Shown: one piece after another, positions 1 to 64,000 of the stretch
How positions within the stretch are numbered: position 1 is the first letter of the stretch
How the letters are laid out: each line of letters starts with the position of its first letter
Assembly (NCBI GenBank): GCA_963575745.1
Contig: CAUYUJ010000048.1
Coordinates: 1-64,000 of the forward strand
Source of the DNA: Prorocentrum cordatum
Taxonomy: Eukaryota
Length of the DNA: 64,000 nucleotides
Reading direction: 5' to 3'
The notes under the pieces: generated by a model
Seen by the model: only the letters and a program-made list of their open reading frames with translations
Told to the model about the DNA's origin: nothing
The model's database searches: none
Made by a program: the position numbers and the translations under genes

Positions 1-987
1 GGCCCCGCCCCGCGGCCGAAGAGCCCCGCGCGGTGGGCCTCGGCCGACGCCGACGCCGCTTCAGGCGCCGACGACGACGCCGACGCCGCTTCAGACGCCG
101 ACGACGATGACCCGTGTCGTCGTCGTGTGGCAGCTTTCTTGGCGTCCCTGGGGTTTGTCGGCGCCCTGGCCGCCGCCGACTGTGACGTGAGAAACGGCAA
201 CGACGCCGCGGACGACCGCGGCGGGGAGGAGGAGGAGTAGGAGGAGGAGAAGGAAGAGGAGGAGGAGGAGGAGGAGGAGAAGGATGACCCTGCCCATGCT
301 CCCGTGGAAATGTTGCGTGTCTTGGCGTCTTCGAGTTTTTTGTTTGTCTTGTTGCCGCTCATCCTGCTGCTAGTGCTCCCCGCCCGCCTTCATGTCAGTT
401 CGGCTCATGAAAAGGGTTCCGAGGTAGAGGGGGACCCTGATGCTTTTCGCCGTCTGCGGTCTCACATGAATCTACTGGCGATGAATGGCTTGCTTTGGGG
501 AACACCTTCGGGTCAGGGATCCGTTTTCCTCAGGACCCGTTTCTTTGATACCGACTCTTTTCCCCGCCTTTCTGTTTTTTTAGTTCCTCTTAATCGTCTT
601 CCTCGTCCAGCCAGCCTCCTGGTCTTCAGGTATTCGAGATGTTTATGTCGTCCTGGATCTGCTAGACGTTACGTATTCGAGTTTTCGGCTCTTCGGGTCT
701 TTAGGTTTTCGTGTCGTCAGTCTGCGGGTCTTCAGGGCCATCTTCGGGCGATCAAGGAAGTCTCCTTATCTTCAGGTCGCCGGGCGAGCGAGAAGGCCTG
801 TAGCAGCCACGTTGGAAGCCTCGATCAAACAACGCCCGTTGCGATTCTCTCGCGGCGATGGAGGTCTGGACCTTCAGCCCTGGACGCTTTGACGGCGAGC
901 TCCGGAGCGACTCACCCACGGTTTGCACGCGGCCTTCTTCACGTGACCTTCGACGTCAGTGCCGTCCACAGTGTCGACAGGCGACGA

Positions 988-1270
988 CTACGATGACGAC
1001 GTTTCGGCCGAGGCTCTGCGGCGGCGTCGGCCGAGGAGGACCCCTCCGCGGCGCGGCCGCTTTGCCGCCTCGGAGCCGGCGAGGAAAATCAAGTGCAGCT
1101 CCGCGGCCGTGCATCGGCTCGTGCAGAGGTGGAGGGGAAGCTTGAGGTTGCAGAACAGGTGGTCCCGCCCTTTCGCGCAATCTTGTGGCACCTGGGGCCC
1201 TCCGGATCTCGTGAAGGGCACTCTGGAGGAGCTCCGGAGGCAACCCGGGGCCACCCCGGGCCAGGGCCAC
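988..1270 (-). CDS. Possible coding exon of unknown function
   Basis: GC3-rich frame reading CAKGRDHLFCNLKLPLHLCTSRCTAAELHLIFLAG and ending at a stop. No domain recognised. Confidence 0.25.
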
Positions 1271-4200
1271 CTTTGGCAACACCCGAGGAAGGGGGGAGGG
1301 GCCGCCAGCGGGAGTGAGGAAAGAACGGGGACCGGACGGACGGCGGCGGAGCGCTGGCGGCGTGCTGGGCGGCGGGGCGGCTGAGCGCGCCCTTCTAGAC
1401 TCTCTGGTGGTCTGCGGACGGGGGAGGGAGGGGAGGGAGGGAGGCTGACGCCGAAGACGGCCCGAGGCTCGAGGCAGGCACTACGCTGGACCCAGACTCG
1501 TCCGCACGTGTCCTGCCTGGTGGTCACCCTCGTTAGCCGTGGCCCAGCTGGGAGGAGGACAGTAGACGCAAATGTGAGGAGGTAGGGAAGAGGGAGTTGA
1601 TGGTGGAGGGAGGGAGGCAGGGAGGTAGACGGTCGTCGACGTTTCCCATTCGTCCATGCCGACATGTGCGCTTCAAGGTCAATCTGTGGCATGCTCCGTC
1701 GATACCACTGTCCGCCATCTCTAACTGTCTCAAGATCAGTCAGACGACTTTGTGCGTGTCCTACGCTTTCGGGAATCGAGAGAAGGAATCAGTGAGGAGT
1801 ATTGAAGGACGGAGGGAGGGAGGGAGGGAGGGAGGGGCGGAGAGAGGGCAGGTTCGCCAGGTAGGAGACGAGGATGAGAAGGACGGGGGGGAGAAGGAGG
1901 GGAGGTGATGGAGGAGGGTGAGAGGGAGGTGTATGGTCCTTAGACAAGGATAGGGGAAGGGGAAGTATAATGAGGAGGACACTCAGGTAAGGAGTGAGAG
2001 AGTGAATCAGGAGCTTGTTCCAGGTAAGTAATGATCATGCGGAGCATGATGCCGAGGAAGATTACGCTAATCGTTAGTTCGCCAGGGAGGATTCGGAGAG
2101 GGTGGAGGAGGAGGATGAATCGGAAGGGTAGAGGCGAGCAGCGGAGCCAGGAGGAGGATACTCAGGTAAGGAGGTGGGATGAGAACAGGTATATGGCGAA
2201 CATGGAGAGGATGAAGGATGAGGATCGCCATTCCGGTATCGGAGAACCGGGGGAGAAAGCAGAGGGAGAGATGACAGCAGCAGGGGACAGAGGCAGATGA
2301 CGAGGGGAGGAGGAAAAGGGATGACAATGTAGGGAACGTGGCCCAGGGAGATCGGACGCAGCGTAATTTACAATGCATCGTGGTCCTGGTAGCGCGGACG
2401 CAGTGTCATTTCCGAGGGATCATGGCCTTGGGGGGCAGACACAGTGTAAATTGGAAGTGGCCCTGGGAGCGCGGACAGCGTAATTCTTGACGCTCCGCGT
2501 GTCTCCCCCAGCCCCCCTGGCTTCTACTCTGTGTACCCGCTAGCGCTCCCTGGTCACACCCTGCCAGAGCGCCGCGCCATTTTGGCTGCGTCCCAACCGC
2601 GGTTGGTTAATTCGCTGCAGTTCAATTCACACCTGGTGGCCCTGCTCTCAGGTTGTCGCACGCTTGCAGCCCCCTGGCAGCCCCAGTAGCTTGCAGCCCC
2701 AGCCCCCGGCTCCTCTTGCTGTTCCGGCGCTCAGGCTTCGGCGGTAGGTCTTGCTCTGCTTCGCGCTAGGTAATTAGGCCCCAGCGCGGCCCGCTCGGAC
2801 CTTGCACGCCGTTGGCGCGCTCGCCTACAGCTGCTAACAACAAATCTCCCCCAGCCTGTATTGCAAGCGAGCTGTCCCCTTCACGGGCTGGGTGGGTGGA
2901 TGGATGTCTCGTGTGGTTTATCCTACGTCTAGTCCTCGCCGTCAGCGGCCACTTGTCAGCGTTGTGTGCGACTTTGGTGGCGCCACTCCCATGCAATAGT
3001 CTCCTGGTCAGTGAGTTCTTCCTGGCCTAGCTGGTGTCAGCGGTATTTCGTGATGGTGCTCTTGGCTTCATGCTGGTATCGCTTCCGCGCCATTTTGGCT
3101 GCGCCCCAACCTTGGTGGGCTAATTATGCATGCGCTCGCACCTGGACCTGTTTCCTGGCAGCTGCAGCCCGCACCACCTCTCGCTTCTGGTCCGCTTAGG
3201 TGCTGCTTGGGCCACCGTCTTGCCGGCGCGTTAGGCAAGTAGGTTCGTGCGTAGCCCGCTCGTCCCGTTTGGCGCCGCCTGCGCCTTCGTTTGCGGCTGC
3301 GACAAAAAAGGGTCTCCCCCAGCCGCTCGGGCTTCTACTGGGACGTGCTGCCGCTGTCTGCTCCTGGGCCCTGCGGTCACCTGGTCCGTACGCGAGGTTT
3401 TGGCACCCGTCGGCTGAATAGGTTTTGAGCTCCCTGTCGCCCGCCCACTTACGGCAAGTGCACGGCGTACAGCAAGTTCTAGGTGTTCACCTGCTCGTTC
3501 TTCTACCTCTGAGCTGCGGCTTGTGCTTGTTTTCTTCTCGTTCCTTTCAGTTTCCTCTCTCGTTCGCTTCGCTCTCTCTTGCTCTTCGCTTTCTTCGTCG
3601 TTTCGCCCCCTCCTGCTTCGCCCGCGGTGCGTGTAGCGCTGGCTCGGTGTAGCGGCCCCTTCCTTTCCGCGCGACCTTACGTCGCCGCGCGGGTGTCCGC
3701 TCGCGGTCGCGATCAAAAAAATGCCTCCACCAACCCATCCAGAAACGATGCCCATGAGAGATGACGGGGGGGAGAGGAGAAGAGACACGCATAGTCAAAC
3801 AGCGAGGGAGGCATGAGAGGCTTCGTGGTCATCTCGAGCCGCCTTGGACCTGTTTCGGGGCCGCTTGGAACATCTTGGGAACCATCTTGAGCCAGTTTGG
3901 GCTATCTGAGCCATCTTGGAGGTCATCTTTGGCTCTCTGAGGCCGCTCGGGGCCTCTTGGAGGCCTCTCGGGTGCCTCTTGGAGGCCTCTTGGGGCTTCT
4001 TGCGGCGCTCTTCGGGCTCTCTTGGGAGCCTCTTGGGAGCCCTGCAAGGTCTCTTGGGGCCATCTTGGCGGCGGCCGGTCAAAAAAAGGGGGACACTCGA
4101 TGTTCGTCCACCCCTCGGGGGCCACGCTCATCGTGAACGGTGTCAAGAATTTACCCTCCCAGGGGCCGAGAAAAAAGACCTTCTGACACCTCGCGGCCCC

Positions 4201-4324
4201 TCCCAAGAAACCTCAGGGAGGAGGGGGGGAGGAGGGTTCCCCTCCCCGGAGGTAAGAGGGGTTGTGGAATAGGAAAGAGACCCTCCTTGGACCACCTGTC
4301 GCCCAAAAGGCTGGTGGGATTCAT

Positions 4325-4500
4325 GCTGGATCGCAGCCCTGGGAGCGCGGACGCAGCGTAGTTTACGTGGGATCGCGGCCCAGGGAGAGCGGTCGCAGCT
4401 TCATTTCCGATGGATCATGGCCCTGGGAGCGCGGACGCATTGTAATTGCACGACCCCTGGTGCGTCCCCTGGGACGTTCCGACTCCCGTCCCCCTGGCAT
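4325..4500 (+). repeat. About 42-bp tandem repeat (ggccctgggagcgcggacgcag), also at about 2340-2490
   Basis: The motif recurs directly in both blocks. Confidence 0.7.
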
Positions 4501-6799
4501 GTCCCCTTGTCAATTAGCTCTGGGGCAGCTACTATTTGCTCAGGCAACTCGAGCTTAAGGTCCAGATCGGTCCGGTTAAGGACCCGGATGCAAAGGGGGA
4601 CTCGATCCACAACGCTATAGAGCACAATCGCGGCATGGCACATCGCAAGTCAGCACGTCGCAGCACAGCACAGCCTTTGGCACTGTACGTCAAGATCGAT
4701 ACACAGCATTGCATTTGCCCGTTCCCAACCAGGTGTTCTGAAGACGTTGCCATGCCTCATGGTTCTGTATTCCTTTCCGGGTTTGTGGGCCGATCATGTT
4801 TCGAAAGGGACGGTTGGCCTATATAGCAGGCACCCAGTGAAAAGTGATCACGGGGCTCCCGCGCGTGATCCAGATGTTGGTGCAATTTGCACTTTGTATG
4901 CTTTTGTTTGCCAGGGATGGTGTGTGTGTGTGGGGGGGGCATTGTATACAGTAGGCAATATGCCGGCCCCGCCGTCCTTGTCAAAAACAACTGCAGAGTG
5001 GTCGCGGGGTTCCTGCGCATGATCCAGATTCTGGTGCAAACTGCGGTTATTGTCCCAGGAATGATGTGTGTTGGGAGTCTTGGCGTTGCATACGACAGGC
5101 AATATGTCTCCCACCGGGCGCCCGTGCATGATCCAGATTTTGGTGCAATGTGTTCGATGTCGTACTCTTGCAATGGATGGTGGAGAGGGGGGGTCGGCGT
5201 TGGCCCGGGTTTGTCATCGGTCGTGTGTGGGGGAGGGGGTGTAGATAAAAAAGTAGTAGTGATATGTCCTTTTCCCGAACAGGGGAAGGAGGGGCTTTGG
5301 AAGAGGGAAGAAAAGAAATCGTTATACCACTTGCGCCCAGAGTGCTTGTGGAATGCTAGTGATCTTGTTGAAATGAGTCGGACTTCAGAAGAAATGCTCA
5401 GTGAGTGGGGGGCCCACCTGCCAGTGTCGCCCGGGAGGCACTGGAGCCTTGCGTCTCGTTTTTCTTCGTGGAGCCTCCCTCAGAGCGCCGCCAGGGCTGG
5501 CCGGATGTTAGCACATATTCGCCTCAGATGTGTTTCGCACAAGACGCGGGAGGTGCAGCCCGCCTCCTTGCGCCGCTTGGAAGGCGATCTAAATCAAGAG
5601 GAAGGATGATGAGGTGGGAGCAGGCGGAGAACGAAGGTCTATGGCGCCGGCGTTCCTCGCTCGAGCGACCCGCCCCCTACCCCCGACGGCACGGGCGTCA
5701 TGGCGTTGTCGGTCGCGCCCCTGCCCCTTGCGCCCCCGGCGAGAGGCTCGGCTGGCCAAGACACCTCGCATGCGGCCTCGATGGCGTCGTACGCTTCGTC
5801 ATCGTGGTGGTTGTCGTGGTGCACATGGTGATCATGGTCGTCGTCTTCATCGACGACGTCGTCGTCATCGGCATGGTCGCCAGCATGGTCATCGTCGTCG
5901 CTGTTGTCCTTGTCGCTGTCGTCGTCGTCGTCGGGAGAGGAGAGGAGAGGAGGAGGAAGAGGAGGAGTGGAAGAGGAAGAGGAGGACCAGTACAATCCTA
6001 AGACGCATCAACGATGTTGCAATAACCGTCCCCCTCCACGTTCTCTCTTCACAGGTCCCTACAAGAAAGAGATGATTTTCATTGCGGGAAGTGCCCCGTT
6101 GAAGTTGATTCGTATGAGAATCGGCAATTTTGCAAAAAGCACCGTTGCTGGCACTTCGCCGCGAAGCCAAGTAACCGTCGCGTCCATTTGCGTCTTAACA
6201 GACCAGAGTCATGCCAGCATATCATCCCTGGCACCTCAACACCGTGAATCAACATGACTATGGCGTCCTGACCGTCATAGATCGTGCCAGACCTCACTTC
6301 TTGGGACTTCAACCGTACGATTCCTGGAAGCTGCTGTAACTCTTGCGCTTTGCGTATCCCCACCACTGCGGACGTTCTCTGACGGTCTTCGTTCTGGTCT
6401 TCCTCTAGGTGGAGTTGTGGACATCGCCCTCTCGGGGCTCGAGGTCATTTACCTCTTTGCATCGTTCGGTCCTCCTCTCAAGTCCTACTTGTTCGGCAAG
6501 TTTGCGGTGCACCGCCGCCCGCGTCTCCATCTTCCTGGGTCAGAGGGGCGCTCGTTCATCTCTCGCCGCCGTCGAGGCCCGCGTGTTCGGGAAGGCTACG
6601 TGAGGTACCTTGTGCAGCGCGGGCTTCACTGCATCTTCGCCGGGCTCGCTGTTCGGCTTCTCGGCACCTACATCGTGTTCCTGGTGCCGCTCCGCTACTT
6701 CGCGCCATTTTGGAAGCGTTGAGTCTCGCTCCGCACCGGGCGTCGCTCGTTGCTCTGTTTTTTCCTTTCGCAGGAAGCACAGCCCTGCCTGCCCCGCGT

Positions 6800-9700
6800 C
6801 CGACCAGCTTCGCGCGCCTGCGCACCCCACAATGATATCCTCACCAGCCCATTCAGAAACGATCGCCAAGATTATTGAAGCCTCTAGGAGGTTATCTAGA
6901 GCCATGCTCGGCCAGAGGCTGTGGGAGGCTATCTTGAGCTATGCTGAGGTATCTTGGGCCCCTCAAGAAAACCATCACTCCACCCAGGGGCCCGAGGGGT
7001 GGGTCGGGGATACATGTTGTTACTGTTCCCCTGTCGTCCCTCCTTCGGACTCGCTCCCACGCGAAACACGATCCACATAGGGCCCTAGACTGGCTCGTTT
7101 CGAGGTTTCGCGAGGTCCAGGGTCTTGCAGGAAAGCTGGCTGCAGGACAGTCTGGGCCGTCATCCTGCACGAGTGCGCCTCGCGTGTCCAGGGCAGCGCG
7201 CTCGCCTCGTACTTCGCTTGCCGAGCTCCTCAGGGTATTGATTCGTCTTGAACGTCACGGAGGACCTTTCAAAACCCACTGGCCACAGCATATGAGCTTT
7301 TGGCATTCGGTCACATTTGTTGTAGCAGCCAGGTGTGCCTCCTATATGAGCACGGGGCAGTGGGAGTACATTATCCGGCAGTCGGAGGAGTACGTCGATT
7401 TTGTGCACTTCTTTGCGGCGGAAGCCCTGCCCAAGCCAGAAACCATCCAGAGGCAGTCGTGGAGAGAGTGGTGTGACCAAGCCCTGGCCACGGCTTCGGG
7501 CAAAGGGGTTTTTCGTTATCTTCGGGAAAAGCCTTTGCTGGATGTTGACGTCACCGAGGGGCCAGACGGTTACACGTCCCTTCTATCAGGGCACCTCGAT
7601 GGAGAATATGATCATTGGATGCGCACTTGGAAAGGGAGCCCCTCCCCATTGGAACAACCGTCCTGGCTTGAAGAGCTTCCCTCGATGGAGATCCCTGAGG
7701 CTGAAGACCCTGATGCCATTGCTTCTGCATCCAAGGCGTTCAAAAAGAACACGTGCCAACCAGACCGGGTACACCCCAGGCACTTCGCTCTACTATGCCG
7801 CCCGGCTCGGGCTGTCTTGGCGAAGATCTTCGTCCTCGTGGACGCTTTGGGGGTCCACCCGGTGCAGTTGCAGGAGGTCCTTATCCTCCTGGCCCGCAAA
7901 GCAAAGGGGCCAGGTCGGCGACCGATTGGCCACTTTCCTGCATTTCCTCGTCTGAAAGGGCGGCTTTTGGCACAGAGGCTCCGCTCCTGGGATGCTCAGA
8001 TGGGAGGGGGGCCAGCCTTCAGCATGGGGAAGGGGCGCTCGGTGGAGGACACTGTCTGGAGGCAGGCAGTGCGCGCCGAATCTGCAGCCACTTCCAGAAT
8101 GCACTTCCTGGCTTTGTTTTGGGATGTCAAACAATTTTACGAACATATTGTCCACAAGGGTCTTGCCGATCAATGTGGTGTCTCAGGTTTTCCCTGGTAT
8201 ATTTTGGCCCAGACTGTACGGTCATACCGATGGCCTCGGCGCATTTTCTTGGAAGGGATCCTGAGTGCACAGATGTGGCCGGATGAAGGTATCATAGCCG
8301 GTTCTGCCACAGCGACCTTCGAAGCGAAAGCATATTTGATCCCTCTGCTCCAGGATCCTGCTGTGTCTGTCACTTGGCAGGCGAGCGAGGGCACAGGCGC
8401 GACGGTACACATCGATGACATGGGCTTGTTCTCTTGGAACACCCTCATCGAAGACTGCGTGGACCACATGGTGACGCTTGCGACTCGCATGTACTCTGGT
8501 TTGGAGAGGGCAAATCTTTCCCTTGCTATGCGTAAGGTCTGCACCACTGCCTCGTCGGCCAAGTTGTTGGACGCGGCTCGGAAACGTCTCCCTGCCGAGC
8601 TCTTTGGTACTGGGGTTCACTCTGCGGCCAACCTTGGCATTGATTTCTCTGCAGGGAAGGCAAAAGGTACCAAGTGAGTATTGCGAGGCCAGCGGTGGAC
8701 CAAGGCACGGGGTCGCATCCGCAAGCTCCGCAACATCAAGCTGACCTCCCCCACTCGCAAGGGTAAGAGCATCAAGCCCAGGTTCTTCAAAGCGTCCGTG
8801 CAGTCTGGACTTGCGTTCGGGGGCAAGGTTCACGGCTATACCCCCTCGGAGCTCGTTCGCCTTCGTCAACATGTCAGGGGTCTGTCAGGGCACCCTGCAC
8901 CTGGGGCCCACGTTGATATCTGGTGGGCGTTTGCTCCGGAGCAGGACCCCATGGACCTGGGTGCTAGTACCCTCTGGCGGTATTGTTACGAGTGGTGGAT
9001 GTTGTCTGGCACGTCGCCACTCCAGCACAGGCATGCCGACATCATGACAGCCAAGGAGTTGCGCAATGCTTTCGAGAGGGCTGTTTTGCATCTCAGGAAC
9101 ACCAAGAAAACATCGTGGCTTGGAAAATCCCGCGGTCCTCTCACTGAGATGCTGCAGTGGGTCGCTCAGGCGGGATGGTCGTTCCAGGATGCTACCCATC
9201 TTGTGAGCCCAGAGGGGCAGGCCTACTCTCTCCTTGAGTTTCCTCCCCAGTGGCGCACCTCCCTTTTTAACGAAAGCATTAAATCTCGTAGTCTGCAGGC
9301 TGCTGTTATATCTAAGCTGGGCGTGAATCCTCACCCCTACGGGCAAGCAGTGCTCGATCAGGGAATGTGGAGAATCCAAATCTGCCGAGTGCTGAGGCAA
9401 GCCAGGAGGAAGCTCAGCACTCGGGAGATGTCGTGCGTGCATGGGCTCTTGGGGGATTGTTTAGTTACTGCCACCCTCTTGTCCAAGTGGGATTATAATA
9501 TTTCCCCGGCATGCCCGCACTGCAACGATGGTACTTTAGACACGCCGTTCCACCGACTCTGGGAGTGCCCTCGTTGCGGGCCCCTCCGAGACCAAGAGCT
9601 GGGGAAATTTGTCGAGCGGGCAGTTGCTGCAGGCCACACCCATCCGCTCTATGCGCATTTGTGGCTTGCTGCCCCTGATGTCGACCCCCCAATGGTAGAT

Positions 9701-10780
9701 TGGGGGTTTGCCTACAGAGATGGGCAGGGGCCGTGCGGTAAGTTCCAATTCGATCCCAGCCGGCCCACTTATGTTGATGGTTCGTGCCTCAATCCCGGGG
9801 TGGACATGCTGGAGAGAGGAGGTCTGGCGGCATGCCAGATAGATGATGATGGCAACCTCCTGCGCGCTGTTTCGTCTCCGCAGCCGCGGATTCTGCCCCA
9901 GCATGCTGTCCATTGTGAGCATTCTGGGCTTGTCATGGCCGGGCTGCATTCGGATCTGGCGCAGTCTCCAGAGTTTGCTGTGGACTGCAGGGCCCTCTTC
10001 AAAGGGATCACACAGCCGGCCTCTAGCCTGAAAGGCGCCACCTTGTTCAGCCACTACTGGAGGGTACTGGCCCATGCCACGCCAGGACCCTGGATTTCTT
10101 CATCACATGTCAAAGCTCATCGTAGCCTAGACGACGCTGTCTCTGAACAGGACCGTGTTCGTATCCTCGGCAACAAAATGGCCGACACTCTGGCCAAAGA
10201 GGCGGCGGGCAAGCATGACCTTGATCCCACCACCCGCTCAGACACGACGATTGCTCTTGAAGAGTTTCTGGAGCTCGTGATTAGTGCAGGGAGGGTGCTT
10301 GCTAGCTGGCCTCCTGCGCGTGAGTACTTTGGCCCCCTGTCCAAGGTCCTTCGGCCCCGCCCTCCTCCCCGCCCTTTTGTCTCCTCCCACACCCCCACCT
10401 GGACAGGCAAGGGCTATCGTTGCACCACGTGTTTAAAACGCATCGCCCCTCACTGCAGAAGGCAGTGCTCTCAAGAATATCCTCATGCCCTCACAGATGC
10501 AATCAATCAGCGCCGTGCCCTTCACCATTCCCTCGATATGGGATGGATTGATGGGAGCAGCATGCCAATTATTTATTGCACACTGTGTGGGGGTTACAGC
10601 ATGGGGAGGGGTACAAAGCTCCAACAGCCCTGCCTCAGTGAAGACCACCGCAGGTGTCAGAATGAGAGGGGTTCTCTGGCACCGGGGCCCCCCCGGGTCA
10701 GCAGCGAGCTCCGCAAGCTCCGCCGGGGCGAAGTGCCTGGGACCACCCTCACCTTCTCCAGAGTCATCCACTTGGGGTGA
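6800..10780 (+). mobile_element. 5'-truncated LINE related to the 49-56 kb element (RT, zinc finger, RNase H, zinc finger)
   Basis: Same downstream domain order and a weakly similar post-APE linker. No APE or ORF1 is recognisable upstream. The 5' boundary is approximate and the 3' UTR probably extends to about 11250. Confidence 0.88.
6941..10780 (+). pseudogene. LINE ORF2 remnant split by one in-frame TGA at 8675-8677
   Basis: ORFs 6941-8677 and 8681-10780 are in the same frame. RT motifs RRPIG, WDVKQFYE, GIIAGS, HIDD (8408-8419), LGID. Zinc finger CPHC..HRLWEC. RNase H motifs YVDGS, CEH, VDC, HVKAH, GNKMAD. C-terminal CTLCG..C. Confidence 0.88.
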
Positions 10781-12469
10781 TCAACGGTCGGAGCGTCCAG
10801 ACCGTTACGCCCAGCCCCCACCTGGGGTGATAGTTCGCTGGGGACGGGGCAGACATGGGGAGGCTTGGGTGGGGATGAGGAGGAGCGTTGATTTTTACGT
10901 CTCGTTTCAAGCCCCTTTCCTGTCCCAGGGGATCTGTGAATCGATGCTCTTGATAATTTGCCGGGGTCTTTTCTGCGCGCCGATGCTCTTGATTTTGCGT
11001 CGGGGCAGCTTCGGCGCGCCAGTGCGAGGGACCTGGCAAACGTCAAGGAGTGAGTGCAGCCGCATGCCATACGTGCGGCTGCAATCAGAACGTCCTGAGG
11101 AGGACGGGGCTGATGCGGACCCAGCCCCCGTGAACCGTTCTTAATTACGCGGGGTTCATCTTGGGGGCAAATTTTCGGGGCTGGGTCCCATCCTTGTCAG
11201 GCGCGCGTTTGCTGTGCTCGCACGGCCGCGCTCTTCAGTGCTATCAGTGCTATCAGGAGGAGTGCGGCACGAGGAAGATGCGGAGGAGCAGGGAGGAGCA
11301 GGGAGGAGGCAGGAAAGGAAGAGGGAAGGCACGGACGATGACAAAGAGCATGCGAACTCGGGATTTGGAGGTATGTTGGTGTGAAAGGTTCATGAAGGAC
11401 GATGGAATCTTAAGGGCTCTCTTGGGGTCCCCGTGGGGCCTCATGGGGCACTCTTGGGGCCCTCTTGGGGCGGGTTTGAGTGTCTCGGGGCCTTCGTGGG
11501 GTTCATTGGAGGGGTCTATGAGGCCTCTTGTGCCCCATTGCTCCTATGAGGAGGGTGTACCCAATTCAGGCCCCCCCTTCATCGGATGCTCAAGGATGGC
11601 GTCTTGGGGCCCTCTTGGGCCGCTCTTGGAGCGCTCTTGGGCGCTCGTTCGGCCCTCGGGCTCTCTAGGGCCCCTCTTGGGCCTCTCTATGGCCGTCTTG
11701 AGGCCATCTTGAGTCCTCAATAGCCCATCGGAGGCGACATAATGAGAAGGCAACACATATTCGGTTTCCTGAGGTGTTATAAACGTTTGGCCCCTTAGAG
11801 GGTGCCTACTTAGAACCGTCTTGGGGCTGTCTTGGATACTTCGAGGCATGTCGGAGGTAATTTCGAACCATCTTCGGCCAACCTGAGCCATCTTGGAGGC
11901 CGTCTTGGGGTGGCGGAGACTCTCCAGGGGCCATCTTGGGCCCATCTTGAAATTCGAACTACCCGGGCCCCTTCCGGGAGGGGACCCCCCCCGAGCAGGG
12001 GGGGGAGGTGGAAATATGTCAATTATTGAATCACCTACGCCTTGAGGGTTGGTGGGGTTGTTAAAACACATGGGCGCGGCGCGAAGGCGGCAGCCACAGT
12101 TTGAAAACGCCCTGTGTTCCATCCTCGAAGTTGTTGCAACGTTCAAGCGTTAGGGTCACAACTGGCGAGGAAGTCTCTGGCGAAACGCCCAGCCCGTTTT
12201 ACCGACGCGTCTGGGGATGAGACAGGGAGGGTTCCTGTATCGAAGGGACAGGGATGACGGAGGAGGATGATAATCATGAGGATGAGGAGGTGGAGGACGA
12301 GGAATAGGAGATCCCAGGTTTTAAGTTCTACGTACTTGTTGGTGGTTGGTCCTGGAGTCCTGGGGATCTCCTGCGCTCGTGCCTGGGTGGTGGTTCTGAT
12401 GTTGTCAGGTCTGCTGCTGCTGCTTCTCCTCCTCGCTACTGCTGCTGCTGCTGCTCCGCCTCGTCCTCC

Positions 12470-12701
12470 CCTCTGGTGAGGGCGGCAAATAATGTCTATT
12501 TGTTTGGCAGGGTCAGGCTGCCATCATGCCTGGATCGGAAGGCTCGCGCACGGGGACCACGCACAAGCGGTAGAGCGTGCGTTGCCGACTGGGCGCCCAC
12601 GAACCACGACAGTTACGGAAAGAAGGAGGGCGAAGGGGACCGCGAGAGGGAAGAAAAGCAAGGGCCGATGCAATTTGGCACGGATCATCCGCTCCCGTCG
12701 G
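12470..12701. repeat. Pseudo-LTR copy 1 (3' end of the Penelope-like element)
   Basis: Shares gctgccatcatgcct.gatcggaaggctcg...cacgcacaagcggtagagcgt...ccgctcccgtcgg with 15892-16106. Confidence 0.85.
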
Positions 12702-15700
12702 AAAGAATCTGGAGAAGTTCTGCCATTTGGGCATTTCGATATTTCTCCTTCCGTTTTGCCTGATATTCCTGGTACGACGTGTCATGCCGCTCCATGAGGC
12801 GGTGGGCCTTCGGTACCTCCCATGGCATGGGTTCGGCTTCATGCGTTCTTTCGCCACGCTGAAACCTCCTCGGTCACCACGAAGGCGCACTGATCACGTT
12901 TTTTCTTTTTGGTTCAAAGCGCACACCCGAGCCTATCGACACTCCATTCAGCCGCGAAGCTTGGAGAAGCCTGGCGTGAGCCGGCCCCGGAGGGAGGTGT
13001 CCAAGTCCTTCATCGCACTTGTTTGCAGTCGGTGAGCCAGCTGCGGTTGGGGGTCTTCAGAAGTATATGGACGTGGCTATCGATAACCCGCAATTCAAGG
13101 TCTATCCAATCGAAGGCGGCGCCCGTGGGCAAAGCCATTGAGTCGGTGACCACGGACAGATTCTCTTGAAACGCCAGGCGAATGAAGGCCACTAGGCACG
13201 AATAACAATACCACCGCGAAAAGTCCATGACGTCACAGACATACTGGGCCTATCCAATGACCTGGACCAGTGTGAAGCTAGTGTATACAAAGCCCTCGAA
13301 TGTAGCCTCTTCGTCAGCTAATTAGCAGAACGGCAACCGCAGCGGCGGACATGACCCCCCGATGGCGAGGCCAGCAAGTTCCAACGCAACTGCAATCAGA
13401 ACGCCGTGAGCAACGTCGTGGCCATCAGCGCCCGGGTCACCACATCAGCATTCACGAAGAATACCCCTAGCGCCACGTGGTAGCATGGGCCACGACGTGT
13501 GGCGCACGGCCACGGTGGACCAGAACATCTTCGGAACCAAAGGACGTACTTGCCCGCTCTACGTGCCGACGCCACGCAGCAATCACCCGGGTACAAGAGC
13601 ACGCCTCGAACGTTTGGTCGAAGTACGTAATTATGTCTAGTGTCGCGGCGGCCAGACAGCCGTCCATGGAGCAGCCGCAGCGCATGCAGCATGGGGACGG
13701 CGAAGCTATCAGAGCTCCGACGAGACTGTCCAATCGGCCCCAGACATACGATATATTGAACAACTCGTTGTAAGCGCCAATAGCTTCAAGAAGACCTCGC
13801 ACAGCCTAGACGATCACCCGCCAGCCATGCGCTTGCTGCACGTGGCATCCGCCAGCACGAATGATTCTTTTTTTTCGCAAGCTCGCATGCTTCAGCCAGA
13901 GTAGCACGCTCTTGACGAGCGGGAACAAGATGGGGGCGGTCAACTCTGATACTGGCCCGCGTCGAAGCCAGGCAGGTAATCCGAACAACGACCAGGCATG
14001 CATGAACGCTCGAACAATCAGCACATTCAAATCCGAGCGGACTGTCCACGAATTGTCGTCAATTGCATCTTGGAGCAGTTTGAGAACGGTTTCCCTGGGC
14101 GGTATCAGCCACGCTTTCGAATGGTCGCGATAATCCCCTACGATTGCGTCATCACTCCGCGTGGCTGCGAGCACGGGTCCATCCGTGCTGCGCCAAAAGC
14201 TCTGGCGCCTCTGGCGGCGCCAAGCGCCTGAAACATTTGTAGGACATCCGCTGGCCATGCTGAAACGCCCAAGGATGAAGTCGAAAGGCGTGGCACCAAG
14301 AAGTCCAACTACGGGCGAAACACCACCAAAGGGCACATGCTGACCGCCACTGGGGAAGTCCCCAATTCCCTGGAGCGGCTCGCAGCCTAGGTGCCCTCGC
14401 CCACCGCGCGAGATCTGCATGATCAACCCCGCGAAACTTCGCGTCCGAGAAAGTGCTCAACACGTGCTTGACCCAGAATTTGTCGCTCCAGAGCGGCTGC
14501 CTTGCTACGACGAAGCGCACGTTGCGCCAGAGCCACACCCTGGCAGTCTCCGTACGAATCTGCAGGATAGACTCTTCCACGAAACGCCTGATCATTGCGA
14601 GGCGGCCCCGCAGCAAGAACGGCATCTCGAGCACCGGCACGCTGAGCGGCGGGAGCCGGTGAACATTCAGAAGGTAATTGATCTGCGGCCGAGCCGTGGT
14701 TTGGGCAGAAGGTCCACTAATGACCTTCAGCATACCGCCTGCCGTCTCCTGTAAGAAACTACGTCATACGCGCCTGTAGACGAGTCGCGGCAGAGGTGAG
14801 GAAAAGACGGAAAGGCCATGCCGAAGATGAAGAGTGGACCAATATGCCCAGATACAGCGAGCAGCATCTGCTGTACATCAGCATACACTCGCCCAAACGA
14901 CTTTCGAACCACATCCAAAGTTTACCATGTCTGTCCTCGCTGCCCATCATGACCACTGGAGGCGACGGCGGCCAAGAACACGGGAAGCGTCCAGAGGCTC
15001 ATGCACCACCGACGGGCCCAGAAACGCGTTGGGGGGCGACAGCGAGGCTGCGCTCGTCCGGGCCGCTTGCTTCACCAGCTTTTCGGAGCTGACGGTCAGC
15101 AGTGCGTTCCGCTCGACAGGCGGGATGGGCGGCGAACCGGATGACGACGCTTTCAAAAGCATGGCTCCTGACATTCGCAGGGGCGGCTGCGACTGGTAAA
15201 AAGCACACGCTGCCACAGATTTCCGAAGTAATTTGTACTTAGCTTGCGAACCATCTTTGGTGCTAGGACGGAGAAGACATTGCAGGTGTTCGCCAAGGCG
15301 TGACTGTAGGCTTGGTCTGCCGCCCTGCTGCGTCGCCCGCGCTTTGCCAATGCACAGGGTCGAGTGGGAGAAGAAGGCATGCACGAATTCACCGTCAGAT
15401 GAAGACCACGACAATGACGTGCGCGAGTACTGCTCGAACTCTGTGTTGTACTGATCGGCAGCGAATCGAACGTCGATGGACAGAAGCCAGAGCACACGCG
15501 CAGTTCTTTGGGGCAGCATCGCCCGGCGCATAGCGATCCGCACCCAGACAGCACCGAGGCGACGAAGATGTGCGACAACGCCAGCTCCAGATGCGTGTTG
15601 GTACGCCCAGTGCGCAAGCCTGAGGGACAGAGCGTGCGCAGCCCCACCCCTGCAGCCACCATCGGGGCATTCAGGCCATCCTGTCGAGCCCGAGCCCACG

Positions 15701-15891
15701 CACATGTCGGCACCTCACGACGAGAACCGTCGCCTCGGCGCCCAGCGACGCGATTATTGCGGATTGGACCGGCCATGACTTTGCGATGGAAGCCATGCCG
15801 TCGCGCTCACATCAGAGATATGTAGAAGGTAACGTATGGAAGAAACCACAGATCTGCTGTTGCGCACTCGCCGGTCTGGACTGTGGCGCAC

Positions 15892-16106
15892 CCCTCCGTC
15901 GAGGATGGCAGTGAATTTGTATCTTGTTGGTATGGTCCTGCTGCCATCATGCCTAGATCGGAAGGCTCGAGAGCGGGGAACACGCACAAGCGGTAGAGCG
16001 TCCGTGAGCCATAACAGCCATGCAGAGAAGGCGGGCGAAGGGGATGGGGAGGGCGAAAGAAAGCAAGGGTTGATGCAACGTGGCAGGGATCACCCGCTCC
16101 CGTCGG
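15892..16106. repeat. Pseudo-LTR copy 2 (upstream of the element ORF)
   Basis: Diverged direct repeat of 12470-12701; similarity ends at the same ccgctcccgtcgg. Confidence 0.85.
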
Positions 16107-16189
16107 CTTCCCTTCCCCCCACCATCCCTCATGCCTCTCCCTTCCCCTCCCTTCCCCTCCCGTGGCTTCCCCCTCCTCCCCTGGCCCTC

Positions 16190-16477
16190 TCTGGAGCCCC
16201 CTCGCCTGTCGATCCTCGCCCTCGTTGCCGCTGCCGTCAGCGCCGTCGGTGAGGCCGTCGCCCCCCCGGAGGCGGCTCGCGGCGGCGGCGGCGGCGGCGG
16301 CCCGACGCGGCTCTCCTGGGCGTCCTGTCCGCGGCGGCGGCTGCGGTCGCTGCGGCGTGTGGGCGCGGCCTCGCGCCTGGCGGCGGCCGGGCGTTCGCAG
16401 CCCCGGCGGCGCTGGCGGCCTCCGGAGCTCCCCTCGCGTCGGCGGCGGCGGCGCGCGACGGCGGCGGCGGCTCCAGG
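16190..16477 (+). CDS. Possible upstream exon (hydrophobic stretch then Arg/Ala-rich presequence-like segment)
   Basis: LSILALVAAAVSAVGEA..RRRRATAAAAP ends at CAG|GC, a possible GC donor. Linkage to the 18948 exon is unproven. Confidence 0.3.
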
Positions 16478-18094
16478 CGTCGTCAGAGAAGCCTGTCTCG
16501 GGCCCCTGGCGGATCGATCTGGTGCGAGATTTGCCACTCTGAGGAGTGTTCGCGGTCGAGAGTTCTGGCCGCGTTTTTGTTTGAAGGCGTCGCGATTATG
16601 TTCACGACGTCGGTCCTGGGGCCTGCGGGGAAAACTCGCCAGGGTTGCCGCCCTCTGGGTCCTAGATGGAGGAGGGGAGGGGGGAGGATGAGGAGGAAGA
16701 GAAGCAGGGAGGGAGAGAGGGAGGGTGGGAGGAAGGAGGGGAGGAGGAGGAGGAGGAGGAGGAGGAGGAGGAGGAGGCCTGCGGAGGAGTAGCTAAGTAA
16801 CAGCAGTAACAGTAGCAGGACCATGTGCACGGACAGGGTGGGAGGAGGAGGAGGCGGTGGATGAGTAGATGTCGAGAAGCAGGCCAATCACAGAAGAAGG
16901 CGGGTGAGGCGCCAGAGAAGGGGGAGGAGGAGAAGGCAAAAGAGTAGCGGGGGAGATGGATGCGCAGCAGCAGACAGAGTCAGGAGGAAATGAGGAATGG
17001 GTCTGGGACAATAACGGCGAAATATTGGTGGCCGAAACGTGGGCACCGCCAAAAGGGAATGCAGATTCTTGTGAGCGCCGCGCGCGCCTGGAGGGCGAGG
17101 CGGGCGCGATACGTTCTTAAGGACAAGCGCAGGGGCGCAAATATAACCGCGCATTGCGCTCTGCGGCCGGGGTTCCCTCGACTGAGGCCGCGCTAGGGCG
17201 CGAATATTTCCGCGCTTCGCTCGGCGCGAAGCGCGAAGCAAGGTTACCGTAGAGGTCGGCTGGTTGGGGTACCTGTGCTGGCGCGCGTGAAGACACCGAC
17301 CGCGCTGTGTCATGGCGCCCAATGCTTCTTGAAGTATCAAGAGATGCTCGCAATGAGAACCCCAGGAGTCCGAGAGCCCGAGTCCATCGCAACCCCTGGG
17401 TTCGAGTCCATCGAAATTTTTGGGTTTTTGTGGTCGCAGTCCTGCAACCAGAAGGACGCAGTGCTTCACTGCATCCTTGCATCTTCGGCCCCTCCTCATC
17501 CAAGTTGCCAGTCACGTGCCACCGAAGCCGTTTCAGCGTGAATACCCGAAGGGCAAACCATCGTTACACCTTCCAGCGGCCCCCCCCCCCCCGCGGGAGG
17601 CCCCTGGTGGCCTCCCCTGGAGGCCGGCCCGACCCCTCCAGCGGGCTTCAAAGCGTGCTGCAGGCGGGACGCGTTCTGCCCCACCGCGAGGAGGCACGCG
17701 GGCGCTCCACGGCGGCGCCGAGGGGCCGGCGGCGGCCCCAAGGCGCGCGGCGCGCGTGCCCGCGAGGGCGGCGGTGGGCGAGCAGGGCGCCGAGGCCCGG
17801 CCGCGGTGCGCACGTGCTGCTGCCGCCGGTGCCAAGCAGAGGGTGCGATGGGCGCTCTCGAGTCTCCACGTGCTGCGTCCTCTTGGGGAACCTCTGGGGC
17901 GGGGCGCCTACGGCCGCCACACACGGGGGAGGACGGAGGAGGAGGATGCAGGGGGAGGGAGGAGGAGGGAAGAGGCCTTATCGCGAGATCCAGAGGAACG
18001 AAGGCTCAAAGTTGTATGATCGCACACTGTGTGGAATTTCTCAAAACTGCTGACACGTCAGGTGTTGTGTGGCAAGCCGGGGGCTACCCAGCAG

Positions 18095-18295
18095 GAGGAG
18101 GGAAGGGAGGAGGAGGATGTGGAGAAGGGAGGAGGAAGAGGATGGGGAGAGAGGAGGAGGAGGAGGAGAAGGAGGAGGAGGAGGAGGAGAAGGAGGTGGA
18201 GGAGGAGGAGGAGGAGGAGGAGGAGGGGGAGGAGGAGGAGGAGGAGGATGCTGCTGCTGATGATGCTGATGATGATGAGGATGATGATAATGATG

Positions 18296-18334
<39 letters not shown>

Positions 18335-18388
18335 ATGATGATGATGACGATGATGATCATGATCATGATCATGATGGTGGTGGTGGTG

Positions 18389-18419
<31 letters not shown>

Positions 18420-18890
18420 GGAGGAGGAGGAGGAGAAGGACAGGGGTGGCAGCAGCACCAGCGTTGATACCGACTTTAGCGGGGAGGGAGGGAAAGACAG
18501 GAGGAAGGGGAGGAGGTGGAGGAGGAGGAGGAGGTGGAGGAGGATCAGCCATGATGGTGATGATGATGCTGATGATGATGCTGATGATGGTGACGATGAT
18601 GATGATATTGAGGAGGAGGTGGAGGAGAGATGATGATGATGATGAGGAGGAGGAGGAGGAAGAGGAGGAGAAGAAGAAGATGGAGGGACAGTGCTGGGAG
18701 GAGGGTGATGAGGAAAGGATGATGCTGATGATGATGCTGCTGATGATGATGATGGTGGTGGTGGTGGTGATGTTGATGGTGGTGGTGATGTTGTTGATGA
18801 TGATGATGGTGGTGGTGTTGATGATGATGATAATGATGGTGATGATGATGATGATGATGATGATGAGAAGGAGGAGGAGGAGAAGGACAA
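18095..18890. repeat. Compound (GGA)n/(GAT)n microsatellite
   Basis: Seen directly; another (GAT)n lies at 19590-19890. Confidence 0.95.
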
Positions 18891-18947
18891 GGGTGGCAGC
18901 AGCACCAGCAGCAGGGGAAGTGCCACCCAACCGCAGATCCCTGTCAG

Positions 18948-19214
18948 GCTGCGGCCGCCCCCGAGGTCGACCCGGGGGTCGCTGCAGACGAGGAGGACGA
19001 GAGGAAATTCAGGGAGCAGCTGCCGAACATAATCCTGAGCATCGCGTCTGTCGTGACTGTCGGGAGCCTCGGAACCATCGCGGTCCAGGGCTCGGAGATC
19101 GAGTTCTTCGTGCCAGCCGCAATGTTCGCCACCTTGGGCGGGGGCGTCGCATTGGCCGTCTCGGGCCTCATGGCAGTCTCGGGCGGGGGCAAGAAGAAGA
19201 AGGGCGGGCAGTGA
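18948..19214 (+). CDS. Probable terminal exon of a host gene encoding a membrane protein with two hydrophobic segments
   Basis: Follows ctgtcAG and reads AAAAPEVDPGVAADEEDERKFREQLPNIILSIASVVTVGSLGTIAVQGSEIEFFVPAAMFATLGGGVALAVSGLMAVSGGGKKKKGGQ*. Codons are GC3-rich and UTR-like sequence follows. It is absent from the ORF track. Confidence 0.6.
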   Translation, partial: AAAAPEVDPGVAADEEDERKFREQLPNIILSIASVVTVGSLGTIAVQGSEIEFFVPAAMFATLGGGVALAVSGLMAVSGGGKKKKGGQ

Positions 19215-19494
19215 TAGTAGTGCCCAGCTGAGGGGCGCGCGGAGGAGATCTGAGCGAGGCGCTGCGCTGATAGCTCTTGGGCACTTGGAGGCTTCTGTGG
19301 TTTACCGTCTTCGCTTCCGTTCATCCCCCCATGTCTCCTCCATAGCGCTCGATTGCGTGCATCTTCGTTTGCTGCATCATCGTGTCCCCGTCGTGTGCGT
19401 TGTTATTAGTAGTTTGGCATGCTTGCCGCCTCTCCTGATGAGACATTATCTGCTTTGTTGCCCACCTCTCTCTGTCTGCCTATATGTTTGCATA

Positions 19495-19805
19495 ACCGAC
19501 CGCGGGCGATAATAGCCCCTCTGGGATAATAAAGTTCGCGGTTCCCGCGGGGATAAAAGGTTTTTTTCCCGGGGAAGGTAAGTTAATTATTATGATGATC
19601 ATGATAATGATGATGCTGCTGATAATGATGATGATGATGATGATGATGATGATGCTGATGACGATGATGCTGATGATGATGATGATGATGATGCTGATGA
19701 TGATGATGATGATGATGAGGATGATGATGATGCTGATGCTGATGCTGATGGTACTGATGATGATGACGATGATGCTGCTGCTGATGATGGTGACGATGAT
19801 GCTGC

Positions 19806-19846
<41 letters not shown>

Positions 19847-19847
19847 C

Positions 19848-19882
<35 letters not shown>

Positions 19883-20191
19883 GTGACGATGATGGAGGAG
19901 GAGGAGGTGGAGGAGGAGGAGGAGGTTAATCCAGGCGCACGACAGAAGCCTGACTCGAGCGATCTCGAGGCCCGTGGCTACTTGCCTGCAGAGTCGCACT
20001 ACACGAGGATGACTCGAGACATCTCGAGGCTCGTGGCTACTTGCCCGCAGAGGCGCAGGACACAAGGCAATTCTTCCGTGGATTATAAAGTTCGTCCTCC
20101 GCGCCTTCCCCACATATAGATCCCTGTGGTCGGGACTAAAAAATGGAGGGGGTGAAGGGTGGGCGGTACTTTATTTTCGCCCGCGGTCGGT
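19495..20191. mobile_element. Candidate MITE with 20-bp terminal inverted repeats
   Basis: accgaccgcgggcgataata (19495-19514) matches the reverse complement of 20172-20191 at 19/20. The interior is non-coding and holds a (GAT)n tract. Confidence 0.55.
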
Positions 20192-23100
20192 CAGTTATGT
20201 ATGCGACTTCTTGTCTTGTCCGCCTCGAGCGTCATGTCAGCATGTCGGTTGCGTGGTTGAGATGCCCCATGTGAGCGTTGAAGAGAACACGTGCCGACTG
20301 ACGTTCGCGCGCAATGTCGCTGCGCCTCCCTGCTGCCTCCCAGTTCGTCCCCAGTGCTGCCGAGATTGCCCGCGCTTCCGCCCCTTGGGGGCTTTCGGCG
20401 ATTGGCGATGTTGCAGGGGGGGGAGGTTGTGGTCAGCTGGACCCGACCCAATGACGGCAGCTTCGTGCATTCTCGATGCGGCAGCGGTGCCGGCGCGGGC
20501 GTTGGAGGGTGAATCCCTCAATGGGGCTCGGCTCGGTCCTTGGGACCCATAGGAAGCGACACTTGTTGCAGCGTCAGGGGCCAGGGCCTGCGTGGTTGAG
20601 GCAGGAACCTGACTCATCAGCCTCCCGCGCTCGAGGGTGCGCAGCGGCAGCACTAGAACCGCAACTGTCCAGATCATCGGGCGAGGGAAGGTGTACGTGT
20701 AGACACCTCCGCAGGACCTCCACGGGCCAGTTTTTGTTCAGGTCTTGGCCTGGAGACGCACCAAGATCGAGGTTCACAATCGGCCTGTGGACGGCTTGTG
20801 GTGGTGTATATTTTCTCGCCCATTGAATTGTCTTGGGGGTGTAGGAAATTGGGTTAGCGAGAGGAGAGGAGAGGTGGAAGGATCGATCAGGACTCGACGT
20901 GAAGTGGGGGCCGTCGCTGCGTAATTCGCGGTTCCGGTGAGAGTCCTGCGCTCCGTTTCACCCACCCTTCCACGGCATATTTCCGGCCGTAATACCTATG
21001 AAGGAGACCATCGTTGGACCCGCCTGCATGCCCCCCCCCCCTTCGCCATGTAGATCCCCTCCCTCCTCCCTCCCCCCTTCACCTCCCTCCTTCCTCCTCC
21101 ACTCATCCTCCTCCCTCCTCCCTCCTCCACCTCTCTCGGAGACCACTGCGCGCCTCGTCATCATGGCTCGTGCTCAGGCGGAGGACGAGGCTGCGGTTGC
21201 GGGCTGCAAGGTGGGTTGGAGTGAAGGTGGGTTTTCCATATGATTTCCTAGGGCCAAGCAGGGAGGCCTCCTGCGTATCGCAAGGTTCATGAGCCTGGTT
21301 TTGTTCATGTTGCCCCTAGCGTGCATCGCCCGCATCACGATCACCGTTATCGATGCTCAGAGGGTCTCTGAATGCACTGAAAACAACTAGACAATGATTG
21401 CCCTTGCTTTCTGATTCCGTCACATTCGTTGAAGTTGATGCCGCCTGTCGTAATGGTTACACTAACCTGCAGGAGAGACAGGGATATTTGCTTCGTGTTC
21501 TTGGCCGTTGCAGAAGGCGACGTGGCTCTAAGGCGTGACCCAGACCAGGAAAGGCGAGTGCCAATTTCTAGAGATGGAGTGGTCACGTTCACTATGTCGG
21601 GCACCGTCTGCCGTAATGTCACACGCTTTATGATTACTTGTTGCTTGTGTTAGAAATATGTGTTTGACGATATGTAGCTGCTGCTTTACGGTCAAGTATT
21701 TCTAGAGCTGTTTTGCTACTATGAGCGACTCGCCGTTGATGGGGAAGCATCGGAATTAGAATGGCCAACCCGCGCCAGCGGGGCATGCAAATCCACAAAT
21801 AATCCGCACCAATGGGGCAGACAGCGTCCTTGCTCCGCTACCTACTGACACATTCGCGCATGCTTTCTTTTCTTTTTCGTGAACGTTACACGTGCAAGAC
21901 TGGCCATAGGCGCATCTGGAGGTCGCAGGGGGGAACCAACTGCTCCGCCCGACGGAGTCCATGTTTGCCAGGGCCACTTCAAGGACAACCATCGGGGTAA
22001 CCATCGACAGTATTTTTTACCCCCACGGCCATAACGCGCGTTATGCCCCCTCTCGCGCCTCCGACACTGCTGCAGTGCGCGCGTGCAGCACAGTCTCGCA
22101 GCAAGTTGCGGCCGCAGTGCCTGCGTTTCCTCGCAGGCCATTCCCTGCACGCTATTTGCTATTGTTCTGCAGGCTACTGTGGTGTTCGCAGGCTACTGTG
22201 GTGAATCTGGCTTTTACAGGGTCATTGCACGTGCTCGCAGACATGGTGCTGCGTTCGCCGGCCATTGTGCACTTGCAGGGTGCGGCATGTTTTTGCGCAC
22301 GCGCGCGCGGAGTTCACATGGTATTTTGGTGTTGGCAGATTAGCAACTAGTGGTATAGGTGGCAGAGGTATTGGCAACGGCAGTAGCAGTACCAGTGGTA
22401 TCAGGAGGGGAGGAGGAGGAGGAGGAGGAGGAGGAGGAGGAAGGGGGAGGGTGGAGTGAACCGGGGGGGACGTAGTCATCATGACCGTTGTCGCGATCGT
22501 CTTGTGGTCGTGCTGATCGTCGTAGTGGCTGTCGTGACCGTCGCATTCGTCTTGGACTCAGTGATACTGGTCGTAGTCGGCGTGTGGCCGTCGTTGTGAT
22601 TGCCATCGTGGCTGTGGTAGTCGTCGTAGTTTTCGTAATCGTCGCGATCGTCGTCGTAGTCGTCGTTGCGGTCGTCATCGTGGTCGTAGTCGTGTGGTCG
22701 TCCGAACTGTTGTCGTGTTCTCACAGTCTCTCATCAGTAGTGTGCGCGCTTACTGGCACCAATGTTGCTCGCTCCTTCGGGCCGAGGGGGCGCCCAGGCA
22801 TCTCCCAGAGCATAACTCTACAACCGAAGGGTAATCAACGGAGGCAGTGTGGTGTACACATGCGCTGTAGTGCACGCAGGCATCGCGGTGTACGCAGGCG
22901 CTCTGGTGAACGCGGCTCCTGTGGTAGGTGCACGCAGGCGGTGTGGTGCACGAAATCACTCTGTTCCGCGACGCAGGCACACATATGTATGTGTGTATGT
23001 ATTGTCAGATGACCCGTATCGTCCTAGCTCTGTGCGTATGAGTCACGTTCGGCCGTCAGAGGTCAGTGTGCAGGTTGACACCGTTGATGCATCCCTGACC

Positions 23101-23499
23101 CCCTTTTCCTCCTCCGTTCCAATTGGGGCTCTAAGGTTTGAGGCGCGAGCGCCCGCGGCGGATGGCAGGAGCTCTCTGGATTCCTGGGCTGGAGGCGGCG
23201 GCGCAGGTCACCCCAGTCGTACCTCCTGCGGTGCCCCGCGGCCCCGGCGTGCCCCGCGCTGACTTGCGCGCAGGCCGCGCCCTGCCCGCAGCCTGTGGCG
23301 TGCCCGCCGTGCCCAGCGTGCCACGCCAGTCAGTGCCCGGCGTCGCCGGAGGCGGAGGACTGCAACGTGCAGGGGCTGGTGCTGTTCCTGCTTGGCATGC
23401 TGGCGGGCTCTTGGGGTTCGTGTTGAGTGTCGGCCGTGTGGTGAGCACTGGCGCAGGCCGCGGATGCGAGTATGTCGGAGCGAGGCGAGTAGTACCAGC

Positions 23500-23700
23500 T
23501 GGCGTGGGTTCGCTATCGAGTGGCAGGGCCCGCCCTTTACCATCAAAGGTTGCTGTTGAGGCGGTTCCGATCGTCCGATGACGCCTGGGTGGTCCTCGCG
23601 CCGGATGGCGACATGTACGTAGAGAATCTTGTGGTCGGGGAGGACATTCGCGAGCTTTTGTGGGAGCGTGTAGACAAAACCGCGGACCTCAGAGCGGCCA
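23500..23700 (+). pseudogene. Probable N-terminal motif of the same gag-like family, in opposite orientation
   Basis: WVRYRVAGPALYHQRLLL..WVVLAPDGDMYVE is protein-like. The family link is from recollection only. Confidence 0.4.
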
Positions 23701-24195
23701 TCACGCAGCAACTGGACCAAGCCAAATGGCGAGTCAACTCCACCCAGGCTGGGCAAGCTATATCCATCGGCGCCACAGTCACAGGGGGCACCCTCGTAAC
23801 TGTGGTTTGCCCGGAGCTCATTGAAGCCCCCTTCTGGCAGGTGAGGACGGCGGGAGGCTTCCCCACTGTTCGACGCTGGCTCTCACATTTGCCATGCCGA
23901 GGTCATGCGCGAGCGGCCGGGAGCGCACGGAGGCGCTGGGGTCAGCGCCCTTGCATTGGTGGCCTCCGATCTCTTTCAGGGAGCGGGCAGCGTCTGCGCA
24001 CCACTGGGCGGAGTGCTCCTGGGCCTCCGCGCGGCGCTTGACCTTCCGACAGAAGCTGTATTTGTCGAGCCCAGTCGGGCAACCGAAGCCTTCAGCGTGA
24101 AGCTGTCGTGCGTCACGTTGGCCAAGCACCGCACCAGCCTGTTGAAGGCGATGATGCTTCCGCTTTGGTAGACGGGCCGACGGGTCGGGGTCCTC

Positions 24196-24720
24196 TCAAC
24201 CATCCTTGCGCGAGAGGCGTGCTTCCTCTCGCGCCTTCCGCATCTGCTCGGCCACACTCGCGTCCTTCTCGAGGTCCTCAGACACCCACTCCACAAGCTC
24301 TGGGCATATCATATCTTCTCCGCCGAGCCTGTGGGAACCCGTGAAGTGGGACGCCTCCTCCTTCGTCAGCCCGGCACCTTGGTCCTTGCCGGCATTGGCC
24401 TTGATCTTCTTCTCATAGTAGTGGTGCTCGATCAGCTGGCAGCGCCGGAGGATGACTTCAAGCCCCGCCAGGTTCGGGATATCGACCTGGTCGTACTCCC
24501 CGAAGAGTTGGAACACGCGCATCCTGTGCTCGTGCTCCTGGACTCCGAAGTCGGATCCCCGCAGGCGGAGGTGCCCAACCCGCCGGCGATGGTGGTCGAC
24601 TGGGCCCCCGCTTCGGCGGTCCACGAACGGCGCGCGCCAGTCGACCGCGCGCTGGCCTGGCAGGGGCCAGTCTGTGAACGTCACTTCCGCCATCTTGGAC
24701 ACCGTCTTTCTCCACAGGCG
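24196..24720 (-). pseudogene. C-terminal part of a gag-like ORF, probably from a dinoflagellate retroelement
   Basis: GC3-rich, protein-like sequence DWPLPG..QEHE..YDQVDIPNLAGLEVILRRCQLIE..CPEL..RKAREE. I recall this motif set from repetitive dinoflagellate element proteins; not verified by search. Confidence 0.55.
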
Positions 24721-27244
24721 TTGTCGCGCGCCTGAGGCTTGGAAACTCGCTGACAGCGCTCGAGCGCCCGGGCTCCCTTCTCCGTCTCCGCGGCGGCTCG
24801 CAGTCCGGCTGCAGTGCTCCTCGGGAGCCTCGCCGTCTCGCTTCCGCTCCACGAACGCCCGGGTCCCGTTGGGAAGCTGGGCCAGTCCCACTCGCGAGTC
24901 GCGTGACACCCGCGCCGTCGGGGTGAGCTCCGCCGCGTCGCCGACTCCCCTCGCCGCGCGCTCCGCGGCAATCGCCCGGCGCCCGGGCGGCGCGGGGGGC
25001 TCAAGGGGGGGGGGGGGGCGGCGATGGTGGAGGCCCCCGCGGCGTCGGAGGCCATCTCGGAGTGGGGGGCCCTTCGACAGGCTGAAGAAGGTCGAAGCTC
25101 TCGTCGCCGCGTGCGACCGCCGCAAGGTAGCCTTTGGCGCCGTCCTCGTGGTCACGAGGAGCTCCTGCCTGCTGGCCCAGCCGTCGGAGCCCGCCCCCGT
25201 GGGGAAGCTGACCAAAGCGATGGCCTCGGCCACGCGCCTGCGGAGGCTCGACTCCAGGTCGCGACTATCTTTTGCTGCCCATGCGCGCCTGGCGAAGAGA
25301 GAGATGCAACCAGCCAGGGACAACCGCGACCGCCTCAGCCACAGACACTTTTCCTCCGACGCGTTGTTGATGGCCGTCAGCGGGTAGCATGGGCAGTGAC
25401 GGGTTTCATGCTAAGCAGATATGCTACCAGTGATCGATTCGATCGCCCGGCTAGCTTCCGAGAGGGACCTCCAAACAGCAAAGGCGGAGGTTGCAGGAAC
25501 ACGAAGCGCGAGACAACCGGGAGCACAGACAGGCAACATTGGAACGAGGGGACGGATCCGGAGGGAGGAACGCAGGACTGCAAACAAAGATTGGCACCGA
25601 CACCAGCAAACACACACGTACGCACGCACTCCTTAAATTGTCACCGTATCCACACGTTTCAACCGCCACGCGCAGATCCCCACCCGCCCGCCTGAAGCTG
25701 CCACAGAGACCGCCCTCATCCGCCCACCAGAAGCTGCAGCCGACATGTCCTCACCCACCAAGCTAACACTGCCGCCCAAATATCCTCACGCCCGATGCTA
25801 ACTGCCACCCAGGTTGCGTGACCGAGCGTCCACGAACATTGCCACCGACGTATCGCCACCCACCCGCCAAACATAGCAACTCCATATTATCTTCATCCAC
25901 AACTTGCCACACCGAAATTTCAGGAGCTGCGCCCTGTAGAAAAGGCTGCTGCTCGCGAAGGCATTCGCGCGTAAGTTGCCCTCACAAGGTCATGCGCAAG
26001 ACATCGCGCAAGGTCGCCGCGTCCTCTTGCGCGGGCGGATCAGGATCAGAGTGAGGATGAGTATGCGGGTGTTGATGATGATGACGATGACGAGGATGAT
26101 GTGTATGATGGCGACCACGACCACGACGCTGACGACGACAATTCTACTTACAGTGAAACTGAACATGCTAATGGTAATGATCAGAATGTGCGCATGAGAA
26201 GGAGGAGAAAGAGGAGTAGGAGAACGAGGAGGAGGGGGGGTGGGGGAGGAGGTGGTGGTGGTGGGGGGTGATGGAGGATGAGACCGAGGAAGAGACCCCC
26301 CATGTCTTTGTCGCTCATCTGGGATGCTGGCGGGCATCGGGGCGGTCGCCGCGAGGGTCTCTGGCCAACCGCGCCGCAATACCGCTGCTTCCGCGGCACC
26401 GTGCCCCGTTCTGGGAGGGGGGGGGGGGGTGCGCCGGGCGGCGTGCGGCGTGCCCAGCGGGGCGCACCCAGCCGCCCTGGACGAGAAAAAGCGGCCGCCT
26501 GGGGTGGGGGGACGGTGGCTTTCTCTTCCTTTTCCTCTACCTCCACCTTCTCCCCCTCCCTCCTCTTCCGCCTTCTGTCCCTCCTCCGTCACTCTGTCGT
26601 TGAAGTCCATACGCTGCTTGCTTCGTTCCTGCATTCCTCACTTCGGGATTCGAGACTGTGATTGCTTTCGTTTCCACCTCTGCCTCCCTTTCCTCTGCCC
26701 CTTCTCCCACGGCCAGCGCCAGCCAGGGGTTGTGTCCGCTTCGAGCTAGGTGGACACCGCTGTGGTGTCGGCCTGGCCTGCAGGCACAGCCAGCCCTCTC
26801 GTGCGGGCCCTAAAGGGGGGCCCCCAAACGCCCCCAGCACGCCCACCACTGCTTCGACCGTAGGGGGCCCCCAAGACGCCCCAAGAAGATTCCAAACTGC
26901 TTTCCGAGAGAGGCCCGACGCTCCAAGACGGGGAGTCCGAACGGGGGGGGGGCCCTGAATTGCAAGGTGGCGGGGGGGGTTGAACCGCCCTTCCCCCCTC
27001 CTTTTCTTAAGGCAGGGACAGGGTTTGGGTTCGAACAGCCCCCCCCCTGAATTGACAGAGGGGGTGATTCGAACGGGGCCCTCCCCGCCACCCGCCATGG
27101 CCTCCTCAATGGCAAGCGACGACGGCGAGTGATGGCGCCTGCGCCTGCGCCGTCAGGCAGCGACGACGACAACGACGACGACAACGACGACGACGACGAC
27201 CATAACGTCGACGACAACGGCAACGACGACGATGACGACGACGA

Positions 27245-29390
27245 TCGATCCCTAGTAGCATGCCATTGAAGCTGGATCGAGCCCTCATAGGATTCTATAA
27301 GAACTGGATCGACCCCCAGTAGGATTCATTGAGAGCTGGATTCAGCACCAGTAGCATTCCATTAGAGCTGAATCGAGAAGTTTCTGATAGAGCAGGATCA
27401 AGCCCACCTAGGATTTCATAATAGCGGGATCGAGCCTCATTAGGGTGTTCGTAGAATTGGATTAGGTCTGTCAGAGCTGGAGCGAGCACTCGTAGGAGTA
27501 TATTCGAGCTGAACGCAGCCTTCGTAGGATTGTACGACATTTGGATCGAACCATCGTATGGTTCAATTTGAGGTGGATTGAGCCCTGGTATGATTCTGTT
27601 AGGGCTGGATCACGCCATAGTCGGATTATATTGACATTTTATCCGAGTGAAAGCAATAGTACTAGCTAGGAGTGAAGCATTTGTCTGCGCTGAACAGAAG
27701 CCTAGCAGGATGGAGTGAAAGCTTGGCCGAGCTCCAGTAGGATTCATTTTGAGCTGAATTCAGCCCAAGGGAGATTCAAGTGGAGCTGGATGGAGCGTCA
27801 GTAGTTCTTTGTTTCAATTGAATACAGCCCGGATATTTTCAATTATGGTCGAGCCGGACCGAGCTTCAGAAGGATCCCATTAGAGATGGACACTTCCTTG
27901 ATCGGATTCTATCATGGTTGGATCCAGCCGTAGTAGGATACTGTCAGAGCTGGACTGTGCACTCGCAAGATTTTGGTTCGAGCTGGACGCAGCCCAAAGG
28001 TGATTTCGTTTGCGCTGGATCATGTCTCAAAAGGGTTTCATTTAACTTGGGAGAGCCTAGGCAGGATTCTTGTAGGACTGGATCCAGCTAGAGTAGGGTT
28101 ACCTTAGAGGTGGATCAAGCCCGAATATGGTTCGATTAGAGCCGGATCGAGCCTCAAATATTCCGGTAGAGTTGGATCCAGTTTTGATCGGAATCCACAA
28201 GAGTTGGGTCCAGCCTTAGAAGGACTCTATCAGAGTTTGACCGAGTATTCGTAGGATTCTTCTGAGCTGGACGCAACCTCTACTCGGGTTGGGTGATGTT
28301 CATTTTGCTGGCCCATATTACACCACTGTTGCTACATGTCGGTGTGCCTATGGCGGGCGAGAAGGAGGATGAAGGGAATCGATAGGGGAGGAAGAGAGAA
28401 AGGAGGAGGAGGAGGAAGAGGAGTTGGATGAGGAGGGGGAGGAGGAGGAACAGGAGGGGCAGGGAGGAGGAGGAGGAGGACGAGACGCCTCTTTGGAAGG
28501 CGTCTTGGGAAATCTTGGGAGGCCTCTCGGAGGCCTGTTTGCGGCATTTTGGGGCTGGTGGTCTCGAGGGCAAATTTTCGGGGAAGGCTCGATCTGCCTG
28601 TTCAGGTTTCCTTTTTGAACCCTCTGGGGAAGCCTTTTGGGCCGTCTTAGGGCCCTCCTAGGCCGTCTTGTGGCCGTCCTGGGAGCCTTTGGGCTGACGT
28701 GGGGCGATATTGGAGGCCTTCTGAGCCTGGGCTTCGGCAGTCCGAAGCTTGAAACGGCGGTGAGGCCAAACTCTTGCAAAACTCGAGGAACGCCAACGAC
28801 GTGCGCCTCTTCGGGCCCGCGTGGGGTCCTCTTGGAGCCCTCTTGGGGCGCCTTGGGCGCCTCGTGGGCCGTCTTGAGACCAATTTGGGCCATCCTGGAA
28901 CGCTCTTGGCCTGAGGCCGACTGGCCTGCCACCTATGTGGCGCCTCCTTGTGCCTTTCCTCGGGTTCTGTTAGGGTTGGATCCAGCCAGAGTGGGATTCC
29001 ATAAGTTCTTGCAGTTGGATCGAACCTTAGTAGGTTTCTATTCTGGCTGCATCGGGCCATCGTAGGATTCTATAGAGGCGGATCGAGCCCTAGTAGGATC
29101 GAAGTAGAGCAAGGGTCAGCCTTACTATGATTACACTATATCTGGATGGAGCCTTGGTGTTTCAGAGCTGGACAGACAGAGCCTCAGTATTACGTTGTGG
29201 GAGATGGAAAAGAAGCCCGAGTATATTCCCATCTGAGCCTGGTCGACCCCTAAGATAATGATATAAGAATTGGTTCGAGCCCTCGCATTATTATATCAGA
29301 GCTGGATGCGGTCCTAGTAGGACCCCATCAGAGCTGGATCCAGCTTAGTACGAATCTATGAGAGTTGAATCGAGCTTGTCGTCGTCGCAG
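27245..29390. repeat. Degenerate AT-richer 32-bp tandem repeat, split by an insertion at about 28330-28960
   Basis: ctggat recurs at 27272, 27304 and 27336. Approximate consensus agagctggatcgagccctagtaggattctat. Confidence 0.8.
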
Positions 29391-31065
29391 TCGTCGGTCG
29401 TCGTCGTCGTCGTCGTCGTCCCTGGCCGTCGTCGTCGTCCACCAGTCGTCGTCGTGGCCGTCTACCGTCATCGTCGTCAGTTGTCCGTCCTTCGTCGCCC
29501 ACGTTTTTTCAGTTATCGATATCCGTCTTTTTCGTGCGTCATCAGTCGTCAGTCGTCCGTTGTTTTTGTCGTGGTCGTTGTCGTCGTAGTCGTCGCACTT
29601 AGTCGTCGGTGGTGCTCGTCGTCCTTGGCTGGCGGTCGTCGTCCATCGGTTGTCGTCGTCGTCTTGCGTCGTCCGTCCTCCGTCGTCCGCGTCGTCACGG
29701 TCGTCGTTGTGCGTCCTTCGTCCTTCGTCTTTCGTCGTCTGGCGTCCGTCGTCCGTCGTCGTCGTTGTCGTTGACGTTGCGATTGCCGTCGTCGTCGTCG
29801 TCGTCCGCTGACGTTGTCGCCGTCGTTGCCTTCTTCGTCGTCGTCAGCGTTCTTTGCCAGTGGCGCGCAGGGGGAGGGGGGGGGGGGCCCGGATCGAACC
29901 CCCCTCCCACCGCCTCCCCCCCCCTTGAAAAAGAGCCCCCCCTCCCCCACCGGTACGAACCTTTTCCCCCCTCTCGGAGGCGTGGGCCCCCCCCCGGTAT
30001 TCCGGGCGTACCGAATGCTTTTCCCAACCATTCAGTGGTGTTGGGTCTTCGTGTTGAAGAGACAGTCCCCGCGTTCCCTCCTCTCCAGCTCCTCCTCCTT
30101 CGGCTCCTCTCTCCCAACCTTGCCTCTGCCCTCCACGTGTCCTCTCCTACGCTGGCTTCTGGTGTGGTTTTCCGGTTTTGCCTTTTCTGCGGCCCTGCTT
30201 TCTTCGTCTTCCTCCCTTCTCCTCTTCTTGCCGGTTTACTTCTGGGATGTTGCCCGATATTGAGCCACTGGTCAGTCTCAGCCGAGCATCGCCGCGGAGT
30301 GCATGTGTTACTCGAGTGATGCTGTGGTCCCCCATGTCCGATTCGTCCCCTCTGCTGTCCTCCTTCTTGCCCCCTAATATGCGCTGGATAGACAGATGGC
30401 ACGCTGGCGCCATACTATGGCCATGCCTGCGCCATATTCTTGACGCTTCGCGCATCCCCACCAGCCCGTCCAGCAAGGATGCCCAGACGAGTTGCCCTGA
30501 TCAGGGAAGCGGGGGGAGGGGGCAGACAGAAAAACAAGAAGGCTCGGGAAGCCTTCATACCCCAACGGGGGGAAGATGGAGGATGAACCGGAGGAAATGG
30601 GGGAGGACACGGAGGTGGGGGATGGGGGGGGAGGAGAAAGGAGGAACGGGCAGGACGGAGAAGAGATAAGAAGAGGCGGATAAGGACGAGGAGGGCGAGC
30701 AGAAGGGCGAGAGTCCGTCTGGATGCTCCCACGGAGTCTCTTCTTGAGATGTCTTTCGGGAGCTTCTCGGAGCCCTTTTGGAGCGTCTTGGGGGCCTCTG
30801 GGCTGTCACTAGGACCTCTGCGAGCGTCTTCGGAGCCTCGGGGGAGCCTCTGGGGCTTCTGAGGGGCCGCTCGGGAGCCTCGAGGGGGCTTCCTGGGGGT
30901 CTCTTGAGGCCCTGTCGGGGCACTCTCGGGAGCCATGGGGGCCCTCTGGGAGGCTCCGGAGGGGGGTGGGTGGGGTAGAGGAGGGGGGTGGGCGGGGGGG
31001 GGTCGAGGGGGTGCGGACGGGGAGGGTGGAGGGACGCGGAGGGGGGGTGGGCGGAGGTGTGGGCG

Positions 31066-34000
31066 GGCCATGCTATTGCCATACAGCTGCCATGCCGTTG
31101 CCATGCTGCTGCCATGCTGTTGCCATGCCGTTGCCTGGCGCATGCCATGCCGTTGCCGTGCCGTGGCCGGGCCGTTGCCTTGCTGTTGCCATGCTGTTGC
31201 CATGCGCTTGCCGTGCCGTTGCCATGCCGTGGCCGTGCTGTTGCCATGCTGTTGCCATGCGCTTGCCATGCCGTTGCCATGCCGTGGCCGTGCTGTTGCC
31301 ATGCTGAAGCCATGCTGTTGCCAGGTTGTTGCCATGCGCTTGCCACGCCGTTGCCATGCCGTTGCCACGCAGTTGCCATGCCGTTGCCATGCTGTTACCA
31401 TGCTGTTGCCATGGGGCTGCCACGCAGATGGCCATGCGACTGCCACGCAGATGGCACGCAGTTGCCATGCCATGGCGGAGGCGTTGCCATGCAGTTGCCG
31501 TGCGCGTGCCATGCGCGTGCCATGCCGTGGCCGCGCTGTTGCCATGCCGTTGCCATGCTGTCGCCATGCCGTTGCCATGCCGTTGCCATGCGCTTGCCAT
31601 GCCGTTGCCATGCCGTGGCCGCGCCGTTGCCACGCTGTTGCCATGCTGTTGCCATGCTGTTGCCAGGTTGTTGCCATGCGCTTGCCACGCCGTTGCCATG
31701 CTGTTGCCACGCAGTTGCCATGCCGTTGCCATGCTGTTGCCATGCCGTTGCCATGCGGTTGCCATGCCGTTGCCATGCCGTTGCCATGCGCTTGCCATGC
31801 CGTTGCCATGCCGTGGCCGCGCTGTTGCCATGCTGTTGCCATGCCGTTGCCATGTTGTTGCCATGCCGTTGCCATGCCGTGGCCGCGCTGTTGCCATGCC
31901 GTTGCCATGCCGTGGCCGTGCGGTTGCCATGCCGTTGCCATGCCGTTGCCATGCTGTTGCCATGCCGTTGCCATGCCGTTGCCATGCGCTTGCCATGCCG
32001 TTGCCATGCCGTGGCCGCGCTGTTGCCATGCTGTCGCAATGCCGTTGCCATGCTGTCGCCATGCCGTTGCCATGCCGTTGCCATGCGCTTGCCATGCCGT
32101 TGCCATGCCGTGGCCGTGCTGTTGCCATGCTGTTGGCATGCCGTCGCCATGCTGTTGCCATGCCGTTGCCATGCCGTTGCCATGCGCTTGCCATGCCATT
32201 GCCATGCCGTGGCCATGCTGTTGCCATGCTGTTGTCATGCCGTTGCCACGCTGTTGCCATGCCGTTGCCATGCGCTTGCCATGCCGTTGCCATGCCGTGG
32301 CCGTGCTGTTACCATGCCGCTGCCATGCCGTTGCCATGCTGTTGCCATGCCGTTGCCATGCCGTTGCCATGCCGTTGCCATGCCGTGGCCATGCCGTGGC
32401 CGCGCTGTTGCCATGCTGTTGCCATGCCGTTGCCATGCTGTTGCCATGCCGTTGCCATGCCGTTGCCATGCGCTTGCCATGCCGTTGCCATGCCGTGGCC
32501 GCGCTGTTGCCATGCTGTTGCCATGTCGTTACCATGCCGCTGCCATGCTGTTGCCATGCCGTTGCCATGCCGTTGCATGCCGTGGCCGCGCTGTTGCCAT
32601 GCTGTTGCCATGCCGTTGCCACGCTGTTGCCATGCCGTTGCCACGCCGTTGCCATGCGCTTGCCATGCCGTTGCCATGTCGTGGCCGTGCTGTTGCCATG
32701 CTGTTGCCATGCCGTTGCCATGCTGTTGCCATGCCGTTGCCATGCGCTTGCCATGCCGTGGCCGTGCTGTTGCAATGGCGTTGCCACGCTGTTGCCATGC
32801 CGTTGCCATGCCGTTGCCATGCGCTTGCCATGCCGTTGCCATGCCGTGGCCGTGCTGTTGCCATGCTGTTGCCATGCCGTTGCCATGCTGTTGCCATGCC
32901 GTTGCCACGCCGTTGCCATGCGCTTGCCGTGCCGTTGCCATGCCGTGGCCGCGCTGTTGCCATGCTGTTGCCATGCCGTTGCCATGCTGTTGCCATGCCG
33001 TGGCCGTGCCGTTGCCATGCGCTTGCCATGCCGTTGCCATGCCGTGGCCGCGCTGTTGCCATGCTGTTGCAATGCCGTTGCCATGCTGTTGCCATGCCGT
33101 GGCCACGCCGTTGCCATGCGCTGGCCATGCCGTCGCCATGCCGTGGCCGTGCTGTTGCCATGCTGTTGCCATGCCGTTGCCATGCTGTTGCCATGCCGTT
33201 GTCATGCCGTTGCCATGCGCTTGCCATGCCGTTGCCATGCCATGGCCGTGCCTTTGCCATGCTGCTGCCATGCCGTTGCCATGCTGCTGCCATGCCGTTG
33301 CCTTGTCGTTGCCATGCGCTTGCCGTGCCGTTGCCATGCCGTGGCCGGGCTGTTGCCATGCTGTTGCCATGCCGTTGCCATGCCGTTGCCATGCCGTTGC
33401 CATGCCGTTGCCATGCGCTTGCCATGCCGTTGCCATGCCGTGGCCGCGCTGTTGCCATGCTGTTGCCATGCCGTTGCCATGCTGTTGCCATGCCGCTGCC
33501 ATGCTGTTGCCATGCGCTTGCCATGCCGTTGCCTTGCCGTGGCCGTGCTGTTGCCACGCTGTTGCCATGCCGTTGCCATGCTGTTGCCATGCCGTTGCCA
33601 TGCCGTTGCCATGCGCTTGCCATGCCGTTGCCATGCCGTGGCCATGCTGTGGCCTTGCTGTTGCCATGCCGTTGCCATGCTGCTGCCATGCCGTTGCCAT
33701 GCCGTTGCCATGCGCTTGCCATGCGGTTGCCATGCCGTGGCCGCGCTGTTGCCATGATGTTGCCATGCCGTTGCCATGCCGTCGCCATGCCATCGCCGAT
33801 CCATCGCGGTGCCAATGCGGGACGACTTGCTGGACGATCCCCGGGGCGATTTGGGCAGGTCCACGCGGGAAGGCGTTGACTTGCGCAAGTCAGGGGGGTA
33901 TTTTTCAGGAAATTCTTGAAAAATTACCCCCCTGACTCGCGCAAGTCAGGGGGGTATTTTTTTTGGAAATTCCTGAGAAATTACCCCCCTGACTTGCGCG

Positions 34001-37000
34001 AGTCAGGGGGGTAATTTTTCAGGAATTTCCTGAAAAATTACCCCCCTGACTTGCGCAAGTCGGCGCCTCTGCGTCGCCATGCTGCAGCCATGCCGACGCC
34101 ATGCTCCTGCCACGCTGCTGCCGTGCTATGGCCAGCCGTCGCCGCTGCGTTGGCGCGCGATTGCCGCGCAGTTGCCACGCTAGCGTCGCGTGAGAGCCGC
34201 GCTGTTGCCATGCTTTTGCCGAGCTGTTGCCGCGGGCTGCCACGCTATTGCCATGCGATTGCCACGCAGCTGCCATGCCATTGCCATGCGACTGCCACGC
34301 AGATGGCACGCAGTTGCCGTGCCGTTGCCATGCCGTGGCCGTGGTGTTGCCATGCTGTTGCCATGCTGTTGCCATGCGCGTGCCATGCCGTTGCCATGCT
34401 GTTGCCATGCCGTTGCCATGCCGTTGCCATGCGCTTGCCATGCCGTTGCCATGCCGTGGCCATGCGCTTGCCATGCCGTTGCCATGCCGTGGCCGTGCTG
34501 TTGCCATGCTGTTGCCGTGCTGTTGCCATGTGCTTGCCAGGCCGTTGCCATGCCGAGGCCGTTATGTTGCCATGCCGCAGCCATGCCGTTGCCATGCCGT
34601 TGCCATGCGCTCGCCATGCCGTTGCCATGCAGTTGCCATGCGTTTGCCATGCCTTTGCCATGCTGTTGCAGTGCTGTTGCCATGCCGTTGCCATGCCGTG
34701 GGCGCGCAGTTGCCATGCCATTGCCATGCAGTTGCCATGCGCTTGCCATGCCGTTGCCATGCGCTTGCCATGCCGTTGCCATGCCGTGGCCGCGCTGCTG
34801 CCATGCCATTGCCATGCTGTTGCCATGCCGTTGCCATGCGCTTGCCATGCCGTTGCCATGCTGTTGCCATGCTGTTGCTACGCTGTTGCCATGCTGTTGC
34901 CATGATGTTGCCATGCCGTTGCCGTGTTGTTGCCATGCGCTTGCCACGCCGTTGCCATGCAGTTGCCACGTTATTGCCATGCCGTTGCCATGCTGTTGCC
35001 ATGCTGTTGCCATGGGCTTGCCATGCCGTTGCCATGCCCTGGCCGTGCTGTTGCCATGCTGTCGCCATGCTGTTGCCATGCCGTTTGCCATGCCGTTGCC
35101 ATGCTGTTGCCATGCTGTTGCCATGCGCGTGCCTTGCCGTCGTCATGCCGTTGCCATGCGCTCGCCATGCCGTTGCCATGCAGTTGCCATGCTGTTGCCA
35201 TGCCGTTGCCATGATGTTGCTCTGCGCTTGCCACGCCATTGCCATGCCGTGGCCGTGCAGTTGCCATGCTGCTGCCATGCTGTTGCCATGGTGTTGCAAT
35301 GCTGTCGCCTTGCGCTTGTCATGATGTTGCCATGTCGTGGCCGTGCAGTTGCCATGCTGTTGCTATGCGGTTGCCATGCTGTTGCCATGCGCTTGCCCTG
35401 CCTCTGCCATGCCGTGGCCGAGCTGTTGCCATGCGGTTGCCATGCCTCTGCCATGCTGTTGCCGTGCTGCTGCCATGCCGTTGCCATGCTGCTGCCATGC
35501 TGTTGCCATGCTGATGCCATGCCATTGTCATGCTGCGTCCATGCTACTGCCATGCTGATGCCATGCTCTTGCCATGCTGCTGCCATGCTGTTGCCATGCT
35601 CTCGCCTTGCCGTTGCCATGCCGTGGCCGTGCTGTTGCCATGCTGTCGCCATGTCATTGCCATGTTGATGCCGTGCGGCGGCCTCGCTGCCGCCATGCCG
35701 ATACCATGCTGTTGCCATGCCGTTGCCGTGATGTCATGCTGTTGCCGTGCTGCCGCCATGCCGGTGCCATGCTGCTGCCATGTTGTGGCCATGTTGATGC
35801 CATGCAGTTGCCATGCGGTGGCCTCGCTGCTGCCACGCTGTTCCCATGCTGCTGCCATGCTGTTGCCATGCTGTGGCCGTGCTGTTGCCATGCCGTTGTC
35901 ATGCGCTTGCCGTGCCGTTGCCATGCCGTGGCCGCGCTGTTGCCATGCTGGTGCCATGCTGTTGCCATGCCGTTGCCATGCGCTTGTCATGCCGTTGCCA
36001 TGCCGTGGCCGTGCTGTTGCCATGCTGTTGCCATGTTGTTGCCATGCGCTTGCCATGCGCTTGCCATGCCGTGGCCGTGCAGTTGCCACGCTGTTGCCAT
36101 GCCGTTGCCATGCTGTTGCCATGCTGCTGCCATGGGGCTCCCATGCTATTGCTATGCGATTGCCACGCAGCTGCCATGCTAGTGCCATGCGACTGCCACG
36201 CAGATGGCACGCAGTTGCCTTGCCGTTGCCATGCCGTGGCCGTGCTGTTGCCATGGTGTTGCCATGCGCGTGCCATGCCGTTGCCATGCCGTGGCCGTGC
36301 TGTTGCCATGCCGGTGCCATGATGTTGCCATGTTGATGCCATGCCGTTGCCATGCGCTTGCCATGCCGTTGCCTTGCCGTGGCCGTGCTGTTGCCATGCT
36401 GTTGTCATGGTGTTGCCATGTTGTTGCCATGCGCTTGCCAGGCCGTTGCCATGCCGAGGCCGTGCTATTGCCATGCTGTTGCCATGCCGCAGCCATGCCG
36501 TTGCCGTGTCGTTGCCATGCCGTTGCCATGCAGTTGCCATGCGGTTGCCATGCCTCTGCCATGCTGTTTTCATGCTGTTGCCCTGCTGTTGCCACGCGCT
36601 TGCCATGCCGTTGCCATGCCGTGGCCGCGCTGTTGCCATGCATTTGCCATGCAGTTGCCATGCTGTTGCCATGGGGCTCCCATACTATTGCCGTGACGTT
36701 GCCATGCCGTGGCCGCGCTGATGCCATGCCGTTGCCAAGCTGTTGCCATGCTGTTGCCACGCGCTTGCCATGCCGTTGCCTTGCTGTTGCCATGCTGTTG
36801 CTACGCTGTTGCCATGATGTTGCCATGCTGTTGCCATGTTGTTGCCATGCGCTTGCCACGCCATTCCCATGCCGTTGCCATGCCGTTGCCATGCAGTTGC
36901 CATGGGCTTGCCATGTCGTTGCCATGCCCTGGCCGTGCTGTTGCCATGCTATTGCCATGCCGTGGCCATGCTGTTGCCATGCTGTTGCCATGCTGTTGCC

Positions 37001-37450
37001 ATGCGCTTGCCATATCGTTGTCATGCCGAGGCCGTGCTGTTGCCATGCTGTTGCCATGCGCTTGCCATGCGCTTGCCATGCCGTGGCCGTGCCGTTGCCA
37101 TGCTGAAGCCATGCTGTTGCCATGTTGTTGCCATGCGCTTGCCATGCCGTTGCCATGCAGTTGCCACGCTGTTGCCATGCCGTTGCCATGCTGTTGCCAT
37201 GCTGTTGCCATGCGCTTGCCATGCCGTTGCCATGCTGTTGCCATGTTGTCGCCACGGTGTTGCCATGCAGTTGCCGTGCAGTTGCCATGCCACTGTCGTG
37301 CGATTGCAGTAGTGTTGCCGTGCGAGCGCCTTCCGATTGCCGTGTGTTTGCCGTGCTACTGCTACGCGGTTGCCTAACGTATGTCGTTCAGTGGCCGAGC
37401 TACGGCCATGCACTTGCCATGCGGACGCCTGGCTGTTGCCATGCTGTATG
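31066..37450. repeat. 11-bp satellite (GCCATGCCGTT / GCCATGCTGTT / GCCATGCGCTT variants), about 6.4 kb
   Basis: Direct tandem periodicity, interrupted at about 33790-34075. Confidence 0.97.
33877..34061. repeat. Tandem array of 56-57-bp palindromic units
   Basis: TGACTTGCGCAAGTCA-like palindromes start at 33877, 33933, 33990 and 34047. They are separated by a second palindrome, GGGGGGTA(A)TTTTTCAGGAAATTCCTGAAAAATTACCCCCC. Confidence 0.93.
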
Positions 37451-37739
37451 AGCGCTGTTTCCCTGCATATGCCACGCTGCCTCCTTGCTGGGGCAACGCA
37501 GATTACGCGCGAGGGCCGCGATCGATCCGCGTCGTTGGACGCTGCTGCCGCGCAGACGCCTCGCAACAGCCATGCCGTTGAGGTTGCCGCGGGTTGCCGC
37601 GTACTCCAGGGTCTTCGAGGGCCAAAATCCGCCAAAATCCTTATTAGTTTTGGGGGGGCCGGGAAGCCAGCCTAGTCTCCACCACTATCATTGTCATCAT
37701 CATCGCCGTCATATCCCCTCCTCTTTCACGTGTCTACTT

Positions 37740-38560
37740 CGGCACACCCCTCAGACGTTTCGTGGCCCCATAGGGAGCTCCTCCGAAGGCCCCAGTGGCT
37801 GCGCCCGCATTCCGCCATCCCCCTCACTTTGGCATACCCCTCAGACGTTTCGTGGCCCCATGGGGAGCTCTACCCTGCGCCCGCATGCCGCCTGCCCCCT
37901 CACTTTTGGCACACCCCTCCCACGTTCCGTGGCCCCATAGAGAGATCCACCTAAGGGCCTCAGTGGCTGCGTTCGCATGCCGCCACCCCCGTCACTTTGG
38001 CACACCCCTCAGGGCCCCAGTGGTTGCGCCCGTATGCCGCCAACCCCCTCACTGTTGCACACCCTCACACGTTTCGTGGCCCCAAGGCTCCAGTGGCTGC
38101 GCCCGCAAACCGTCACCCCCCTCACTTTGGCACACCCTTCCACGTTTCGTGGCCCCACGAGGGGGTTCCATTGAAGGCCCCAGTGGCTGCGCCCGCATGC
38201 CGCCACCCCGCTCACTTTGGCACACCCCTCAGACGTTTCGCGGTCCCATAGGGAGCTCCACCGAAGGCCCCAGTGGCTGCGTTCGCATGCCGCCACCCCC
38301 ATCGCTATGGCACACCCCTCACACGTTTCGCGACCCCATAGGGAGCTCCACCAACAGACCCAGTGGCTGCGTTCGCATAGCGCCACCCCCACAACTTTGG
38401 CACACCCTTCAGACGTTTCGCGACCCCATAGGGAGCTCCACCGAAGTCCCCAGTGGTTGCGTTCGCATGCCGCCACCCCCTATCACTTTGGCACACCCTC
38501 ACACGCTTCGCGGCCCCACAGGGAGCTCCTCCGAAGGCCCCAGTGGTTGCGCCCGCATAT
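37740..38560. repeat. 90-bp tandem repeat sharing its core with the 58.6-60.4 kb array, in reverse orientation
   Basis: gagctc recurs at 38253, 38343, 38433 and 38523. Core tttcgtggccccatagggagctccaccgaaggccccagtgg. Confidence 0.9.
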
Positions 38561-41500
38561 CTTCTCCCGCTTCTTCGGTGCCTGTCAGCCGCAACGGGTT
38601 ACATCAGCATGTGACCCGTTTCGGCTGGCCTCCGCGCCCTCAGCGGGCGGCCACAGCGGCAGCTCCCGCACTGCGGCCCCGCCCCATTTTGGCGTTCCCT
38701 TCACGTGTTTCGTGGCTACGTACGGAGCTCCACCGAAGGCGGTTCTCAGAATGGCGGTACTCACAATTGCATATGTCTGGGCCTTTCACTAAGACATTTT
38801 GTTGGGGTGGGCGGATGTTTTCCAAGCAAGCGTCCACAAAATTCGCTATGGAGGCATATTGGGCCATCTTGCACGATCTAACCCCTCGCGGCCCCTCTCG
38901 TGCATACCCAGGGGATGGTGTAGGGGCTCCCCGGAGGAGAAGAACTAACGAGGTGCTTAACCCACCTCTGCCCACGGGGCTTGTGGGCTTTTTGGAAAAC
39001 TTGCGATGGGCTCCGCCGAGGGCGCCCAGGAGCGTCTGAACTGCGGGGCCTGGGCCCTTGGCTTATTTCCCCAGATTTGATCGAAGGGGCCTGAGGACAC
39101 TTCACTCGGTGCATCGCAGCACGTTGGCGGACATGTGTTCCCCCCGCAAATTCCCTTTTTCTACCGCTGCTATCGATAAGCATATGTTGACAGTCATTTC
39201 ACTTCGCCTGTGGTTGGCAATGCGGTGTTAGCTTCATGGCTAGATACATGCTGATCGTCTGATCTTCTATTTGGGCAACCAGCTTGTCAGATTCCTCTTG
39301 TTCTTCTGAGTCATTGTCACCATCCTATTTCGGATCAAGCGCTTTGACGTAAAAGGCGAGAGTGTCAACCGCGTGGTGCAAGCTATCCAGTCTCGTGCCG
39401 GCAATGGTGCGTTCCAAGTCCAGCATCGTGCCTGTGGCAGCTGTGTTGGCATTGGTCGCGATTGCTCCACTTTCAGGGTTACTGGCAGTTGAGAGGCAAA
39501 GTGGTAATACACTGAAGGAGGAGGAGGAGGAGGAGGACATTGAACAAGCCAAGGAGGATGGTGAGGAGGGGTTCCACTTCATGCTGTCGATCACTGTCCA
39601 CGATGGCAGTTCCATTTCTTGTAGAACGCGTTTTAAATTTCCCAGCACAGCCCAGAGTTGCGGCCAAGTGGTGCGCGAGGAAGCCCGTATTCATATATCC
39701 CTTGCATCTTGCAGGAGGCAGCTTGAGTCGGAGGGGGTGGAGGAAGGAGGCTCGGAGGTAGACGATGTCTCGTAGAGTGCTGTGTCCGGCACGGGCCGCA
39801 ACGGATGGCGAGCCCGTTTAGGTTGTCTCGCGTTTCGCGATCGCTTCCTCTGCCCTGCCTCGTGCTCCGCCTCGTGCTCCGCCTCGTGCTCCGCCTCGTG
39901 CTCCGCTTTGCTCCTCCCTTCCGCCTCTCGCTCCGGCCCCCGTCTCCGCCTTTGTCTCTCCTCCTGCTGCTGCTGCTTCCGGTGCCTCTCCGCCGAGAGG
40001 TGTCTGAAGGCCCCCGACTCTCTGACCCTCCAGGGACTCGGCTGGCCTCCACGGGCGGCGGCCCGTCCAGGTCGGATCGGTGCTCTACTTCGGCGGGCAG
40101 CCCGGGGCCGGCCCCGACGCGTTCGTGCCGCCCGCGCTGGCCGAGGCGGGCGTTCCCAAGGCCCCCTCGCGACGTTGCCGCCGCCGCCGTCGTCGTCGCT
40201 GTCGCCGCCGCCGTCGTCGCTTCTCCGTGCGCCGCGGAGGCGGGTCCAGCGGCCGCCGCCGTGTACGACCCCTCGCTCGACGACGTCTCGGTGCAGTGGT
40301 GCGCGGGATATATATCAGGGAGCTGAGATGGCGAAAACAAGCCCGGTTGAGTCATGTGAAAGTAGTACGAAGTAGTATGAAGGAGTACTACGTTGTATTA
40401 GTTTACTACAGATAGCTGGCTCAGTTCTCTGATGTTCGTTAAATGTGGGTGCTAGTTGCGGTTATGTTTCAAGTTGGGGGCAGAAGCGGCGGAGGTTGGT
40501 TCAAGGTAGGGGAAGTTCAGTCTTCTGAAAGTTTGCCTTGTTGTGCCCTTCGTGTTGCTATTGTCTTATATGTGCTGAGAATGGTGCTATACGTGTTGCA
40601 TGAATGTTGCGCGTTGGCCTGCCGAAGGCCCCACATATCCGCATAGGCATTTAGGGTTTATTGTAAGTCCACCCCAGCACATGACTTTGCATGGGCCCGG
40701 GCAGGCGTTGCGCCATGTCTTCGAGGGCGGTGCGGAGGCTCGAAGTTAACCGCGCGCCGCGCATCGTGGGGCGCGCACCCCTACTCACGCGCCTCTGTCT
40801 TTCAAGCGCATGCGCTTCGAGCCCTGACTACGCCCAATCCTTTCCAAGCGCAAGCGCTTCGAAGCAGTAGCCGCCGCTTTTGCCGTTGAATGCACCAGTC
40901 GACAGGGCAGTGAGAGTTCGGATCACAGCCCAGCCGCCGCGTACGTTTTCGAGCTGTTTTCATGAACATTTAACGGAAAGGAAGATCTGGAGGAGGAGGA
41001 GGGGGACACGGAAGCGGGGGAGGAGGAATTTGATGATGATGAGGAGGAGAAGGAAATGGACGAGGAGGACAAGGAAAAGGAGGAGGAGGAGGAGGAGGAG
41101 GAGGAGGAGGAGGGAGGAGGAGGGCGTCATCGAAGGGCTTGCGCTGGCTGACATCAAAGATGGCCAGTCCAGGCATTCATCCTTTTCGGACCATGTTCAG
41201 AATTACGCTGGTGGCAGAAACTTCAATCACATTTCCCAGCGCTTGCGCTACCTACCCTCATTCTTGTGCGAGGCGCTTGCGCTTGAAAGTGGGACCGTAG
41301 AAAACGGTGCATTGATTTCTGACATTTTACATGCTCATGCAGTGTGTTGTTCCCCCTTGGGGCTCAGCGCCGGGGCTGGGCGTCGGGGTGGGCGGTGGGC
41401 CCAAGGCTGGGCGACGTCGGGACTCGGCGTCTGGCGGGTTCCTCAGCGGCGCCTGCCCTTGCCGCCCTTGCCCTTGCCCGCCTTGTCTTTGCCTGGAGCG

Positions 41501-42039
41501 TTGTTATTTTCGTTGTGCTTGTCCTTGCTTTTGTCCTTCTTGACCTCAGCGGTGCTTTTGTCCTTTTTGTCTTTGCCCTTTTCCTGGGCATTGTCCCTGC
41601 CCTTTGCCTAGACCTGAGCGGTGCCCTTGTTATTGGCGTTGTCTTTGTCCTTGCGCGGCATTTCCTTGCCCTTGGTCTTGTCCTAGGCGGTGTCCTTGTC
41701 CTGTCCATTGCTTTTGCTCTTGCCCATGTGCGCCCTGTCCCTGCTCTTGTCCTTGTCCTCGGCCCTGTCCTTGTCGCCGGGCTGCGTGTCGCTAGAGGGC
41801 TCGTCGCTGAGTAAATGTGTTCATGCAGTTTATAGGATCCATTGAATCTTGAACTCTCTGCATTGATTTTGGGTGTTGTTTTCACCCGTAGGCACCCTCT
41901 CGGCTCGAGGTTGTTGCGTGTTTGAGGAACAGGTCTCATCGCCACCATCCTATCGGATGTCGCTCGATGTGTTTCCGCGCGTCAGTGGTAGCGGAGCGTG
42001 ACACTCCCAGCGGAGTGCGAAACGGTCCGCGGCGTTCCA

Positions 42040-42750
42040 GGGCCGTCTTGGAGGCCATCTTGGGTATCTTGGGGGCCTCGTGGGCCGTGTTGGGGCTCCT
42101 CTTGGGGCCGTCTTGGGGGCCTCTTGGGCCGTTCTGGGTCCATTTTGGAGGCCTCTTGAGCTATCTTGGGGCGACCCTGGAGGGTTGTTGGGCAGACTCG
42201 GGCCATCGGAAGGCCGAACAGAAACACATGCCAACATCTTTCAAACATCCTTGGGACATCAGTGCTTTGGGCATCTTCGGGCCTTCCTGGAAGCCTTCTT
42301 GAGGTCTCCTTGGGCCGTCTTGGAGACATCTTGGATGCCTTTGGGCTGTCTCGGGCCATCTTGGAGCCATCTTGGACCGTCTTGGTGGGCTCCTGGTCCG
42401 TCCGGCGCCGTCGGGAGCCGTCTTGGGGGCCTCTCTGGGCCGACTTAGGGCCCTCTTTGGGTGCCCCAGGGTCATCTTAGGGGCCATCTTGGGGGTCTTG
42501 GATGCCATTTGAGCCGTCTTGGGGGCCTGTTGGTCCGTGTTGGGGCCCTCTTGGGGCCGTCTTGGGGCCCTCTTGGGCCATTCTGGGGCCATCTTTGAGG
42601 CCTCTTTGGCGATTTGGGGGCGATCTTGGGGGGCGTTTCGGGCCGTTGGAAGGCGGAAAAGAAGCAAATGCCAGCATCCTTCAAACACGTATGGAACATC
42701 AATGATTCTTCGGCTTGCGCCGCACCGCCGATCCCTTGGGGGGTAGTCGC
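42040..42750 (+). repeat. Dispersed repeat family of 11-nt-like ggccgtcttgg / ggccatcttgg / ggcctcttgg units
   Basis: Related blocks in the same orientation at about 3830-4330, 11400-12070, 28490-28920, 30760-30960 and 46190-46930. Confidence 0.85.
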
Positions 42751-42789
42751 GGCAAGATTGACGCCGGGACAGGGGGCTCAGAAACTGCA

Positions 42790-45420
42790 ACAGTGACCAG
42801 ATGCCGTTTGACCGCGCTGTCAGGCAGTGTCGGTACACGAGGGGCATTGTGCCTGAGTCACAGCGAGCGCCCGTGAGTTCCTTGAGGTGGCTGGGCCATG
42901 CAAGACTGGGTAGTCAACGATGTCACTCCACCCTGCGCGGGGAACTCTAGAGCTAGCAGTGCCCGCGATCTGTATCTTGGCAGTTTTGAACTGCGCAGCA
43001 AGCATGCGCGGACTCCCCGCGGCGCGTAGTCCCACCGGGACCTTCTTGCCATTTCCAATGGCGCGCACATTGAGAATAGTTGGGAAAGCTCTCTATCTGC
43101 CAGCCGAGCGCGCGGCGCAACGTCGCGGGAGAAGAAGCAGAAGGAAGAACGTCCAGGGCATTTCGGGTGAAGGGGGGGTCGCGAGGGGAGACGAGCGCCG
43201 AGGGCATGTGTTTTTCGAGCTGGGAGCGTCAGAGACCAAGTTGAAGTCACCTTGGCGCAGGCTGGGGAACTGCGAACGGCGGGGCACATCGATCATGTCT
43301 ATCCATGCCCACTCAGACGCAAAGGGACAAGCTGACCACACTTCCCACGGGCCAACAGGGGGGGTCAATTATCTTGAGAGCAGCATGTGCACGCATCGCA
43401 TCTGCCATCTCATTCAGGGGATCTTCAACATGTGGCCTAACCTGGTGGAAGGATGCGGGAGAAGCCTGCTGGGGCAAGAGTGCGAGGGGCCATCTAGAAA
43501 GGCCAGCAATTCCTGACAGACCTCCCCCACCTGGCGCCGCCCTCGCGACGGAAAAGCTACCAGCGTGACAGCCAACATCTGCGCGCTGTGACTGCGAAGC
43601 CCATGGCGCGGCCCAAAACATAGCCGCGGTCTCGGCAGCCATGCTGGCGCGAGCAGGGGGGGGGAGACAGTGCGTCCAGGTCGAGAACTCCTGCAACGTA
43701 TCCCCTCGGGTGCGGGGGCCCCGAGGGGCGCAGTGGCAGCGCGGCGAATGCCCGCTGCGGCGGCTTGTCACCTCCTCCCCCCCGCCCACCAGAGTTGATG
43801 GAATCACGACAACCGCGGAGGGGATTGCGCAAGATGGGGGGAACGGCTTGTCAGTGGGCCAGAGAGCAAGGTAACGCAGGAACCTTTCTCGAAATCCTGC
43901 CATCGCCTTGCAGAAGCCCGCGACCAGGGTGCCTTAATTGCCCCCGGCGAACCTGAGCTCTGCACATTCGACAACCTTAACGCGTTGCAGGGCCCACCTG
44001 GACTGCGATCGGAGAGATCCATCGGGATCGGGGATGGGCGGCTGAGCTACCCCGCGGGCTCTTCCTCGGCGGGCTGCTTTTCCCTTGCTGGCATGCCGCC
44101 CCATCCTGCTTCGGAGGGCGCAGCTCGCCTTCCGCGCGCCGGCGATCGAGGCGCGCCGCTCTGCCGCGCGCGGCTGGCCGCTGTCGAGCCACCTAGAGGG
44201 CTCCGCGGCCCAGCGCTGGCAGTGGCAGACGACGCCCGCCACTGAAAACCAAATCCCCCGACGCACGCGGCCGCGCCTGCGTTGGAAGCTGAGGCGGCGG
44301 AATCATTCCTTGCGGCGGGGCCCTCGTCGCCGCCAGCAGTGGTTCGCGCGTCGCATTCAGCGTGTCGAACTGCGCGCCAAGACTGCTCGCAGTGGGGTCC
44401 ATGCGCTCCGGGGAAGCAACGAGGTTCCTCGATGGAGACGGAATCTGAGGCTGCGCCACTGACGAGTCGACAATCTGTGCTGGCTGCGCAGGCGTCGTCG
44501 GCTGCGGCGTCGTCGTTGGCCCTCTCCTTCGAAGCCGTCGATGCGGCGCTGGCTCCTTCTCCTCCTGCCGTCTCGACTTGCTCCGCATCGGTCTCCATGG
44601 CTGCGAGCTCGTCTAGAGGCTCTTGACCCGCCATCTCCATGCTTTCGATCTCCGCAAGAGCCTGCTGATGTCGGTGTACGCATTGCTTTCGCTGCGCGCG
44701 AAGGGCGTCGAAATCGGCCTCCTTGGGTTGAATGGCCTGATCCTGCGAATCCAGACGCGCCTGCAGTCGCTGCAACGCAGCCCGCTGGCGCTCTTCTGCC
44801 CCCACGGGCGGCAGAGGTGGATCGCAGTGAGGAGGATCGCACACCGTTCTCGCTCCTCATCCCCAGAGTCCCCTGCAGCTTCCCTCATTCGGATGGACAC
44901 CGCCAAAGCCTTCATCTCTGCGCGCCTCCGAGTGATGCACTGCTTTCTCTTGGCCTCTGAGGCTTGTTCGTCGGTCGCTGCGGAAAACGATGGTGATGCA
45001 CTGCGTGGGCTGGAAGCGCCGGCAGAATGTTCAGATGGAGGTGCCATTGCCGCCCTCCTCTTCTTCGTCTGCGAAATGCGTGCATGGGGATATCTGGCGC
45101 TGCCGCTCGGGCTGACCACGTCTCCCCCTCGACATGCGTCGGGTTGGCGTCCGCCGGGCTGACTGTTGACCCTCGTCGGCGGCTTTCGGACCCGCGGCTT
45201 TCGAACCATTCCGCGCGCCACCGGCGCCTGTTGGCCAGTGAACTGCGCGCCCCCTTGAGGCCCCTGACGATGAGGACCGGCTTGGCGGGGAGGGGCATGT
45301 CCGCGACCATGGGGCACGACATTGATTTGATCTGGCATGCACCTATACAGAACTGTCAGCCCAAAGAATTGACGGCACCACATATTTCACAGAACCAGTC
45401 ATCCTGCATCGGACGTTTGG
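42790..45420 (-). mobile_element. Decayed LINE-like relic: RanBP2-type finger and coiled-coil ORF1, then RNase H remnant, then APE N-terminus
   Basis: DDWFCEICGAVN..FC..C at about 45330-45410. Coiled coil at about 44590-44790. FHQVRPHVEDPLNEMAD (RNase H C-terminal motif) at about 43395-43455. ILNVRAI..LAAQF..IQIAG..SR (APE start) at about 42940-43080. Many stops and frameshifts. Confidence 0.55.
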
Positions 45421-48400
45421 CAGAATGGTGACTAAACAGTTGGGTCTGAGCAGCAACGACTCTCAACAGCAAACGATCGTTGGTCCTCCGCTGTCGGGCT
45501 CGCCTGTGCCAGGCACCCTCTGGCTCGTTCCTTGGAATCGCGGTTGGCCGCTGCCCTAGCGACTGGCACGCTAGGCTCGGGAGGATCTGGCAGGAAGATC
45601 TCATAACAACCGAAATCCAACATACACCGCCAGGAAATGCCTCCGATGGTTCGGGCCTTAGGAGGAGAAGGAGGAGGAGGAGGAGGAGGAGGAGAAGGAG
45701 GAGGAGGAGGTTGAGGAGGAAGAGGAGGAGGAGGAAGAGGGGAAAGAGGAGGAGGAGGAGGAGGAGGAGGACGAGAAGGAGGAGGGAGCATCTTGGGAAC
45801 CTCGGGGGGCACTCTTGAGGCCTCCTGGGAGCTTCCTGGGACTTCTTGGAGGCCTCCTGGGGGCCTCGGAGTATAATGTGTCCCCCCAGTTGCGATGAAT
45901 CACTCTCGGGGAACACGTCGGGGGAAAAGGAAACATTAGGAATGGGACTGCTGGGCCCAGCTTTGCGACACAATCGAATCATGTGTTCCCCTCCCCCAGA
46001 TACTCGGGAAACTCTTACGACGAGGAGAGAGACAGGGAGAGACAGAGAGAGAGAGAGAGAAACACTAACAGAGAGAGAGTGAGAGAGAATTATGGAGGGA
46101 ACGAGAGAAAGAGAGTGGGACAGAGCGAGAGAGAGAGAGAGAGACGAGGAGGAGGAGGAGGAGGAGGAGGTGAAGGAGGAGGAAGAGACCTCTTGAGAGC
46201 CTCTTGGGGCACCCTCGGGACCTCGTGGGAGCTTCTCGGAGACCTCTTGGAGGCCTCTTGGGGGCCTCCTTGGCCCTCTTGTGTGTCTTTGGGGGCTTTG
46301 GGGGAGCCTCTTTGGCCATCTTCGGGCGTTCCTGGCCCCTCTGACGCCGTCGGCAGCCGTCTGGGGGGCCCTTCGTTGCCGTCTTTGGACCGTCGTGGGG
46401 GGCCTCAGGGCCGACCTCAGGGCCGTCTTGGAGGCCATCGTGGGCGTCTTGGAGGCCTCGTGGGCCGTCTAGGGGCCCTCTTGGGGCCGTCTTGGGGGCT
46501 TCTTGGGCCATCCCAGAGGCCATCTTGGAGGCCTCTTGGGCGCTCCGGGGGCGATCTTTGGGACTCTTGAGCCGTCGTAGGCCGTCAGAAGCTTGGAAAA
46601 TGGCAAAAGCCATACACTTTGAAACCACCTATGGACGGAGGCTTTTCAGGCGGATTTGGAGCTATCTGGGACTCTCGGGCCGTCTCGGAGACCATCTTGG
46701 ACCATCTTGGGTGAACTTGCGGGCCATCTTGGCAGTCTTGGAGGCCATGTAGGCCATACGAAAGCCGTTTGGGACAGGGAAAACCTTTGCAACCGGGTCT
46801 TCCGCAGGGCCGGCGGAACGGGCCAAAGCCCCAGGGGAGAGTTCTTTGGGGAAACGAGTCAAAGCCAAGGGGATAGGATTCAGGACGCCAGACACTCCTG
46901 TCGCAAGCCAACAGGGGGCGGCGGATCGAAGACGCCTAATGCGAATCACCGCCGCCCCCTGCCTTTTGAAATCGCCCATGTGGCGCTCCCACCTCCCCCC
47001 TTCCTGCTCCCCTCCTCCCTCCTCCATCCTCCCTGCTCCCCCCTTCCTCCCTCACTCCCGCCTCGCCCTGGAGGAGGAGAGGATCTGGACTGGTGTGAAG
47101 GACGTGGCGTCCTCCCAGGTACGGCGACGAGTCGGTCGCGCCCCCGAGGAACTGCGGGCTTCTGGCCTAGCTCTCCAGGATCGGTTCCCGATCGCGCTGC
47201 CACTTCGGAGGGAGAGGGGAGGAGGTCTTCCTTCGCCGACCATCGAGGGCCATCCCAGGCATCATCCCCCTCCATCCCTTCTTGACCCCACCTCCCCCCC
47301 CATCTTCTGGCTCTTCCAACTGTCTCTGTCTCCTCGTCCTCCTTCCAATCCCCCCCCCCGGCCCGCGGAGCACCGGCCCTCTAAGGTTCTGCATGGGCTG
47401 AGCCGGAGACACCAAGTGCCCTGTCAAGGTGCGCTTGCCGTAGGTGGCGCTCACATGGCGCGAGCTGATCCTCCTCCTCCTCCTCCTCCTTCCACTACTC
47501 CCTCGCCCTCCACCTGCTCCTCCACCTGCTCTTTCGCCTCCTTCTCTTCCTCCGTCTCCTCCTCAGCTTCCTCGTCCGCCTGCTCGTCCTCCTTGTCCTC
47601 ATCGTTGTCTCCCTTCTCGCTCCCCCTCGTCATCCTCTCACAGCTTCCCCTCACTCTCCTCCGAAGTATGATGATCCTTCTTCTCGTCCTGATGGCCGTT
47701 CTCCTCTCTCCTCGCCATCCTGCTCCTCCTCGCCATTCTTCCTCCAGCTCCTCTTCGCTCTACTCTTCCGTTCCTCATCCTTCTCTTTCATCTTCTCCCT
47801 TTTCCCCGTCCATGCATCTACAGAGCATCCCTATCGTTCTAATTCTCCTCCTCCTCCTCCTCACGCCCCCCCCCCCGCCTGCGCTGCAGATGCCGCAGGC
47901 CAGGCCCGGTAGGACTGCCAGCCTCTGGGCGGAGGGAGACCCTGGCCGTACTCGAGACGGCAGCTGGCAGCGCCAGAACGCTGGGCAGCGTGAGCCCCTG
48001 GCACTGGAGGCCCGAGTACATGCACACGGCCAGCGCCTCCCTCCTCATCCTCTCGCCTGCTCCAGTGCCTCCCTCCTATTCTTCCTTGCTCCTCGTGCTT
48101 TCGCCAGCTTTCTCACCCCCCCCCTCCTCCAGTGCCTCCCTCGTCCTCCACCGTCCTCCACCTCCTCCTCCTCCTCCTCCTCCTCCTCCTCCTCCTCCTC
48201 CTCTACCTTCCTGTTCCTCATCTCCTTTCGCCTCCTCTTGCACAGCCTGCGCCGAGGAGGGTGGAGGGGGAGAGGGGAGCACGCAGGAGGAGGGCGACGA
48301 TGGAGACGGCAACCGCGAGTACGATGAAGACTGATGAGGCAGATGATGGAGGAGGAGAGAGGAGGGCGCGAATTGGGGAAGCACCGGGTGGGGATGGAGA

Positions 48401-48738
48401 GGAGGACGAGGACGTGGGAGGCACACTTGAAGAGGAGGAGGGGGATGTACTAGAGGAGGAACACGGTGGAAGGAGGACGGAGGGACGTGAAGGTGCAAGA
48501 GGGTAGAGGGGGGGCGGAGACATTGTGTTGGGATGCATGTCCTCGGGCCCCTTCCTGGCGCGCTCGACACCTGGACAATTCGAGGCTGACTTGGAGTAGC
48601 CGCTCACCCTGACGCGCGGAGCGCAAGGCGGATGACTCGTCGCCACCTCAGCCTGGTGGCCACTGACTGCGGATGCGCCGTCGTCGTCGGGGTCGCCACT
48701 ACTGCCACCGCCACCACAACTGCTGCCGCCGCCGCTGC

Positions 48739-48739
<1 letters not shown>

Positions 48740-48770
<31 letters not shown>

Positions 48771-48789
48771 CCGCCGCCGCCGTCGTCGT

Positions 48790-48841
<52 letters not shown>

Positions 48842-48970
48842 GGTGTTTCGTCGTCTTCGGTTCGTCGTCGTCGGTTCGTCGTCGTCGGTTCGTCGTCGTC
48901 GGTCGGTTCGTCGTCGTCGGTTCGTCGTCGTCGGTCGGTTCGTTGTCGTCGTCGTCGTCGTCGTCGTCGT
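48740..48970. repeat. (GTC)n microsatellite
   Basis: Seen directly; degenerate copies at about 22480-22720 and 29380-29850. Confidence 0.9.
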
Positions 48971-49183
48971 CTCGGGCCTCGTCTTACGCAGGCATTTTCT
49001 TAGTGCCAGGCGTCGTCGCCGCCCGCCGTCCGCCGCCCGCCGTCCGCCGCCCGTCGTCGGCGAGGACGGCGAAGACACCGACGGGATCAGGCGGTTCGGA
49101 CAGTCCAAAGTACATCCCCGTGGGTCTCCTCCTCCTCTTTCACCTCCTCCTCCTCCTCATCTTCCCATCTTCATGATTTTCTC

Positions 49184-49205
49184 TCCGTAGCCATTTTGGC
49201 TCAAG
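49184..49205 (+). other. Full-length dinoflagellate spliced leader (DinoSL) at the 5' end of a LINE
   Basis: TCCGTAGCCATTTTGGCTCAAG matches the DinoSL consensus DCCGTAGCCATTTTGGCTCAAG at 22/22. It is followed by GCTAT rather than a GT donor, so it does not look like an SL RNA gene. Confidence 0.95.
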
Positions 49206-49349
49206 GCTATGCTGTTGCGGGCTGAGCCCGCATTGGCTTTCACGGATACCGCTAGTCCGCGGCAGTGCGAGGGCTCTTGAGCCCGATCAGTTCTTTGCCC
49301 GCACCATAGGGGCGTACGGGCCGCCCGCTTCTCTCACCACGTTCGTGGC

Positions 49350-50510
49350 ATGGGGAGCAATGCGCGCAAGGAGGTGCTCCTTGGCCCCCGTTCCCCCCCG
49401 TGGGGATGTGGGCGCTGCGGGAGAGACGGGAACTGGGCGTCGCGGCTCGTCTGCCGCTGCGGCGCCAAGGCCCCCGAGAGGATCGCGAAGGCCGCCAAGG
49501 CGGAGCACGAGAAGATCGTTGCTGGCAAGGGAGGCGGCCAGGAGCAGCAGTGGCCCCGTGGAGGCGGCGCCAACGGCTCCAGCAAGGACGGCGAGAAGGG
49601 CTTGGCCAAGCAGCTTGCCGACATTAAGAAGCAGCTGGCCCAGCTCCAGTCCACGACGACCACGAAGCAGCCGCAGCCGGCTGCCGCAGCCGACGAGGAG
49701 GACCCTGAGGCCAAGGCTCTGGAGGATGCCAGGCAGTCCCTGGAGACGTTTCGCAAGGTGGCCCAGAGCAAGTCCTCGTCGGAAGCTGCCAAGAAGTTCG
49801 CGAATGAGGAGATCGCGAGGCTGCAGGAGAAGATCACGCAGGCACGGTCTCCCGAGCTCCAGCAGCTCTCCATCACCCAGAAGATCACGCGCGCCAAGGC
49901 CTCGGCGGCTAGCTGGCGCGAGAAGGCTTCGCAGAAGGAGGAGGAGCTCAAGAACATTCAGGGCAAGCTTCAGCAGGAGATTGACAAGTTCAAGGCCGCT
50001 GCAGACGAAGCTCAGGCCCGAGTTGAGGAGCTACAACGGCAAGCAGCTGAACAGGTCGCCAAGCTTGCAGGAGCGGCAGCCGCGGCCCCATCGGCACCTG
50101 CGGCGGCAAGGGCTCCACCTTCGTATGAGCTTGACCCCGAAGCCGTCTTGGCCCAGGGCAGTGAGTTCCAGGATTGGTACCGCAAGTTTCAGGCAGAGAC
50201 CCAGGGGGCCCAAGGTCAGATCCTCATGGAGATGCTGCGGGCCCAGGCTCCTTCTGCTGCTCAGCACGGTGGCCTGCCTCCTTCAGGTGCTGGCGCAGGC
50301 GCCGCTGTTCACGTCGACCAGCCCGCTGGAGACGACGACATCGACATGGAGCTGCTCGGCGCGGACGGGTTCGAGGCCAAGTCAGAGGAGCTGCGCAAGG
50401 CCACGGTGGAGCTCCGCCAGGCCAGGCCCGAGGACCAGGAGGTTCTCAAGCGGAAGGTCGCGGCAGCGGCAGCGGCCCTCGGCCTCGGCAAGCGACAGAA
50501 GAGGCTTTGA
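49350..50510 (+). CDS. LINE ORF1 (386 aa): N-terminal Cys-rich zinc finger plus long coiled coil
   Basis: WGCGRCGRDGNWASRLVCRCG is a RanBP2-like finger. K/E/Q/A-rich helical segments and GC3-rich codons follow, and the ORF lies directly upstream of ORF2. Confidence 0.85.
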   Translation: MGSNARKEVLLGPRSPPWGCGRCGRDGNWASRLVCRCGAKAPERIAKAAKAEHEKIVAGKGGGQEQQWPRGGGANGSSKDGEKGLAKQLADIKKQLAQLQSTTTTKQPQPAAAADEEDPEAKALEDARQSLETFRKVAQSKSSSEAAKKFANEEIARLQEKITQARSPELQQLSITQKITRAKASAASWREKASQKEEELKNIQGKLQQEIDKFKAAADEAQARVEELQRQAAEQVAKLAGAAAAAPSAPAAARAPPSYELDPEAVLAQGSEFQDWYRKFQAETQGAQGQILMEMLRAQAPSAAQHGGLPPSGAGAGAAVHVDQPAGDDDIDMELLGADGFEAKSEELRKATVELRQARPEDQEVLKRKVAAAAAALGLGKRQKRL

Positions 50511-53500
50511 CCGCTCCAAGGTCAAGGACCGCAAGGACAAGACTTGGAGATTCTGGTCTGCGAACGCCAACTCCTGGAGCTCGCTCCAGACGGCCATCGA
50601 CTGGCAGAGGGGTTGGGGTGACGCCACCAGGCCACACGTTCTTTTGTGTCAAGAACATCGGCTCAAAGATGCATCACGTATTCGTTCGGCTGCAGGGTGG
50701 CTTCGGTCTCGGGGCTACCATGGTGCCTTCGGCGCGGCTCGCGCCACAGGGTCTCAGGCCTCTGAGAGCTCGGCGGGAGTCCTCACCGCGGTGTCATCCT
50801 ACGTGGAGTTCGCGGGGCTCGGCCTCCAGAGGTTCGGGGTGGACGCCGCTTTCGGCCCGCGCCTCAAGATAGTCAGGGCTAACATGATTTTCCCTCACGG
50901 TATGTACCTCATGTCGGTCTACGGCCACGTTGAGAAGGTGGCCTACTCTGCGTTCTGGGACATGATGTCGCAGCTTGGCGGCAAGTTGCGCAGGTCCAGA
51001 ATCCCTTGGGTCATCGGTGGTGATTTCAATCAGGACCCGTTCGACGAGAGGATCCTGAAGTGGGCCGACATGCTCCAGGCCACAGTCATCGCCACGCCTG
51101 GGCCGACGTGCTTCTCAGCCCCGGAGGGCTCGAAGATAGATTTCTTTATTGTCAGCCAGGGGCTCGCCTCGTGCGTTTCGGATGTCAGGGCCCTCTACGG
51201 CGCTCCAATGTCGCCGCACGTAGCCATCAGCATGCAGCTCACGGGACCCTCACTGGACATTCCTGTGCACGTTCGTCAGACGTGGAAGGTCTTCCCCACT
51301 GAGCGTCCCATAGGCTGCCTCAACCACCCCATCGAGCTCACCTGGTCTTGGGAGCCAGGAGCAGTACCGTCGATGGGGCTGGAGGACGCTTGGAAGGAGT
51401 GGATCGCGAACTTGGAGGAGGAGCTATGCTGGCAGTTCGACCTTGTGGGCAGGGCTGCACAACCCTACAAGGGCAGGTCTGGCGGCTTCGTGAGGAAGGC
51501 CGTTCCACTGGCAGAGGTCATGAGGAAGGCCCCTGTGTCAGGCAGCGGGGAGGTCATGCGGACATGGAGGTCCCTCGCCTCGATCATCCGACGTGCACAA
51601 GGGCTCCGATGTGGCTTGTTGGAGGCAGGCAAGGAGATGGTGGCCAGGGCGGCAGCGCCGCCAGACGACACGCTGAGCGTCAGGCTGCCCGACTACGCCC
51701 AGGGCCACACGTTCGGGCAGATGGCGAATTGGGCGACGAGCTCGGTGGGTTCGGCTACCGCGCCTCAGGCTACGACGGCCTCCCTCGCCTGGGCCCACTC
51801 GCTCCGACCTGCGAAGGCCGAGACGGCGCCTGCCCCCGCGGGCCCTCTCGGAGTGGAAGGGCCCCGCCCAGCGGGCGAGGCGCCGCATCGGCTGGAGGAG
51901 GAGCTGGTGGGTTGCACGGCGCCTACCACGCAGATCGGTTCGTGTACTTCGATTGCGCCCTCGTCGGGGACCTCGGCTTCCCTCGCCTGGGCCCACTTGC
52001 TCCGACCTGAGAAGGCTGAGACTCCGAACGCCTCCGCACGGCCCCCCCTCTTCGAGGGCGCGCCCTGCCCAGCAGGCAGTCTCGGAGTTTCGCTGGAGGA
52101 GGAGAAGCGGGGTGCCAGGGCGGCAACTTCGCGAATGCCAATGACTTCGTGTTCTTTGGATGGACAGCAGGTGCTGCTCGGGTTGCTTGAAGAACTTGAT
52201 GCCATCGACGGGGCGTCCTTGCACGGCTTTGACACCATCGGGCTAGGCTACCACCAGATTCGGCACACGATTGAGCTAGGTGGGGAGGACCTGGACACGC
52301 TCTGCGTCAAAGTCAGCGACGCGGCCCAGGAGGCCTCGGCAGCGGCTGCCAAAGCGGAACTCCACGAATGGCGTGAGTGGGCCCAGGCCTCAGTCAAGGC
52401 TGGGGGGCGCAAGGCGCACAGGTTCATCAAGCAGTCGCCCCAGGCCTCTGGGCCCAAGGCCCCCGAGGGTTGGGCTTTGCAGGGAGATGGTGCAGTCGAT
52501 GCCATGGTGGAGGAGTGGTCGCAGTACTGGGATGACGCCAAGCAGGACATCTCGGACCAGCAGCACACGATGGCGAACAACTCCGACCTTCCCCGCCCCA
52601 CACTTGATAGAGTTCGACAGGCCTGCCGTTCGTTCGGTCACAACGTTGGGCTTGGTGTGGATTGCGTCAACCCACGTTCGTTTTTGTTGTTAGATGACCA
52701 GTTCATCCTCAGGCTGATCGACGTCATGGTGATGTGGGAGGCGGACCCACGCTTGCCTGAGCGATGGCCGACAATCATGGTCTTCCTCTCCAAGCCAGAC
52801 GGATCTGGGGTCAGGCCCATCGCCCTCATATGCTCCATCCTCAGGGTCTGGGGCAAGGTCAGGCGCGACATGGCCAAGGAGTGGGAAGAGCAGCACGCCT
52901 CCCCTGTGTTTTGGGGGGCCAAGGATCGTGAGTGTGATCGGGCAGGTTGGATCCATCAGATGCTCGCTCACTACGCAGCAGTTCGAGGACTGGACACGGC
53001 CACATTGGCCACGGACCTGGACAAGTTCTACGAGAGGGTTTGCCATTTCGTGCTGTTCAATGAGGGGGAGGGATGTGGGTTCCCAGTCGAGCTCCTCAGG
53101 GCAGCCTGCGGCCTCTATGCTGGCCCCAGGGCAATCAGCTTTCGCGGATGTGTCTCAGGCGTTATCAGGGCGGTGGGCACGGTGCTGGCTGGTTGTTCAC
53201 TAGCCACATCGCTGGCGAGAGTCTTGGTCTACAGGCTACTCACGACGTTGGCGGCAGCTCACCCATCAGTACACATTCGGAACGTAATCGACGACATCAG
53301 CGCGCAGTCCCTGGGCACGGGCTTCCACGTCGTCTCCCAGCTGGGCGAGGTCGGGAGCAAGCTCATTGGGGGCCTGCGCGATCTGCGCCTCGTGCTGTCC
53401 GAGAAAAAATGCAAGTTCCTGGCGTCGTCCAAAAAAGTTGCACATGGATTGCTGAGTAGGTGGAACATGTCCTTCGAACGCCGAGGAGTCATCAGGAGCC

Positions 53501-55788
53501 TCGGCACGGATTGGCAAGTGAGTTCGGCTAGGTTGGCCCCCATAGCCTCCAAGAGGGTTGGGCTCTGCATCAAGCGCTCTGCGAGGCTCCGTAGTCTTAG
53601 GAGGGCGGGCGCCCCTGTTGGCCACATTCAGCGTGCGGGCCCCCAAGCCTCCGCTCTCTGGGGCTGTGCTGTTAGGGGGCTCCCGTGGTCTTCCCTCAAC
53701 AGAGTCCGTCAGCAGGCCCTTTTGGCCCTGGCTCCCATGAAGCGGGGCGCCTCGGTGGGTCTCAAGCTGCACTCCTTTAGGCTCGGTAGGAAGGTCGACC
53801 CTGTGCTTTTGTATTTCCGCCAGGTCGTCTTTGAATGGGCCAGGGCCCTCTGGGAGGCCACCCCCAAGCTAGAGATCCTGCAGGCCACCTTTGAAGATGC
53901 CGTCCGTGTGCTGGCCAACACAAGCAGACCCTGGTCTCGGGCGACTTCGCCCGCTCACGTGTACGTTCTGGCGTGTGGTGACTTGGGCTGGACAGCACAC
54001 TCGGCACGTTCTGTCACTCTTCAGACAGGAGAGCAGATTGATCTGCTCCGCCTGGCGCCGCGCGTGGTGGCCGACCTGGCAGGAAAGGCTGCCAGGGAGA
54101 TGTCGGATTACCGCGCCCTCAGCTCTCGTGCTGGATCCAGCTCCTGGTGCCGTCCGATTTTCTGGCAGCCAGTCGAGGGTCTCCTAAGCAGGACGACCGC
54201 CACCTGGACCCGAGCTCATCAGAACTCGTTTAGGGCGGTTGTCTCGGGCACCCATTGGCCTCAGGAGAGGCTGCATCGGCACGGCCTCGCCGCGTCGCCG
54301 TTGTGTTTGCTGTGTAAAGGGGAGCCTGGGACCGTGTTTCACCGTCGGTTCGTCTGTGAAGCTTGGGAAGAGGACCGCAGGCAATTTCTGTCGGACGAAT
54401 GCCGACAGGCTGCACGCCTCGTTCGCTCCTTGGGCGGAGATGCGGAGCTCTTTGCTAATGGCCTCTTCCCTTCTCCTCGTGAGCTCGTCCCTCCTCCGCT
54501 CCGCTCGAGTGAGTGTCCGATTATGTGGATTCGCAAGCCTGAAGACGGGATGCTCAGAGGCCGCCTCTTTACAGACGGGTCGGCCCTGCACCCGTCCGAC
54601 GAGTCCCTCCGACGGGCTGGATGGAGTGTGGTGCAGGTCGACTCGGAGGGTTCTCTAGTCGCTGCTGCCTTCGGCCCTGTCCCCTGGGATCTCTCGCCCT
54701 TCCAGAGGGCGCGAGACGGGGAGGACTACGCTTTTTATATGTTGCCGCAGCTCGCGATCCCGCATGAGGTCGAAGGCATTTGGTCGGACTGCGAGGGCTC
54801 GGTGACAGCTGCTCGCGCTCGGGTGGCGTCTGTCTCCGCACAGAGCCCGCAGGCCCATATGTGGTCTCGGATCCATGCGGCGTTTGAGGAAGGGCTCCCT
54901 GTCTTCAAAACGAAAGCCCACCTCTCGGAGACTGACCTGGCCATGGGCACGTCCACGCCGTGGGAGCGGAAAGCGAATGCTATCGCCGATGTCCTGGCCA
55001 AGCGGGGAGCGACCCAGCACCCGTCGGTCCAGCAGGCCGCCAGTCAGGTCCGTGGTCTCAGCTTGTTGGGTCGGGAGGTGGGCCAGTGGGCTGGGCGGCA
55101 AGAGGTGCTTATGTCTCAAAGGGGCTGGGTGGACTCCCAGGGGCTCCCTGAGGTCTCCGCGGCGCCTAGGGGCAGTAGTAGGCCTGCTCGGCAGCCCGCC
55201 TGTCCCCGCGCTTGGGTGCACTTTAGAGCGGTCCTCTCGGATGTCTCCCAGGGCCCCCAGGACCCCGAGTTAGGAGTGTTGGTGCAGCTTACAGGGCACT
55301 GCCTTCGAGCCACCAGTGTGTTCAACGAGGCTGGAGCCAGCGTGATCGCTGGCCACAGGCTCATCTGTTGTGTGGCGTGCGGGGCCTTCGCTTGGGGCAA
55401 TGTGCGGGCCCTCTCCCAGGCTTGCCATCCCGCCCAAGCGGGCAAGGGACTGAGGCAGCAGAAGGCACGCCTGCTGGCACGCAAGTTCCCCAGGTGGCTT
55501 TCAAAGTATTCGGGCTGGTCGCTGGGCGAGTTGGAGATCCCGACCCCGTCTGATCTCCTGTCTCTCGCCTCCACTATCCTAGCTGCGCGCCCGAGGCCCG
55601 CAGCGCCGTCTGCCCATCCCGTTTTCCGTGCAGGACCGCCGTGGCGCCCCAGCTGGACACCTGGTGTCCTGCTCTCGCGCTTCGGCGTCTCTCTCGTGAC
55701 CCTCCCGTTCTGGGAGGCCCAGGCGCGCGCCGCCCTCGGCGAGGGGCAGGAGGCGGGCGGGGCCCCCGAGGATTGCGAGGAGGTGTAA
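50506..55788 (+). CDS. LINE ORF2 polyprotein: APE endonuclease, reverse transcriptase, zinc finger, RNase H, C-terminal Cys motif
   Basis: APE motifs WSANANS, LCQEH, SAGV, SVYG, IGGDFN, KIDFF, SPH (about 50545-51240). RT motifs RPIAL, DLDKFYE, LAGCSLA, VIDD (53284-53295). Zinc finger CLLC..HRRFVC. RNase H motifs TDGS, GED, SDC, KAH, NAIAD (about 54565-55010). C-terminal CVACG..C. The start is placed at the putative frameshift site; the track lists this frame from 49345. Confidence 0.93.
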   Translation, partial: FDRSKVKDRKDKTWRFWSANANSWSSLQTAIDWQRGWGDATRPHVLLCQEHRLKDASRIRSAAGWLRSRGYHGAFGAARATGSQASESSAGVLTAVSSYVEFAGLGLQRFGVDAAFGPRLKIVRANMIFPHGMYLMSVYGHVEKVAYSAFWDMMSQLGGKLRRSRIPWVIGGDFNQDPFDERILKWADMLQATVIATPGPTCFSAPEGSKIDFFIVSQGLASCVSDVRALYGAPMSPHVAISMQLTGPSLDIPVHVRQTWKVFPTERPIGCLNHPIELTWSWEPGAVPSMGLEDAWKEWIANLEEELCWQFDLVGRAAQPYKGRSGGFVRKAVPLAEVMRKAPVSGSGEVMRTWRSLASIIRRAQGLRCGLLEAGKEMVARAAAPPDDTLSVRLPDYAQGHTFGQMANWATSSVGSATAPQATTASLAWAHSLRPAKAETAPAPAGPLGVEGPRPAGEAPHRLEEELVGCTAPTTQIGSCTSIAPSSGTSASLAWAHLLRPEKAETPNASARPPLFEGAPCPAGSLGVSLEEEKRGARAATSRMPMTSCSLDGQQVLLGLLEELDAIDGASLHGFDTIGLGYHQIRHTIELGGEDLDTLCVKVSDAAQEASAAAAKAELHEWREWAQASVKAGGRKAHRFIKQSPQASGPKAPEGWALQGDGAVDAMVEEWSQYWDDAKQDISDQQHTMANNSDLPRPTLDRVRQACRSFGHNVGLGVDCVNPRSFLLLDDQFILRLIDVMVMWEADPRLPERWPTIMVFLSKPDGSGVRPIALICSILRVWGKVRRDMAKEWEEQHASPVFWGAKDRECDRAGWIHQMLAHYAAVRGLDTATLATDLDKFYERVCHFVLFNEGEGCGFPVELLRAACGLYAGPRAISFRGCVSGVIRAVGTVLAGCSLATSLARVLVYRLLTTLAAAHPSVHIRNVIDDISAQSLGTGFHVVSQLGEVGSKLIGGLRDLRLVLSEKKCKFLASSKKVAHGLLSRWNMSFERRGVIRSLGTDWQVSSARLAPIASKRVGLCIKRSARLRSLRRAGAPVGHIQRAGPQASALWGCAVRGLPWSSLNRVRQQALLALAPMKRGASVGLKLHSFRLGRKVDPVLLYFRQVVFEWARALWEATPKLEILQATFEDAVRVLANTSRPWSRATSPAHVYVLACGDLGWTAHSARSVTLQTGEQIDLLRLAPRVVADLAGKAAREMSDYRALSSRAGSSSWCRPIFWQPVEGLLSRTTATWTRAHQNSFRAVVSGTHWPQERLHRHGLAASPLCLLCKGEPGTVFHRRFVCEAWEEDRRQFLSDECRQAARLVRSLGGDAELFANGLFPSPRELVPPPLRSSECPIMWIRKPEDGMLRGRLFTDGSALHPSDESLRRAGWSVVQVDSEGSLVAAAFGPVPWDLSPFQRARDGEDYAFYMLPQLAIPHEVEGIWSDCEGSVTAARARVASVSAQSPQAHMWSRIHAAFEEGLPVFKTKAHLSETDLAMGTSTPWERKANAIADVLAKRGATQHPSVQQAASQVRGLSLLGREVGQWAGRQEVLMSQRGWVDSQGLPEVSAAPRGSSRPARQPACPRAWVHFRAVLSDVSQGPQDPELGVLVQLTGHCLRATSVFNEAGASVIAGHRLICCVACGAFAWGNVRALSQACHPAQAGKGLRQQKARLLARKFPRWLSKYSGWSLGELEIPTPSDLLSLASTILAARPRPAAPSAHPVFRAGPPWRPSWTPGVLLSRFGVSLVTLPFWEAQARAALGEGQEAGGAPEDCEEV

Positions 55789-56634
55789 CTCGTTTTCGGT
55801 TTCATTTCGGCGGTCGGCGGCTTGGACGTCTTCCGCTCTCGTCTCATCTCACCTCTCCTCTCCTCCTCCTCCTCCTCCTCCTCCTCCTCCTCCTCCTCCT
55901 TCCTCCTCCTCCCCCTCCTTCTCCTCCCCTCCCCCCTTCCTCCTCCTCCTCCTCCTCCTCGACCTCCTCGACCTCCTCGACCTCCTTCTCTCCTCCTCCT
56001 CCTCCTCCTCCTCCTCCTCCTCCTCCTCCTCCTCCTCCTCCTCCTCCTCTTTTCTTTCCCACAATCTCAGAGGAGGCAAAGCTACCCTCCCCCCATGCCT
56101 TTCCGTCGTTTTCCCCTCTTGGGCCTCTTGGGATGCCCTCGTCACTACTGCTGGATTCGCCTCGAAATCCTGGTCAGAACGCACCCGAGGAGAGGTCCAG
56201 GGAGAAGCGGTATCGGTACCTTTTGGTCTCTCCAGATTATGTTGATTTGTCTTGGCTGTGACGGCAGGTGATCCTGCCATCGCCGTGCGCAGAGTTGGGC
56301 ATTCCGAGGCCCTTCAGAGCCTCGTCGTCGCCAGGAGCTGAGTTTTTTACTCGAGCACATCACGCGCGTTATGTGGCGTCCAACCCACCCACCCACCCAG
56401 TAGATAGCACAGCGTTCGCCGCTGCACCCATCCCCGTTGCAGCAGCGCCTGCTGCTCAGCGCACAGGTTTGCTGCTCGCAGTGCGCGCGCAGTGTGCCTG
56501 CCGTGAGCGCGGGCACGTGCTTGTGTGGTAAGTTAGAGGTACGTGGGGCGCGCAGGCTGCTGTGGCACCCACACGTGCGCGGTGGCGCACTCACGTTGGA
56601 AGGGACGAGCAGTTCGGCGTGCCTCCTCCCCGTA

Positions 56635-56860
56635 GGAGGAGGAGGAGGAGGAGGAGGAGGAGGAGGAGGAGGAGGAGGAGGAGGAGGAGGAGGAGGGGGA
56701 GGAGGAGGAGAGGAGGGTAGGAGGAGGAGGAGGAGGAGGAGGAGGAGGAGGAGGAGGAGGAGGAGGAGGAGGAGGAGGAGGAGGAGGAGGAGGAGGAGGA
56801 GGAGGAGGAGGAGGAGGAGGAGGAGGGGGAGGAGGAGGAGGAATTGGAGGAGGAGGAGGA
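56635..56860. repeat. (GGA)n microsatellite
   Basis: Seen directly. Other GGA/CCT tracts lie at about 45660-45790, 55850-56050, 60800-60940, 61830-62060 and 62770-63310. Confidence 0.95.
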
Positions 56861-58639
56861 GAATCTGTCGATCTTTCTTGGCTGTGGTGGCGGGTGACGG
56901 CGCCGCCGCCTTTGCGCAGAGCTCGGTACTCCGAGGTCCTTTCCGCGCCCCTGCCCCGTCGGGGCCGTGGGCGCCTCCTCCTCGTCGTCATGAGCGTTTT
57001 TTGTCCCTGCTCGAGCACGTGGCGCGCGTTCTGTGGCGTCCAACCCACCCACCAGTGTGCGTCGCCTGATCTCTGGAGCCCAGCCCGCGCGCAAACAGAA
57101 GGAAGCCTCTCTCCCCCGAGGTCCTGGCCACTCCATGGTTTCTCGAGCCGGGCGCTTTTCGCTCGGCTTCGTGCCGCGGGCGACCGACAGATCGATCCGG
57201 CTCGAAGAGTGATGCAGAAAGAGGGGGTCCAGGGGTCAGGCTGTGATTGTTTGCGATGCTGCAGTGTTTTCGCAGCGTCAGATCTCCGGGTCCGACCTCG
57301 CTCGGCCCGTGCGGTTCGAGCTCCCTCGGGGGCGCGCCGCGGGGTCGCGCCCGCCCTCGACTTCCGCGCCTCCCTCCCCCCCCTCTCCTCTCCGCTCCTT
57401 CGGTCGCCTCCGCCCCGTGGCCCCGCTCGGTCAGTGAGCCTCTTCGTGGTCGTCGTCGGCGCCTTCGGCTTCGCCGTCGTCGCCCTCGCAGCATTCGGGT
57501 GCACTTTTTTTAGTTTTTGGTGGGGTGCGGGATCCCCCTGTTTTTTAGTGGTTCGGAGTTGTGTGTTTCGGATGCTATCCGTTACCCGAGTTCTCCAGAG
57601 ATCTGCATCGTTGTGTTCTTCTCTCTCTCTCTCTCTCATTCGGATGCAACTCATGGGAGGTCAGATTCAGCATCGGTGCTGGTATATCGGTGATCGGAAA
57701 CCAGCCTAAGCCGGAGTCGTCTGGTTTCGAAGGAACCCTCTCAGAGTACAGTCAAGTTTTTTCGAGCTTCGAGGTCGTGATCTTGACAGGGACTCCATGA
57801 GGATCTGCTCTGCTCTGCTCCTCCTCCTCCTCCTCCTCCTCCTCCTGCACCCTTCTTCTTCGCCCCCGTCTCCTACTTTCGGGCTCCTTCTCTTGGGCTT
57901 CTTGTGATTCCTGATGCCTGATGGCTGGAAAGAGCGTCGTTCGTAGGCCCCCCCCTGGGGCCCGTCGGCCCTGTGGGCTTGAGCAAACCAGGGTCAGGCG
58001 ACCCCTGGAGCACACCCCCAGGAGCCACCGGCAGTCTGGTGGGTGCAAAGGCAGGACCGACAGGCAGGGGGGAAGGGGGACGAAGACCAAGGGGACGCAT
58101 CTCAAGGGGGAGAAGGGCGGTGGCAGTGGCGGCAGTCTGTGAAGGTGGAGGAGTGAGTTTTGGCGACAGAGGTAGCTTCGTCTGTGCGCTGCGGTCGGGA
58201 GGCAGAGGAGCAGAACACCAAGGTCAGAAATCTCCAGGGGGAGAACGAGTGGTGGCAGTGGCGGCAGTGCGCGTGAAGGTGGAGCAACGACGTTTGGCAA
58301 CAGCGGTGCAGCGGAAACCCATGCCACGAAGCACCGCGCTTGCCCCCAGGGTGCCCTGGGTTTCTTGGGCCTCGATGGCTCTGCGATGGAAGGCGTGACG
58401 TTCCCCCACCAACAAAGTCGATGGACGTCCTGGGGCCTCAGGGTTGGACTGTTCTCGTGGCAGGTTTCGTGTGGGCTGGCCTCCACTGCAGCTCTGCCTG
58501 TGCGCTGCGGCCTCCCTGCTCCCAGCCAGGTTTAAGTCGGGCCTGTCCCTCTACAGGAGGAAACTTCCAAAGTGGTAAAACATTATCCTGGCGAAGGACC
58601 CAACCATAAGCAATTGTTCGTAACGCGTTGTGGGTGCCG

Positions 58640-60400
58640 CTTTCGGTGGGGCTCCCTATGGGGCCACGAAACGCTGCCTTGGGTGGGGGGGACCGCATGC
58701 GAGCTGCGCCACTGGGGCGGGCCTTCGGTGGAGCTCCCTATGGGGCCACGAAACGCTGCCTTGGGTGGGGGGGACCGCATGCGAGAGCAGCCACTGGGGC
58801 CTTCGGTGGAGCTCCCTATGAGGCCACGAAGCGCTGCCCTGGGTGAGGCCACGCAACGCTGCCCTGGGTGGGGGGGACCGCATGCGAGAGCAGCCACTGG
58901 GGCCTTCGGTGGAGCTCCCTAAGGGGTCACGAAGCATTGTTTTGGGTGGGGGAACCGCATGCAAGGTACTTACTGGGGTTTTCGGTGGAGCTTTTTATGG
59001 GGTTACGAAACGCTGCCCTGGGTGGGGGAACCGCATGCGAACTGCGCCACGGGGGCCTTCTGTGGAACTCCCTATGGGGCCACGAAGCGCTGCCCTGGGT
59101 GGGGGGACCGCATGCGAGAGCAGCCACTGGGGCCTTCGGTGGAGCTCCCCATGGGGCAACGAAACGCTGCCCTGGGCGAGGGAACCGCATGCGAACTGCG
59201 CCACTGGGGCCTTCGGTGGAGCCTCCATATAGGGCCACGAAACGCTGCCCTGGGTGGGGGAACCGCATGCGAGAGCAGCCACTGAGGCCTTCGGTGGAGC
59301 TCCCTATGTGGCCACGAAGCGCTGCCCTGGGCAGGGGGAGCCGCATGCGAACTGCGCCACTGGGGCCTTCGGTGGAGCTCCCTATGGGGCCACGAAGCGC
59401 TGCCCTGGGTGGGAGGACCGCATGCGAGAGCAGCCACTGGGGCCTTCGGTGGAGATCCCTATGGGGCCACGAAACGCTGCCCTGGGTGGGGAACCGCATG
59501 CGAACTGCGCCACTGGGGCCTTCGGTGGAGCTCCCCATAGGGCCACGAAACGCTGCCCTGGGCGAGGGAACCGCATGCGAACTGCGCCACTGGGGCCTTC
59601 GGTGGAGATCCCTATGGGGCCACGAAACGCTGCCCTGGGTGGGGGAACCGCATGCGAACTGCGCCACTGGGGCCTTCTGTGGAGCTCCGCATGGGGCCAC
59701 GAAACGCTGCCCTGGGTGGGAGGACCGCATGCGAGAGCAGCCACTTGGGCCTTCGGTGGAGCTCCCTAAGGGGTCACGAAGCGCTGCCCTGGGTGGGGGA
59801 ACCGCATGCGAGAGAAGCCATTGGGGCCGTCGGTGGAGCTCCCTATGGGGCCACGGAGCGCTGCCTTGGGTGGGGGAGCCGCATGCGAGAGCAGCCACTG
59901 GGGCCTTCGGCGGATCTCCCTATGGGGCCACGAAACGCTGCCCTGGGTGGGGAATCGCATGCGAGAACAGCCACTGGGGCCTTCGGTGGAGCTCCATATG
60001 GGGCCACGAAGCGCTGCCCTGGGTGGGGGAACAGCATGCGAGAGCAGTCGCTTGGGCATTCGGTGGAGCTCCCTAAGGGGCCACGAAACGCCGCCATGGG
60101 TGGGGGAACCGCATGCGAGCGCAACCACTGGGGCCTTCGGTGGAGCTCCCTATGGGGCCACGAAGCGCTGCCCTGGGTGGGGGAACCGCATGCGAGAGCA
60201 GCCACTCGGGCCTTCGGTGGAGCTCCCTATGGGGCCACGAAACGCTGCCCTGGGTGGGGGAACCGCATGCGAGAGCAGCCGCTGGGGCCTTCGGTGGAGC
60301 TCCCGATGGGGCCACGAAGCGCTGCCCTGGGTGGGGAAACCGCATGCGAGAGCAACCACTGGGGCCTTCGGTGGAGCTCTCTATGGGGCTACGAAACGTG
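58640..60400. repeat. 77-78-bp tandem repeat, roughly 22 copies
   Basis: Unit ggggccttcggtggagctccctatggggccacgaaacgctgccctgggtgggggaaccgcatgcga(gagcag/actgcg)ccact. Confidence 0.95.
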
Positions 60401-60939
60401 TGAGAGGTGTGCCGAGAGCAGAGGCAAGGAGGGGGAGGAGGGAGGAAGGGGAGGAGGGGGAGGAGGAGGACGGAGGAAGGAAGGTGGGACGCGGGGCGTT
60501 GTCTTTTCAAAACGAGGACCCAACACCACAGGATGGTTGGGAAACAGTCAGGGGACGATGTTTCGACCACTCCTGAGTATTTTTGGCGTATTTCTGGTGT
60601 ATGTTTATTTTTTCATCCAAAATCCCACTGTAGGGGGGCAGGCCCGACCTAAAGCCAGGTGGGCCTGCGGCGGCCTCTCGGGTGGTGTCCCCTCCCCGCC
60701 CCCCCCCCGGCTTGAGACAAGGCTCGCCGCCGCAGCGTGCGCCGCCATTGCCCCGCACGCTGCCTGCAGTCGTCCTCTGTCCTCCAGCCCGACGCTGCTC
60801 TTCTTCTTCCTTCTCCTTCTCCTCCTCGGCGCCTTCTTCCGCCTCCTCCTCCTCCTCCTCCTCCTCCTCCTCCTCGACCTCTTCTTCCGCCTCCTCCTCC
60901 TCCTCCTCCTCCTCCTCCTCCTCCTCCTCCTCCTCCTCC

Positions 60940-61785
60940 AGACGCGATCGGCGGCGAGGACACGGCACTGCCACGTTTGCGCGGGGTCGGCGTCTCCATC
61001 GTTTGCTTCAACCAGGCCTTCCCAGAGAATGACATTAGGGGCACAATGTTCGGCCCCTTCGGGAGATCACGTCAAATTGTGGCACGAGGTGAGTTATATG
61101 GTTTGTATCTTGCATTGTGGAGCACCACGCGATGCCGGACGTTTGTCAGAGATTGTGATTATGCCGTGGCGGGATGGTACAATCGAAGATATATGAATCC
61201 AGCAGGTGATGACGTTGATTTATCGACTAGGCCAGCTCATGCGCAACAGATGTCATGATGATATCGCCATCCCGCGGAAGCACTCCCATATGACGGCCAG
61301 CGATGCGGCGGAGGGCAAAGCAGCCAGGTCGCACGTGCCCGGCAACCTCGTCGCGGACGAGTTCGCCGGATACGCCGCCAATCGTGCGAGGCTCCCCGAC
61401 AATGTCCGCCATGCAATTCTCTTTTGGATCCGCTACCCTCGCCACCGCCAAGGAATTCGTGGACTCCGACTGCCCGAAAATGTTCAACGTTGACGGGGGG
61501 GTTATTTCGCCGATCCATGGGTCGCGAATCTATATCGCGGGGGTTTGGGCCCATCAGGCGCGCACCTTGAATGTTCACCCGACCGTGCAGGTCTTGTTCT
61601 GTTCTGAATGTGGGGCGATCACCGATAAGGTTCTGCGATCCCTTCAGTCCCCCTGCTTCCGTAAGAAAACCGCTAATGGCAGAGAGTATCGCGATAGGAT
61701 TGCTAGGGGTTTACCCCCCAAAGTCGTGAGCCGTGCTGAGCAGTCAGCACGACGTCCGCATAATCTCCAGCCAAGGCCTTCGTGA
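60940..61785 (+). pseudogene. 3' LINE fragment: frameshifted RNase H plus C-terminal zinc finger
   Basis: RQIVARGELYG, RDCDY, HSH, GNLVADEFA, then FCSECG..LRSLQSPC, across three frames. The C-terminal architecture matches the two larger LINEs. Confidence 0.8.
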
Positions 61786-64000
61786 ACCATCGAACCTGCA
61801 TCTCAGCGGTGTCCACTTACTCCACTCCACTCCTCCTCCTCCTCCTGCTCCTCCTCCTCCTCCTCCTGCTCCTCCTCCTCCAGACCTCCTCTGCTCTTCC
61901 TCCTTCCATCCTCCCCTTCTCCTGTCCTCCAGACCTACTCTGCTCCTCCTCCTCCTCCTCCTCCTCCTCCTCCTCCTCGGCCTGCTCTGCTCTTCCTCCT
62001 CCCCGACCTACACTCATCTGTCCTCCGGCCCTACTCTGCTCTTCTTCCTCCGCCTCCCCCTCCCCACTCACACCTCTCTGTCCCGCTCAGTCTTCCCCCC
62101 CGACGGCAGGCGAGCGGGAGGAGTGGGAACGGGAGGGGAGGAGGTGGAGGAGGAGGAGGAGGAGGAGGAGGACTTTGTTCCCCCTTGTCGAGGGAGCGCA
62201 GCCACGGATCAAGGCGCGTGGGTTCTCAACGGGCCCCGCTCCTGTGCCTAAGCGACGGGCTCCGTCGCCCAGCCAGGCGGTACCGGCGCCATATTCTGGG
62301 GGGTAATTGCCTTCCCTGTCCTGGGACCCGCCGCCCGCGGGCCGGATCCACGGATCTCTCACCCATGCTGCAGTCATCCCGCAGAGGAAGGATGAGCAAC
62401 TCTCCGAGGCTACCCTGGCATCCTTCCCGTCGGCCATCCTGGGTCGCCTTCGCTGGCCGCGCCCTGCTCGCAGAGTGCTGACATGGCCCTCCAGGGCCGT
62501 TGCATCCTCATCGTGCGTCCTTAGTATACGGGTTGTCTGTACGTCGGCGGGGAGCGAGAGGGGGGAAATGACAAAGAGAACGCCGTCTCAGAAGGCGGCG
62601 GGACTTCTCAGAAGCCCCGCGGCCTTTTGTGAGAAGGTTCCTGTGTCTTTGGGGGAAGCTGTAAAACAACTTCTCAGACGGCTGTGGGGGACTTCCGAGC
62701 CTTCTGAGAAGACCTCCCCCTTCTCACGTTATCCCCTCGCTCGTCGCCGAGTACCGTGTGCCCAACGCCTCTCGTCGTCCTCTTCCTCCTCCTCCTCCTC
62801 CTCCTCCTCCTCTTCCTCCTCATCGTCCTCGTCCTCCTCCTCCTCCTTCTTTTCCTCCTCCTCGTCCTCCTCTTCCTCCTCCTCCTGCTCCTGCTCCTCC
62901 TCCTCCGCCCCCCCCCCCCCCTCCGCCTCCTCCGCCCCCCATCCCTTCCCCGCCGAGAGGCGCCGCCGGCCGGGAGCGCCCTCCGGGCCGTCGCCTCGAC
63001 GGCGTCGGCCGCGCCCTCGGCCCAATCGGCCCGGCGGAGGAGCCGGCACAGCATCGGTGCCTCGAGCTCGGGGCGCGGACCTCATCGGGGTCCTCCCCCA
63101 TTGCTCCTCCTCCTCCTCCTGCTCCTCCTCGTCCTCCTCCCTCTCCTCCTCCTCCTCCTCCTCCTCCTCCTCCTCCTCCTCCCTCCTCCTCCTCCTCGTC
63201 CTCCTCCTCCTCCTCGTTATCCTCCTCCCCCTCATTCTCCTCCTCCTCCTCCTCCTCCTCCTCGTTATCCTCCTCCCCCTCATTCTCCTCCTCCTCCTTC
63301 TCCTCCTCCTCCATCGGGCCGGCGGAGGGGCCGGCCCCCAGCCAGCGGGTGTCGCGGGAGGGGGATCGTGTTAGTTCGAGCCCACTTCGGCCCCAATTCG
63401 ACTCAGTTCCGACTCATGCATGTTCGACGCAAGCTCGGGTCATGTTCGGCTCGAGTCGGCGGATGTTCGAGGCAGCATCGGCGCATGAATGGAGCGAGTG
63501 GCTCTCGGAAGGTCCCCATACCGAGTCTTCTTCTGCCGAAATCTTGTAGCCGCAACCTGTCGGGTGGGCAAAACGGGCCCCAGTGAAGGGTTCAGACCTC
63601 CAGGGGTTCGCGTTGTGAAAAAATCGCGAGGTCGAGGCTCTGGGCGATAATCTTAACCGAAGTTCGAGGGTCGACGATTTCGGTTGTGCTTTGCCTCTTT
63701 CGGGCGTCTGGGATCGTTCTCGTCGCCGTTTTTGGCGGACCGCGGCAATCCGACGAATAACACAGCTACATGAGCGTAAGCCTTCAGAAGTTCGCGACGG
63801 CTTCTTGGATCTGCGCTGGCGCTGGCTCGCCCTCTCAGGGCGCGCGAAGCTCGGCAGTGCCGGAGTCGGAGGCGCCGCCAGGGCGGTCCAACGCCGAACC
63901 AGGAAATCCATGCAGACCTGAGATTCTGCGTAAAGAGATCACTCTGGCAGTGACGGCGGCAATCCTAACATCAACACGGAGTACCCATACCCCATCGCGC

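Follow-up and report, generated by a model that had tools for sequence, protein, structure and literature searches.

A 64,000-nt stretch of Prorocentrum cordatum DNA (contig CAUYUJ010000048.1, positions 1 to 64,000, hereafter the window) contains an apparently intact LINE whose outermost 5' sequence is a complete dinoflagellate spliced leader (DinoSL, SL). The element extends from 49184 to about 55850 on the + strand and occurs in the window as a single copy. With moderate confidence, we read it as one recent insertion of a high-copy dinoflagellate LINE, whose SL stems from the capped end of the reverse-transcribed RNA. As far as can be judged from its sequence, the element appears to be functional and may be currently active.

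Structure of the element

Coordinates of all features are listed in Table 1. The 22-nt sequence TCCGTAGCCATTTTGGCTCAAG agrees with published DinoSL DCCGTAGCCATTTTGGCTCAAG (PMC7245778). When both strands of the window were searched for the 21-nt SL core with up to three mismatches allowed, only this one match was retrieved, and none of 100 shuffled windows gave any. The initial annotation, which had placed a complete DinoSL at the element start, directly after a CCT-rich flank and 144 nt upstream of the ORF1 AUG, is thus corroborated on each of these points; the CT-rich flank abuts the first SL base. No shortened SL relic adjoining the complete SL was found. Search of the 64-kb window for an SL array, 5S, tRNA or any Rfam family was likewise negative. 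Since a single SL occurs in 64 kb and neither an Rfam family nor 5S is present in the window, an SL RNA gene array is absent. That the element does not lie within such an array, a situation that had been named as one that would overturn the original reading, is accordingly supported.

Table 1. Features of the SL-headed element and its flanks (positions in the window)
Feature	Position	Strand	Remarks
5' flank, (CCT)n microsatellite decaying to CT-rich sequence, up to first SL base	49126..49183	.	60 nt upstream of SL are 88% pyrimidine
DinoSL TCCGTAGCCATTTTGGCTCAAG	49184..49205	+	exact, 22/22 nt
Leader from SL to ORF1 AUG, 144 nt	49206..49349	+	first ~80 nt in more contig variants than body
Degenerate inverted SL copy, could pair with SL	49223..49246	+	17 matches over SL positions 1-20, two gaps
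Leader segment matched by many other contigs that differ after 49286; holds palindrome GGGCTCTTGAGCCC	49244..49286	+	contig comparison
ORF1, 386 aa	49350..50510	+	ATG at 49350; no Pfam family
ORF1 stop context AGG CUU UGA C; ORF2 onward in +1 frame	50502..50511	+	putative shift site
ORF2 frame, 1762 codons + stop	50500..55788	+	no ATG before APE domain
Apurinic/apyrimidinic-type endonuclease (APE) domain	50623..51201	+	Exo_endo_phos 35.1 bits, cut-off 24.5
Two ~150-nt direct repeats in APE-RT linker	51776..52122	+	72.7% alike
Reverse transcriptase (RT) domain, IDD at D931, D932	52792..53433	+	Pfam, alignment, family profile
CCHC zinc knuckle	54304..54357	+	C1269, C1272, H1281, C1286 invariant; weak zf-RVT match
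RNase H domain	54574..54990	+	D1359, E1408, D1430, H1474, D1497 invariant in 12 sequences
Short 3' UTR without poly(A), exact 3' end undefined	55789..55854	+	
(CTC)n microsatellite, 66 units	55855..56049	.	element tail, target, or both

The pyrimidine content of the 60 nt preceding the SL is reached at 1.6% of window positions, and that of the 60 nt after 55850 (98%) at 0.2%. The (CTC)n that stands there, after the 3' UTR, may be the element's tail. CT-rich microsatellite makes up about 1% of the window and both flanks are of that kind, so SL and LINE behave as one inserted unit. It is supported that the SL forms the very 5' edge of the element, set against an unrelated CT-rich flank. Among shared words ending beside the SL, no target-site duplication of at least 7 nt was found. 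There is no poly(A) tail either, the 3' end running into (CTC)n.

Both ORFs are uninterrupted, as originally annotated. ORF1 has a Cys-rich motif at its N-terminus and a long stretch rich in Ala, Glu, Lys and Gln, and its product is predicted to be coiled-coil-like; Pfam search matched no family, and a JGI protein with 88% identity to it also terminates at KRQKRL. ORF2 lies in the +1 frame relative to ORF1, lacks an AUG of its own and its frame is open from 49177 to 55785. At CUU UGA C, ribosomes translating ORF1 probably enter ORF2 through either a +1 frameshift or re-initiation; a CUU_U shift site with UGA(C) is described for bacterial RF2 (PMC5009743).

Assignment of the element to the APE type, proposed at the outset, is upheld by an Exo_endo_phos score above cut-off, and Pfam search of the element in six pieces detected no endonuclease family other than APE. 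The RT domain matches RVT_1 with 22.9 bits, which is below the Pfam cut-off of 29.6. A single element sequence gave no match to PDB. A profile of 12 family sequences matches human LINE-1 ORF2p at E 7e-10, from APE through RT (structures 8sxt, 8uw3), and R2 at 1e-8. D931 and D932 are both invariant in an alignment of 5 sequences; among 12 sequences D932 is invariant and D931 nearly so. The RNase H piece of the element has no Pfam match, and two of its relatives give weak RNase_H matches. Of the acidic catalytic residues believed to be present, those of RT and RNase H are therefore invariant or nearly so, with the reservation that RVT_1 stays below cut-off and RNase H is without a Pfam match. 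In sum, identification of the element as an APE-type LINE of full length with open frames is supported.

Other copies and relatives

Contigs of four public runs from 3 studies were compared with the element, the distance from 49214 to contig end being taken as given by the tool. They cover most of the element at 88-99% likeness and numbered 231, 730, 154 and 81 per run. In 3, 13, 3 and 2 contigs, respectively, T replaces G at 49214, which identifies them as other copies of the element. From 49214 to their ends these contigs have 32, 33, 31 and 24 letters and reach back to about 49181-49190; all or the greater part of the SL is thus joined to the leader in them. That this join recurs and is not private to this locus is thereby supported; an SL set against unrelated flanks in other copies would be read from the same single distance field. 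The leader is also tied to ORF1 in another copy, as one contig of 1182 nt extends from 49263 across ORF1 with about 91.5% likeness.

Protein search retrieved 4486 relatives of the element at E <=1e-3. The nearest named ones are Prorocentrum cordatum proteins, one of which is 95% identical over a fragment. The element belongs to a dispersed multi-copy family, and LINEs of Prorocentrum cordatum are described as young, with Kimura distances 0-10 (PMC10666404).

Origin of the SL head

We infer that trans-splicing supplied the SL and that insertion proceeded as follows. The element would have inserted in one piece into a CT-rich microsatellite, from an RNA whose capped end bore the SL. Most likely, an acceptor immediately preceding GCTATGC in the pre-mRNA of the element would have received the SL by trans-splicing, as in dinoflagellate mRNAs generally, and target-primed reverse transcription would then have run to the extreme 5' end. 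It is established that retroposed genes can be preceded by DinoSL relicts, and genes bearing such relicts are enriched in RT-related GO terms according to PMC5585692. Re-spliced retrogenes usually retain a 15-nt relict, as reported in PMC12014239; none is present at this SL, so a master-copy model fits better than repeated cycling. The lack of a target-site duplication and of poly(A) counts against insertion of an SL-capped RNA.

It is possible, though rather unlikely, that the head arose without trans-splicing, as a copy of an SL RNA or of some other small, abundant repeat that carries the SL. In that case, either the exon and intron of an SL RNA that was never spliced or a short retroposon headed by the SL would account for the first ~57-115 nt, which would have been fused to the LINE by RT template switching at the LINE RNA 5' end or by recombination. 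Such a head would now be common to several element families, comparable to the 5' signature of trypanosomatid LINEs and their short derivatives. Several traits of the leader point in this direction. GC directly follows the AAG of the SL, giving the leader a donor-like start; GC is a dinoflagellate donor with which some reported Fugacium SL gene introns begin, and every sequence reported downstream of the SL in Fugacium began with GU or GC (PMC6616646). However, the legend of a published SL RNA alignment marks C in the donor as an exception (PMC3101222). In addition, the Fugacium "SL gene" sequences that were compared by eye look unlike 49206 onward.

Exon-intron pairing is typical of SL RNAs, and the stretch 49223-49246 is complementary to the SL. 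Its score as an inverted SL-like stretch is equalled by 0.8% of random windows, and an SL-leader duplex as stable as the observed one (-23.7 kcal/mol) occurs in 0.75% of 2000 shuffles and 1% of 2000 genomic windows. A T-run (49238-49240) stands at ~57 nt from the SL start, near the size of dinoflagellate SL RNAs, which are described as <=56 nt or 50-60 nt long with 3' ends in T tracts (PMC3101222, PMC5029490). Yet the shared part of the head reaches at least 49286, beyond the core length of these RNAs, and Rfam search of the head matched no family.

The contig comparison bears on the same question. In one run (X2) the head is covered by 13 contig variants and the body by 1-2, but depth figures of this comparison cannot, by the tool's own statement, rank parts of a gene. 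The head is also joined to other sequences, as 6, 4 and 4 contigs depart from the window sequence after 49286; several contigs carry small insertions or deletions at 49241 and 49243. On the other hand, SL RNA arrays would share upstream spacers, yet no contig reported in the four runs extends farther than ~33 letters 5' of 49214. As for a source of the head, neither SL RNA gene arrays nor 5S linkage is found in the 64-kb window. The SL-RNA-like traits of the leader and the extra contig variants of the head nevertheless count against a trans-spliced SL. The earlier statement that no SL intron is visible is put in question by the GC after AAG, the inverted SL-like stretch and the T-run at ~57 nt.

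That the SL was left at the site by an older retrogene or relict, with the LINE landing beside it and its true 5' end downstream of 49205, is very unlikely. SL relicts occur in >20% of genes of two Symbiodiniaceae according to PMC5585692, and no target-site duplication defines the ends of the element; still, the same SL-to-leader join is found in T-at-49214 contigs of four runs, the outer flanks are both of the same microsatellite kind, and landing 0 nt from a complete SL is improbable with one SL in 64 kb. Misassembly at a repeat, by which SL and flank became joined to the LINE, is hardly credible: the junction lies beside microsatellites (49126-49169) that were left out of the contig comparison, so that no independent record was found to bridge flank and SL, but the SL-to-leader join recurs in contigs of four runs and the element remains colinear, with open frames, along 6.6 kb.

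The interpretation given in the initial annotation is partly supported as a whole. Returning to insertion of an SL-capped RNA, a wider reading can be formulated, which we consider doubtful and which takes up the initial proposals of a promoter-free family, of the SL's terminal AG as next acceptor and of a retrogene-making enzyme. The LINE family, together with commoner short relatives sharing the ~100-nt head, would use the host SL system instead of a conventional internal promoter. Copies would insert into CT-rich microsatellite, which would serve as polypyrimidine before the AGs of the SL, re-splicing of read-through transcripts would restore the complete SL in each cycle, the anti-SL stretch 49223-49246 would recruit or position SL RNA, and the same enzyme would make SL-tagged retrogenes.

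An intact, multi-copy APE-type LINE headed by an SL would show machinery that copies SL-capped RNA to its extreme end. Dinoflagellate genomes are rich in SL-tagged retrogenes (PMC5585692), and the element, on sequence grounds, is a concrete candidate for the enzyme behind them, with the SL-to-leader join as marker. A general question is raised here: by what means can a LINE retain a functional 5' end where trans-splicing makes the 5' ends of mRNAs? The trypanosomatid solution, as described, is an internal promoter that bypasses splicing (PMC1874656, PMC8190864). If the head were derived from SL RNA, the element would represent a new kind of fusion between small RNA and LINE. Full-text literature search found no description of an SL-headed LINE.

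Comparison with known systems

SLACS, CZAR and CRE of trypanosomatids and NeSL-1 of nematodes carry a restriction-like endonuclease downstream of the RT, and their insertions lie within tandemly repeated SL RNA genes. Like the element described here, they are non-LTR retrotransposons physically joined to SL sequence. In contrast to them, our element has an APE domain and CT-microsatellite flanks, and the 64 kb hold a single SL without an array. The APE domain and the absence of tandem SL RNA genes from the window set it apart from this SL-gene-targeting group.

The element resembles human LINE-1 in its two ORFs and in having an APE domain at the N-terminus, ahead of RT. The two have very little sequence identity, however, and the element adds RNase H, a CCHC knuckle, a microsatellite tail in place of poly(A) and an AUG-less ORF2 in the +1 frame. 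U6/L1 chimeric retrocopies are known in human; template switching to a small nuclear RNA would likewise provide a LINE with a small-RNA head, as in the alternative in which the head is copied SL RNA.

The L1Tc/ingi elements of trypanosomatids are also APE-type LINEs in organisms with trans-splicing of mRNAs (PMC1874656, PMC8190864). Their 77-nt 5' signature Pr77 resembles our head in being a short conserved sequence that is seemingly common to many more sequences than the LINE body. Pr77 is described as an internal promoter yielding transcripts without SL (PMC1874656, PMC8190864), whereas the head found here, as read in genomic DNA, begins with the SL.

The closest parallel in dinoflagellates themselves is offered by DinoSL-relict retrogenes, recycled processed cDNAs (Slamovits and Keeling 2008; Song et al. 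2017, PMC5585692), which similarly have a DNA-encoded DinoSL at the 5' edge of a retro-copied unit. The RT behind them has been called unknown, or Ty1/copia has been favoured, in sources including PMC5585692. Unlike these retrogenes, our element has a complete SL (22/22) with neither a 15-nt relict nor a poly(A) tail, and what has been copied is a retrotransposon, complete and with open frames.

Spliced leader and boundaries of the element

On the plus strand, CATGATTTTCTC is followed by the 22-nt block TCCGTAGCCATTTTGGCTCAAG and then by GCTATGCTG. The block agrees with published DinoSL, the consensus of which is given in passages of PMC7245778, PMC5585692 and PMC10666404 as DCCGTAGCCATTTTGGCTCAAG (D = T, A or G). 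A complete 22-nt DinoSL at the 5' end of a LINE, directly after CCT-rich flank and 144 nt ahead of the ORF1 AUG, had been claimed by the initial annotation. The sequence confirms the spliced leader (SL) in this position, and since ATG of ORF1 is found at 49350, the leader between SL and ORF1 is indeed 144 nt long. The basic observation of an SL-headed LINE is real. The 21-nt SL core occurs once in the window with 3 mismatches tolerated and in none of 100 shuffles, and a search for truncated SL relict adjoining the SL of the element found none. Positions of all features are listed in the table.

Features of the element and of its surroundings
Feature	Position	Strand	Remark
LINE	49184 to ~55850	+	APE-type
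DinoSL	49184-49205	+	22 nt
Leader	49206-49349	+	between SL and ORF1
Degenerate inverted SL	49223-49246		within leader
ORF1	49350-50510	+	386 aa, TGA stop at 50508-50510
Putative +1 shift site	50502-50511	+	3' end of ORF1
ORF2 frame	49177-55785	+	uninterrupted; domain-coding part from ~50500
Direct repeat	51776-51921 and 51974-52122		~150 nt, 72.7% alike
High-copy repeat	56119-56200		~100-300 nt past (CTC)n tail
SL-like pair	2572-2590 and 3085-3103	+	spacing 513 nt
Second LINE-like frame	6938-10777	+	RT part 7460-10216
MFS transporter piece	18020-19228	+	same strand as LINE
Several open frames	30418-33945	both	3.5 kb

Upstream of the SL, (CCT)n decays to CT-rich sequence, and at the other end ~65 nt of 3' UTR are followed by (CTC)n of 66 units. 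CCT-type repeats constitute ~1% of the window. Pyrimidine content is 88% in the 5' flank, a level attained at 1.6% of window positions, and 98% in the 3' flank, attained at 0.2%. Because both flanks are strongly pyrimidine and such composition is rare in the window, SL and LINE look like a single unit set in CT microsatellite. Poly(A) is absent at the 3' end of the element, whose placement is approximate, and no target-site duplication of at least 7 nt was found at the element ends.

Two further observations concern the surroundings. The short sequence beyond the (CTC)n tail attracts very many contigs from each of the four public sequencing runs aligned here (X1-X4), with many loose contig ends at 56150 and 56198; it is another high-copy repeat. 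Two copies of CCGCGCCATTTTGGCTGCG near the start of the window have SL core GCCATTTTGGCT in common, lack the SL ends and are followed by similar downstream sequences.

Coding capacity and change of frame

ORF1 matches no Pfam family and has no Atlas match. ORF2 encodes APE endonuclease (Pfam Exo_endo_phos, 35.1 bits at a cut-off of 24.5), RT (RVT_1, 22.9 bits, under the cut-off of 29.6), CCHC knuckle and RNase H-like domain, the last of these with no Pfam match. When ORF2 was aligned with 11 relatives, residues D1359, E1408, D1430, H1474 and D1497 proved invariant; of the RT aspartates, D932 is invariant and D931 is kept in at least 90% of sequences. The profile of these 12 sequences matches human LINE-1 ORF2p from APE through RT (E 7e-10) as well as R2 proteins (E 1e-8); ORF2 as a single sequence has no match in PDB. 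Given the invariant residues and the profile matches to LINE-1 ORF2p and R2, the domain description in the initial annotation is correct, and its claim of open ORFs with APE, RT and RNase H catalytic residues, backed also by the Pfam APE match, holds. A direct repeat is located in ORF2, in the linker joining APE to RT.

What had been overlooked is that no ATG precedes the APE domain in ORF2, which is in the +1 frame relative to ORF1. ORF1 ends with AGG CUU UGA C, and ORF2 runs on in the +1 frame. Bacterial RF2 has, according to passages of PMC5009743, a conserved +1 shift site in which UGA(C) comes after CUU_U, and the window heptamer at the ORF1 stop is identical to it. Since ORF1 from a JGI contig (88% identical) stops at the same residue and an X1 contig spans 50249-50817 without gap, the two-frame layout is not a private mutation. 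Judged by the heptamer, a +1 shift at CUU UGA C is a putative route to ORF2 translation.

A library-wide search retrieved 4486 protein relatives at E <=1e-3, 394 of them at <=1e-30. The closest full-length ones are merely 38-40% identical, one fragment of 215 aa reaches 95%, and those named belong to Prorocentrum cordatum and Amphidinium carterae. Within the window, the element is present in a single copy, accompanied by one distant RT. This second LINE-like frame shows 23% identity to ORF2 residues 624-1507 (tblastn, E 7e-25), no Pfam match at 1e-4 and no SL nearby. The MFS transporter piece is the only Pfam-recognisable host-like ORF among 88 long frames scanned (124 listed). A metagenome contig (L120:1-3786) carries a relative that is 40% identical to ORF2 and in which 2OG-Fe(II) oxygenase (AlkB-like) ORF (PF13532, 76.4 bits) replaces the coiled-coil ORF1; it is in frame with the APE-RT ORF, one stop codon between them.

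Other copies and origin of the spliced leader

Contigs of the four runs, originating from three studies, were aligned to 48800-56200; no evidence was drawn from 48800-49046, uncovered in three runs, or from skipped repeats (48800-48979, 49126-49169, 55831-56059). Likeness was mostly 90-99% for the 231, 730, 154 and 81 contigs so placed, which cover nearly the whole body of the element. At position 49214, 3, 13, 3 and 2 contigs carry T; since the window has G there, these are other copies. Their distances to contig end are 32, 33, 31 and 24 letters, therefore they extend back to ~49181-49190 and take in the SL wholly or for the most part; none was reported past this point. We read these breaks, known from one distance field and not from letters, as marking where flanks start to differ, at the first SL base. 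Furthermore, a 1182-nt contig connects 49263 with ORF1 in a copy ~8.5% diverged.

We are inclined, with some reserve, to regard the element as a young full-length copy of SL-capped element RNA. Such RNA would gain its SL by ordinary trans-splicing and would then be turned into full-length DNA copy. In passages of PMC12014239, a 15-nt relict is described as the usual mark of re-spliced retrocopy; because it is absent here, daughters of few master copies fit better than repeated re-splicing. It had been proposed that terminal AG of the SL could serve as putative acceptor, renewing the leader every cycle, which is possible. Considering CT-rich flank followed by ...CCGTAG, an internal AG would be a more conventional acceptor.

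The main rival, possible yet distinctly less probable, derives the head (SL with the first part of the leader) from SL RNA or another abundant SL-headed repeat. Contig variants are commoner over the head than over the body (in X2, 13 at 49214 versus 1-2 at listed body positions), and 6, 4 and 4 contigs from X2, X3 and X4 match through 49286 and then continue with different sequence. The first ~100 nt are thus also joined to sequences that do not match this LINE body at >=88% likeness; candidates are diverged subfamilies and short derivatives, or the sequences may be unrelated. Loose ends after 49286 gave no convincing match to the element or the window, the best being a 14-nt word at 55560. 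Summed contig depth is likewise higher at 49047-49293 than in the body, but depth is unfit for ranking parts of a gene, and weight was put on contig counts. Resemblance to SL RNA resides in the first ~60 nt, where GC directly follows AAG; reported post-SL sequences of Fugacium SL genes begin with GU or GC (PMC6616646). The degenerate inverted SL has a score matched by 0.8% of random windows, and the SL-leader duplex (-23.7 kcal/mol; shuffles -17.1 +/- 2.2) is matched by 0.75% of 2000. Counted from the element start, a T-run ends at 57 nt, and dinoflagellate SL RNAs are described in passages of PMC3101222 as <=56 nt long with 3' ends in T tracts. However, the shared head exceeds such length, C in the donor is flagged as an exception in the alignment legend of PMC3101222, the head matches no Rfam family, and no SL array exists in the window. 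Rfam search of 48900-49700 with E up to 10 yielded just a chance miRNA match 5' of the SL, the leader fold is of ordinary stability (z = -0.59), and SL-plus-intron letters had a single match in full-text literature, in an unrelated paper.

Since the SL-to-leader join recurs in other copies, it is unlikely that the SL comes from a neighbouring relict, and still more so that it was joined to the LINE by misassembly.

Sequence collections were scanned as well. The 22-nt leader word without SL had no match in metagenome contigs (DNA scan). A 5-sequence alignment yielded 3 metagenome loci from 213 pattern matches (protein scan), with neither SL-like word (<=4 mismatches) nor 5' end comparable to that of the element. 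Viral contigs gave no match to ORF2 alone or to the head word and 0/130 for alignment A2, which gave 0/49 in prokaryote genome contigs. A 20-nt SL/head word had 4 matches in prokaryote contigs, ~1 being expected by chance; all four lack the remaining SL and were rejected.

Exact DinoSL core was, independently of the LINE, observed in 119 stretches of IMG/VR viral contigs (L001-L119), mostly giant-virus MAG bins with median GC of 20%. At 136 distinct sites (e.g. L011:11484, L020:8001, L024:8001-8121), it is located directly 3' of recurring AT-rich motifs, for example TTTTTATTTTTAAATATAAATTTTA, TTTTTATTATTATTTTACTAAACCA or ...CTAGTA. By eye, many are followed by variable leader and then ATG inside the 70 nt displayed. 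From this arrangement, they look like genes with DNA-encoded spliced leader behind a common promoter-like motif. Viruses could here be mimicking host mRNA 5' ends, or AT-rich alveolate DNA could have been binned among them. Title listing found no literature title on spliced leaders in viral contigs. As element relatives, these contigs (1.45 Mb) were rejected: tblastn with ORF1, ORF2, P0001, P0002 and the second RT found nothing at E <=0.1.

Comparison with known systems

That retrogenes can carry SL relicts is well established. SL-associated LINEs of trypanosomatids and nematodes possess another endonuclease type and are located within SL gene arrays; our element differs from them in endonuclease type and is not inside an SL gene array. 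Full-text literature searches found no description of a LINE beginning with DinoSL. RT-related GO terms are reported in passages of PMC5585692 as enriched among relict-bearing Symbiodiniaceae genes, and LINEs of P. cordatum are reported as young in PMC10666404. The P. cordatum gene model that has, according to PMC10666404, the largest number of SL-bearing transcript variants is of unknown function. Symbiodiniaceae LINEs are described as ancient remnants; as to the enzyme of retroposition, passages of reviews call its identity unknown or favour Ty1/copia. Conserved 5' head is likewise found in L1Tc/ingi, but there, according to PMC1874656 and PMC8190864, it is a promoter yielding unspliced transcripts.

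Follow-up and report, generated by a model that had tools for sequence, protein, structure and literature searches.

The question raised by this locus is how the polymerase of a LINE retrotransposon is translated when its reading frame abuts the upstream frame at a stop codon. The translation of LINE ORF2 is a long-standing open question, and the available text of PMC5009743 calls the mechanism used by human L1 unknown and novel. The element in the window (the whole stretch of DNA that was analysed, 64,000 nt) is a young dinoflagellate LINE, spliced-leader-capped, with an ORF1/ORF2 junction and APE, reverse transcriptase and RNase H parts, and it is an unusually clean test case in that a single RNA offers two explicit ways of reaching ORF2 that exclude each other, a +1 shift heptamer and a second AUG. 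Its features are the following:

49184..49205, + strand: 22-nt dinoflagellate spliced leader (TCCGTAGCCATTTTGGCTCAAG) at the element's 5' end (direct reading)
49209..49280, + strand: uORF of 23 codons + TGA in the ORF1 frame, holding the RNA's first AUG (direct reading)
49350..50510, + strand: ORF1, 386 codons + TGA, from ATG 49350 (open reading frame)
49360..50505, + strand: stretch of the ORF2 frame that overlaps ORF1, 382 codons without a stop (frame scan)
49401..49466, + strand: ORF1 zinc knuckle, residues 18–39 (BLASTP)
50505..50511, + strand: CTT TGA C, a candidate site for a +1 shift, comprising the last sense codon, the stop and the next base (direct reading)
50506..55788, + strand: ORF2, 1760 codons + TAA, with APE endonuclease, reverse transcriptase and RNase H-like part (open reading frame, Pfam)
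50514..50549, + strand: weak candidate hairpin CUCCAAG...CUUGGAG, beginning 3 nt past the ORF1 stop (folding)
50545..51201, + strand: APE endonuclease domain (Pfam PF03372, profile match)
52792..53433, + strand: reverse transcriptase core (Pfam PF00078)
55846..56050, + strand: (CTC)n microsatellite tail (direct reading)

Layout of the element and its junction

The spliced leader occurs as a single copy in the 64,000 nt, and its letters agree with DCCGUAGCCAUUUUGGCUCAAG as given in the available part of PMC2606063. The leader around the uORF is much more abundant in public sequencing runs than the remainder of the element and carries many indels. A 3' UTR of ~60 nt separates ORF2 from the (CTC)n tail, and the 5' flank of the element is likewise CTC-rich. 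The window holds only one copy of the element; a second LINE-like stretch, at 7415–10216, is decayed and has no usable junction.

Both a 3' repeat tail and the nucleic-acid-binding and coiled-coil features of a LINE ORF1 are present. The ORF1 protein consists of a CCCC zinc knuckle, an Ala/Glu/Gln/Lys-rich, coiled-coil-like middle and a basic C-terminus, KRQKRL. No Pfam family scored above threshold in ORF1, where coiled-coil-type hits were weak and sub-threshold and zf-RanBP gave no hit; from its consensus we take the zinc knuckle to be RanBP2-like. BLASTP against a 155-protein database aligned the knuckle with residues 12–34 of P0143 (60.9% identity over 23 aa, E = 7.6e-4). The sole match in a word search of proteins with ORF1 was P0005, a fragment of an ORF1 that is 88% identical over 250 aa and whose C-terminal end, LGLGKRQKRL, is identical.

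The order APE, then reverse transcriptase, within a single ORF is seen in ORF2: Pfam places Exo_endo_phos (PF03372) at residues 40–232 (E = 3.3e-07) and PF00078 at residues 763–976 (E = 0.001; 19.2 bits, under the 29.6 cut-off), and the distant relative P0003 has PF00078 and PF00075. The APE fold begins at WRF (ORF2 residues 14–16), 13–14 codons past the junction by profile match, close to the roughly 13 codons of the preliminary description. A search of solved structures with the single sequence was empty, and the profile query matched L1 ORF2p chains and exonuclease III; positions 49–51 of the alignment A2 profile pair with residue 2 in E. coli exonuclease III and with residue 10 in the endonuclease chains of human L1. 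Further on, NANSW lies at residue 20 and QEH at residue 49, and Met 50884 (residue 127) is downstream of both. A protein word search with ORF2 residues 1–330 gave two matches only, both distant, and an ORF2-frame query centred on the junction gave zero protein matches at 178–569 aa. In searches for relatives' DNA, metagenome contigs gave no match with ORF2 residues 1–400 or with the ORF1/P0005 alignment, genome and viral contigs gave none with ORF2 residues 1–400, and genome contigs gave none with the P0157/P0010/P0007 alignment.

Just as had been reported, ORF1 ends AGG CTT TGA C (AGG 50502–50504, CTT 50505–50507, TGA 50508–50510, C 50511), and in the +1 frame, that of ORF2, the junction reads GGC TTT GAC and stays open until TAA 55786–55788. 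ATGs in the ORF2 frame are at 49360, 49726, 49804, 50125 and then 50884; the earlier statements that the stretch from the junction to the APE domain is free of them, and that the nearest one upstream is deep in ORF1 (50125, 381 nt inside), are thus correct. Because 50125 and 50884 have no further ORF2-frame ATG between them, and because Met 50884 stands behind NANSW and QEH, ORF2 is without an AUG of its own from which to start, and its frame must be entered before about 50545.

The letters at the junction are those of a shift site in several respects: CTT is followed by T, so that a P-site tRNA is able to re-pair from CUU to UUU, the stop in the A site has the context UGA C, and the +1 ORF holds an essential part and has no start of its own. 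UGA-C is the weakest stop context in eukaryotes. The heptamer CTTTGAC is not rare in the window (four occurrences on the + strand and three on the − strand), and CTT is a minor codon, with 23 of the element's 2146 codons (1.07%) and 23 of its 202 Leu codons. Since CTT makes up only 1.07% of codons, we estimate that meeting it as the final codon ahead of TGA-C where two frames join at +1 is a coincidence of roughly 0.2–2%, depending on how broadly "shifty" is defined. Folding downstream of the site was not significant (z = −1.74, with 11 of 200 shuffles equally good), and the fold across the site gave z = +0.83.

Register and selection among related copies

In 175 aligned public contigs, several of which are 6–12% diverged, there are no indel rows in 49291–51300, and all 12 indel rows fall at 49208–49290, in the leader. 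A variable register, which had been named beforehand as an observation that would speak against a programmed shift, was not seen in this comparison, in which conservation of the +1 register is read from gaps and concerns the frame alone. The junction itself is bridged with 0 gaps by 3 of the 28 pieces listed, which come from three studies. Between 50370 and 50817 there is no difference among the 40 of 180 listed, and one contig over 50461–50589 has five unlisted differences. Those listed include 33 in ORF1 (of about 100), 21 of them at third codon positions (p = 3.5e-4), and the changed ORF1 codons comprise 17 synonymous and 13 non-synonymous cases among the listed differences. As the ORF1 differences are concentrated on third positions, the lineages that carry the junction evolve under purifying selection. 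Judged from these alignments, the junction is not a private indel, since the 2 kb from 49291 to 51300 are free of indels and P0005 has the same LGLGKRQKRL end.

Routes into the ORF2 frame

The most likely reading, to which we give a probability of about 0.35, is that a programmed +1 frameshift at the candidate site plausibly yields an ORF1-ORF2 fusion. A minority of the ribosomes that reach the ORF1 stop would slip one base forward: the P site would hold peptidyl-tRNA-Leu paired to CUU, with the A site occupied by the weak stop UGA-C, and re-pairing of this tRNA to UUU, where the first position is a G:U pair, would make GAC the next codon and carry translation on through ORF2. The product would be a fusion with the junction ...KRQKRL-DRSK..., made alongside an excess of free ORF1 protein, in the manner of Gag and Gag-Pol. 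Of this proposal, first made in the preliminary description, one part stands in that the family displays none of the observations named there as contrary to it (a single fused ORF in relatives, a conserved ORF2 AUG, a variable register, a separate trans-splice site for ORF2); the slip itself, its efficiency and the fusion protein as the active form are what we infer from the site. In the available part of PMC5009743, the shift site conserved in RF2 is CUU_U with UGA(C), the intrinsic shiftiness in yeast is 43% for CUU_AGG_C (Ty1) and 37% for GCG_UGA_C (antizyme), the latter being taken as the stop codon's greater effectiveness, and Ty1-type sites work without a stimulatory element. CUU_U and UGA_C at this junction unite elements of the RF2, Ty1 and antizyme sites.

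A less probable explanation is that leaky or bidirectional scanning would start ORF1 at AUG 49350 and the ORF2 protein at AUG 49360, with CTT TGA C a coincidence. The preliminary description overlooked that the ORF2 frame is without a stop from 49177, the element's 5' end, all the way to 55788. Past the uORF the AUGs come in the order 49350 (ORF1), 49360 (ORF2 frame), 49406 (third frame) and 49726, 49804 and 50125 (ORF2 frame), and AUG 49360, 10 nt past the ORF1 AUG, opens 2142 codons without a stop. Within ORF1 the +1 frame has 0 stops, where 3.90 are expected from codon-order shuffles (P(0) = 0.0093) and 3.66 from synonymous resampling (P(0) = 0.0147), at 3000 shuffles per null model; the +2 frame, taken for comparison, has 10 stops where 13.8–15.3 are expected. 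None of the 33 listed differences creates an ORF2-frame stop in the overlap with ORF1. This P of ~0.01 is, however, post hoc, and comes from an ORF that is GC-rich and has few hydrophobic residues. The ORF2 protein made in this way, of which we are similarly doubtful, would carry a 382-residue Arg/Ser/Pro-rich leader overlapping all of ORF1 and then the APE and reverse transcriptase; the overlap stretch 49360..50505 is 25% Arg, 17% Ser and 12% Pro, with a pI of 12. Against such a leader, its frame has no visible constraint at the protein level (4 synonymous versus 24 non-synonymous changes among the listed differences), and related copies have lost the ORF2-frame ATGs 49804 and 50125. The ORF1 AUG, moreover, is flanked by G on both sides, at −3 and +4, which by the vertebrate rule is a strong start context. 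Yeast and plant viruses are described as using both members of a close pair of out-of-frame AUGs (PMC9743702 and PMC6294492, in their available parts); the pea enation mosaic virus 2 p26/p27 pair and the yeast reporter series resemble the element, whose AUGs are 10 nt apart in different frames with the second opening a long ORF, and they are unlike it in that the overlap here would be 1.1 kb and the second-frame protein is without visible constraint.

It is unlikely that ORF2 is reached by termination-dependent, AUG-independent reinitiation of the kind proposed for human L1, with a non-AUG restart within a dozen codons and a separate ORF2 protein. The ORF1 stop abuts the ORF2-homologous region, as in the classic layout of bicistronic LINEs, in silkworm SART1 the stop and the start are coupled as UAAUG (PMC3894237, available part), and reinitiation is the alternative named for Paramecium LINEs in the available text of PMC5405496. 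Here, however, the ORF2 frame has no AUG within 378 nt on either side of the junction, which leaves SART1-type coupling at the ORF1 stop without an ATG, and by direct reading codons 50506–50553 contain no CUG, GUG, UUG or ACG and only AAG and AGA. Reinitiation past a long ORF1 is also improbable according to the same part of PMC3894237, and it would leave the heptamer and the open frame unexplained.

That there is no dedicated mechanism at all is very unlikely. The junction would then stem from a 1-nt change in a fused or AUG-bearing ancestor, ORF2 would be hardly translated or not at all, the family would be trans-mobilised by related LINEs, and ORF2 would be intact through youth. Distant relatives do show either a fused ORF or an APE that starts with an AUG, only one copy lies in the window, and close relatives in protein collections are few. 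The register is nevertheless common to all aligned contigs, the 2 kb of coding sequence having no indel where the leader has 12 rows, the ORF1 differences gather on third positions, and the 1760-codon ORF2 is intact, whereas neutral decay of trans-mobilised copies should have broken it.

Four further routes were rejected. After readthrough of the TGA, the ORF1 frame stops ~35 codons later and never joins ORF2. A separate trans-spliced ORF2 mRNA, a possibility raised in the earlier account, lacks a second splice site to feed it, as the window's only spliced leader is at the element's 5' end; the leader is without an AUG, and none comes before 50884. A frame-restoring intron is ruled out by the reasoning that retrotransposition copies RNA already processed. 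A 2A peptide is absent, none of the element's forward frames containing [NH]PGP.

Known recoding systems and the layouts of relatives

A programmed +1 frameshift at this site would have a close likeness in bacterial prfB (RF2), which in the available part of PMC5009743 has the same heptamer CUU_UGA_C, the Leu-tRNA moving from CUU to UUU, UGA-C in the A site and an essential product in the +1 frame. prfB is bacterial and needs an upstream Shine-Dalgarno-like stimulator and the level of RF2, whereas the element has a eukaryotic host, its 386-codon ORF1 has a function of its own, and a stimulator was not found. According to the same source, Ty1 is a retroelement with a Gag-Pol-like fusion made by a +1 shift on CUU, and antizyme (GCG_UGA_C / UCC_UGA) is a eukaryotic case of a "shifty stop" at UGA-C; neither is a LINE, Ty1 being an LTR element with a hungry AGG codon instead of a stop, and antizyme having a polyamine sensor and a pseudoknot. 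Similar too are the Paramecium non-LTR groups 1–3 (Guerin et al. 2017; PMC5405496). They are alveolate LINEs whose ORF2 lies +1 relative to ORF1, with a sister group that has an in-frame stop, and for groups 1 and 2 +1 frameshifting or reinitiation was proposed; these LINEs belong to another clade and use the ciliate genetic code, and in the available text the +1 route is proposed without experiment and no shift site is named. Human L1 and SART1, in the accounts of them available, likewise have ORF1 followed by an APE-RT ORF2 on one RNA, with ORF2 made rarely and unconventionally. L1 has an inter-ORF spacer and a dispensable ORF2 AUG and SART1 an overlapping UAAUG, whereas the element has neither spacer nor AUG, and its frames abut at a slippery stop. 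We know of no LINE with an experimentally shown +1 frameshift.

Tentatively, then, this may be a LINE whose endonuclease/reverse transcriptase arises solely within an ORF1-ORF2 fusion via a prfB-type CUU_UGA_C; it would then be the first LINE for which a +1 shift site is defined, and one member of a recoding set among the LINEs of dinoflagellates (fused ORF, in-frame stop, 2A-like peptide, +1 shifty stop). Frameshifting, if true, would extend Gag-Pol-style recoding to LINEs and offer a first way in to recoding among dinoflagellates, a group that leans heavily on post-transcriptional control of gene expression (bioRxiv 10.1101/2024.02.20.581179, available part). The use of two AUGs, if true, would mean a 1.1-kb overprinted leader on a polymerase.

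A single fused ORF in relatives, one of the contrary observations named beforehand, is seen in part: the family has none, and either that layout or an AUG placed right where the APE starts is found only in distant relatives of other families (25–34% identity in the APE part). The element itself, as had been claimed, shows no ORF2 AUG near the junction. An N-terminal zinc finger and coiled coil are joined to APE in one ORF in P0143 (from a transcriptome-derived set named Amphidinium carterae), where the first APE motif is absent in alignment A2, and in P0040, P0050 and P0052 (gene models named Prorocentrum cordatum), although the single frame of the fused gene models may stem from predicted introns. 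By analogy with these proteins a fusion protein is plausible in the clade, and the fused relatives would argue for a viable fusion protein as much as for an indel here. In P0017, P0020, P0012, P0024 and P0010 an AUG stands right where the APE begins, and 2A-like motifs occur in 12 of the 157 collected relatives; because relatives use these other layouts, nothing forces a frameshift in the clade.

Layout of the element and the ORF1/ORF2 junction

The + strand LINE at about 49184–56050 is the only copy of this element in the window, whose GC content is 53–68% (per 2 kb), and its parts are as follows:

49184–49205, + strand: dinoflagellate spliced leader, exact 22 nt, start of the element
49209 (ATG) to 49278–49280 (stop), + strand: upstream ORF (uORF), 23 codons
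49350 (ATG) to 50508–50510 (TGA), + strand: ORF1, 386 codons
50506 to 55786–55788 (TAA), + strand: ORF2, 1760 codons
3' end of the element, + strand: short 3' UTR, then a (CTC)n tail; the flank is CTC-rich

The 22-nt spliced leader is present in a single copy within the window and is identical to the dinoflagellate sequence given in the available portion of PMC2606063. ORF2 contains an APE endonuclease, matched by PF03372 at E = 3.3e-07, and a reverse transcriptase, for which PF00078 scores below the family cut-off (E = 0.001); it also has a TDGS-type stretch that we take to be RNase H. Its linker between APE and RT carries a 49-nt direct repeat (51776–51824 and 51974–52022, 92% identical), so that the product SLAWAH(S/L)LRP(A/E)KAE appears twice. 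ORF1 combines a CCCC zinc knuckle with a middle rich in Ala, Glu, Gln and Lys, and a Pfam search of ORF1 found no family above threshold.

Direct reading bears out the junction that the preliminary description had put forward as a possible programmed +1 frameshift site: ORF1 ends AGG CTT TGA C (50502–50511), ORF2 is in the +1 frame relative to ORF1 and reads GGC TTT GAC across the junction, and no ORF2-frame ATG lies between the junction and APE (those of this frame are at 49360, 49726, 49804 and 50125, and the next is only at 50884). The Met codon at 50884 is ORF2 residue 127, downstream of the motifs NANSW (residue 20) and QEH (residue 49), and by a profile of relatives the APE fold begins at WRF (ORF2 residues 14–16), a position equivalent to residue 10 in human L1 endonuclease chains and to residue 2 in E. 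coli exonuclease III. It follows that a ribosome has to have entered the ORF2 frame upstream of about 50545. CTT makes up 1.07% of the element's codons. Counted on both strands, the window has CTTTGAC at seven places, so it is the placement of the string alone that counts and not its mere occurrence.

Related copies and related proteins

Contigs from four public sequencing runs were placed on the element at a likeness of at least 80%, giving 175 contigs (28 pieces listed and 147 further). The +1 register of the junction is conserved in them: all 12 indel rows fall in the leader (49208–49290), and no indel is found in 49291–51300, several pieces being 6–12% different. Three of the 28 listed pieces are gap-free across the junction.

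Public sequencing-run contigs that bridge the ORF1/ORF2 junction
50249–50817: X1, no gap, 18 differences
50461–50589: X2, no gap, 5 differences
50447–50648: X6, no gap, 1 difference

None of the 40 contig differences listed (from 180) is at 50370–50817, and the heptamer letters in the contigs are not readable from them; the single close relative among the proteins, P0005 (250 aa at 88% identity, on a contig of 999 nt), has the same terminal LGLGKRQKRL. Third codon positions take 21 of the 33 listed ORF1 differences (p = 3.5e-4), and the changed codons divide into 17 synonymous vs 13 non-synonymous when read in the ORF1 frame, and 4 vs 24 when read in the ORF2 frame over ORF1. From these comparisons, the junction-bearing lineages have diverged under selection on ORF1, with the first 800 nt of ORF2 free of frame-breaking changes; the third-position bias and the intact frames speak against a dead copy or a private indel.

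The leader at 49184–49321, which holds the spliced leader, the uORF and, at 49217–49231, the perfect hairpin GCGGGC-TGA-GCCCGC, is far commoner in the public runs than the remainder of the element, with depths in run X2 of 1167 and 582 in two leader bins vs about 19 over ORF1, and it seems to be common to many other elements or transcripts.

An exhaustive search of representative proteins with the junction-to-APE part gave 940 matches at E ≤ 1e-3, the nearest of which (P0006) is 42% identical; no close relative bearing the junction was found in the protein collections searched. Of the 150 relatives listed, 38 had their N-termini read for layout. An N-terminal zinc finger, a coiled coil and APE are fused in one ORF in P0143, whose source is a set derived from a transcriptome and named Amphidinium carterae, and in P0040, P0050 and P0052, which are gene models under the name Prorocentrum cordatum and may join frames through predicted introns. 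In a search of 155 proteins, the ORF1 zinc knuckle matched the one in P0143 at 60.9% over 23 aa (E = 7.6e-4), and the first APE motif is absent from P0143 in the broad protein alignment. In P0017, P0020, P0012, P0024 and P0010 an AUG stands directly at the APE start. A long N-terminal part with a 2A-like [RIV]GEAxNPGP motif upstream of APE is found in 12 of 157 relatives (P0060, P0078, P0089, P0100, P0104, P0110, P0111, P0119, P0133, P0137, P0149 and P0153), three of which have an HPGP version; LINE relatives in marine and dinoflagellate data may thus carry ribosome-skipping peptides. No 2A-like motif was found in the element itself. These layout relatives are only 25–34% identical in the APE part and hence belong to other families; they indicate that a fusion protein would be viable in the clade and that recoding devices may be common there, and they do not show the mode of the element's own family.

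Routes into ORF2

The reading that we rank first, tentatively and at a probability of about 0.35, is that a +1 frameshift on CUU_UGA_C gives access to ORF2, because the site is exact and is placed where ORF2-homologous sequence begins, and because the fused relatives make a fusion product plausible. The site shares its P-site codon with release factor 2 (RF2, bacterial prfB) and Ty1, and its A-site UGA-C with RF2 and yeast antizyme; intrinsic yeast values are 43% for CUU_AGG_C and 37% for GCG_UGA_C in the accessible part of PMC5009743. Folding gave no support for a stimulatory structure (z = −1.74 and +0.83). The shifty-stop junction is a candidate and not a demonstration, and the start of ORF2 at AUG 49360 is an equally interesting rival.

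That start, which we consider rather unlikely, has precedent in closely spaced AUG pairs (PMC9743702 and PMC6294492, in the sections available). AUGs come on the RNA in the order 49209 (uORF), 49350 (ORF1), 49360 (ORF2 frame) and 49406 (third frame), and the later ones at 49726, 49804 and 50125 are all three in the ORF2 frame; 49804 and 50125 are absent from related copies. The ORF2 frame is without a stop from 49177, upstream of the spliced leader, to 55788, and AUG 49360 opens 2142 codons of it. ORF1's +1 frame has no stops where codon-order shuffles expect 3.90 (P(0) = 0.0093) and synonymous resampling 3.66 (P(0) = 0.0147; 3000 shuffles each); in its +2 frame there are 10 where 13.8–15.3 are expected, and the +1 frame of ORF2 itself contains 31 in 1761 codons. 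The open frame over ORF1 would thus arise by chance at ~1%, to be multiplied by the probability that an AUG is well placed, and the heptamer placement at an estimated 0.2–2% or so, so that the coincidences behind dismissing either reading are similar in size. Against AUG 49360, the overlap frame, which would encode a leader of 382 residues (25% Arg, 17% Ser, 12% Pro, pI 12), has no visible protein-level constraint among the listed differences. None of the 33 listed in ORF1 creates a stop in this frame, a test of little power.

AUG-independent reinitiation, as proposed for L1, is less probable again, the best near-cognate start in codons 50506–50553 being AAG, and the selection evidence makes the absence of any dedicated mechanism improbable.

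For Paramecium LINEs, +1 frameshifting or reinitiation (groups 1 and 2) and readthrough (group 3) are proposed in the portion of PMC5405496 available. The accessible text of a review of non-LTR translation (PMC3894237) has 0 occurrences of frameshifting, and that of the frameshifting review PMC5009743 covers HeT-A, TART and L1 and names no LINE for which a +1 site is defined. Full-text literature searches turned up nothing published on frameshifting between ORF1 and ORF2 of a dinoflagellate LINE.

Repeats and a second LINE-like stretch

CTC-rich DNA lies beside the element at 49130–49170, and a (CTC)n run of ~200 nt is at its end (55846–56050); this setting hints at microsatellite-directed insertion. 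A long (GGA)n run (56630–56860) lies 600 nt downstream, and the two look-alike segments around it contain the copies of a 44-nt repeat (56350–56393 and 57010–57053, 91% identical). Another LINE-like RT stretch, a distant one, is at 6938–10780 (tblastn, 23.5% identity to ORF2 residues 607–1505); an in-frame stop at 8675–8677 divides one of its frames into 6938–8677 and 8678–10780, and the stretch is either decayed or a stop-interrupted ORF.
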